NCBI RefSeq assembly: GCF_018398935.1
Contig: NZ_CP074694.1
Span: 5,400,001-5,432,000 of the forward strand
Source of the DNA: Telmatocola sphagniphila
GTDB lineage: Bacteria > Planctomycetota > Planctomycetia > Gemmatales > Gemmataceae
Reading direction: 5' to 3'
DNA: 32,000 bases
Shown: positions 1 through 32,000 of the stretch, one piece after another
Position numbering within the stretch: position 1 is the stretch's first letter
Layout: each line of letters begins with the position of its first letter
Program-made: the position numbers and the translations under genes
Notes under the pieces: model-generated
Told to the model about the DNA's origin: nothing
Database searches by the model: none
The model's input: the letters and a program-made list of their open reading frames with translations, nothing else

Positions 1-863
1 CCTGTTCCGCCTTTATGACTGGCTACTGCTAGCCGGTATGGCATCCCGCTGTTCGACACGTCATTCCCCATCGAGGTTATGGAAATTACTTTCTACCTCA
101 GCCTTAATTGCTTCGGCGGAAGGATTCTCCCAGCTATTTCAGTCTAAATCGGCTTCCGGCTCAAGAATCGTACGAATGTTCGTCACCAACTTGGTGCATT
201 GCAGATCTTCGATCGATTCTTCGGCGGTTTCGTCTTCATTCAAGCTGGCAAGTTCAGCTAGACTGTTGTCCAGGCACTCATCTTCCTGTGCTCGAACTTG
301 ATCCTGTCCATCGGGTTTCATCTAAGCGACTCCATTACTGACGAAAGATCTCAGGCTGACTATTTCGACAACAACTTTCGGAGCTCTCGACTACTAGTAA
401 TTTCAAACACCCTATCGGAGTCTTTGAAATTAAAAAATCGCTTCAGGGAAGGGAATTCTCAGTTCCCGATTATGCGGTCGACTGAAATTTCGGGTATCCG
501 GCGGAATGTTACCGTACGCCCGAATTTTGATTCGGTTACGTACTTAAACGCCCCCACATCTGGCGACTCTAACCCAGCATAGTGCGCTTTTTTTAGTGCG
601 CGCGTAATTTGTAGATTCCTTTCTGAATTGAATGCCCTCCCGGAAGTTGACAAGTCGTAAAGAGTTGAGGATTTTGGAGATAGGAACGGGCCGCTGGCTG
701 GAAATTTCCTTCCGAGTGTTCAAAAATAATTTGCTGCCAGCAAAAAAACCGAGCGATTGGGTACCCGAATTGCTGAATAGCCTCGCTCCCGTCGGCAGTT
801 GAGCGGCGTCCCGCCGACGGTTCCCCAGGCTTTCTCGTTAAACTGCGAACAGTCGATTTCGAA

Positions 864-1919
864 CTAGAGAGCGGCCAGAACGGCGTCGGCCACTTCCCGG
901 GTCTTCGATTTACCGCCCAAATCCGGCGGCATGGTCTTACCTTCCTTTAATACCTGGGCGACAGCCTGGCGAATTGCGGCCGCACAGCTCTCCTCCCGCA
1001 GGTGATCCAGCATCAAGGCGGAAGAGAGCACGGCCGCCAGCGGATTGGCGATCCCCTTTCCGGCAATATCGGGGGCCGAGCCGTGGACCGGTTCAAACAT
1101 ACTGGGGAATTTCTTTTCGGGATTGATATTGGCCGAGCTGGCCAGCCCGACCGAACCGGTGACCATCGCTGAAAGGTCGGTCAGAATGTCCCCGAACAGA
1201 TTGGAGGCCACCACCACGTCGAAGGTTTCGGGCTTGCGCACGAAATCCATCGCCGCCGCATCCACCAGTAGGTGGCGGAGTTTCACATCGGGGTAATCTT
1301 TGGCAACGGCGTTAGCCACATCGTCCCACAATCCGAGGCCGTAGGTGAGCGCGTTCGATTTGGTGATCGAGGTCAGGATCTTCTTGCGCTTGCGGGCAGC
1401 TTCGAAGGCGGCCCGCAGAATGCGATCGCAACCGCGGCGGGTGAACAGCGACACCTGCACGGCCGTATCCGCATCCATGCCTTCGTAGATCCGCCCGCCG
1501 ATGGGGGCATATTCCCCTTCGGTGTTCTCGCGGAAGACCAGAAAGTCGATCGATCCGGGGGCTTTATCTTTCAGAGGGCTCGGCACGCCCTCGTAGAGGT
1601 AGGCAGGTCGCAGATTCACATACTGATCGAATTTTCGTCGCATCGGCAGCAGGAGGCCGTGCACGGTGACTGTCTCCGGCACATCCGGCGAGCCGACGGC
1701 CCCGAAAAAAATCGCATCGTGCTGTTGCAGCAATTCCCAGCCGCCGGGCGGGACCATGTGCCCGGTCTTTTTGTAGTTCTCCGAAGACCAAGGCAGGCGC
1801 TGCCAATCGAACTGGGCGCCGTGCTTTTTCCCGGCCGCATCGACAATGCGAATCGATTCTTCGATGACTTCCGGCCCGATCCCATCGCCACCAATCACGG
1901 CAATTTTATGCATTTTCAT
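864..1919 (-). CDS. Beta-decarboxylating dehydrogenase of the isocitrate/3-isopropylmalate dehydrogenase family, closest to the tartrate dehydrogenase/decarboxylase (D-malate dehydrogenase) subgroup
   Basis: 352-aa ORF in the track. Family hallmarks are KIAVIGGDGIGPEV, FDAIFFGAVGSPDVP, FDQYVNLRP, LVFRENTEGEY and SMFEPVHGSAPDIAGKGIANP. By memory the overall sequence tracks tartrate dehydrogenase TtuC. ATG at 1919 lies a few nt downstream of GGAAAC. TTG at 1922 or ATG at 1913 are alternative starts. Confidence 0.85.
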   Translation of the reverse strand: MKMHKIAVIGGDGIGPEVIEESIRIVDAAGKKHGAQFDWQRLPWSSENYKKTGHMVPPGGWELLQQHDAIFFGAVGSPDVPETVTVHGLLLPMRRKFDQYVNLRPAYLYEGVPSPLKDKAPGSIDFLVFRENTEGEYAPIGGRIYEGMDADTAVQVSLFTRRGCDRILRAAFEAARKRKKILTSITKSNALTYGLGLWDDVANAVAKDYPDVKLRHLLVDAAAMDFVRKPETFDVVVASNLFGDILTDLSAMVTGSVGLASSANINPEKKFPSMFEPVHGSAPDIAGKGIANPLAAVLSSALMLDHLREESCAAAIRQAVAQVLKEGKTMPPDLGGKSKTREVADAVLAAL

Positions 1920-2167
1920 CAAGTTTCCTGTCTGAAGTCCTGACCTTTAATCTCTGAGCTCTCGCGCTCTGGCAGCAAGCCTACCCAGCTTTCCCAGTTC
2001 CATAATCCCCGATGGCTAAATGAAGAGAATTTCGGCAATCCGGGTCAAATTTGGCGTCGGGGATGCCGATAAGTACTCTGCGCGGATTATCCGTCTTTTA
2101 CGGAAAATCCTGCCATCGGGACGCAAGTCCGTCTGGTGAATGTAGCCGGTGTCGAAGAGGGGTCAAG

Positions 2168-2983
2168 ATGGTCGCTAATCTCAGACTTCGCAGCGTGTTG
2201 AGTATTGCGGGTTTCAGCCTGTTGACCGTCAGTGGCTGCGCCTTCCCGCACGGCAACAACGGCGGCGATCCTGCGCTGGGTAACTGGAACCGGCCCATCG
2301 CACCGACCCCGCCTCCCTGGACCGGCGGAATGGGCGGCGGCAGCCCCGCTTACGATGCGGGGGCGCGGGTAGGTGTTCCTTCTCCCGATGTCCCTTCTCC
2401 CACGACCTTACTGAACGCAAACAGCCCCGCTTCCCGGACTTCCTGGAACATGCCGAGCCCGATTACGCCGGCGAATACCGACTACGCCGTTGCCAACACG
2501 GATAAGCAAAAATCCTGGACGGATCGACTGTTCCATCCCACGCCGCACAAAACTCCGCCTTCCGAAGGGCCCAAACTTCAGGCCAGTGAACAACTGCAGC
2601 CGCTCCCGGCAATTCCGACGAGCGCCGCGAAAGACGGTTTCCCGGCCGGCAGCAGTATCGTATTGCGGCCGCAGGCCCCAATTAACGGTATTGTCGCGGG
2701 CTCGGCTTTGCCGCCGGAACTGCACAACAGCACGCTGCGACTGGTGGCTCCTCAGGGGGAATCGGCGAAAATCCAGAGCGTGGAAGAAGGCCAGATGATT
2801 CTCGTCGGCTACGGTTTGAAATGGCAGACTCTCCAGCAGGTCGAGAATGGCGACTGGCAGTACTCCTGCGTGGTGGCCGCCGATCTGAATGGTACGAACT
2901 ACCGGCGCTATGACGCTCGCCATCCCAGTGCGGTGGAAGCCGTTCGCGCCATAGTCGATCAAGCTCGTAAAGACCGACAGTAA
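2168..2983 (+). CDS. Hypothetical lipoprotein with a Pro-rich linker and an unknown C-terminal domain
   Basis: The internal ATG at 2168 of ORF 2051..2983 gives MVANLRLRSVLSIAGFSLLTVSGC, a signal peptide with a V-S-G-C lipobox. The upstream 39 codons look non-coding. Middle region is Pro/Ser/Thr-rich. No recognisable catalytic motif. Confidence 0.6.
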   Translation: MVANLRLRSVLSIAGFSLLTVSGCAFPHGNNGGDPALGNWNRPIAPTPPPWTGGMGGGSPAYDAGARVGVPSPDVPSPTTLLNANSPASRTSWNMPSPITPANTDYAVANTDKQKSWTDRLFHPTPHKTPPSEGPKLQASEQLQPLPAIPTSAAKDGFPAGSSIVLRPQAPINGIVAGSALPPELHNSTLRLVAPQGESAKIQSVEEGQMILVGYGLKWQTLQQVENGDWQYSCVVAADLNGTNYRRYDARHPSAVEAVRAIVDQARKDRQ

Positions 2984-2994
2984 TTGCCTCATCG

Positions 2995-3034
2995 AATGTC
3001 GAACGCGGGGAGAGGGGTTCCCGCGTTCGACATT
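2995..3034 (+). terminator. Strong hairpin downstream of the lipoprotein gene (putative intrinsic terminator)
   Basis: AATGTCGAACGCGGG (2995-3009) pairs perfectly with CCCGCGTTCGACATT (3020-3034), with a 10-nt loop. It starts 12 nt after the TAA stop at 2981-2983. Only a short T run follows (ATTTCC). Confidence 0.55.
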
Positions 3035-3157
3035 TCCTGACTGCAATTTTTGCCCAGTCCCTTTCCCGAAAGCCCGCTGAATTCCCGCTTCCGACCTGCG
3101 CAATTCTGGCGACTCCGCTACAAAAACAGAATTAAGTCTTGTGGAGAATGGGATCTC

Positions 3158-4747
3158 ATGCGTATTCGCATTCGGCGCGCTTTGTTGTCTGTCAGCGATA
3201 AGAGTGGATTGATCGATCTCGCGAAAGTTCTAGCCGGTTTCGGAGTGGAGTTGATATCGACCGGCGGTACTCGCAAAGCCCTGGCCGAAGCCGGCTTGGC
3301 GGTGAAGGATATTTCCGAGGTGACCGGATTTCCGGAAATGCTCGACGGCCGGGTGAAGACGCTGCATCCCATCGTCTATGCGGGTCTGCTCGCCCGCCGC
3401 GATCTCCCCGAGCATATGAAGACCATTGCGGATCATCAGATTCAACCCATCGATATGGTGGTGGTGAATCTTTATCCGTTCGCCAGCACTCTGGCCAAGC
3501 CGAACGCCACGACCGAAGAGTGCATCGAGAATATCGACATCGGCGGACCGACGATGCTGCGGGCGGCCTGCAAGAATTTCGAGTCGGTGGCCGTGATTCC
3601 CGATCCCGAGCTTTATCCCAAGATCATCGAGGAATTGAAAGCCAACGACGGAGCCTTGGAACTCGAAACCCGTCAGAGCCTGGCGGCGATCACTTTCGAA
3701 CGAACGGCCCGTTACGACGCCGCGATAGCCGATTATTTCCATCGGAATTTCCAGAAGCCGTCCGAAGAGCCGATCCCGGCCCTGATGGCCCCGTTCTACA
3801 AATTGAAATCGACTCTGCGGTACGGTGAAAATCCGCATCAGCCAGCGGCGGTCTATATCGCCCCCGGGATCAAGCATGCCTGCGTGGTGCAGGGGCAGCA
3901 ACTGCACGGCAAGGAACTTAGCTACAACAATGTGCTGGATGCCGATTCGGCGCTCAATCTCGTTCGCGAATTCAGTGAACCGGCTGCCGTGGTCATCAAA
4001 CACAATAACCCGTGCGGGGCGGCGATTGCCAGCCAGCTCACGGAAGCCTTTGCCAACGCGTACGATGGCGATCCTCAATCGGCCTTCGGCGGCATCATCG
4101 CCTTTAATCGCGTTGTCGATAAACAGACGGCCGAAATCATGGCCACCGGCCAGAGATTTCTCGAGTGCATCGTCGCTCCCGGTTTCGACGATGAAGCATT
4201 TCAGATTCTCACCACAAAACCGACCTGGAAGAAAAATGTCCGGCTATTGGCTGTCTGCGATCTGATGGCTCACCGACCCGATCCTAAAGTCGATTTCGAT
4301 TTCCGCCGGGTGGACGGCGGACTCCTCGTGCAAGCCCAGGATCGCGATGCGGACGATCTGGCCACTTGGGTCCCTCAGACGAAACGGCGCGGCAGTGATG
4401 CCGAGCTGAAAGAACTCTGGTTTGCCTGGCGCGTCTGCAAGCATGTGAAGAGCAACGCCATCGTGCTGGCGAAAAATGGCATGGTGATCGGTGTTGGGGC
4501 CGGGCAGATGAGCCGGGTCGATTCCGTTCAGATTAGCATTCGCAAAGCCGGCGATCGCGTCCGGGGAAGCGTGCTGGCCAGCGATGCCTTCTTCCCGTTT
4601 CGCGATAATGTGGATGCGGCCGCGGCGGCGGGGGTGCGGGCTATCGTTCAACCGGGCGGTTCGACGCGCGATCAGGAAAGTATTGATGCCTGTAACGAGC
4701 ACGACCTCGCCATGCTGTTCACCGGCATCCGACACTTCCGCCATTAA
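3158..4747 (+). CDS. purH: Bifunctional AICAR formyltransferase / IMP cyclohydrolase
   Basis: From the ATG at 3158: [62 protein letters not shown]-like (LRAACKNF), and C-terminal [10 protein letters not shown] and QPGGSxRD. This is the classic PurH order. The 36 codons upstream in the ORF track have no PurH similarity. Confidence 0.95.
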
Positions 4748-4753
4748 AAAGAC

Positions 4754-4789
4754 AATGGCCCGGTTCGAGTTCCCTCGGACCGGGCCATT
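4754..4789. terminator. Hairpin between convergent genes (possible bidirectional terminator)
   Basis: AATGGCCCGGT (4754-4764) and ACCGGGCCATT (4779-4789) form a perfect 11-bp inverted repeat with a 14-nt loop. It lies between the purH stop (4747) and the stop of the minus-strand gene (4817). Confidence 0.5.
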
Positions 4790-4816
4790 CCTATTCCAGC
4801 CATCGAAGTGGGAAGC

Positions 4817-7399
4817 TTACTTCCCCCAGAGCTTCAGCGACATTTTCAGAATCGGGATTACAGGCGAGTAATCGTCGGTCCAGACCGAGACATTCCTCTT
4901 GTTCATATCCAGCGGTTCCCAGATATGCTCGCCATTGGGCCGCTGCGTATCCAGAATGACCGGACCCATATATTCCAGCTTGCGAGTTAACAGAATCCAA
5001 CTGCTGCCGGTTTTGCCCGGGGCATCTTCGCCGTCGTGCATGATTCGGCATTCCACCCCTAAAGCCTCGGCCAGTTTTTTCACCACCGGCTCCAGGTCGA
5101 GATAGCGATTGGAAATATGCACGGCCAATAAGCCATCTTCGCGCAGGTGATCGAAGTAGATTTCCAGGGCTTGCTTGGTGAGCAAGTGAACCGGAATCGA
5201 ATCGGAACTAAACGCATCGACGAACATCACCGCGAACTTTCTCTCGAGACGTTCCAGGGTCAGTCGCGCATCGCCCATCTGGAATTCGACATTCGCGCCT
5301 CGTTCCTTGGCTTTCAAAACGTAATTGAAATACTGGCCTGGTTCCACCAGTCGGCGGACGATCGGGTCGATTTCAAAGAACGTGATGTTCTGCCCGGGCT
5401 GGCTGTACGCCGAGAGCGAACCCGTACCCAGGCCGATGCAGGCCATGTCGGTATTGGTGTTTGGATCCGCTTTCTGGCGTTCGCGCAAAGCTTTCATGAT
5501 GAAGCCGACCGGGCCGGTACGGTGATAGTACGTCAGAGGTCGAAGTTCGCGCGGGTCGAGTTCGGGCAGCAGGCCCGCCATGTGAACAGCCGCTTCCCAG
5601 GGGGAAGCAATCAGGACCGTGGGGGCGGCCCAGCCGAGCCATAAGTTGTCGTCTCGGAACTGTTTGCCGTGCAAGGTGGTGCCGTGGACCAGGCGAATGT
5701 ATTCCGGTTCCCCGGTTGAAACTTCAACTTTCAAGGTGCCGAAGAAACTGCGCGTCAACACGGTCGGCGGCAGCCCCGATTCCTTCACCAGTCGGGCATC
5801 TTTGCGAGTTTCGAAGAGCGAAAAAGCTAACCAGACCCCCATCAGCGCCAGACCGAACCGGATAGGCCGTTCCACGAATAGATAGCAGGCCATGATCGGG
5901 AAGCCGTAGAAGAGGATCGAGCGGGCCATGCGCGAGTAATCTTTGACATTGCCATCGGCCGTTTCAAAGAGCCACTGCTTCACAAACCAGCTGCGGCGGA
6001 GCAGCGTGTTATCGTAGAAATATTCGAACGCCATGAGCGTCGCACCAAACAGGGCGATCGGAAAGACCAGATCCTGCAATTCGAGTTTATCCGGCTCGTC
6101 GGGCCGCACCAGTTTGGGTAACAGCAGGCAGGCAATGATCATCGTCAGCGGGTATTCGGAAACGTAGGTGAAGACCAGCGGAGCAAACAGGGCATTGAAC
6201 AGACCGCCCAGCACGCCGCCGACCGACATGGTCAGATAGAAATTGGTGAGGTAGCGGGTATTCTTGGGTCGCAGGCGAGCCAGTTCGCAGTGACAGCAGA
6301 GCGAAGTGATGAAGAATACGGCCAGGTGGATGGCGATGGTTCCCAGGAAGCTTTCCGGCTTCTGAGCAAACAGAATGAAGAACATCAGGAGGATCATCAC
6401 CGGCGCAAACAGCGTGATGAGCGTGTAGAACCAGGTGGGAAGTCGATTGAAGGCAATGATGAAGGTGATCAGATACAAAGCCAGTGGAATCACCCAGAGC
6501 AGCGGCAGAGAAGCGATGTCGGTCGTGATGAAGGTCGTCACGCCGCACATCAGGCTGGAGGGGACGAAGGAGAGGCCGAGCCAGCGCAGCCGGATCAGCC
6601 AGGTGGGACTCTGGCCGTCGCTGGCCTCCGAAGCGAGGCTGGAAACCTTGGGTTTGCTGGCGTATTTGGCTTTTTCTTCGAGGGTCACTTTGGCCGATTT
6701 TACCGCCCAGCCGCAGCAGAAGATCAGCCCCACCAGACAGACGTAACCGATTGCCCAGACATACGCTTGCTGTACGACGGTGAGATAAGGTTCGACGACA
6801 AACGGGTAGCCGACCAGAGCCAGGAGGCTGCCGAAATTGCTGGCCCCGTAAAGAAAGTAAGGATCGCGGGCGGAAGGATGACCGGTTTCGGTGAACCATT
6901 TCTGCAGCAGTGGGGCACTCGTGGAAAGTACTAGAAACGGCAGTGCCACCGCGGTCGAGAGCACCACAATCACATTGAAGAAGGGGATTTCATCTCCCTT
7001 GGGGGCAAGCGATTTGATGATCGGGATCGGGCTGTGTTTGTCGGAGATAATGGCCCCGAGCAGCATGGCGCCGATGGCGAGAACCAATACCGTATAGTGG
7101 AGCCCCACCTGACTCTTGAAAGGCCGGTCTTTCGTCAACTTGTGAGCGTAGAGATAACCCAGTAGCAGCAGGGCCTGAAAGAACACCATGCAAGTGTTCC
7201 AGACCGCCGGGGTACCGCCCAACAGCGGCAGCGTCATCTTGGCGACCATCGGTTGAACTAGGAAAAGGAGCGTGGCGCTCAGAAACATCGTCACAGCAAA
7301 GAGTAACGGCACAATACGACTCGCAAGTATGAGAAATTCTGAGAGAATCCGAACGGCGGTGCGAAACGGTATCCTATTCAAAACCTCGGACAGGGGCAC
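4817..7399 (-). CDS. Fused polytopic membrane domain / spermidine-synthase-like (class I SAM-dependent aminopropyl/methyltransferase fold) protein
   Basis: 860-aa ORF. About 520 aa of repeated hydrophobic helices (LLGGTPAVWNTCMVFFQALLLLGY and others). The C-terminal domain carries IGLGTGSLSAY, FFEIDP, DARL and VDAFSSDSIPVHLLT, the pattern of spermidine-synthase-like folds fused to MFS-like membrane domains. Confidence 0.8.
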   Translation of the reverse strand: MPLSEVLNRIPFRTAVRILSEFLILASRIVPLLFAVTMFLSATLLFLVQPMVAKMTLPLLGGTPAVWNTCMVFFQALLLLGYLYAHKLTKDRPFKSQVGLHYTVLVLAIGAMLLGAIISDKHSPIPIIKSLAPKGDEIPFFNVIVVLSTAVALPFLVLSTSAPLLQKWFTETGHPSARDPYFLYGASNFGSLLALVGYPFVVEPYLTVVQQAYVWAIGYVCLVGLIFCCGWAVKSAKVTLEEKAKYASKPKVSSLASEASDGQSPTWLIRLRWLGLSFVPSSLMCGVTTFITTDIASLPLLWVIPLALYLITFIIAFNRLPTWFYTLITLFAPVMILLMFFILFAQKPESFLGTIAIHLAVFFITSLCCHCELARLRPKNTRYLTNFYLTMSVGGVLGGLFNALFAPLVFTYVSEYPLTMIIACLLLPKLVRPDEPDKLELQDLVFPIALFGATLMAFEYFYDNTLLRRSWFVKQWLFETADGNVKDYSRMARSILFYGFPIMACYLFVERPIRFGLALMGVWLAFSLFETRKDARLVKESGLPPTVLTRSFFGTLKVEVSTGEPEYIRLVHGTTLHGKQFRDDNLWLGWAAPTVLIASPWEAAVHMAGLLPELDPRELRPLTYYHRTGPVGFIMKALRERQKADPNTNTDMACIGLGTGSLSAYSQPGQNITFFEIDPIVRRLVEPGQYFNYVLKAKERGANVEFQMGDARLTLERLERKFAVMFVDAFSSDSIPVHLLTKQALEIYFDHLREDGLLAVHISNRYLDLEPVVKKLAEALGVECRIMHDGEDAPGKTGSSWILLTRKLEYMGPVILDTQRPNGEHIWEPLDMNKRNVSVWTDDYSPVIPILKMSLKLWGK

Positions 7400-7875
7400 G
7401 AAGTTTCGAAGGGCTTTTTCGCGCGATTTTTGGACCTCTGGACTGGCCGGTTCTGAGGGAGTGCGATCCTCGTCGGGATTAAACCCAATCGAGGTCGAGC
7501 TACCGGGGAGAATTCTCTTTGGGTGAAAACCCCAGAAGTCCTACGGCCCATATTTTGAATCCGATCTTCGACTTGTCCTGAATAATCCGTTCGTTCGCAT
7601 CAATCCTTAAGGCAGGATTAATCGTCTCATTTTGACAGGGGAAATCGCCCATTTGTCTTGACTGATTAGAAAACATAGAGAGAATGGTGTGTCTGATGAC
7701 TAAAGGGATTTCCCGGATTAGGGGAAATGCTTGGTTTATTGCTTGGAGTGGCTTTAATTCAATTTCGCTGATCGCCTGAATTGTAATTGCCCGAAAGGGA
7801 TAAGCTGCTAGCTACGACGATCATATCCGGCAAGGCCAACACCGCCTGTCCGGAGCTTACAACTTGAGGCTCAAA

Positions 7876-10800
7876 ATGGCTCAGAATCGCTTGAAGAAAT
7901 TCGTTAAATCGTTCCTTCCTTTGAATTTGCTGGAGCCGGCATCGAAGAAGCATGTCTCGAAGAAGCGGTCTCGACTGAATTTGTTGTCCTTGGAAGATCG
8001 TCTGGTGCCCACCGGTAGCTGGTCCTTTGTGAAGAACCCGGTACCAGACGGAGATGCCGCTCAGACGGCCATTATCCTCTCCAACGGTTCTGTTTTAGTC
8101 AAAGGGGGTGGCGACAGTGCTACTACAGCGTATTACGAACTGACCCCCGATAATACGGGAAGTTACATCAATGGAACGTGGTCGGTAGTCGGATCGATGA
8201 ACGATCCCCGGCTTTTCGCTTCTTCAGTGGTATTGCAGAATTCTCAGGTTCTGACGGTCGGGGGAGAGTATCCGGACTTTCAGAATACTGCGGAAGTCTT
8301 TAATCCCGTCACCCAATCCTGGACATTGGTACCCAGCGTACCCACCCCGGATGGCGGTTTCGGCGATGATCCTTTATCGGTGCTTCCCAACGGCAACGTT
8401 CTGGCGGGCTACTACAATGGGCCTCAGACTTATATCTACAACCCGACCACCAATACCTGGACTAACGGACCTAATAAATTAGATAATGATCCCAGCGATG
8501 AAGAATCTTGGGTCAAATTGGCAAACGGTGATATTCTCTCGTACAGTATTTTCTCCAGTATCAATGACAATGTCGGCGAAGCTCAGTATTACGATCCCAC
8601 CAAAAATGAATGGTTCGAGACTGGCACTCTTCCTGCACTTTTGAGTACTCCCAACGAAGGATATGAACTCGGACCAGCTCTCTTGATGGATGATGGAAGA
8701 GCCATCTTCTTTGGGACGCACAGCAATACGGCCATTTATGATCCGACAACGAACACCTGGTCGGCCGGTCCCGATATTCCTAACGGGTATACGATGTCAG
8801 ACGCACCAGGCGCGATCATGCCCAATGGTAATATCCTGATAGCCACATCTCCCGTGGACACCGACGATTCCTTCCCTTCTCCCACGGTGATTTACGAACT
8901 GAATACTCAGACGATGACCTATACAGATGTAACGCCGTCTGGTTTTGGCTTGGACAGCTTGCCGAGCTTCACGGAAAACATGCTGGTGCTGCCCACCGGC
9001 CAAGTGATGATGGTGAATGATTCGGGAACCGTCGCCATCTACACGCCGGATGGCACCCCCGATCCGGCCGGAACCCCCACCATCACAGGCATCACCAAAA
9101 CCGGAGGCGTGCTGACTCTTACCGGCACCAAATTGACCGGATTGAATGAAGGGGCGGCCTACGGGGATGACGATGAAATGTCCTCAAACTATCCGCTGGT
9201 TCAACTGACGGATATGAACGGCAACGTTCACTACGGCTACACGTACAACTGGAGTAGTACGCAGGTTCAAACCGGCAACTTGCCCATTACGACGAATTTC
9301 TCGATTCCCAGCAATCTCACTGGTGCCTACCTGCTTTCCTCGGTGGTCCAAGGCCAGACTTCCAACAGCTTCCTGTACGTCCAACCCGGGGCCGGGGCAA
9401 ATAATCTGACCGTCGAGATCGATCCTTCCGACAGCACTAAGATCGAAATTCTTCAAGGCAACACCGAAGTTGGTCTGTTCGACCTGAATTCCTTCAGCCA
9501 GATTTACGTGAATGGGGCCACAGGCAATAATCTGAATACCACTGTTTCTATCTCGGAAGCGGTCGCCGCGCTGGGTGTGCCCATCAATATTTACGGCAGC
9601 ACCGGCACCAATAACCACTTGACCTTGAAACTTGAAGGTACTTCCAGCAGCGATTCCTTTGTCAGTGGCGCCAACAGCGCTTCGATTGACGGATATAGCA
9701 TCAACTTCACCGGTGTAACCTCCGTCGTATTCGACGGAAATGGCGGCAATGATTCCTTTGACATCACGCCGCTTTCGACAATCAGCTTCACCGCCAACGG
9801 CGGTGGAACCGGCAGCACGCTGCTTTATCATGGCGCCGCCACCCTGACGCTGACAGGTTACTCCAGCGGTACGATACTGACCAACGGCCTGTTGAGCGAC
9901 AGCTACACCGGTATCGGAACCTCCATCACGATCACTGGGAATATCAACCTGAACGTCACCGCCGGGGTCTCCTCGACCAACGGTGCAAATAATGGAGTTG
10001 CCGATAACTTCGTGATCACCGGGTCCAACTCGGGTACCTCGATTCTGATCAACGGTTCTGGCCTGCCGAGCATCATCGGTAATATCGTCGCTCTGGGCGT
10101 CATTGGTTCGAACGATAACGATACCGTCACCGTCGACAACAGTCAGGCGGCGGTGAATCTGCCCATCTCATTCAACGGTGGCGGCGGCAATAACACTCTG
10201 AATGTGATCGGCGCTGCAACTTCGGATAATTTCGTGGTGAATAATTCGCAAGTGAAGATCGATTCCACGACGATCAATTATGCCAACGTGCAGACGATGC
10301 AGCTGACGGGTAATGGCGGATCGGACAACTTCGATGTGACGCCGTTGGCCATTACCGCGATCAATATCACCGGTAGCGATTCCGGCACGAGCACGACCAA
10401 CACGCTGACTTATCGCGGCTCGGGAACCTATACCATCACCGGCAATGATTCCGCAACGATCAGTTCCCCCGGCTTGCAGAACGTGACTTTCACGGGCATT
10501 GGTGGCACCACGACCTTCGCGGGCTCTTACTCGCTCGGTATCTCCGCACTGGCTTCAGCCTCCAACGGACCGAACAATGGCGTCCCCGATTCCTTCTACG
10601 TCGTGAAGACTCTCACTGGTCTGCAAATTCTGATCAATGGCGTCAGTTCCCCCAATATCCTCGGAACTTTGAACGGGGTGATTGTCACCGGCTCCAACGA
10701 CAACGATACGCTGAGCGTGGACAACAGCGGCGGCTTGATCACCGCGCCGATTACCTTCAACGGCGGCGGCGGATCCAACACCCTCAATGTGATTGGCAAT

Positions 10801-13800
10801 TCGGGTCAGGTCATCAAACGGGAAACCGTGCTGCTTACCCCCGGCGGGGTCAGCACGCTGACTTACGACCCGACCGACAGTGCCGGAGTGGGTGCCACCG
10901 GAACGCTCAGCCCGAATTCACTGGTCATCAGCTTCAATAATGTCCTGAATGTGGTCGATACGACCGCCGCGCAGGAGACCGACTACTACGGTTCCGTCGG
11001 CGCCGACCAGATCGATCTCACAAACGGCGCCGCCGCTTTCGGCGCTCAAACACTGCAGATCCAGAATCTCGGCGATAGTTCCCCGGTAGTCTCGTTGGCG
11101 AATAAGGGAACTCTGACCGTCAATGGATTGGGGGGTGGAGATTCCTTCCTGGTCAACACCACACAGGGAGCGACCGGGCTTTCGACACTCGATATCTATG
11201 GGAATCACCTCCCCGGACTGGCCGGTGCCGACGGCAGCGAAACCAACAACTTCAGCGTGATTGCCACCTCGGCCGCGCTCACGACCAGCATCAATGGGCA
11301 GGGCATCGACGATACATTCACTCTCGGGGACACCGGAGGAAGCAACTCGATCTCCGGTATTCTGGGAGCGCTCAGCCTGATCGGTGGGGGCACCGATCCC
11401 ACGGTTACTTCCGGCTACACGGTCAACGGAAATTCCATCTCTCTAATCACCGGGAACATTCTCACAGTTAACGATGGTAATTCCTCGGGTAATCTGGCTT
11501 ACACACTCACTCCAACGAGCTTGTCGCGAAATGGCCTGGGAGCGATCTCCTTCAGCAGTATCGGTACCCTGCAGATGACCGCTGGCACGGGTTCGGATAG
11601 CATTCAGGTGAGCAACACCGGCGATAATACCGCGACCATTGTGCATGGAGGTACGGGCAGCGATAACATTACCGTCGCCAGCACCGGCGTCGGCAGTTAT
11701 CTCGATGTTACGAATGCGGGCAGCGGCGGGAACAACACGATCAATCTTCAGGCTGAAGGTCTCAATGGCTTGATTCAGCTGACGGGCGGAGCTCGCAACG
11801 ACACATTTAACGTCGGTAGCACTTCCAATAACTTGAATTCGATACTCGGAGTCCTGGGTATCAATGGCGGTGGCAATCTGGCCGCTCCAACCAGTTCTCT
11901 GACCGTCGGAACGGTGACCAATACTTATGCGGTGGGCGATACGCTTAACCTGAACGATTCGGGCGACCTCGGCACGACCTACGGCATTTCCGGCACGGCC
12001 ATAACCCTCCCGGGTCTCAATCCGATCGGCTACACCAGCATTGGTACTTTAAACCTTCTGGCCGGTAGTACCACCGATACGGTGAATGTGGCCTCGATAG
12101 CATCGAACGCCACAACGACCATCATCACCGGAGCCGCGGCAGACAACATCAATATCTCGGGGACAGGCAGCAGTGGAAATCTGATCGTTTCGGCCGGAGC
12201 AGGGAAAAATGTTTTCAACGTTACCGGCACGGGCGCTGGCAGTCTCGTCTCGCTGCAAAATAGCACGACGGGCAGCACCGATCAATTCAACGTGGGCACC
12301 AGCGGCAACTCGCTCAGCGGTATTCAAGGAGCTCTGGGCCTCAGCGCGACCGCCGGGACGAACGCGGTTTCGTTGAACGACCAGGGCGATGGCGGCAACA
12401 ATACCTATCTTCTGAAACCCAATTCGCTGTCCTGGAATGGCGGACCGAATATCGTTTTCCAAGGCGTGCAGACCATTCTCCTTAACGGGTCGGCTGGTAG
12501 CGACACTTACAACGTGAATGGCACGACGGCGGGATCGACGACGACCCTAAACGATGGAGCGGGCGCTTCGACGTTCAACGTTCAGGGCGCGGGCCTGGCC
12601 GGTAACAACATCCTTCTGGGCAACGGCGGTGGCGACACCTTCAACGTCAATGCGGGAACCGGCATTACGGCCACCAGCGTGAGCATCAGCGGCGGAGAAT
12701 CCAACAGCGTCCTGTCCTACCTGAACGTCAACGGCACCAACGGTAATGACAATGCCTCGTTACACCTGGGATCCGGCAGCTACGGCGAACAGTTCCTTGG
12801 ACTCGGTTCCACACCGCTGAATTTCGACACCATCGGCGATGTGACCTTTAACGGGGCCACGGGAGCCGCCAACTCCAACAGCTTCACGCTCTACAGCCTG
12901 AATAATACCCAGTTTGGTTCGACGACGGGGGTGGGTTTCAACCTGGCCAGCGGTATCATCTACCGTCCGATTTCGGCAACCTCCGGCGATGTTCGACTCA
13001 ATATCAACAATGCGGGCGTGCCGGTTAATCCTTCACTGACGCCCACGATCCATTTCCAGAATGTCAATAAAAGCTTCACCATCGATGGCGGAACTAACCC
13101 GGCCGGATCGAGAGATACGGTCACTGTGTTGGGGGTCAGTACGACGGGGCTGGCCTCGACGCCCTACAACGAAACGACTGCCACGAATGGCTCGAACCAG
13201 ATCAAGGTAACCGATTCCGAAGTCGACATCACTAACGCGACCCTCGGGGTACTGCGTTCGGTGAAGCTCGACACGGCCACTTTGCAAAATCTGGTGGTGC
13301 GAGCGGGCAATCAAACTTCAGGTTTGGTGGGCGATACGGTCAGCGTCGTTCCTTCGAAGCTGATCAATATTCTGGTCGACGGCATGGATCCCAAGTCGCA
13401 GATCGGCGGCGACACGATCAACCCGTTGACCACCGGCTCCCGCACACTGACCAAGATCACCACGGCCGCGCTGGGTGGTTCGCAGACTCGCGTCACCCAG
13501 TCGAACGGGGCCAGCTTTGGCTACGTGAATTTCGAGCATGTCAGCGGTACGGGAATCATCGTCACTGGCGGCGATGCCGGTAATTACTCCCTGGTGAATG
13601 TCTACTCGGCAACCAATCCGGGCGGTGCTCCTAAATTCGTTCTGGAACCCTACGACAATCTGTTCAAGGGTGGCACTCAAGTAGCCGTCGGTGATGTCAA
13701 CGGCGATGGGATCCCCGATATTATCACGCTTAACGGGACTGGGGCCGATCCTCACGTGGAAGTCTTCGACGGGCTGACGGGAGCTTTGCTGCAAAGCTAT

Positions 13801-14493
13801 ATCGCCTTCACCAATTACCTGGGCCCAACCACTCTGGCCGTGGGCGATGTCAACGGCGATGGCTACGCCGATATCATCATCGGAACCGGACCGGGTACGG
13901 CCCCGCACATCAAAGTCTTCAGTGGTAAAGATGGAACCCTGCTGGATAGCTTCTACGCTTTCTCCACGAGTTTCCTGGGTGGTATCAGCGTGGCGGCCGG
14001 CGACATCAACGGCGATGGCAAGGCGGACATCGTAGTGGGCTCGGGCGCTGGCACGCAAGCCCACGTGGTCGTCTTCAGTGGGGCGGATCTCTCCATTCTG
14101 AAGAGCTACTACGCCTTTGCACCGACTTATCTGGGCGGCATCAACGTGGCCGTCGGGGATGTCAACGGCGACGGCGTGCCGGATATTATCGTTGCGGCGG
14201 CGACCGGCACCTCCGGCCACGTGATGGCTTTCGACGGTGTTACCGATAATGTCCTTGCCAGCTTCCTGACCAGCTTCCCCGCATCGTCCGGCGGCTCGGA
14301 TGTCAGCTCCACAACGCCGCTCAATGGCGTTCGAATTGCGACCGCCGATGAAACCGGCACGGGAATTGATGATATACTGGTGTCGCGATCGCAAAGTTCC
14401 CTGGTACTCAGTTACCGGGTAAGTCCGACCTTTGGACAACTGCCGACCTTCGACACCGGCTTTACCTTCGGCGTCTTCATTGGAGGCGGTTGA
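7876..14493 (+). CDS. Giant secreted/surface repeat protein: Kelch-type beta-propeller head, long Gly/Thr/Asn/Ser-rich repeat body, C-terminal FG-GAP/VCBS repeats
   Basis: Single 6.6-kb ORF; the first ATG is at 7876 (the track starts at TTG 7864). The N-terminus carries LNLLSLEDRLVP. Residues ~50-430 show repeated Kelch-like signatures (YNPTTNTW, YDPTKNEW, YDPTTNTW, FNPVTQSW). The body holds many GGxGxD-type motifs. The last ~280 aa carry four clear FG-GAP cores (VGDVNGDGIPDII, VGDVNGDGYADIIIG, AGDINGDGKADIVVG, VGDVNGDGVPDIIVA). Confidence 0.85.
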   Translation: MAQNRLKKFVKSFLPLNLLEPASKKHVSKKRSRLNLLSLEDRLVPTGSWSFVKNPVPDGDAAQTAIILSNGSVLVKGGGDSATTAYYELTPDNTGSYINGTWSVVGSMNDPRLFASSVVLQNSQVLTVGGEYPDFQNTAEVFNPVTQSWTLVPSVPTPDGGFGDDPLSVLPNGNVLAGYYNGPQTYIYNPTTNTWTNGPNKLDNDPSDEESWVKLANGDILSYSIFSSINDNVGEAQYYDPTKNEWFETGTLPALLSTPNEGYELGPALLMDDGRAIFFGTHSNTAIYDPTTNTWSAGPDIPNGYTMSDAPGAIMPNGNILIATSPVDTDDSFPSPTVIYELNTQTMTYTDVTPSGFGLDSLPSFTENMLVLPTGQVMMVNDSGTVAIYTPDGTPDPAGTPTITGITKTGGVLTLTGTKLTGLNEGAAYGDDDEMSSNYPLVQLTDMNGNVHYGYTYNWSSTQVQTGNLPITTNFSIPSNLTGAYLLSSVVQGQTSNSFLYVQPGAGANNLTVEIDPSDSTKIEILQGNTEVGLFDLNSFSQIYVNGATGNNLNTTVSISEAVAALGVPINIYGSTGTNNHLTLKLEGTSSSDSFVSGANSASIDGYSINFTGVTSVVFDGNGGNDSFDITPLSTISFTANGGGTGSTLLYHGAATLTLTGYSSGTILTNGLLSDSYTGIGTSITITGNINLNVTAGVSSTNGANNGVADNFVITGSNSGTSILINGSGLPSIIGNIVALGVIGSNDNDTVTVDNSQAAVNLPISFNGGGGNNTLNVIGAATSDNFVVNNSQVKIDSTTINYANVQTMQLTGNGGSDNFDVTPLAITAINITGSDSGTSTTNTLTYRGSGTYTITGNDSATISSPGLQNVTFTGIGGTTTFAGSYSLGISALASASNGPNNGVPDSFYVVKTLTGLQILINGVSSPNILGTLNGVIVTGSNDNDTLSVDNSGGLITAPITFNGGGGSNTLNVIGNSGQVIKRETVLLTPGGVSTLTYDPTDSAGVGATGTLSPNSLVISFNNVLNVVDTTAAQETDYYGSVGADQIDLTNGAAAFGAQTLQIQNLGDSSPVVSLANKGTLTVNGLGGGDSFLVNTTQGATGLSTLDIYGNHLPGLAGADGSETNNFSVIATSAALTTSINGQGIDDTFTLGDTGGSNSISGILGALSLIGGGTDPTVTSGYTVNGNSISLITGNILTVNDGNSSGNLAYTLTPTSLSRNGLGAISFSSIGTLQMTAGTGSDSIQVSNTGDNTATIVHGGTGSDNITVASTGVGSYLDVTNAGSGGNNTINLQAEGLNGLIQLTGGARNDTFNVGSTSNNLNSILGVLGINGGGNLAAPTSSLTVGTVTNTYAVGDTLNLNDSGDLGTTYGISGTAITLPGLNPIGYTSIGTLNLLAGSTTDTVNVASIASNATTTIITGAAADNINISGTGSSGNLIVSAGAGKNVFNVTGTGAGSLVSLQNSTTGSTDQFNVGTSGNSLSGIQGALGLSATAGTNAVSLNDQGDGGNNTYLLKPNSLSWNGGPNIVFQGVQTILLNGSAGSDTYNVNGTTAGSTTTLNDGAGASTFNVQGAGLAGNNILLGNGGGDTFNVNAGTGITATSVSISGGESNSVLSYLNVNGTNGNDNASLHLGSGSYGEQFLGLGSTPLNFDTIGDVTFNGATGAANSNSFTLYSLNNTQFGSTTGVGFNLASGIIYRPISATSGDVRLNINNAGVPVNPSLTPTIHFQNVNKSFTIDGGTNPAGSRDTVTVLGVSTTGLASTPYNETTATNGSNQIKVTDSEVDITNATLGVLRSVKLDTATLQNLVVRAGNQTSGLVGDTVSVVPSKLINILVDGMDPKSQIGGDTINPLTTGSRTLTKITTAALGGSQTRVTQSNGASFGYVNFEHVSGTGIIVTGGDAGNYSLVNVYSATNPGGAPKFVLEPYDNLFKGGTQVAVGDVNGDGIPDIITLNGTGADPHVEVFDGLTGALLQSYIAFTNYLGPTTLAVGDVNGDGYADIIIGTGPGTAPHIKVFSGKDGTLLDSFYAFSTSFLGGISVAAGDINGDGKADIVVGSGAGTQAHVVVFSGADLSILKSYYAFAPTYLGGINVAVGDVNGDGVPDIIVAAATGTSGHVMAFDGVTDNVLASFLTSFPASSGGSDVSSTTPLNGVRIATADETGTGIDDILVSRSQSSLVLSYRVSPTFGQLPTFDTGFTFGVFIGGG
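9730..10890 (+). repeat. Diverged tandem duplication of a ~194-codon module inside the giant gene
   Basis: Unit 1 starts at FDGNGGNDSFDITPL (about 9730) and unit 2 at LTGNGGSDNFDVTPL (about 10313). Both run through ...GSNDNDT(V/L)(T/S)VDNS...FNGGGG(N/S)NTLNVIG in the same order. The period is ~583 nt. Confidence 0.6.
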
Positions 14494-14505
14494 TCAGTTT
14501 TTGGG

Positions 14506-15024
14506 ATGGCTAGCATGAGGCTTGGGCGAATTCAGGGATTTTTGATTTTAGTCGTTTGGTTCGGCCTGAGCCAAACGGCCAGCGCTCACGGGTTGAGTGC
14601 GGAAGCCAAGTTGATCGGCAAAACAGTCTACGTTACCGCCTACTTCGACGACGACAGCCCGGCCGCCGAGGCCGACGTCACCATACTCGATAGCCAGCAA
14701 AAAGTTCTGCGGAAAAGCAAAACCGACCGAGACGGAAAGTGCGAATTTGAAGTACCGGCGGTCGAGCGCTGCCGGATTATCGTCGATGCCGGGGGTGGCC
14801 ATCTGGCCCGAATGTGGCTGGATATCCCGCCCGAAACCGATGAGGCGATCCGGGATCTGACACCGGGTCGCAGCCGGGACGATTTTGCCGGTTCCGGAAG
14901 AATCTATCGGGCTGGACTGGGACTGGCCTTCCTGCTCGCGGTTTACCTCCTTTACAAGCGTTTCGGCACATCCGCCAGGAATAAAAAATCACCTGCCGAC
15001 GGCGGTTCTTCAAACCGCGCCTGA
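14506..15024 (+). CDS. Small secreted beta-sandwich-like protein with a C-terminal membrane anchor and a predicted mature N-terminal His
   Basis: Starts 13 nt after the giant gene. The signal peptide ends SQTASA|HG. VTILDSQQKVLRKSKTDRDGKCEFEV resembles carboxypeptidase-regulatory/transthyretin-like folds. C-terminal TM helix is AGLGLAFLLAVYLLY. Confidence 0.55.
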   Translation: MASMRLGRIQGFLILVVWFGLSQTASAHGLSAEAKLIGKTVYVTAYFDDDSPAAEADVTILDSQQKVLRKSKTDRDGKCEFEVPAVERCRIIVDAGGGHLARMWLDIPPETDEAIRDLTPGRSRDDFAGSGRIYRAGLGLAFLLAVYLLYKRFGTSARNKKSPADGGSSNRA

Positions 15025-15147
15025 ATCCTGTTATGATGAATCCATCGGGGAAAGATTTTCTACCGTCTGGGAAGCAATTCTTTTCCGAACCCGGAACCTG
15101 TATACTTCTCCCTTATTCCAATTGTCGTTTTGGGGATGCCAAGCTAG

Positions 15148-16455
15148 ATGCTGCAACTGACCGCACTTCGGGAAATCCTTCGATATATTCCCCAATTTCG
15201 GGATCGGGTTTTCGTCATCGCCATCGATGGAGCCATCGTCGACGATGAAAATTTCGGCAACCTGCTTTTGGACGTGGCCCTGATGCGGAGTCTGCGAATC
15301 GGGGTCGTGATCGTCCACGGCGCCGGCGCTCAAGTGCGGCTCCTCGCCGAAAAAGAAAAAACGGCCATCACCAATCACGATGGTATCGGCATCACCGATC
15401 TGCCGACCCTGGAAATTTCCATTCGCGCGGCCAATCGCGTTACCCACGAAATTCTCGTCGGTCTCTCGGCGGTCGATCTCCTCGGAGCCTGCGGCAATCC
15501 TTTAGTCGCTCACCCGGCGGGTATCCTCGGCGGCGTCGATCACCTTTACACTGGCAAAATCGAGCGCATGGATGTGGCCATGCTTCGCAACATGCTCGAA
15601 CACAACATCATCCCGGTCATTCCGCCGCTGGGCAGCGATGGTCAGGGACGGACCTATCGATTGAATTCTGATGCTGTGGCCGTGGATGTCGCCAAGGCGT
15701 TGCAGGCCGTGAAGCTCATCTATCTGTCCGAACACTCCGCCCCGAAAATCGGTACCCGGCTGCTCCGCTCGCTGACCATGGAGGAAGCGGGCGTGATCGT
15801 CAAAAAGCAGCGCACAGAAATCGTTCCAAACGATGCGATTTCCAAGCTGGAGAACGCCGTGCGGGCGGCTAAGGATGGGGTGCCGCGCGTTCACATCATC
15901 GATGGCCGGATGCAGGAGGGACTGTTGGGCGAAGTCTTCTCCAACGAGGGGGTAGGCACGCTCATTCACGCCAATGAGTATCAGTCGATTCGCAAGGCGC
16001 TGAAGAAAGATATCCGCACGATCATGAGTTTGATTCAGTTGGGCGTCGATGCGGACGAACTGCTGAAGCGTAGCCGGGCGGAAGTGGAACGGCTGATCGA
16101 CGATTTCTTCGTTTTCGAAGTCGATGGCAATGCGGTGGCCTGTGGGGCCGTGCATCTGTTTCCCGAGGATAAGAAGGCCGAGCTGGCCTGCGTCTACGTG
16201 CAGCAGCGCTACGAAAACCAGGGAATTGGTGCCAAGCTGATTCGCTACGGGGAAGAACTGGCCAAGATCCGGGGCGCGGAAGAGTTGCTGACTCTTTCCA
16301 CCCAGGCGATTAACTATTTTATTCAGAAGGGGGGCTTCCGGCTGGCCACGCCCGAGGATCTTCCCGGTTTTCGCAAAGAGCGCTACGAACGCTCCGGTCG
16401 AAAGTCGCAAGTTCTCATTAAGCGGATTGCGGGCGAGATGGCCGCGGCGAAATAG
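15148..16455 (+). CDS. argA: Amino-acid N-acetyltransferase (N-acetylglutamate synthase), amino-acid-kinase domain plus GNAT domain
   Basis: 435 aa. The N-terminus LREILRYIPQFRDRVFVIAIDG and VIVHGAG are amino-acid-kinase fold motifs. The C-terminal GNAT core is QRYENQGIGAKLIRYGEELA. Length and order match ArgA. Confidence 0.9.
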   Translation: MLQLTALREILRYIPQFRDRVFVIAIDGAIVDDENFGNLLLDVALMRSLRIGVVIVHGAGAQVRLLAEKEKTAITNHDGIGITDLPTLEISIRAANRVTHEILVGLSAVDLLGACGNPLVAHPAGILGGVDHLYTGKIERMDVAMLRNMLEHNIIPVIPPLGSDGQGRTYRLNSDAVAVDVAKALQAVKLIYLSEHSAPKIGTRLLRSLTMEEAGVIVKKQRTEIVPNDAISKLENAVRAAKDGVPRVHIIDGRMQEGLLGEVFSNEGVGTLIHANEYQSIRKALKKDIRTIMSLIQLGVDADELLKRSRAEVERLIDDFFVFEVDGNAVACGAVHLFPEDKKAELACVYVQQRYENQGIGAKLIRYGEELAKIRGAEELLTLSTQAINYFIQKGGFRLATPEDLPGFRKERYERSGRKSQVLIKRIAGEMAAAK

Positions 16456-16461
16456 ACATTT

Positions 16462-17310
16462 TTATCGCTTGGCAACCGCCTGAAAGAATTCCTGAATGCG
16501 TTGCACTGCCCCGTCGGGAATTTCATGCCCTCCCGAGTGTAAAAAGGTTATGACTTCGGTTCCTTTGTTCGAAGGATATTCCGTGCAGTGCGTACCCGCC
16601 GGTTTGCCCGTCGAATCGCAGCCATTCAGTTTTCGTATTTCTTCGATAGTGCGGATCTGCTGTTGATAGCGGACCAGCGGATCTTTCTCCCCGGCCACAT
16701 GCAGACAGGGCTTGGGCTTCATTCCCTTGAAATCTTTCAGATCGAGTAAAGCCGCGATGGGAGCCACGGCGGCTATGGTGTCGTTGCGGGCCGCCCAAAG
16801 AACGTAGGTAAAGAAGCCGCCGTTGGAATGCCCGGTCACGAACACTTTCTTTTCATCAATGCCGTAATCTTTTTGAAAGCTCTTCAGCAGGGCATCGTAG
16901 AATTCGAGATCGCGATCCTGCTGATCGCCGATCGCTTTTTGCCAGCCCGCTCGTTTCCCTTCCGGATCGATGAACGGCGCGGCCGTGGGCAGTCCTTGCG
17001 GGTAAACGGTAATCGCGTCTGGCCAGCTCTCGTGAAATTTGAATTTTCGGGCGGAGAATTCCGCCGTGCCGCCATGGCCGTGAAATGCGAAAATCAGAGC
17101 GGGTTTGCTGACCGTTGTAGCGGGGACATGGACGAGTGCTTCGCGTGTAGTGTCTCCCACTTTCCAGGTCATCCGTTTCAATCCGGCGATTTCTTTTGAG
17201 GATTTATTCAGCTTCTCCCGCAAGGATTTTGTGCCTTCGGCAGGCGGTTGAGCAAACAGGGCGGGGCAGACGGTCAGGAAAGATAAAAGGAATAGCAGGC
17301 CGCGATACAT
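16462..17310 (-). CDS. Secreted alpha/beta-hydrolase (PHB depolymerase / esterase LpqC-like family)
   Basis: Signal peptide MYRGLLFLLSFLTVCPALFAQP. Nucleophile elbow VFVTGHSNGGFF. FAFHGHGGT and a C-terminal HSGGHEIP are consistent with a Ser-Asp-His esterase. Its stop is 6 nt from the argA stop (convergent). Confidence 0.8.
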   Translation of the reverse strand: MYRGLLFLLSFLTVCPALFAQPPAEGTKSLREKLNKSSKEIAGLKRMTWKVGDTTREALVHVPATTVSKPALIFAFHGHGGTAEFSARKFKFHESWPDAITVYPQGLPTAAPFIDPEGKRAGWQKAIGDQQDRDLEFYDALLKSFQKDYGIDEKKVFVTGHSNGGFFTYVLWAARNDTIAAVAPIAALLDLKDFKGMKPKPCLHVAGEKDPLVRYQQQIRTIEEIRKLNGCDSTGKPAGTHCTEYPSNKGTEVITFLHSGGHEIPDGAVQRIQEFFQAVAKR

Positions 17311-17607
17311 GATCTATCTCGTGCAGGAAAACAGTCTATTACCGAGGGATACTAGATTAACACGGGAGAGTGTCAGGAGTTACGACGGCGAGAGAAGAAT
17401 TTGAGTTTTATCGCTTCGCGAGTTGAGGGAGAGTCCTTCCTACTTAGCTGCACTCTTTTACGATCTCTGAATGTCGAGGGGAAGATTCGCAGCGGGGAGT
17501 TAAATGATTTCTCGACAAAATGCCTATGAATGTGGTACCGAGTTAGGTTTTCTAAATTACAAAAAATTCGGGCGAATATAATGATAGTAATCAGAGGAGA
17601 GTGAAAT

Positions 17608-18120
17608 ATGAGCTTTCGATGCACGAGATGGACGAACGACCCCATTTTTTGGGTGGTGCCTATTGTGTTGGTAGTATTTGATTTTTTTATTTTTGGATTT
17701 TTGATCGTCGCAATAGAGCGGCTCGCCTATGAAAGTCTGCTTTTCTTAGGACTCGCAATAATTTTAGGATTGGGGACTTTGGAGTCTTGGAACATGGTTT
17801 TGTTTCCTCATGAATTGGAATTCGTGTTGGAGGCAGATCGTATTCGCTGGGGTCGGACCGAAAAACCAAAAAGTCAAAAAGTGGTTCATTTTTCTGAAGT
17901 CAAAGAATTTCTGTGGGATGCGAGTGAAAGAACCTTACTCGCGGATACGAATTCTATGGGCGGCTTAACAACGATTGGAGAAGGGGTTCTTCGAAGTGAT
18001 AAATTACGAGAATTTCTCGTGCATTTTGAGGAATGTCTTCAACAACATCACCCCGGAAAGAAAATTTTGGATAGAGGAAGTAGTAAGGTTCTCACTAATA
18101 TCAGTGGGGATTTGAAATAG
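17608..18120 (+). CDS. Hypothetical membrane protein (two N-terminal TM helices plus a soluble domain), AT-rich orphan
   Basis: ATG preceded by AGGAGAG. Hydrophobic segments are IFWVVPIVLVVFDFFIFGFLIVAI and LLFLGLAIILGLGTL. No recognisable family. The gene and its flanks are conspicuously AT-rich relative to neighbours. Confidence 0.4.
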   Translation: MSFRCTRWTNDPIFWVVPIVLVVFDFFIFGFLIVAIERLAYESLLFLGLAIILGLGTLESWNMVLFPHELEFVLEADRIRWGRTEKPKSQKVVHFSEVKEFLWDASERTLLADTNSMGGLTTIGEGVLRSDKLREFLVHFEECLQQHHPGKKILDRGSSKVLTNISGDLK

Positions 18121-18266
18121 ATTTGAAATCATTTCGTTCGTTCGCGACCCCAATGCTTCAGAGAAAAACCCAGTAAAATAGCCTTCTGACAAACCTGTAG
18201 GGTATTGTTAGAATAAGCGACTTTTGTTGCTGAGCTTAAAAATATTTGCATTCACCGAGCCTTCCC

Positions 18267-18653
18267 ATGAATCTGCTTCGCACTCACCATGTGGCCGTGA
18301 TCGTTTCGAACTATTCGAAGTCGAAGCATTTCTACACGGAGATTCTGGGTCTGGAAGTGATCCGGGAAGTGCATCGTAAAGAGCGGGATTCCTATAAGCT
18401 CGATCTGCGGATCGCCGACGGCACCCAGATAGAACTCTTTTCCTTCCCGAATCCGCCGAAGCGACCTTCCTATCCCGAGGCTTGCGGCCTGCGGCACTTG
18501 GCCTTCGAGGTGGCCGATCTTGATGTTACCGTGGCGGAACTAACGGGTCACGGCGTGACGGTGGAGGCCATCCGAATCGATGAGTTCACGGGTAAGCGGT
18601 TCACGTTTTTCAGTGATCCGGACGGCCTGCCGCTGGAGTTGTACGAGAGGTGA
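18267..18653 (+). CDS. yaeR: VOC-family (glyoxalase I-like) metalloprotein, YaeR/SMU1112c type
   Basis: From the ATG at 18267: HHVAVIVSNYSKSKHFYTEILGLEVI, RDSYKLDL, ELFSFPNPPKRPSYPEACGLRHLAF and FFSDPDGLPLELYE. This matches the YaeR-type pattern as I remember it. Confidence 0.8.
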   Translation: MNLLRTHHVAVIVSNYSKSKHFYTEILGLEVIREVHRKERDSYKLDLRIADGTQIELFSFPNPPKRPSYPEACGLRHLAFEVADLDVTVAELTGHGVTVEAIRIDEFTGKRFTFFSDPDGLPLELYER

Positions 18654-18897
18654 GGGGGGGAGCTTCTGCGATCTTTGACAGCAAGACAGAGCTTGCCAGT
18701 AGTCCGAAATCTCCACCTCGACTACGCATAATCAGAAAAGAACATCCTCCACTCTCTCTTTCTTCGCTGCTAAACGCGGTGTGCAGACTTCTCCGCAATC
18801 GAGGGTGCACACAAACCTTCGAATTTGACGATATTTCAAAGGTCCACCGGACTTTTTGGGGTCAAAAAGGGTCATTCTTTCCGGGATTTCCCTAGAG

Positions 18898-19026
18898 AGG
18901 TCATCAGGTCATCATTTTGGGCATAGTGGAGAAACGTCTTTTTGATGACCTTCGGTTATTTCTTGGGAAATACGCCTGTTTTGGGGCGATTCGTCGAAAA
19001 CGGATTTTGAATCAAACTGATGACCT
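18898..19026. repeat. Cluster of four 9-mer sites AGGTCATCA / TGATGACCT in non-coding DNA
   Basis: AGGTCATCA occurs at 18898-18906 and 18906-18914 (overlapping tandem). The reverse complement TGATGACCT occurs at 18943-18951 and 19018-19026. All four are exact. Confidence 0.5.
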
Positions 19027-19600
19027 CCTTCTTTGAAGAAATGTTCGCGATCTAGTGCGAGAACGAAGAGAATTGGACAGCTAATGCTCTCAGGCGGGCC
19101 TTTGAAATCGGAAAAGGACCTATTCCCTGCACACTATAGCATAACCTTGTTGAATTGAATAACTATGTGCGTTGTTAGACGGCGGGAATCGATTTGAACG
19201 ATTCTTATTAGCGACGCGCTAGCGGAGCGCTATTAGTACGCACTGCATCGAGACTGTCGCGTGCATTCCCTTTACATTTCGTGCTCCTCATTGAACGAAG
19301 TAATGCTCCGTTGTCGCGGTTAATATTCGGCGTGTTAGGGGCGATTTGCCGGTGCAGAAAGAGGGAAATTTCTTGCAAATCTTCGAGGAGCGAAAGTATT
19401 TTTGGGCAAAAAAATTGGTTTAAGATAACGCACTGTCAGGTACCTAGTGCCACCCCACGGCCCGCGCGCATAAACGGGTAAAATAGAAGATCTGGCGCGT
19501 TGTAATTTTTTGTGTTAGAACGGTCCTAATTGTTCGGCAATCCGTAGACTCAGGTGTAATTGTCTAGGTGATGTGTCCGACATTTTTTAAGGACTGTCGG

Positions 19601-20743
19601 ATGGCCGAGAAACTCGTTGATATTGAAAGCATCGGTTCCTATTTCGAATCGCTCAGCGACCCTCGACACGAACGCAATCGCAAGCATCGACTTTTGGACG
19701 TCATCGTCCTTTCTATCGTCGGCATCCTTTGTGGGGCCAGTGGTCCGACCGCCATTCACCGGATTGCGGTTCAGCGTAAAGAATGGCTCCAGGGTTTTTT
19801 GACGTTAGCCAATGGGATCCCTTCGCGGGACTGCATCCGGCGGGTGTTGATGTACATCGAACCAGCGGCCTTTCAGAAGTGTTTTGAAATGTGGTCGCAG
19901 CAGATGTTTGCAACGGGAGTTCCAGGAGCGAAGCGGTTGGTTCATATTGACGGCAAGGCGTGCCGGGGTTCGCACGATGTCTCGAAGGACTTGGGTGTTT
20001 TGCACATCGTCAGCGCCTGGGCGAGCGAAGAAGGGTTGGCTTTGGGCCAGGTGGCGTGTGCGGATAAATCCAATGAAATTACGGCGATTCCTGAACTTTT
20101 GCGGCAGATTTCGGTGAAAGATTGTTTGATAAGCATTGATGCGATGGGTTGTCAAAAAGAGATCGCTTCGGCCATCGTCGACAAAGAAGGGGATTACGTT
20201 TTGGCGGTGAAGCAGAATCAACCCACGCTCTACAACGAGGTCGAAAAGAATTTTCTAGCCAGCTACGAAGAAGAGGTTGAAGGGTTGAAATATCGGGACT
20301 TCGAAACGCGAGAACGAGGCCACGGTCGTTTCGACGAACGGTCGTACCGAGTGATGCCGATTCCAAAGGATTGGCCCTTGAAAAAAGAGTGGCCGAGCGT
20401 CAAAGCCCTTGGCCAGGCGATTCGTGTGAGCCAGGAGGGAAACGACCTCGAGACGGTCGAGGTGCGCTACTACATCCTGAATCGCCAAGCGGGAGTAAAG
20501 AGGTTTGCGGAAGCCGTGCGAAGTCATTGGTCGATCGAATCGATGCACTGGGTGCTGGACGTTGTGTTTCGGGAAGATGAGAGCCGAACACGCGAGCGAA
20601 TTCTAGGCAACAATTTGAGTTGGCTAAGACGCTATGCCGTATCTTTATTGAAGAACTACGACATGAAAGACAGCATCCGAGGCAAAATGACCTGCTGCTT
20701 ACTCAACACGGACATTTTGACACAAGTGCTGATAGGAAAATAA
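19601..20743 (+). CDS. ISAs1-family (H-repeat-associated) DDE transposase, apparently intact
   Basis: From the ATG at 19601: FESLSDPRHERNRKHRLLDVIVLSIVGILCGASG (DDE_Tnp_1-associated N-terminus), IDGKACRGS, ISIDAMGCQKEIA and HWSIESMHWVLDVVFREDESR. These are signature motifs of ISAs1/IS1358-type transposases. IS ends could not be defined. Confidence 0.9.
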   Translation: MAEKLVDIESIGSYFESLSDPRHERNRKHRLLDVIVLSIVGILCGASGPTAIHRIAVQRKEWLQGFLTLANGIPSRDCIRRVLMYIEPAAFQKCFEMWSQQMFATGVPGAKRLVHIDGKACRGSHDVSKDLGVLHIVSAWASEEGLALGQVACADKSNEITAIPELLRQISVKDCLISIDAMGCQKEIASAIVDKEGDYVLAVKQNQPTLYNEVEKNFLASYEEEVEGLKYRDFETRERGHGRFDERSYRVMPIPKDWPLKKEWPSVKALGQAIRVSQEGNDLETVEVRYYILNRQAGVKRFAEAVRSHWSIESMHWVLDVVFREDESRTRERILGNNLSWLRRYAVSLLKNYDMKDSIRGKMTCCLLNTDILTQVLIGK

Positions 20744-20763
20744 CTTCCAATACGCGCTGGCCG

Positions 20764-20834
20764 TGGTGCCACCCAAGCCATTACAGGATAATGACTTGCG
20801 CTTATTGAGAAAGGATGTCAGTACCACCCGCCGG
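20764..20834 (+). repeat. Solo copy of the ~68-bp terminal-repeat unit (right-end orientation) abutting the transposase stop
   Basis: GTGGTGCCACCCAAGCCATTACAGGATAATGACTTGCGCTTATTGAGAAAGGATGTCAGTACCACCCGCCGG aligns with the right terminal unit at 25242-25313. Shared parts are the GTGCCACCCAAG start, the ATAATGACTTG core and the CAGTxxCACCCGxCGG end. Confidence 0.65.
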
Positions 20835-21049
20835 GGCTAGCATGGTACACCGCTGGCGGGTAAATTAACCAGTTCTATCCCCATTTTGACTTGAATTTTC
20901 ACATTAGAGGGAGGGTTCAACAGATAGAGCAACCGAGATCGCCAGTGGTTCTAGAGCCATTCCTGACATATCCTTTGCTAGAGAAGCGAGGTATACTCAA
21001 CAAAAACCACTGGGGAGTGAATTGTCCCGGATTGGTCGCCTAGGGAGTT

Positions 21050-22069
21050 GTGTGTGTGGCTACTGCTGAGCAACTAAAAGCACTGATTAAAAGCCACACG
21101 TCGAGCAATGACGAACACTTCCGCACTGTGGCGCTGCAAATCGCCGCGCACACTGCTAAGCAAGGAAATACCCGTCTTGCCGACGAACTTCGTGCTCTTG
21201 TGGAAGAAGGTCGTCGAAAACAAGCCACGGCAGGGACGCCGCGTGCGATACCAATCGCTCGACCATCAGGCGAACTCGCAGGCCTTGTTGCCGCCAGCTA
21301 TCCAAACACTCGGCTAATTGATATGGTGCTCACTGAGAGCATCCGCCACCAGCTCGAAGAAGCAGTCCAACAGCATCGACAACGAGACCGCTTACGCACT
21401 CACGGTTTCGCGCCGAAGCGACGTCTACTCCTTGTCGGTCCTCCCGGTTGCGGAAAGACCATGACTGCTACGGCACTCGCAGGAGAGTGCCAACTTCCAT
21501 TGATGTTCGTGCAGCTTCACAGTCTGATCACGAAATACATGGGTGAGACTGCGGCGAAGCTACACGTTGTTTTCGATGCGATGGCAGAGACCCGAGGCGT
21601 CTATTTATTCGATGAGTTTGACGCAATTGGAGCGACTCGAACAGCAGGCAACGATGTCGGCGAGATTCGCCGAGTACTCAATTCGTTTCTTCAATTCATG
21701 GAGCGAGACGACTCAGACAGTATCATCGTAGCCGCGACAAATTTCATGGAAATGTTAGACGACGCACTGTTTCGTCGTTTCGACGATGTGATTCGATATT
21801 CGCCTCCTAACAGTAAAGCCATCCGGTCGCTTATCGAATCAAGACTCAGCTCTTTCACCCTTACCGGCTTGCGGTGGCAAAAACTGCTTACTGCTGCCAA
21901 GGGGTTGAGTCATGCCGAGGTGGCACGTTCTTGCGACGCCGCCGCTCGCACGACCATTCTAGGTGGTGATACGACACTGACAGGCGATCAACTCGTACAA
22001 GCCCTTTCTGCGCGTAGCGGAATGCGGTTGCATTCTCCAAAATCCAGGAAAAAAACTTCGCATGATTGA
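21050..22069 (+). CDS. AAA+ ATPase (classic clade), IetA-like partner of the downstream subtilase
   Basis: Walker A GPPGCGKT (21437-21460). Walker B VYLFDEFD (Asp-Glu codons at 21611-21616). Sensor-1 region is IIVAATN, and LDDALFRRFD carries the arginine-finger region. GTG start at 21050 is preceded by GGGAG; GTG at 21056 is also possible. The stop overlaps the next gene by 8 nt. Confidence 0.85.
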   Translation: MCVATAEQLKALIKSHTSSNDEHFRTVALQIAAHTAKQGNTRLADELRALVEEGRRKQATAGTPRAIPIARPSGELAGLVAASYPNTRLIDMVLTESIRHQLEEAVQQHRQRDRLRTHGFAPKRRLLLVGPPGCGKTMTATALAGECQLPLMFVQLHSLITKYMGETAAKLHVVFDAMAETRGVYLFDEFDAIGATRTAGNDVGEIRRVLNSFLQFMERDDSDSIIVAATNFMEMLDDALFRRFDDVIRYSPPNSKAIRSLIESRLSSFTLTGLRWQKLLTAAKGLSHAEVARSCDAAARTTILGGDTTLTGDQLVQALSARSGMRLHSPKSRKKTSHD

Positions 22070-24746
22070 GAAGCCCCATCTCAGGTTGCACAACACAGCC
22101 CAACCTCTCGATTATACATCAACAATAACCGGCAGTAGAAAGGTTTTCGACCTTCCTCCGCGTGATCCTTCAATTCACGCTCCAAAGTTAAAGGCGGAAA
22201 TTGATGCAGCAAGTGCAAATGCTCAGTTACGCCGTAAGGCCAACCAAAGTCTGACACCCGACGTTCTTGCAAGAAAACCAGAAGGGATGATTCTGACATT
22301 TGAAAGCGATCCCGGAGGTGAACTCAAACTCGAAAGTCTGGAAGACCAGCGTGCTGGCATCAAGGTAGTCAGCGTCAACCAAGTTGATGGTATTGAGCAA
22401 GCCAAAGTATTCGTCCCCGAAGGAAAGCAGACGTTCTTGCTGCGAAAGATTGACGAGTACACATCTCATGCCACTTTGACCATTGATGGAGACTTGTCAA
22501 ACCGGCCTCGACTGGAAGCTCTGGCTGATTTGGAACTCGGTATTCGCGTAATCGCCAAAGATCGCCCGGGAGATAAGGTTCGAGTCACAATCAAATGTCC
22601 AGCAGCCGAGGCAGACCGCATCGCTGCCGAGGTGTCATCATTTGCAACCGTAAAAAAATCGGCCCGAAAGAACGAGCCTCTCATACATAGTATCGCTGCT
22701 GTTCGGCTCGCACTCGTTCATGATTTCTGGCAAGGCTCAGGTCCCCCGCCGACAACAAAGTCGCCAATGTGGTGGGAAGTTTGGCTACACGGTCGGCGAG
22801 ACAAAGCAGTGGAACGGTTTGATCGTTTCCGAGAGATCGCACGGCACCTCGGCATCCGAACTGGCTCAAGATTTATCGCGTTTCCTGAAAGAGTCGTGTT
22901 TGTCGCCTACGCCACGGCCACTCAGTTTGCAGAATCCATAGACTTGTTGACTATGCTCTCGGAACTCAGACGAGCGAAAGAACTTCCAACACCTTACGTA
23001 ACGCTAAGTGTTATCGATCAGCGAGCTTTCAGCCAGAATTTACTGACTTCACTTCAGCCTCCGCGTGCTGACGCTCCATCTGTTTGCTTGCTTGACAGCG
23101 GGGTTAATCGAGGCCATCCGCTACTAGATGTCGCACTAAGCGAGCAAGACGTATTTGCAGTGGATTCAGAATGGGGAACAGCAGATCACGATACATACCA
23201 ACACGGAACGGGCATGGCTGGTATCGCACTCTACGGTTGCCTAACAAAAGTTCTTGCCCAGTCCGGAATAGTATCTCTTAGTCACCGATTGGAATCCGTC
23301 AAAATACTCCCACCCCCTCCCAAAGCAAATGACCCTGATCTGTATGGGGCAATCACTCAGCAAGCCGCATCACTAGCAACCATCAGAAATCCGAATCGTA
23401 ACCGCGTTTACTGCATGGCTGTCACATCTGATTCAAGCGACAACGGGCTTCCGTCATCTTGGTCTGCGGCCCTTGATGAAATGTGTGCTGGTGTGGTTGA
23501 TGAGACCCCTAAGTTATTCTTTGTCTCTGCGGGTAACATCCGAAGCGAATTTCACGCAACCAGCTACAAATATCACGCTTGGAATTGTGAGCAGGCCGGT
23601 GTCGAAGACCCAGCCCAATCGTGGAATGCTATTACGGTCGGAGCATATACCGAAAAAGTTGCAATTAGCGAATCCGACTTTGAGGGATGGCAACCGCTTG
23701 CCGAACCAGGGGATCTGTGCCCGACAAGTAGGACATCGCTTGCTTGGCCCACTGACCAACATAAAGGCTGGCCGACGAAGCCGGATTTTGTCTGTGAAGG
23801 AGGAAATTACGTTGAGATCGCTGGCAAGCGTTCCAGTGCAGATGACCTTTCACTTCTCACGACCATACTACATCCAAGTGGTCGTCTGTTTGAAACAACC
23901 AGAGATACAAGTCCCGCCACTGCTGAAGCTGCGCGACTAGCGGCCACTCTTTGGAGCCACTATCCCACGTTGCGTCCGGAAACTTTACGTGCATTGCTCG
24001 TCCACTCATCACGTTGGACGGATGCGATGTATCGTCGGTTCCCAGGTGACAAGAAGTCACAGATTCAAAGGCGACTTCGAACTTATGGTTACGGCGTGCC
24101 AGACTTAAACCGAGCGCTCTACAGTTTGGTAAACGCCGTAACTCTCGTTTACGAGGGTGGACTTCAGCCTTTTAAGTTAGATGCGCAAAAACAGCCAAAG
24201 ACAAATGAAATGCACTTACATTCTCTACCGTGGCCCAAAAAAACCTTGGAGGATCTTGGCAAAACAGAAGTTTCAATGCGGGTCACATTATCGTATTTCA
24301 TTGAGCCAAGCCCGGGACGAGTTGGTTGGGAAAACAAACACCGCTACCAGTCACACGGCCTTCGTTTCGACGTTATTCGTCCAACAGAAATGCTATCAGA
24401 GTTTCGACAGCGAGTTTCTCGTGCCGAATGGGATGACCCGAAAAACCCCAAGAGTAGACCCGATACTGTTGCCGAGACGCGAAACTGGATTGTCGGCGAA
24501 GACGGCCGGACGCATGGCTCCATTCATTCTGATTGGTGGACTGGAACAGCTGCGGAACTTGCGGCCGCAGGTCACTTAGCTGTATATCCAGTAACTGGTT
24601 GGTGGCGTGAGCGGCCTCATCTCGGAAGGGTGGCTCAAAGGACACGTTACAGTCTCATTATCTCAATCGAGACACCAGATACTGCAGTGGATCTCTACAC
24701 TCCAATCGAAGTCTCGTCGAATGTTAAGACCGAAGTGTTGGTGTGA
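22062..24746 (+). CDS. Cytoplasmic S8 (subtilisin-like) serine peptidase with large N- and C-terminal extensions, IetS-like
   Basis: 894 aa with no signal peptide. Subtilase motifs occur in canonical order: CLLDSGV (Asp codon 23094), QHGTGMAG (His codon 23202), VSAGN (Asn codon 23535) and RDTSPATAEAA (Ser codon 23910). About 340 aa at the N-terminus and ~270 aa at the C-terminus are unassigned. Confidence 0.85.
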   Translation: MIEKPHLRLHNTAQPLDYTSTITGSRKVFDLPPRDPSIHAPKLKAEIDAASANAQLRRKANQSLTPDVLARKPEGMILTFESDPGGELKLESLEDQRAGIKVVSVNQVDGIEQAKVFVPEGKQTFLLRKIDEYTSHATLTIDGDLSNRPRLEALADLELGIRVIAKDRPGDKVRVTIKCPAAEADRIAAEVSSFATVKKSARKNEPLIHSIAAVRLALVHDFWQGSGPPPTTKSPMWWEVWLHGRRDKAVERFDRFREIARHLGIRTGSRFIAFPERVVFVAYATATQFAESIDLLTMLSELRRAKELPTPYVTLSVIDQRAFSQNLLTSLQPPRADAPSVCLLDSGVNRGHPLLDVALSEQDVFAVDSEWGTADHDTYQHGTGMAGIALYGCLTKVLAQSGIVSLSHRLESVKILPPPPKANDPDLYGAITQQAASLATIRNPNRNRVYCMAVTSDSSDNGLPSSWSAALDEMCAGVVDETPKLFFVSAGNIRSEFHATSYKYHAWNCEQAGVEDPAQSWNAITVGAYTEKVAISESDFEGWQPLAEPGDLCPTSRTSLAWPTDQHKGWPTKPDFVCEGGNYVEIAGKRSSADDLSLLTTILHPSGRLFETTRDTSPATAEAARLAATLWSHYPTLRPETLRALLVHSSRWTDAMYRRFPGDKKSQIQRRLRTYGYGVPDLNRALYSLVNAVTLVYEGGLQPFKLDAQKQPKTNEMHLHSLPWPKKTLEDLGKTEVSMRVTLSYFIEPSPGRVGWENKHRYQSHGLRFDVIRPTEMLSEFRQRVSRAEWDDPKNPKSRPDTVAETRNWIVGEDGRTHGSIHSDWWTGTAAELAAAGHLAVYPVTGWWRERPHLGRVAQRTRYSLIISIETPDTAVDLYTPIEVSSNVKTEVLV

Positions 24747-24866
24747 AGTCAAAATTTATGGTTCTTCTCCAATTTTAATGGGTAAGTGCTGCAATGAATT
24801 CACGGCGGGGTGGCACTGGCAACCCTAACCTGTAACCGCAAGTCATTATACAGTAATAGTTTGGGT

Positions 24867-24888
24867 GGCACTGGCTATTGCCAGTGCC
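24867..24888. repeat. Perfect 9-bp-stem hairpin GGCACTGGC-TATT-GCCAGTGCC at the inner edge of the left terminal unit
   Basis: Read directly. Its reverse complement is identical to the hairpin at 29216-29237 that immediately precedes the group II intron. Confidence 0.8.
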
Positions 24889-24942
24889 GGATAGAATGAC
24901 GAAACCAATACCTAATCCCACTTATCCCGAATTCTAGCCTGA

Positions 24943-25185
24943 TTCCTGAAAAATAGGCTGGCTGCATGGGCAGATCCAGCTTTCGAAATTACGGACTCCT
25001 TCCCTCCTGACGAATGGTTGAAGGGATATCCATTCGAGCGAGCCATGGACTGTAAATGGTCCTCAGCCAAGTTTTACTCCCAGAAGACTCTGGAACAGCG
25101 AGATCGAGATTTGCCAATTAGTCAGGGTTTTCCTGAAGATTGGCAAGAATACGAGCTAACAAGTCGTGAATTCCTTGTGGTTTGA
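24943..25185 (+). pseudogene. Start-less 80-codon open frame inside MITE-like copy 1 (gene remnant)
   Basis: Open from the TGA at 24940 to the TGA at 25183. It translates as FLKNRLAAWADPAFEITDSFPPDEWLKGYPFERAMDCKWSSAKFYSQKTLEQRDRDLPISQGFPEDWQEYELTSREFLVV. No ATG/GTG occurs near its 5' end. The paralogous frame in copy 2 (about 28931-29175) is broken by a 2-nt insertion. Confidence 0.35.
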
Positions 25186-25517
25186 AATAGGGTGATTTGA
25201 TGTCGAAAATGGATGAGTTCCTTATGGCACTATCAGATACACAGTGCCACCCAAGTATTTGCTGTATAATGACTTGTGATTATTGGGAGGGGTTGCCAGT
25301 GTCACCCGTCGGGCAAGCTCACTTTGCCAAAGAGAAAGCCCTTCTCTCTTGGCCAGGGCGTGAGTGATTACCAAATGAGGGCGTAAAGGATCAAATCTTA
25401 AATCATGATAATAATTTTGTAAGTAATAAGCCGAATTCTTTTCTAATGGCTTTGACTAATAATCGAGTACTGCTTAATATTAGGCTCAACTTCAGTGCTC
25501 AGGAGTAGCCTTCGCCA

Positions 25518-25955
25518 ATGCCCCGCTTGATTCCAATTCCAATTTTGAATTCACTGAGATATTGGTATTTTCCAATTGCGGCATTGTTACTGTTTGCCGC
25601 TGGCACAAAAATATTTGGGCAAAGCTGGGGGCCAGATCCTCAATCCAATTGGATACTTTTACCGGTTGTGCAATCAATCGTAATAGCCTGGGAGATACTT
25701 CTCGCTAGTTTGCTCCTGTCAGGACATATACGCCACATAGCTTGGCTCTTATGTGTAATCACATTCTTAACTTTTGCATTGGTTAGCGCTGATTTAGCAC
25801 AAGAAGGTTTTCCTACTTGTAACTGCTTTGGCCCAGTTGCTGTAAATCCGTGGCTGATCTTCGGGTTTGATACGCTGGTTGTATGTTTTCTATTTCTTGC
25901 CGTCCAGTACCTTTTAAAATTCGAGCTGAGATCTTGCGGCATGGATTTTCTCTAG
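25518..25955 (+). CDS. MauE/DoxX-family redox-associated membrane protein
   Basis: 145 aa with four hydrophobic helices. It has the family-typical Cys-x-Cys-Phe-Gly motif (CNCFG) after the third helix. AGGAG lies 12 nt upstream of the ATG. Confidence 0.6.
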   Translation: MPRLIPIPILNSLRYWYFPIAALLLFAAGTKIFGQSWGPDPQSNWILLPVVQSIVIAWEILLASLLLSGHIRHIAWLLCVITFLTFALVSADLAQEGFPTCNCFGPVAVNPWLIFGFDTLVVCFLFLAVQYLLKFELRSCGMDFL

Positions 25956-25969
25956 CCAAAGTGGTTTTG

Positions 25970-26350
25970 ATGATTGGCACAGTAATGGTGTGGTTGTCTG
26001 CAAGCGGCGCAATCCATGCAGCAATTTGCATCATCACGGGAAGAGTTTTAGAAGTTGAGCGTTACGTGGACTTTGGTGAGGTACATCCCCAGGAAAAATT
26101 TATTCATGAATTGACTATCAGAAATTCGAGCAGTATTGAACTGAATGTGGTAGGTGGCACGAGTGATTGCTCTTGTCTTGTAATAAATGTACCACAGTCA
26201 ATTCCTCCAAACGGCAGTGCATCTGTTCAAGTGCTGCTAAAAGTTCCCTCTGAAGCGAGAAGTCGAATTATTCGATGGGTTCAACTGTATACTGATTTAC
26301 CCAACCAGCCGCGTTTGCGGATAGCGATCGGTTACAATGTCAGCAGATAG
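25970..26350 (+). CDS. DUF1573-domain (PapD/ASH-like beta-sandwich) protein with an N-terminal signal anchor
   Basis: From the ATG at 25970 (the GTG at 25961 is also possible): signal anchor MIGTVMVWLSASGAIHAAICII, then VDFGEVHPQEKFIHELTIRNSSSIELNVVGGTSDCSCLV...IPPNGSASVQVLLKV. This follows the DUF1573 pattern (DFG..., N.G...L, SCGC-like, PG....I.V). The longer track ORF overlaps the upstream gene. Confidence 0.6.
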   Translation: MIGTVMVWLSASGAIHAAICIITGRVLEVERYVDFGEVHPQEKFIHELTIRNSSSIELNVVGGTSDCSCLVINVPQSIPPNGSASVQVLLKVPSEARSRIIRWVQLYTDLPNQPRLRIAIGYNVSR

Positions 26351-26403
26351 TTCGCCGGAGACAGGTTTCGGCAGCTTAAGGTTCGTTGAATCAGGCGTTC
26401 GTG

Positions 26404-26682
26404 ATGAAGAAGAAAAAGTTTAGATTGTTGAGCACTCTAACGCTCGGTACTCTGTGCCTATTCACGGCAATATCGGCTGCTCAAGAACTTTCACAAATGC
26501 TACCACCTCCCATTCCAATCCCAGCGCTCTTATGCTACCGGGCTTCAAGCCCTACCGAATGGGCGTGTGATGGGTTATGTACTGTAGAAGGTGAATCTTG
26601 CGGGCGACTCACCGGTGTCGGATTCATGGAGATTGATGGCCAGAGAGTAAGCTACACTGCATATAGCTGCGCTTGCGGTTAA
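26404..26682 (+). CDS. Small secreted Cys-rich protein (92-aa precursor, ~64-aa mature, 6 Cys)
   Basis: The ATG at 26404 gives MKKKKFRLLSTLTLGTLCLFTAISAAQE (signal peptide). The mature part is PPPIPIP...CYRASSPTEWACDGLCTVEGESCGRLTG...YSCACG. No family recognised. Confidence 0.5.
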   Translation: MKKKKFRLLSTLTLGTLCLFTAISAAQELSQMLPPPIPIPALLCYRASSPTEWACDGLCTVEGESCGRLTGVGFMEIDGQRVSYTAYSCACG

Positions 26683-26775
26683 TTCTGAACAGTCATATTT
26701 AAAAAAATAATAGCCTTCAGCGATATTAATAGCTGGAGGGGATACATTAAAATCATAAAATGAAAGATCTTGGTT

Positions 26776-27813
26776 ATGCGAAGATCAATGCAAAGGTTTT
26801 TGCACAGCATTGTTAAAACGGCATGCGTTACCTTTATATTTGTTCTCGTAACAGTTAATTGTGCTGCAGCCCAATACCAATCGACAACGTCTGAGGAACT
26901 GGCATCAAAGGGCATCACTTTCGATAAAGAGGCCGCTGCGAATTTTAAAATAACGCTTAAAAAACAAGCGTATCTTACAGACACGGCGACTAGACGGCTA
27001 GACGAACTCAATGCTCTTTATCTCACCTATAAAGTTGAAGGTGATAAAAATACATACACGGTCTATCGATCTCCCGACTATATCCTTGCACTAAATGACA
27101 AGTCGGTTATAGCGATGTCAAAACGAGGAGCATTCCGATTATCCCGCCCAGCTATTGATAAGCCTTATCGCTTGGAAATAGCTATAACTGTCAGCGAATT
27201 GGCTGCGAACCCCGGCGTGTGGCAGGAATTTATTAGAAGCTCAGGATTACGAGCAAAAGGAATTTTTCCACATGGGGATTCGGATTCCCCTTTTCTTCAG
27301 ATCGATTCAATCTTAGGTCGTGCCGTTTCAACGATTCAAAAAATCGAGCCTGATACCAATGGACGGCTCTGGCTCGATTATATTTACACTCCCGTGTTAA
27401 AGGGCAAAGGCATTCTGTCGGAAACGGGACGGCTTCTTATCGATCCGAAAAATTACAATGTAGTCCTTGAGAACTTGCGAACCCTCTCCGAAAAAGATCT
27501 GCCAAAAGCCGTAACCACGATTCACGAGAAGCTTTCGTATCAAGCGCCCTCGTCTGAAATCCCTTTTGCACTCGTCAATGAATGGAATTTTACCGAAACA
27601 GCCGATGGTAATAAACCCATTCTTCATCACCTGAAATTCACCGATTACAAGATCGAAAAACTAGACCGCGAGCGATTGCGGTTATCCTTTTATAATTTGC
27701 CAAACGAACTCGTAGAGGATGCGACAAGTTATCAGTTTATCTGGCTGATCGCTTTGGTACTTGCACTGATAAGTTCGGCTGTTTTTCTAATTCTATTCTT
27801 TCGGAAGGCTTAG
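26776..27813 (+). CDS. Hypothetical bitopic envelope protein (N-terminal signal peptide, C-terminal TM anchor)
   Basis: ATG at 26776 (26788 is also possible). Signal region is TACVTFIFVLVTVNCAAAQY. About 290 aa are soluble with no recognised motif. C-terminal helix is FIWLIALVLALISSAVFLILFF. The stop is 2 nt before the next ATG. Confidence 0.55.
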   Translation: MRRSMQRFLHSIVKTACVTFIFVLVTVNCAAAQYQSTTSEELASKGITFDKEAAANFKITLKKQAYLTDTATRRLDELNALYLTYKVEGDKNTYTVYRSPDYILALNDKSVIAMSKRGAFRLSRPAIDKPYRLEIAITVSELAANPGVWQEFIRSSGLRAKGIFPHGDSDSPFLQIDSILGRAVSTIQKIEPDTNGRLWLDYIYTPVLKGKGILSETGRLLIDPKNYNVVLENLRTLSEKDLPKAVTTIHEKLSYQAPSSEIPFALVNEWNFTETADGNKPILHHLKFTDYKIEKLDRERLRLSFYNLPNELVEDATSYQFIWLIALVLALISSAVFLILFFRKA

Positions 27814-27815
27814 CC

Positions 27816-28715
27816 ATGAAGCGATACAGGAAGAATTGCTCAGGTTTTACGCTTGTCGAAGTGCTCGTTGCGATCGCCGTTATTGCAGTTTTAATGGGCC
27901 TTCTACTATCCGCCGTGCAGAAAGTTCGTGAGGCAGCGACCCGTCTTCAGTGTCAAAATAATCTTAAACAACTGGGACTGGCCTCTCAAAATTATCACTC
28001 ATCTCACGGTGTTCTGCCGATGGGAATAACACCAATTATCGCGAGAGATTCGTTTAGATATTCAACTTGGCTCACGCATCTGCTGCCTTTTATCGAGCAA
28101 GATCCGCTGTGGAATGAAACAATCCATGCTTATGGAGTCCAACCAAGAAATCCTTTTAGCGATGCACATGTTGGGATGCGAACAGTAGTTAAATTATTTA
28201 CCTGCCCCAGCGATAGCCGATTAGTTCGGCCTCATGCTACGCATGGTCAGGTCTACGCCGCACTGACAAGCTATCAAGGGGTAAGCGGGACAGCTTATCT
28301 CCATGCTGATGGCGTCTATTATAATGATTCCTTAACCAAGCTTACGGACATCACAGACGGCACTTCCAACACGTTAGCCTTCGGCGAACGACCACCGAGT
28401 GCCGATTTTTATTATGGATGGTGGTATGCCTCCGGACTGTACGGGAAACAGGGTGGCACGGCTGTTCTAGGCGTGAGGGAGTTACGAGCGCCGAACTATC
28501 TGTTTACACCTGGCTGTCAAGAAGGTCCTTATTCATTTAGCCCGGGTAACATTTCCAATCAGTGTGATCTGTTTCATTTTTGGAGTTTGCACGATGGCGG
28601 AGCAAATTTCGCTTTTTCCGACGGGGCCGTCCGGTTCATGCGTTATGCCGCTGATTCCGTGATGCCAGCACTTGCTACACGTGCCGGTGGAGATGTTGTT
28701 GCCTCACTAAATTAA
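27816..28715 (+). CDS. DUF1559 / H-X9-DG protein with a prepilin-type N-terminal cleavage/methylation domain (type II pseudopilin-like)
   Basis: GFTLVEVLVAIAVIAVLMGLLLSAVQKVREAA is a prepilin-type leader plus hydrophobic helix. CQNNLKQLGLASQNYHS is present. The C-terminal HDGGANFAFSDG fits His-X9-Asp-Gly exactly. Confidence 0.9.
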   Translation: MKRYRKNCSGFTLVEVLVAIAVIAVLMGLLLSAVQKVREAATRLQCQNNLKQLGLASQNYHSSHGVLPMGITPIIARDSFRYSTWLTHLLPFIEQDPLWNETIHAYGVQPRNPFSDAHVGMRTVVKLFTCPSDSRLVRPHATHGQVYAALTSYQGVSGTAYLHADGVYYNDSLTKLTDITDGTSNTLAFGERPPSADFYYGWWYASGLYGKQGGTAVLGVRELRAPNYLFTPGCQEGPYSFSPGNISNQCDLFHFWSLHDGGANFAFSDGAVRFMRYAADSVMPALATRAGGDVVASLN

Positions 28716-29705
28716 GGCTCGATGTCATTACGTCCAAGACCATCCATGTGCATGACACAGGCTTATTTGCCCGTGCAAGAAAAAGCTTGCGGCGGGGTGG
28801 CACTGGTAACCCTAACCTGTAAACGCAAGTCATTATACAGTAATAGTTTGGGTGGCACTGGCTATTTGCTGATGCCAGAGAGAGTGAAGAGATCAAAACC
28901 TTATCCCACTCATCCCGAATTCTAGCCATCTTCCTGGAAGATACGCTAGCTGCATGGGCAAATCCAGCCCTCGAAATTACGGACTTCTTCCCTCCTGACC
29001 AAGGGTTGAAGGGATATCTCCATTCGAGCGAGCCATGGACTTTAAGTGGTCCTCGGCCAAATTTTACTCCCAGAAGACTCTGGAAGTGCGAGATCGAGAT
29101 TTGCCAATTATTCATGGTCTTCCTGGTGATTGGGGAGGATATGAGCTACCAGGGCATGAATTCTTTCTGGGTTAAAATAGGGTGATTTGTGATTGAAAAT
29201 GGGTGATTTCGCAATGGCACTGGCAATAGCCAGTGCCACGTGCGCCCGTGACTATTCGATACTAGCAGGGTGAGATTCCCTGTCGAAAGGAGGCTTGGCC
29301 TTTTGTACCCGAAGGTAACTGCGTCGCTGCGAGGCGGGGTGGAGAGCAACCGGAGGGGAGCATTTCGTCCGCAATAAAGTGAACTCATTTCGGCAGCGGA
29401 TACCGGCGAGCCTGCGTGGCTAAGGCGAAGCTAGCAAAGCCGGATTGACCGAGAGGTCCGCCAGTGGTTTGGAGAACTAATGGCGACGGCATCATCCCGA
29501 GATAAAGCCCCAAGCGAGTCGAGGGAGGTATCCGATGTGGTTGGAGGCGGAAGGAAAGCGAAGGTATCGAATGTAAGCGGGGATATCCGAGGCGCCGGGG
29601 AAGGCAAATGCCTTGTGCGTCGGAAGTCAGAGCGTTCATAGTAGCGTAGAAATCGGGTAATACCGAGGGAGCGAAGGGACGTAGGAAGGTGGATTTCGAG
29701 GTTAC

Positions 29706-31073
29706 ATGAGCAGGAAAGAGAAACCGTCGTCAGTGCCAGTGGCTAAGCAAGGCGGAGAAGCCGGCGACCGAACTCCGGGAACCGTTAGTAGGGTCCGAGA
29801 GCAATGGTCGTGGGCGGAACCTGCGGTGTGGACTGATCGGATGTTGAGTGCGCTCGAAGCGGGCGTTAAAGGAGGCGTCTGGTTTAGCTTGATGGACAAG
29901 GTGTGCAAGAAGAGGAACCTGAAGTCGTCGGCGACGAAAGTCATAGCGAATGCGGGTTCGGCAGGCGTGGATCATGTAAGTGTCGAGGCGTTTGCAAATC
30001 ATTTGGACGAGAACCTGGAAGCTTTGGAGCGGACTTTACGGGACGGAACCTACCGTCCTTCGGCGATCCGGCGAGCGGTAATTCCGAAGCCGGGGAGTGA
30101 AGAAGGCCGTCCTCTAGGAATTCCGACGGTTCGAGACCGGGTGGTTCAAGGCGCGATTCGTCAGGTGCTGGAACCGATTTTCGAGAAGGATTTCGCCTCG
30201 AATAGTTACGGCTTTCGTCCGGGCCGGGGCTGCAAAAATGCCTTGCGAGAGGTGGACAGACTTCTGAAAGAAGGAGGCACGCATCTGGTGGATGTCGACA
30301 TCAAGGGCTACTTCGACGCGATCAATCACGATCAATTAATGGATTTATTGAAGCGAAAGGTCGCGGACGGAACGCTACTAGGTCTGGTGGAACAATTTCT
30401 GAAAGCCGAGATATTCTCGTCGATGGGGAGTTGGGAACCGGAATCGGGAGCCCCGCAAGGGGCAGTTTTGAGTCCGTTGTTGAGTAACGCCTATCTGGAT
30501 CCTTTGGACCATTTGATGGAATCCCTAGGTTTTCGGATGGTGCGATACGCGGATGACATGGTGATCGTCTGCCGCAGTCGAGCGGAAGCGGAAGAAGCCC
30601 TGGCGACGTTGAGCCGCTGGTGCGAATCGGCCAAGCTACAACTGCATCCGGAAAAGACGAGAGTGGTGGACACGCAGATCGAGAGTTTCGAATTTCTAGG
30701 CTATTGCTTTGGAGTTTATAAAGGACAACGTCTGATATATCCTCGGAAGCGAAGTCTGGAGAAACTTCGGGATGCGATTCGCGCGAAAACGAAGCGGAAA
30801 AGAGGCGATAGCCTATCGCAGATCGTCCGAGACGTGAGCGTAACGCTACGAGGCTGGTACGGATACTTCAAGCACAGCAAAAAGGGGATCTTTCGGGACG
30901 TGGATAAATGGACTCGAATGCGGCTGCGGTGCATACTGCGTCGTCGTCTGGGTCACGATTGCAGAAGCCGAAAGAGAGATAACTTCAAGTGGCCCAAAGC
31001 TTACTTTGCCGAGGCGGGACTGTTCTCCCTGGAACAGGCACATCGTCTGGAATCTCAATCCCTCAAGGGGTAA
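29706..31073 (+). CDS. Group II intron reverse transcriptase/maturase
   Basis: 455 aa. RT blocks are RPLGIPTVRDRVVQ, SYGFRPGRGCKNA, VDVDIKGYFD, GAPQGAVLSPLLSN and VRYADDMVIV (YADD codons 30546-30557). Maturase/X region is LRGWYGYFKHS. There is no HNH/En extension. Confidence 0.92.
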   Translation: MSRKEKPSSVPVAKQGGEAGDRTPGTVSRVREQWSWAEPAVWTDRMLSALEAGVKGGVWFSLMDKVCKKRNLKSSATKVIANAGSAGVDHVSVEAFANHLDENLEALERTLRDGTYRPSAIRRAVIPKPGSEEGRPLGIPTVRDRVVQGAIRQVLEPIFEKDFASNSYGFRPGRGCKNALREVDRLLKEGGTHLVDVDIKGYFDAINHDQLMDLLKRKVADGTLLGLVEQFLKAEIFSSMGSWEPESGAPQGAVLSPLLSNAYLDPLDHLMESLGFRMVRYADDMVIVCRSRAEAEEALATLSRWCESAKLQLHPEKTRVVDTQIESFEFLGYCFGVYKGQRLIYPRKRSLEKLRDAIRAKTKRKRGDSLSQIVRDVSVTLRGWYGYFKHSKKGIFRDVDKWTRMRLRCILRRRLGHDCRSRKRDNFKWPKAYFAEAGLFSLEQAHRLESQSLKG

Positions 31074-31088
31074 GACTACTGACCGGAA

Positions 31089-31158
31089 AGCCGGATGCGG
31101 GAGATCCGCCCGTCCGGTTTGGAGGGAAGGGGGAGCCCTATACTCCTCCTAGCCCTAT
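31089..31158 (+). ncRNA. Group II intron domains V and VI
   Basis: DV reads AGCCGGAUGCGG-GAGAU-CCGC(CC)GUCCGGUU. Its pairs are A89-U19, G90-U18, C91-G17, C92-G16, G93-C15, G94-C14, A95-U13, U96-G12, then G97-C09, C98-G08, G99-C07 and G00-C06 (last two digits of coordinates). DV is followed by a GGGGAG/CUCCUC helix and a terminal AU. Confidence 0.7.
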
Positions 31159-31272
31159 CCAAGATGAATCAGAGTAAAGAGTTAGGATCAAACGGTTAAT
31201 CTGACCAGTGCCACCCGGCCGCAAAATGTTCTGCAGAAATGGGAATGAGGGCGATTTTGGATCTTAAACCAC

Positions 31273-32000
31273 CTACCAACCCTTGGTCTTCGTCTTCACT
31301 CGGACCAGGTTGTCATTGGCCGTGATATACAGGGTGCTGCCGTCGTCGCCCCAGTTGCAATTCGCGGTCGGAACGCCCGTCGCCAAAGTTCCTAGATGCT
31401 CGCCCTTCGAATTAAACACCCACAGGCCGCCGGGGCCGGTCGCCCAGAGATTGCCCGATTTGTCGATCTTCATGCCATCGGGTAAGCCGGGGTTGCTATT
31501 CTTGACCCATTTTGTGGAATCGAAAAAGACTTTTCCTTTGCCCAGCGTTCCGTCTTCTTTCACCGGGAACGCCATCCAAACGGCGACTTCCGGATCGGAG
31601 TTCGCCACATAAAGAGTCTTTTCATCCGGGGAAAGGCAAATGCCGTTGGGGCGGGTCAATTCCTTGGTCAAAAGAGTTAGCTCTCCCTTGGCCGACAGAC
31701 GGTAGACGCCCTGGAAATCGAGTTCCTTGGCCGGATCGTCCATACCCTTGGGAAGACCATAGGGCGGATCGGTGAAGTAAATGTCGCCGTTGGACATAAT
31801 GGTCAGGTCGTTCGGGCTGTTGAAGCGTTTGCCCATGTATTTATCGACCAGGTTTTCGACTTTTTTGCCGTCGTACGTCGCAAGCCGTCGTTCGCCATGC
31901 TGGCACATAATCAGCTTGCCCTTGGCATCGATGGCGAGGCCGTTCGAACCCGGTTCTTTGCCGGTAAAAGGGGCTGAGCCGGTGTAACCGGAGTTTTCGA
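31273..32000 (-). CDS. SMP-30/gluconolactonase/LRE-family beta-propeller protein (partial; N-terminus beyond the window)
   Basis: FNSPNDLTIMSNGDIYFTDPPYG, RPNGICLSPDEKTLYVA, PDGMKIDKSGNLWAT and GVPTANCNWGDDGSTLYITA are present. The frame stays open upstream of the track Met through position 32000 (ENSGYTGSAPFTGKEPGSNGLAIDAKGKLI...). Confidence 0.85.
   Translation of the reverse strand, partial: ENSGYTGSAPFTGKEPGSNGLAIDAKGKLIMCQHGERRLATYDGKKVENLVDKYMGKRFNSPNDLTIMSNGDIYFTDPPYGLPKGMDDPAKELDFQGVYRLSAKGELTLLTKELTRPNGICLSPDEKTLYVANSDPEVAVWMAFPVKEDGTLGKGKVFFDSTKWVKNSNPGLPDGMKIDKSGNLWATGPGGLWVFNSKGEHLGTLATGVPTANCNWGDDGSTLYITANDNLVRVKTKTKGW

What the first reader, a model, noticed from the sequence alone, without database searches (positions are those of the whole stretch)
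21050..24746. Translationally coupled AAA+ ATPase plus cytoplasmic subtilase: an IetA/IetS-like conflict module in a planctomycete-like accessory island
Two co-oriented genes overlap by 8 nt (ATGATTGA, 22062-22069).

- Gene 1 (339 aa) has a short helical N-terminus, then a classic AAA+ core with Walker A GPPGCGKT and Walker B LFDEFD.
- Gene 2 (894 aa) has no signal peptide, which is unusual for a subtilase. A ~340-aa N-terminal region is unassignable. Then come D-H-N-S subtilase motifs in canonical order (LLDSGV, HGTGMAG, SAGN, DTSPATAEAA), followed by a ~270-aa C-terminal extension.

This two-gene architecture is the one I recall for IetA/IetS. That pair was first described as a stability/incompatibility (toxin-antitoxin-like) pair on Agrobacterium pTiC58 and was later reported to protect against phage. 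This is recalled from literature, not searched. For that family the trigger, the protease substrate and the role of the ATPase remain unknown. I know of no characterised planctomycetal member.

The context fits a horizontally moving defence module. An ISAs1 transposase lies 0.3 kb upstream, repeat units bracket the pair (20764-20834 and 24807-24874), and its composition is intermediate between the core genes and the AT-richer cassette downstream.
Basis: partly seen in the sequence, partly recalled or inferred. Interest (0 to 1): 0.72.

Follow-up and report, generated by a model that had tools for sequence, protein, structure and literature searches.

The report
Known IetAS defence pair, planctomycete copy
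The two overlapping genes are an intact copy of IetA/IetS, a known ATPase-plus-protease toxin-antitoxin and anti-phage module, in the planctomycete Telmatocola sphagniphila; it belongs to a large, widespread family whose mechanism is still unsolved.

Summary
The window is Telmatocola sphagniphila (Gemmataceae); NCBI labels the genes only "ATP-binding protein" and "S8 family peptidase".

The IetAS interpretation is supported.
- PADLOC IetA and IetS profiles match (E 3e-73 and 4e-35).
- The proteins align end to end with the founding pTiC58 pair (52% and 38% identity).
- In 76 of 76 related loci that include upstream DNA, an IetA homologue sits directly before IetS. The two proteins' distance matrices correlate (Mantel r 0.83).
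- Walker A/B, the pore loop K-[F/Y]-M-G-E, the Arg pair and the Asp-His-Asn-Ser residues are conserved.
- No signal peptide or membrane segment was found.

Corrections:
- ietA most likely starts at GTG 21056 (337 aa).
- The flanking repeats belong to a dispersed family. The ISAs1 element inserted into one copy.
- A trigger is already published for a Bacillus homologue.

Most likely mechanism (inferred): the ATP-driven IetA restrains a cytoplasmic subtilase, whose release causes abortive infection or post-segregational killing.

The family has about 1,300-1,700 clusters at 50% identity and occurs in 488 plasmid records. This is a new member of a known kind, of modest interest.

The parts
21056..22069 (+). 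ietA: an AAA+ ATPase and the predicted antitoxin. It is 337 aa from GTG 21056; the ORF could also open at GTG 21050 (339 aa). Residue numbers in this report use the 339-aa frame.
   Evidence: ORF. PADLOC IetA E 3.1e-73. Pfam AAA at residues 126-249. 52% identity to pTiC58 IetA. The exact 337-aa protein is QVL31431.1/WP_213495312.1.
21437..21460 (+). IetA Walker A motif GPPGCGKT (Lys136 codon 21455-21457)
   Evidence: The G-x-x-G-x-G-K residues are conserved in 77 of 77 IetA homologues.
21533..21547 (+). IetA pore loop 1, K-Y-M-G-E (residues 162-166)
   Evidence: In 77 homologues: K 74 / R 3; F 54 / Y 23; M 75; G 77; E 74. That this motif is the substrate-translocating loop of classic-clade AAA+ proteins is established knowledge, not tested here.
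21605..21622 (+). IetA Walker B motif LFDEFD (Asp188, Glu189)
   Evidence: The D-E pair is conserved in 77 of 77 homologues.
21773..21778 (+). IetA Arg242-Arg243, the predicted arginine fingers of the second region of homology. The sensor-1 Asn231 codon is 21740-21742.
   Evidence: R, R and N are each conserved in 76 of 76 aligned homologues. Sequence read.
22062..22069 (+). 8-nt overlap ATGATTGA: the ietS start codon overlaps the ietA stop codon
   Evidence: The same 8-nt overlap occurs in the 78%-identical relative (L083). In the related loci the junction mostly ranges from a 4-nt overlap to a 33-nt gap.
22062..24746 (+). ietS: a cytoplasmic S8 subtilase and the predicted toxin/effector, 894 aa
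   Evidence: ORF. PADLOC IetS E 4.4e-35. Pfam S8 E 1.9e-52. 38% end-to-end identity to pTiC58 IetS. 100% identical to QVL31432.1/WP_213495313.1 of Telmatocola sphagniphila.
22062..22166 (+). IetS N-terminal tail, residues 1-35: conserved in sequence but modelled with low confidence
   Evidence: M1, H6, L7, R8, Y18, F29, P32 and R34 are invariant or nearly so, and the tail is conserved in pTiC58 IetS. pLDDT is 45-53 in the model of the isolated N-terminal region.
22467..22667 (+). Ferredoxin-like beta-alpha-beta-beta-alpha-beta insertion module, IetS residues 136-202. It is absent from pTiC58 IetS and from the roughly 825-aa forms.
   Evidence: AlphaFold2 secondary structure, with pLDDT above 90 over residues 141-200. 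Gap in the pTiC58 alignment. Homologue lengths fall into two classes.
22767..22973 (+). Second beta-alpha-beta-beta-alpha-beta module, IetS residues 236-304, directly before the catalytic domain. Its position resembles that of a subtilase pro-domain.
   Evidence: AlphaFold2 secondary structure, pLDDT about 82-94 (10-residue block means). W238, E239, W241, F274, P275, E301, L302 and R303 are invariant. There is no sequence match to Inhibitor_I9 or any other Pfam or PDB family.
23073..24095 (+). S8 catalytic domain, residues 338-678. Asp345 is at 23094-23096, His381 at 23202-23204, oxyanion Asn492 at 23535-23537 and Ser617 at 23910-23912.
   Evidence: Pfam PF00082 at residues 338-678. D345, H381, N492 and S617 are invariant in 26 homologues. 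Coordinates.
24096..24743 (+). Conserved C-terminal beta-sandwich domain, residues 679-894, specific to the IetS family
   Evidence: AlphaFold2 pLDDT 78.6, pTM 0.78, mostly strands. Only weak jelly-roll matches were found (TM about 0.3). No PDB sequence relative. The domain occurs in 1,764 / 1,316 / 705 clusters at 50% identity at E <= 1e-3 / 1e-10 / 1e-30, nearly always at the C-terminus of proteins of about 820-900 aa.
19456..20765 (+). Context: a complete ISAs1-family insertion sequence (transposase ORF 19568-20743). It has terminal inverted repeats and a 9-bp target duplication GTGCCACCC.
   Evidence: NF033564 at 348 bits. Pfam DDE_Tnp_1_assoc plus DDE_Tnp_1. Ends, duplication and the reconstructed target site.
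20766..20835 (.). Context: a 70-nt unit of a dispersed repeat. This is the right half of the copy that the IS split; the left part is at 19430-19455.
24802..25313 (.). Context: a dispersed element of about 450-500 bp with inverted 70-nt end units (24808-24878 and 25244-25313). A second copy lies at 28789-29240.
   Evidence: About 85% identity over 452 columns to 28789-29240.

Best explanation
**What it is.** This is an intact chromosomal copy of the IetA/IetS two-gene module in Telmatocola sphagniphila. The module is a protein toxin-antitoxin pair that also acts as an abortive-infection anti-phage system.

- IetA is a classic-clade AAA+ ATPase with a full set of catalytic and pore-loop residues. 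It is therefore most likely a hexameric, ATP-driven protein remodeller.
- IetS is a cytoplasmic subtilase. Its Asp-His-Ser core follows about 335 residues of regulatory modules: a conserved tail, a beta-rich domain, and two ferredoxin-like modules, the last sitting where a subtilase pro-domain sits. A family-specific beta-sandwich domain follows the core.

**Proposed working (inferred).**
1. The two proteins are made together from one tightly coupled transcript.
2. IetA uses ATP to keep IetS proteolytically harmless.
3. IetA may be blocked or titrated by a phage protein, or may stop being resupplied after the element is lost.
4. IetS then becomes active and cleaves essential cell proteins. The infected or cured cell stops growing or dies.

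**Shown here:** family membership, intact motifs, strict gene linkage and co-inheritance, horizontal spread, and absence of secretion signals.

**Taken from published work on homologues:** the toxin/antitoxin roles, the requirement for protease activity, and abortive infection with a phage-protein trigger.

**Inferred:** the direction of control (ATP-dependent restraint), the pro-domain-like role of residues 236-304, and the substrates.

My confidence is about 0.9 that this is an IetAS-family module. It is about 0.45 that the ATP-dependent-restraint mechanism is right.
For: **Family membership.**
- The PADLOC IetA and IetS profiles are the top hits for the two proteins (E 3.1e-73 and 4.4e-35).
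- The proteins align with the pTiC58 founding pair at 52% identity over 322 aa and 38% identity end to end. One search confirms that the comparison sequence is identical to NC_003065.3.

**Linkage.**
- An IetA homologue lies directly upstream of IetS, on the same strand, in 76 of 76 loci that have upstream DNA.
- Junctions mostly range from a 4-nt overlap to a 33-nt gap.
- No third gene is conserved.
- The IetA and IetS distance matrices correlate (Mantel r 0.83; 0 of 999 permutations reach it).

**Intact machinery.**
- In IetA, Walker A, Walker B, the pore loop K-[F/Y]-M-G-E, the sensor-1 Asn and the Arg pair are conserved in 76-77 of 77 homologues.
- In IetS, D345, H381, N492 and S617 are invariant.

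**Cytoplasmic location.** No hydrophobic N-terminus or membrane segment was found.

**Mobility.**
- Homologues occur in 488 plasmid records.
- Relatives from other phyla (Thermoanaerobaculia, 55%) are closer than those from the same family (Gemmataceae, 40-49%).
- The 78%-identical pair sits between two integrase genes, next to an AbiJ-domain gene.
- In the window, an IS, dispersed repeats and lower GC surround the pair.

**Published function of homologues.**
- IetS is the toxin and IetA the antitoxin. Protease activity is needed for defence. ietA catalytic mutants could not be cloned (PMC13069673).
- The system acts by abortive infection and is triggered by SPbeta YosG (10.1101/2022.08.27.505566).
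- An AAA/subtilase pair is a validated toxin-antitoxin system in mycoplasmas, where deleting the antitoxin alone is lethal (PMC8562856).
Against: - Nothing about this particular copy has been tested.
- The NCBIfam equivalog models IteA and IteS are matched far below their cut-offs (209 bits against 510, and 68 against 900). The founding pTiC58 proteins score lower still on these models (199 and 40 bits).
- The window holds no other defence gene, so there is no defence-island support.
- The pro-domain idea rests only on predicted topology and position. No sequence or structural match to subtilase pro-peptides was found.
- The conserved pore loops would fit a substrate-feeding role as well as a restraining one.
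- The consensus promoter and terminator scans found nothing above chance.
Confidence: 0.85

Rival explanations
1. IetA and IetS form a two-component ATP-dependent protease. IetA unfolds chosen substrates, such as phage proteins, and hands them to IetS, as ClpX does for ClpP or PAN for the proteasome. Defence would then be direct destruction of invader proteins. IetS alone would be toxic only because it is unregulated.
For: - IetA has the canonical translocating pore loop K-[F/Y]-M-G-E, conserved in 77 of 77 homologues.
- Its closest solved and curated relatives are unfoldases: p97 D2, NSF, PAN and FtsH.
- The two genes are strictly linked and co-inherited.
Against: - Published genetics on homologues place IetA as the neutraliser: ietA catalytic mutants cannot be cloned, and deleting the antitoxin alone is lethal (PMC13069673; PMC8562856).
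- A Bacillus ietAS shows culture collapse at high multiplicity of infection, which is abortive infection and not direct clearance.
- Subtilases are not known to form gated chambers (established knowledge).
Confidence: 0.15
2. In this genome the pair serves only as an addiction (stabilisation) module for the mobile region that carries it, as on pTiC58. It has no role against phages of Telmatocola.
For: - The founding pair was described as a plasmid stability and incompatibility system (cited in PMC13069673, and PMC8562856).
- Homologues are common on conjugative plasmids (342 of 488 records).
- The closest relative lies between integrase genes.
- No other defence gene lies nearby in the window.
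Against: - Homologues from several hosts protect against phages.
- The two roles are not exclusive and rest on the same biochemistry.
- No integrase or conjugation genes were identified among the window ORFs that were scanned.
Confidence: 0.2
3. The two genes are unrelated neighbours: a housekeeping AAA+ ATPase next to an ordinary, possibly exported, subtilase. An alternative version is an EccA/mycosin-like secretion pair.
For: There are weak NCBIfam matches to T7SS EccA (38.5 bits) and to mycosin (27 bits). NCBI annotates the genes generically.
Against: - Those scores are far below the cut-offs of 467 and 279 bits.
- The IetA and IetS profiles match much better.
- Synteny holds in 76 of 76 loci and the proteins are co-inherited.
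- No signal peptide or membrane segment was found.
- The distribution is patchy and crosses phyla.
Confidence: 0.02

Closest known systems
IetA/IetS of Agrobacterium pTiC58 (NC_003065.3 97873-101373), the founding toxin-antitoxin pair
   Same: - Same gene order and orientation.
- IetA is 52% identical over 322 aa. IetS is 38% identical from residue 5 to 894.
- Both share the conserved N-terminal tail, the module before the S8 core, the catalytic residues and the C-terminal domain.
   Different: - The window IetS carries an extra ferredoxin-like module of about 50-65 residues (within residues 136-202) that pTiC58 IetS lacks.
- The window pair is chromosomal, not on a plasmid.
- The gene junction is an 8-nt overlap here and a 3-nt gap in pTiC58.
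Experimentally tested anti-phage ietAS systems (E. coli and Bacillus cereus m1293) and the NCBIfam IteA/IteS equivalogs
   Same: The two-gene architecture is the same. The PADLOC family models built from such systems match both proteins. Published work shows the protease is essential for defence and that the system acts by abortive infection.
   Different: - The enterobacterial plasmid IetS aligns only from about residue 161 (38% identity).
- The NCBIfam equivalog cut-offs are not reached.
- Trigger and phage range cannot be carried over to a planctomycete.
ietHAS, an ietAS variant with an SNF2 helicase (PMC13069673)
   Same: It shares the IetA and IetS core.
   Different: No helicase gene lies next to the pair in the window or recurrently in the 76 related loci.
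AAA-ATPase/subtilisin-like toxin-antitoxin pair of Mycoplasma mycoides (TA132/133; PMC8562856)
   Same: The AAA antitoxin gene lies upstream of an S8 toxin gene, and the pair is chromosomal.
   Different: The sequence relationship to the window pair was not tested. The toxin is smaller (757 aa).
TRIP13/Pch2-like AAA+ regulators of CBASS (functional analogy only)
   Same: In both, an AAA+ remodeller is encoded beside an immune effector system. The remodeller is thought to keep the system switched off by ATP-driven remodelling (established knowledge). There is a weak PADLOC TRIP13 match at E 3.7e-14.
   Different: The TRIP13 match is far weaker than the IetA match. There is no HORMA or cyclase partner, and the effector here is a protease.
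Subtilase pro-peptide (Inhibitor_I9)
   Same: A beta-alpha-beta-beta-alpha-beta module lies immediately N-terminal to the S8 core.
   Different: No sequence match was found in 36 homologues. No PDB profile match or Foldseek match to pro-peptides was found. This is a resemblance of position and topology only.

Membership tests
IetAS (toxin-antitoxin / anti-phage pair) | AAA+ ATPase gene directly upstream of an S8 peptidase gene, same strand, tightly linked | tested here: met
   The genes overlap by 8 nt. The same arrangement is found in 76 of 76 related loci that have upstream DNA.
IetAS (toxin-antitoxin / anti-phage pair) | The ATPase matches IetA profile models over nearly its full length | tested here: met
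   PADLOC PDLC02196: E 3.1e-73, residues 6-326 against profile positions 4-325 of 374. Three further IetA models also match.
IetAS (toxin-antitoxin / anti-phage pair) | The peptidase matches IetS profile models beyond the S8 core | tested here: met
   PADLOC PDLC02198: E 4.4e-35, residues 239-831 against profile positions 159-728 of 795. Four further IetS models also match.
IetAS (toxin-antitoxin / anti-phage pair) | Homology to the founding pTiC58 IetA and IetS over the whole length | tested here: met
   52% identity over 322 aa (E 5e-114) for IetA, and 38% over residues 5-894 (E 1e-171) for IetS. The identity of the reference sequence was confirmed.
IetAS (toxin-antitoxin / anti-phage pair) | Intact ATPase and protease catalytic residues | tested here: met
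   K136, D188/E189, N231 and R242/R243 in IetA. D345, H381, N492 and S617 in IetS.
IetAS (toxin-antitoxin / anti-phage pair) | Cytoplasmic protease (no export signal) | tested here: met
   Tested only by hydropathy and a twin-arginine motif scan. No dedicated signal-peptide predictor was available.
IetAS (toxin-antitoxin / anti-phage pair) | The two genes are inherited as a unit | tested here: met
   Mantel r 0.83 over 69 loci; 0 of 999 permutations reach it.
IetAS (toxin-antitoxin / anti-phage pair) | IetS is toxic and IetA neutralises it | not testable with these tools
   Known only for homologues.
IetAS (toxin-antitoxin / anti-phage pair) | Protects against phage or stabilises a replicon | not testable with these tools
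   Known only for homologues.
NCBIfam IteA_antiphage / IteS_antiphage equivalogs (narrow subfamily) | Score at or above the curated cut-off (510 and 900 bits) | tested here: not met
   The window proteins score 209.1 and 67.7 bits. The founding pTiC58 pair scores 198.8 and 39.9 bits. These models therefore define a narrower subtype, and I do not file the window pair under it.
ietHAS (three-gene variant) | An SNF2-type helicase gene in the operon | tested here: not met
   The neighbouring ORFs are an ISAs1 transposase, a glyoxalase and MauE/DUF1573 proteins. No recurrent third gene appears in 76 loci.
Classic-clade AAA+ protein remodellers | Walker A and B, aromatic-hydrophobic-Gly pore loop 1, sensor-1 Asn, arginine fingers | tested here: met
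   The best solved relatives are p97 D2, NSF and AFG2 (E about 1e-40). Hexamer formation and unfolding activity were not tested.
Subtilases (peptidase family S8) | Pfam S8 domain with Asp, His, oxyanion Asn and Ser in that order | tested here: met
   PF00082: E 1.9e-52, residues 338-678. The four residues are invariant.
Subtilase pro-peptide (Inhibitor_I9) | Sequence or structural match to I9 pro-peptides | tested here: not met
   No Pfam hit in 36 homologues of residues 228-336. No PDB profile hit. Foldseek returns only generic tandem ferredoxin/ACT-like matches at TM about 0.16.
Type VII secretion EccA / mycosin | Score at or above the NCBIfam cut-offs | tested here: not met
   38.5 bits against a cut-off of 466.65, and 27 bits against 278.75.

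The most novel reading that the evidence does not exclude
IetA may be a "kinetic antitoxin". In this reading it is a hexameric unfoldase that grips the conserved, apparently flexible N-terminal tail of IetS (residues 1-35). It would keep remodelling the N-terminal modules so that the pro-domain-like module at residues 236-304 cannot be released. IetS would then be a cytoplasmic zymogen whose maturation is blocked only while ATP-driven IetA activity continues. Any phage protein that stalls IetA, or any drop in ATP, would arm the protease. This would be a toxin-antitoxin logic not yet described. The evidence does not exclude it: the pore loops and the tail are conserved, the topology fits, and the published finding that ietA mutants cannot be cloned is compatible. 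Nothing here shows it.
Probability: 0.2. Interest if true: 0.6.

Novelty: new member of a known kind. Interest (0 to 1): 0.25.

Why it matters
The gain is in annotation. Two genes labelled only "ATP-binding protein" and "S8 family peptidase" in Telmatocola sphagniphila can be named as an IetAS module.

The survey shows that the family is common in Planctomycetota and many other phyla. It is always a self-contained two-gene unit, and it moves horizontally.

The family's mechanism is still an open question: the substrates, how a phage is sensed, and why an ATP-burning AAA+ protein acts as the antidote to a protease.

The family-wide features collected here give concrete mutational targets:
- a strictly conserved translocating pore loop in IetA;
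- a conserved IetS N-terminal tail;
- a pro-domain-positioned module before the catalytic core;
- a family-specific C-terminal beta-sandwich.

This planctomycete copy offers no special experimental advantage over the E. coli, Bacillus or Agrobacterium systems already in use.

Tried and rejected
**Searches that found nothing**
- Sequence searches of PDB found no IetS relative. I tried full-length IetS, a 26-sequence profile of it, and profiles of the N-terminal region, of residues 228-336 and of the C-terminal domain.
- Pfam assigned nothing to residues 1-340 or 625-894, even at E <= 1.
- The Inhibitor_I9 idea got no sequence support in 36 homologues.
- Literature searches found no mechanistic or structural paper on IetAS. 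The most recent statement (April 2026) is that the mechanism is unknown. The original 2009 pTiC58 paper is not held in the library.

**Structure-based searches**
- Foldseek of the AlphaFold2 C-terminal model gave only weak jelly-roll matches: picornavirus VP1, bromovirus coat protein and calpain domain III, at TM about 0.3.
- Foldseek of the N-terminal model gave only generic tandem ACT/ferredoxin-like matches at TM about 0.16.
- Both structure-prediction jobs went on isolated regions. No full-length or complex model was made.

**Context ideas rejected**
- "The repeats bracket a mobile cassette": the unit is dispersed in the window, and one copy was the target of the IS insertion.
- "Defence island": no other PADLOC match lies nearby.
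- "A conserved third gene": the largest neighbour cluster is a type I restriction-modification methylase/specificity pair, present in only 5-6 of 76 loci.
- "Carried by phages": only 2 of 50,697 phage records hold a homologue.

**Uninformative**
- The promoter and terminator consensus scans found nothing above chance.

Full report
**1. The observation**

The region holds two co-oriented ORFs, 21050..22069 (339 aa from GTG) and 22062..24746 (894 aa from ATG). They overlap in the octamer ATGATTGA at 22062-22069.

- Walker A GPPGCGKT at nt 21437-21460, with the Lys136 codon at 21455-21457.
- Walker B LFDEFD at 21605-21622.
- The subtilase motifs LLDSGV, HGTGMAG, SAGN and DTSPATAEAA, with the Ser617 codon at 23910-23912.

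Pfam places an AAA domain at IetA residues 126-249 and a Peptidase_S8 domain at IetS residues 338-678. Nothing is assigned to the first 337 or the last 216 residues of the protease, even at permissive thresholds.

The protease has no hydrophobic N-terminus, no membrane-like segment and no twin-arginine motif.

There is one small correction. The exact protein in public databases is the 337-aa form that starts at GTG 21056; the 339-aa form is not on record. Homologues align from residue 3.

**2. Origin**

The protease is 100% identical to QVL31432.1/WP_213495313.1, "S8 family peptidase" of Telmatocola sphagniphila, on a 6.59-Mb contig. The ATPase is QVL31431.1/WP_213495312.1, "ATP-binding protein". 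The organism belongs to Planctomycetota, Gemmatales, Gemmataceae.

**3. Identity**

- PADLOC's IetA models are the best matches for gene 1 (PDLC02196, E 3.1e-73, nearly full length). Its IetS models are the best matches for gene 2 (PDLC02198, E 4.4e-35, residues 239-831).
- I fetched the founding pair from an Agrobacterium Ti plasmid and confirmed that its DNA is identical to pTiC58, NC_003065.3 97873-101373.
- The window IetA is 52% identical to pTiC58 IetA over 322 residues.
- The window IetS is 38% identical to pTiC58 IetS from residue 5 to 894. This covers the N-terminal tail, the region before the catalytic core and the whole C-terminal domain.
- The NCBIfam equivalog models IteA_antiphage and IteS_antiphage are matched well below their cut-offs (209 bits against 510, and 68 against 900). 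The pTiC58 proteins score lower still (199 and 40 bits). Those models therefore describe a narrower subtype, and failing them says nothing against membership of the wider family.
- Weak matches to type VII secretion EccA and mycosin are far below their cut-offs.

**4. Linkage across genomes**

- The best 80 loci come from Planctomycetota, Myxococcota, Desulfobacterota, Acidobacteriota, Verrucomicrobiota, Chlorobiota, Alpha-, Beta- and Gammaproteobacteria and others.
- In all 76 loci that include DNA upstream of the protease gene, an IetA homologue (41-69% identical, near full length) ends at or just before the protease start on the same strand.
- The junction mostly ranges from a 4-nt overlap to a 33-nt gap.
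- No third gene recurs. The largest neighbour cluster is a type I restriction-modification methylase/specificity pair, in 5-6 loci.
- Pairwise distances of the two proteins correlate strongly over 69 loci (Mantel r 0.83; none of 999 permutations exceeds 0.10). The pair is therefore inherited as a unit.

**5. Mobility**

- Relatives from other phyla (a Thermoanaerobaculia MAG, 55%) are closer than those from the same family (Gemmata 49%, Gemmataceae MAGs 40-44%).
- 488 plasmid records carry a homologue, 342 of them on conjugative plasmids.
- Only 2 phage records carry one.
- The closest relative (78% identity) has the same 8-nt overlap and a 337-aa ATPase. It lies in a different setting, between two tyrosine-integrase genes and beside an AbiJ-domain gene and a DUF1016/YhcG gene.

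**6. Context in the window**

- GC content falls from 0.55-0.60 in the core genes at 1-17 kb to 0.46-0.54 over 17-25 kb and 0.43-0.44 at 25-28 kb.
- The upstream ORF is an ISAs1-family transposase (NF033564, 348 bits).
- I could delimit the whole insertion sequence at 19456-20765, with terminal inverted repeats and a 9-bp target duplication GTGCCACCC.
- That unit is dispersed. Its box GGGTGGCACTGGC occurs 11 times in the window against 0.77 expected by chance.
- The copy just downstream of ietS forms part of an element of about 450 bp (24802-25251). This element recurs at 28789-29240 at about 85% identity.
- The repeats are therefore real but do not specifically bracket the pair.
- No other ORF near the pair matches a PADLOC model. 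The one exception is generic reverse-transcriptase hits from a group II intron maturase (TIGR04416, 372 bits), with an Rfam group II intron match just downstream.

**7. Anatomy of IetA**

Among 77 homologues the following are conserved:

| Feature | Conservation |
|---|---|
| Walker A G-x-x-G-x-G-K | 77/77 |
| Walker B D-E | 77/77 |
| Sensor-1 Asn | 76/76 |
| Arg242-Arg243 | 76/76 |
| Pore loop 1, K-[F54/Y23]-M-G-E | Gly 77/77 |

By established knowledge, this loop is the aromatic-hydrophobic-glycine motif with which classic-clade AAA+ machines grip and translocate polypeptides. The best solved relatives are p97 D2, NSF and AFG2 (E about 1e-40). IetA is therefore most likely an active protein remodeller and not a passive binder.

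**8. Anatomy of IetS**

The catalytic residues D345, H381, N492 and S617 are invariant in 26 homologues.

An AlphaFold2 model of residues 1-340 (mean pLDDT 77.9) shows, in order:
- A tail (residues 1-35) that is conserved in sequence but modelled with low confidence.
- A long helix (36-60).
- A beta-rich domain (69-134).
- A ferredoxin-like beta-alpha-beta-beta-alpha-beta module (136-202), with pLDDT above 90 over most of its length.
- A helix (205-221).
- A second beta-alpha-beta-beta-alpha-beta module (236-304) directly before the catalytic domain.

The first ferredoxin-like module is the insertion that separates the roughly 890-aa forms from pTiC58 IetS and the roughly 825-aa forms.

The second module sits where subtilase pro-peptides sit and has the same topology. 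I found no sequence or structural match to pro-peptides, so this remains a resemblance and not a classification.

The C-terminal 216 residues are the most conserved part of the protein. They are modelled as a beta-sandwich (pLDDT 78.6, pTM 0.78). The only structural matches are weak jelly-roll hits.

A profile of this domain finds 1,764 / 1,316 / 705 clusters at 50% identity at E <= 1e-3 / 1e-10 / 1e-30 among 1.84 billion representatives. The domain lies almost always at the end of proteins of 820-900 residues. It is therefore a hallmark of IetS.

No IetS relative has a solved structure detectable by sequence.

**9. Mechanism**

Published work on homologues says the following:
- IetS is the toxin and IetA the antitoxin. 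The protease active site is needed for defence. Plasmids with mutated ietA could not be built. The anti-phage mechanism "remains unknown" (PMC13069673, April 2026).
- A Bacillus cereus ietAS acts by abortive infection and becomes toxic when the SPbeta protein YosG is expressed (bioRxiv 10.1101/2022.08.27.505566).
- An AAA/subtilase pair in mycoplasmas is a validated toxin-antitoxin system. Deleting the antitoxin alone is lethal (PMC8562856).

Putting this together with the anatomy, I favour ATP-dependent restraint. IetA uses ATP hydrolysis and its pore loops to keep IetS inactive, possibly by acting on the conserved N-terminal tail and modules. Blocking IetA, or losing its supply, frees the protease to cleave cell proteins.

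I rate this mechanism at about 0.45. The main rival, a ClpXP-like substrate-feeding machine, I rate at about 0.15. Family membership itself I rate at about 0.9.

**10. Verdict**

This is an ordinary, intact member of a large, mobile, already named family. Standard defence-finder tools would flag it.

It is new only as an unannotated copy in a planctomycete, and it belongs to the common long subtype with an extra N-terminal module. Interest is modest (0.25). The open question is the family's mechanism, and this copy gives no special leverage on it.

Noticed in passing
window 19456-20765 (flanks 19430-19455 and 20766-20835): A complete ISAs1-family insertion sequence. Its terminal inverted repeats read CACGGCC[C/A]GCGCG and it has a 9-bp target duplication GTGCCACCC. 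It inserted into a copy of a dispersed 70-nt repeat, and joining the flanks rebuilds that unit.
   Followed up: yes
window 24802-25251 and 28789-29240; boxes also at 25244-25313, 29229, 31204, 6939: A dispersed element of about 450 bp, about 85% identical between two copies 4 kb apart. Its ends carry 70-nt units, each with two GGGTGGCACTGGC boxes. The nature of the element (MITE-like or REP-like) is unknown. No Rfam family matches it at gathering threshold.
   Followed up: partly
window 29706-31158: A group II intron. The reverse transcriptase/maturase ORF is at 29706-31073 (TIGR04416, 372 bits; Pfam RVT_1 plus GIIM). An Rfam Intron_gpII match lies at 31086-31158. The PADLOC defence-RT hits to this ORF are generic.
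   Followed up: partly
window 25518-26682: An AT-rich cassette (GC about 0.43-0.44). It encodes a MauE-like membrane protein, a DUF1573 protein and a 98-aa Cys-rich protein with a signal-like N-terminus (26386-26682). No PADLOC match was found.
   Followed up: no
L083 (JGI 3300058929, contig Ga0573889_0045), 604-13264: The closest homologous pair (78% identity) lies between two tyrosine-integrase genes. An AbiJ_NTD3 protein and a DUF1016/YhcG protein are next to it. This looks like an integrative island carrying several defence-type genes.
   Followed up: no
L033 3701-7008; also L046, L052, L059, L064, L073: Type I restriction-modification genes (HsdM, HsdS) adjoin the ietAS pair in 5-6 of 76 loci. 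A published E. coli survey reports that RM III and ietAS co-localise.
   Followed up: partly
protein P0147 (1046 aa): This IetS-like fragment has the C-terminal half of the S8 domain and the IetS C-terminal domain at residues 204-407. About 640 further residues follow with no Pfam match. It may be a fusion or a variant architecture.
   Followed up: partly
IetS homologues P0006, P0067, P0096 and many others: The precomputed annotation lists a Pfam family PF27160 N-terminal to the S8 domain in many homologues. The local Pfam copy lacks this family, so I could not see what it covers or whether the window protein reaches its threshold.
   Followed up: partly
window 7864-14493: A 2,209-aa ORF with Kelch repeats near the N-terminus and FG-GAP repeats near the C-terminus. 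It is followed by a small ORF with a sub-threshold match (29.7 bits, cut-off 34.9) to a bacterial alpha-2-macroglobulin MG3 domain.
   Followed up: no
IetS residues 1-35 (22062-22166), 756-761 and 818-820: These segments are nearly invariant in sequence but were modelled with pLDDT below about 55 in the isolated-domain models. They are candidate contact sites for IetA or for other IetS domains.
   Followed up: no

What the first reader, a model, noticed from the sequence alone, without database searches (positions are those of the whole stretch)
29216..31163. Group II intron inserted 2 nt after a perfect hairpin inside the repeat element, with unoccupied copies of the same site nearby
Intron ends can be fixed precisely. 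GTGCG starts at 29240 and ...CCCTAT ends at 31158. Joining the flanks gives CAGTGCCAC|CCAAG, exactly the uninterrupted sequence at 25242-25255 in copy 1.

The 5' exon ends with GGCACTGGC-AATA-GCCAGTGCC-AC (hairpin 29216-29237). Further empty sites exist:
- The identical 27-nt string GGCACTGGCAATAGCCAGTGCCACCCAA on the minus strand of copy 1 (24863-24889).
- Weaker versions at 20765-20777 and 31206-31218.

The intron lacks an endonuclease domain, and it has a compact ribozyme (about 466 nt upstream and 85 nt downstream of the ORF). Insertion just after a stem-loop in non-coding DNA is the behaviour described for bacterial class C (IIC) introns, which target terminator or attC hairpins. Here the hairpin belongs to a mobile repeat, so one retroelement appears to parasitise another.

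Candidate EBS1 sequences complementary to the exon end GCCAC are GUGGC at 29418-29422 and GUGGU at about 29534-29538. I cannot decide between them.
Basis: partly seen in the sequence, partly recalled or inferred. Interest (0 to 1): 0.6.

Follow-up and report, generated by a model that had tools for sequence, protein, structure and literature searches.

The report
Hairpin-seeking intron inside REP repeats
A complete, apparently active self-copying group II intron sits just after a small DNA hairpin that belongs to a REP-type repeat family and its transposase; it comes from an intron lineage that lands on such multicopy hairpins in every relative genome that could be tested, a variation on the known habit of "class C" introns of landing after terminators.

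Summary
An intact 1,919-nt group II intron lies at 29240-31158. It encodes a 455-aa reverse transcriptase/maturase with no endonuclease domain. It is inserted 2 nt after a perfect 9-bp hairpin, and unoccupied copies of the same site lie nearby.

The genome holds 4 full-length and 2 truncated copies, all after a hairpin ending ...CAGTGCCAC. About 29 similar sites are empty.

It pairs with IBS1 GCCAC. No EBS2 signal was found.

The "mobile repeat" is not a retroelement. It is a REP unit of a RAYT (REP-associated tyrosine transposase) system, and the window's two copies are decayed RAYT genes between inverted REP units.

The intron behaves like a class C (IIC) intron but is not a canonical one:
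- Domain V has an AGC triad and is 33 nt long.
- The RT forms a separate clade from CGC-type IIC introns.
- The stem ends 1-4 nt before the insertion site, not 8-10 nt, and no T-run follows.
- EBS1 pairing is 5-6 bp and overlaps the base of the stem.

In seven relatives' genomes the target hairpin is also a multicopy dispersed repeat.

Earlier notes of this scan reached the same reading on other windows of this genome.

The parts
29240..31158 (+). Group II intron, 1,919 nt, full length
   Evidence: 5' GUGCG. Rfam RF00029 match ends at 31158. An empty-site sequence shows the exact join. Three further full-length copies, 94-99% identical, lie elsewhere in the genome.
29706..31073 (+). Intron-encoded RT/maturase, 455 aa, YADD motif present, no endonuclease domain
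   Evidence: Pfam RVT_1 at 7e-39 and GIIM at 2e-12. TIGR04416 at 372 bits, cut-off 300. Best solved relatives are GsI-IIC RT at 231 bits and E.r. IIC RT at 217 bits, against 146 for a IIB RT and 140 for a IIA RT.
29416..29420 (+). EBS1 (GUGGC) in the terminal loop of the hairpin GCC-UGCGUGGCUA-AGGC
   Evidence: The aligned loop is complementary to the last 4 nt of the 5' exon in 36 of 40 non-redundant relatives and to the last 5 nt in 80%. The best other column reaches at most 23%.
29235..29239 (+). IBS1 (GCCAC); its first 3 nt are the last 3 nt of the 3' arm of the hairpin
29216..29237 (+). Target hairpin (9-bp stem, AATA loop), the inner hairpin of a REP unit
   Evidence: DNA fold -17.4 kcal/mol, z = -6.9. 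It is part of an ~82-nt REP family with about 80 copies in the genome.
31088..31121 (+). Domain V: AGC triad at 31089-31091, 33 nt, GAGA loop
   Evidence: Rfam alignment. The same AGC-type domain V was found in all 66 relatives in which a domain V pattern that itself specifies AGC was matched.
31122..31158 (+). Domain VI, candidate branch A at 31151, 3' end ...CCCUAU
   Evidence: Rfam alignment. A conserved ...CCUACCCCUAU 3' end is seen in relatives.
31159..31221 (+). 3' exon: the rest of the split REP unit, ending at the outer terminus CCAGTGCCACCCGG. The first base, C at 31159, is IBS3.
   Evidence: Inverted-repeat pair I5 with 28787-28817. The first 3' exon base is C in nearly all relatives.
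28792..28874 (-). Left, inverted REP unit of 'copy 2'
   Evidence: nhmmer hit at 5428792-5428874 in genome coordinates. Repeat family D3, 97% identical to 24803-24879.
29026..29172 (+). Remnant of a RAYT gene (C-terminal 49 aa), same orientation as the intron
   Evidence: tblastn with the intact RAYT: 69% identity to residues 159-207.
24805..25308 (.). 'Copy 1': inverted REP units (24805-24887 minus strand, 25227-25308 plus strand) around a RAYT remnant (25012-25179). It holds two unoccupied intron target sites: ...GCCAC|CCAA on the minus strand at 24861-24888 and on the plus strand at 25227-25255.

Best explanation
The feature is a mobile group II intron of a IIC-like lineage that lacks an endonuclease and seeks hairpins. 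It has retrohomed into the inner hairpin of a REP unit that flanks a decayed RAYT transposase gene.

Inferred mechanism, by analogy with IIC introns:
1. The intron RNA and its RT/maturase form an RNP.
2. The RNP docks on the REP hairpin when the DNA is single-stranded, for example at a replication fork.
3. EBS1 (GUGGC) pairs with GCCAC at the foot of the stem.
4. A still unlocated EBS3 reads the C that follows.
5. The RNA reverse-splices between 29239 and 31159.
6. Because there is no endonuclease, cDNA synthesis would be primed by a nascent DNA strand.

Shown here:
- the exact boundaries;
- filled and empty sites;
- multiple copies, all after the same hairpin;
- the EBS1-IBS1 pairing, by covariation;
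- no detectable EBS2;
- hairpin association across the whole clade;
- the REP/RAYT nature of the target.

Inferred, not shown: single-stranded DNA as the substrate, the way cDNA synthesis is primed, opening of the 1-3 basal stem pairs that EBS1 overlaps, and present-day activity.
For: Intron identity and boundaries.

Copies in the genome:
- There are 4 full-length and 2 truncated copies.
- They lie in three different flank contexts, each directly after ...CAGTGCCAC.
- 35 sites of the form hairpin+CAC were found, of which 5 are occupied. A sixth occupied copy has a mismatched stem and was missed by that scan.
- Empty versions of the 475-nt unit that hosts copies c2-c5 exist.

Exon recognition: EBS1 covaries with IBS1 in 36 of 40 relatives, and no EBS2 signal appears.

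Hairpin association across the clade:
- The 5' exon hairpin has mean dG -8.2 against -3.4 kcal/mol in control windows, p = 8e-19.
- The stem ends 1-4 nt before the site in 35 of 40 relatives.

The target is REP/RAYT:
- The intact 207-aa gene at G000:C1:5369618-5370238 passes NCBIfam REP_Tyr_transpos (82.3 bits, cut-off 80) and Pfam Y1_Tnp (25.4 bits, cut-off 23).
- It lies between inverted REP units.
- The window's copies are C-terminal remnants of the same gene.

Relatives' target hairpins are multicopy repeats in their own genomes: 15 to 137 copies in seven genomes, with controls of 0-1.
Against: - No experiment was done. Splicing and mobility are inferred from intact motifs and 94-99% identical copies.
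- Copies c2-c5 share 338 nt of upstream flank and 136 nt of downstream flank, so some of them may have spread with the host repeat rather than by retrohoming.
- Within this genome all targets share the sequence CAGTGCCAC. Structure and sequence recognition cannot be separated here; only the comparison across the clade separates them.
- EBS3 was not located.
- Only 4 of 6 copies lie on the inferred lagging-strand template.
- In the relatives, the RAYT loci examined are flanked by other hairpin families, so a RAYT link is shown only for this genome.
Confidence: 0.85

Rival explanations
1. It is an ordinary member of bacterial class C (canonical IIC), and the REP hairpin merely stands in for a transcription terminator.
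For: - The RT lacks an endonuclease domain and is most similar to solved IIC RTs.
- No EBS2 signal was found, and the intron is inserted after a stem-loop.
- A sister relation to the CGC-type IIC clade is not rejected (AU p = 0.49).
- Earlier pipelines might well label such introns 'C'.
Against: - Domain V has an AGC triad and a 4-5-bp distal stem. Class C is defined by CGC and a distal stem 2 bp shorter (PMC1702495).
- The RT clade is separated from the CGC-type clade with SH-aLRT 98-99 under two models. That clade includes an attC intron and the S. meliloti class C intron.
- The stem ends 1-4 nt from the site with no T-run. The five canonical IIC introns fetched here sit 8-10 nt after a stem followed by a T-run.
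- EBS1-IBS1 is 5-6 bp, not 3-4 bp.
Confidence: 0.15
2. It is a sequence-specific homing intron (IIB-like) whose homing site happens to be the REP sequence. The hairpin as a structure plays no part.
For: In this genome every occupied site shares at least 9 identical bases, CAGTGCCAC. EBS1 pairing is relatively long at 5 bp.
Against: - No intron segment covaries with exon positions -6 to -16. The best window is fully complementary in 10-23% of the 40 relatives, which is background level.
- Relatives with unrelated exon sequences all keep a GC-rich stem-loop that ends 1-4 nt from the site.
Confidence: 0.07
3. The intron copies multiplied passively, carried inside a larger repeat that was duplicated or mobilised by the RAYT, rather than by their own retrohoming.
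For: Copies c2, c3, c4 and fragment f5 share the same 338-nt upstream and 136-nt downstream flanks, 97-98% identical.
Against: - Three distinct flank contexts exist: c1, c2-c5 and f6.
- At least four empty copies of the same 475-nt unit exist.
- Beyond that unit the flanks are unrelated.
- All four ORFs are open.
Confidence: 0.2

Closest known systems
Bacterial class C (IIC) group II introns such as B.h.I1, O.i.I1, GsI-IIC and E.r. IIC, which insert after intrinsic terminators (PMC1702495, PMC10190682, PMC4424553)
   Same: - RT/maturase without an endonuclease domain.
- The target is a DNA stem-loop.
- The 5' exon is read by EBS1 only, with no EBS2.
- Insertion is in non-coding DNA.
- There are several copies per genome.
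- EBS1 sits at a similar position, intron nt 177-181 here against 184-187 in the E.r. intron.
   Different: - Domain V is AGC and 33 nt, against CGC with a distal stem 2 bp shorter.
- The RT clade is separate.
- The stem ends 1-4 nt from the site instead of about 8-10 nt.
- There is no T-run.
- EBS1-IBS1 is 5-6 bp and overlaps the foot of the stem.
- The targets are dispersed GC-rich REP-like palindromes, not terminators.
IIC-attC introns (S.ma.I2, Kl.pn.I3) that insert at integron attC hairpins
   Same: The target is the folded hairpin of another mobile-DNA system, so one mobile element lives on another's recombination site.
   Different: The attC intron fetched here (L100, beside blaIMP-4 and intI1) groups with the canonical CGC-type IIC clade, not with this clade. 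The target here is a REP/RAYT hairpin, not an attC site.
Lineages g6, U1 and U2, reported next to class C and also found just after predicted terminators (PMC8919778, PMC4244168)
   Same: They are RT lineages close to but outside class C that insert just after predicted terminator stem-loops.
   Different: Those papers describe terminators, not REP repeats.
REP/REPIN-RAYT systems of E. coli and Pseudomonas, and IS elements that target REPs (PMC1525189, which lists a group II intron next to REPs at 2 of 9 copies in P. putida KT2440)
   Same: - A single intact HUH-Y1 transposase gene is flanked by inverted hairpin repeats.
- Many dispersed copies exist, often as inverted pairs.
- REPs serve as landing sites for other mobile elements.
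   Different: The REP unit here is long, about 82 nt: a hairpin, a spacer, and a second copy of CCAGTGCCACCC. The RAYT only just passes the family cut-off. The association with the intron is systematic, 6 of 6 copies.

Membership tests
Group II intron (mobile, ORF-containing) | Domains V-VI with the conserved catalytic helix, a 5' GUGYG and a 3' AY | tested here: met
   RF00029 at 46 bits, above the gathering score of 40, at 31086-31158. GUGCG at 29240. The 3' end is ...UAU.
Group II intron (mobile, ORF-containing) | RT/maturase ORF in domain IV | tested here: met
   RVT_1 and GIIM domains. TIGR04416 at 372 bits, cut-off 300.
Bacterial class C / IIC | Domain V with a CGC triad and a distal stem 2 bp shorter (PMC1702495) | tested here: not met
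   The window has an AGC triad and a 33-nt domain V. The 66 relatives were matched with a pattern that already requires AGC, so they show the type is common but cannot show that CGC is absent. Canonical IIC anchors fetched here have CCGCCGUAUGCGGAACCGCACGUACGGUGG.
Bacterial class C / IIC | The RT falls inside the class C clade | tested here: not met
   The clade is separated from the CGC-type IIC clade at SH-aLRT 98-99 under two models. A sister relation is not rejected (AU p = 0.49). The reference sampling was small: 7 CGC-type sequences and 9 others. The trees are quick trees.
Bacterial class C / IIC | No EBS2/IBS2 pairing | tested here: met
   No intron window covaries with exon positions -6 to -16 in 40 relatives.
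Bacterial class C / IIC | Short EBS1-IBS1 pairing of 3-4 bp | tested here: not met
   The pairing is 5 bp here. Across relatives 5 bp are complementary in 80% and 6 bp in 33%.
Bacterial class C / IIC | Insertion after a stem-loop, which occupies the usual IBS2 position | tested here: met
   All 6 genomic copies follow a hairpin. Clade-wide p = 8e-19. The geometry differs from canonical IIC: 1-4 nt against 8-10 nt, and no T-run.
Bacterial class C / IIC | EBS3-IBS3 pairing of the IIB type, and the 11-nt epsilon-prime bulge with AGGAA | tested here: inconclusive
   IBS3 is C in nearly all relatives, but no EBS3 column could be identified. The epsilon-prime region reads GGAGGGGAGC here and GGAAGCGAA in relatives; it is similar but was not modelled.
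REP/REPIN-RAYT system | HUH-Y1 transposase of the RAYT family | tested here: met
   NF047646 at 82.3 bits (cut-off 80) and PF01797 at 25.4 bits (cut-off 23). An HIH (HUH-type) motif and a Y-x3-NP motif can be read in the sequence. The margin over the cut-offs is small.
REP/REPIN-RAYT system | The gene is flanked by inverted copies of a hairpin repeat that is dispersed in many copies, while the gene itself is single or low copy | tested here: met
   REP units lie at 5369314-5369397 (minus strand) and 5370288-5370366 (plus strand) around the gene. About 80 units occur genome-wide, often as inverted pairs about 80 nt apart. There is one intact gene, one frameshifted copy and about 6 remnants.
REP/REPIN-RAYT system | The RAYT cleaves and mobilises the REP | not testable with these tools
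   This needs biochemistry.

The most novel reading that the evidence does not exclude
The window's intron belongs to a coherent, widely spread RT/ribozyme lineage found in Planctomycetota, Verrucomicrobiota, other PVC groups, and Beta- and Gammaproteobacteria. The lineage is distinct from canonical class C. Its marks are an AGC domain V, a 5-6-bp EBS1 that overlaps the foot of the stem, and insertion 1-4 nt after the stem. It has specialised on REP/REPIN-type dispersed hairpins rather than terminators. That would make it a retroelement lineage whose niche is the single-strand hairpin population kept up by HUH-Y1 transposases. The interference may run both ways, because REP units truncate two intron copies.
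Probability: 0.45. Interest if true: 0.6.

Novelty: new variant of a known kind. Interest (0 to 1): 0.5.

Why it matters
Hairpin-directed insertion is the hallmark of class C introns and is usually explained as hiding behind terminators.

Here the same strategy appears in a separate RT/ribozyme lineage. The docking geometry is different, and the target is the hairpin of REP-type selfish repeats. In all seven relative genomes where the search pattern fitted, the target is also a multicopy dispersed hairpin.

If this holds, three things follow:
- The known target repertoire of group II introns gains a fourth type, beside homing sites, terminators and attC sites.
- A natural series of RNPs becomes available that read DNA shape with different spacing. 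This is useful for understanding, and perhaps re-aiming, structure-guided retroelement insertion.
- Two systems that both depend on single-stranded DNA, the RAYT/REP system and endonuclease-less introns, are shown competing for the same hairpins.

For annotation, the result also explains the window's "MITE-like" repeats: they are decayed RAYT units.

Tried and rejected
- Rfam at a permissive E-value gave only a weak hit to group-II-D1D4-1 (16.8 bits, gathering score 35) in the domain III region. It carries no class information.
- RNAalifold on the MAFFT alignment of domains I-III gave a poor, partial consensus. I did not use it beyond the EBS1 hairpin.
- The search for an EBS3 column used the two relatives whose 3' exon starts with T. 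No column qualified.
- The careful IQ-TREE run did not finish in the time limit. I used quick trees under two models. Two rows, L084 and L114, had the wrong ORF picked, gave branch lengths of 10, and were dropped.
- I considered whether the 82-nt units are integron attC sites, because of the CCCAA...TTGGG inverted motifs. I rejected this: the units alternate in orientation and flank a RAYT gene.
- I considered whether the repeat units are the ends of the ISAs1-family IS at 19568-20743. There is no matching inverted left end, so this is unresolved and unlikely.
- Replication-strand bias was examined. Only 4 of 6 copies lie on the inferred lagging-strand template, and the GC skew is weak, so nothing can be concluded.
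- In the relatives' genomes, none of the five RAYT loci inspected (three betaproteobacterial, one Limisphaerales) is flanked by a hairpin of the intron-target type: two are flanked by other hairpin families, one has only two unrelated palindromes, and two show no perfect palindrome within 400 nt.
- The supplements of PMC8919778 did not let me map this clade to the U1, U2 or g6 lineages.
Full report
**Observation.**
- The sequence shows GTGCG at 29240, directly after GGCACTGGC-AATA-GCCAGTGCC-AC.
- Rfam's group II domain V-VI model matches 31086-31158 at 46 bits (gathering score 40) and ends exactly at the proposed 3' end.
- The only long ORF inside is 29706-31073. It encodes 455 aa with RVT_1 and GIIM domains and no endonuclease domain. 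It scores 372 bits on TIGR04416.
- The joined flanks, CAGTGCCAC|CCAAG, occur uninterrupted at 25242-25255.
- The 24-nt hairpin+AC string recurs without mismatch on the minus strand at 24865-24888, where none is expected by chance.
- The hairpin folds at -17.4 kcal/mol as DNA, z = -6.9.
- Small corrections: GUGGC is at 29416-29420, and the minus-strand identity is 28 nt, 24861-24888.

**Copies in the genome.**
- The genome is 6.59 Mb in one contig. The window is C1:5400001-5432000.
- It holds four full-length copies, 94-100% identical, and two 5' fragments of 577 and 155 nt.
- All six follow a hairpin ending ...CAGTGCCAC.
- They lie in three flank contexts: the window copy; four copies inside one 475-nt composite unit; and one fragment elsewhere.
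- Empty versions of the 475-nt unit exist at four or more places.
- A scan finds 35 sites of the form hairpin+CAC, most of them unoccupied.
- Copy c2 lacks the first two intron bases, so its 5' splice site is damaged.
- All four RT frames are open.

**What the repeat is.**
- nhmmer finds about 80 copies of an ~82-nt unit. The unit has a hairpin GCACTG-N-CA-GATA-G-N-CAGTGC, then CACCCAA, then a spacer with GACTTGCG, and then an outer terminus TGCCAGTGCCACCCC.
- Paired changes in the stem (G..C to T..A) keep the hairpin intact.
- Units often form inverted pairs about 80 nt apart.
- One pair (5369314-5369397 on the minus strand, 5370288-5370366 on the plus strand) brackets an intact 207-aa gene. 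This gene passes NCBIfam REP-associated tyrosine transposase (82.3 bits, cut-off 80) and Pfam Y1_Tnp.
- tblastn with this gene shows one frameshifted copy and several C-terminal remnants. Two remnants lie in the window, at 25012-25179 and 29026-29172.
- So the window's two "repeat elements" are decayed RAYT units. The intron sits in the REP unit downstream of one remnant, in the same orientation as that remnant.
- The host carries DUF1559, DUF1573 and N-methyl proteins typical of planctomycetes. Earlier notes of this scan name it Telmatocola sphagniphila, which I did not verify.

**Exon recognition.**
- A scan of public genomes gave 80 loci encoding RTs 46-58% identical to this one. They come from Verrucomicrobiota, other PVC groups, Planctomycetota, and Beta- and Gammaproteobacteria.
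- I placed the 5' ends by nhmmer and by the GTGYG motif and aligned domain I.
- The loop aligned with window 29416-29420 is complementary to the last 4 exon bases in 36 of 40 non-redundant introns, to the last 5 in 80%, and to the last 6 in 33%. The best other position reaches at most 23%. The exon tetramers differ widely between relatives, so this is true covariation.
- No window of the intron covaries with exon positions -6 to -16, so there is no sign of an EBS2.
- The first 3' exon base is C in nearly all relatives. I could not locate EBS3.

**Hairpin association across the clade.**
- The last 34 exon bases fold at a mean of -8.2 kcal/mol, against -3.4 for 180 control windows from the same loci (Mann-Whitney p = 8e-19).
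- The stem ends 1-4 nt before the insertion site in 35 of 40 relatives.
- EBS1 pairs with 4-6 bases, so it overlaps the foot of the stem by 1-3 pairs. Here GCC of GCCAC lies in the stem.

**Is it class C?** Toor et al. (PMC1702495) define IIC by the following features:
- small size;
- a domain V with a CGC triad and a distal stem 2 bp shorter;
- an epsilon-prime bulge containing AGGAA;
- an EBS3 of the IIB type;
- a 3-4-bp EBS1;
- no EBS2;
- a stem-loop in the 5' exon.

How this clade compares:
- The window's domain V reads GAGCCGGAUGCGGGAGAUCCGC..GUCCGGUUC, an AGC triad in 33 nt. The same AGC type was matched in 66 relatives, but the search pattern itself specified AGC, so this shows the type is common in the clade, not that it is universal.
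- Five plasmid-borne introns that I fetched have the canonical CCGCCGUAUGCGGAACCGCACGUACGGUGG. They sit 8-10 nt after a stem followed by a T-run.
- In RT trees under two models, this clade (20 rows) and the CGC-type clade (7 rows) are each monophyletic with SH-aLRT 98-99, and neither is nested in the other. The CGC-type clade includes the attC intron beside blaIMP-4 and the S. meliloti pSymB intron. PMC5894124 reports a class C intron on pSymB of strain GR4; I take the strain 1021 locus used here to be the same one, without checking.
- An AU test does not reject the two clades being sisters (p = 0.49).
- Among solved structures the RT is closest to IIC RTs (231 and 217 bits, against 146 and 140).
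- Miura et al. (PMC8919778) report lineages g6, U1 and U2 next to class C that also lie just after predicted terminators. I could not test whether this clade is one of them.
- My verdict: the intron works like a IIC intron but is not a canonical class C member. It is best described as a IIC-like sister lineage.

**Targets of the relatives.** The target hairpins of relatives are multicopy dispersed repeats in their own genomes:

| Genome | Copies of the target hairpin | Note |
|---|---|---|
| Limisphaerales genome | 137 | mostly inverted pairs 26 nt apart |
| Verrucomicrobiae genome | 61 | |
| Four betaproteobacterial genomes | 15, 43, 32 and 132 | |
| Methylobacter genome | 26 | |

- Reversed-pattern controls gave 0-1 hits in every case.
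- In three other genomes the pattern did not fit the local hairpin, so they say nothing.
- The four of these genomes that I searched (the Limisphaerales one and three betaproteobacterial ones) all carry RAYT-family genes. None of the five RAYT loci inspected there is flanked by a hairpin of the intron-target type. The RAYT link is therefore shown only in the window's own genome.

**Mechanism.** By analogy with the cryo-EM structure of the E.r. IIC RNP on a DNA stem-loop (PMC10190682) and with endonuclease-less introns in general (PMC4424553), I infer the following:
1. The RNP docks on the extruded REP hairpin in single-stranded DNA.
2. EBS1 reads GCCAC and EBS3 reads the following C.
3. The RNA reverse-splices into the DNA.
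4. A nascent DNA strand primes cDNA synthesis.

The short stem-to-site distance implies that the RNP holds the stem differently from canonical IIC RNPs, or that the basal pairs open. GC skew places the origin near 5.1 Mb and the terminus near 1.6 Mb. Four of six copies lie on the lagging-strand template, which is not informative.

**Prior knowledge.**
- IIC introns "downstream of terminators or other inverted repeats" have been known since 2002-2006.
- A REP association was tabulated for 2 of 9 intron copies in P. putida KT2440 (PMC1525189).
- In the library searched I found no paper describing an intron lineage specialised on REP/RAYT hairpins with this geometry.
- The scan itself reached the same reading on other windows of this genome.
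- I rate the finding a new variant of a known kind, of moderate interest.

Noticed in passing
G000:C1:3995341-3995919 and 5947394-5947548 (outside the window): Both truncated intron copies end exactly at the outer terminus (GGGTGNCACTGG...) of an inverted REP unit, at intron positions 577 and 155. REP units, or recombination mediated by the RAYT, therefore also disrupt the intron.
   Followed up: partly
G000:C1:3916003-3918053 and the other copies of the 475-nt unit (for example 1993159-1993298): In the 475-nt unit, the hairpin+CAC is followed by about 55 nt of unrelated sequence and then a second ...AACCAGTGCCAC|CCAAAC. It looks as if an older insertion of about 79 nt had entered at the same CAC| position that the intron uses.
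   Followed up: no
G000:C1:3911386-3912492 and 1994339-1995439 (loci L094, L095): A second, unrelated group II intron family (602-aa frame) groups with Klebsiella and E. coli plasmid introns in the tree. Both copies lie within a few kb of REP clusters that carry the first intron or its empty site.
   Followed up: partly
window 19568-20743, with 19430-19461 and 20766-20835: An ISAs1-type DDE transposase gene (DDE_Tnp_1_assoc plus DDE_Tnp_1) ends 20 nt before a partial REP unit. A hairpin-like fragment lies upstream in the same orientation. The relation between this IS and the REP family is unclear.
   Followed up: no
window 21050-24746: Overlapping genes for an AAA+ ATPase (339 aa) and a subtilase (894 aa).
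   Followed up: no
window 25518-28715: A five-gene cassette (MauE-like, DUF1573, a small protein with no Pfam match, an unknown protein, and a DUF1559/N-methyl pseudopilin) lies exactly between the two decayed RAYT units.
   Followed up: no
L097 (Leptospira noguchii plasmid p1_LIP1804061, 97008-101021): This intron has the same AGC-type 33-nt domain V and an RT 39.5% identical to the window's. In the tree it falls outside both this clade and the CGC-type IIC clade. Its 5' exon was not determined.
   Followed up: no
G005:C25 (locus L117, 1119-2227): A betaproteobacterial RAYT gene is flanked on both sides by regular arrays of two alternating 18-nt palindromes, GTCGGCC..GGCCGAC and GTGCGGC..GCCGCAC. 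This is a textbook BIME-like arrangement and differs from the hairpin family that the intron uses in that genome.
   Followed up: no
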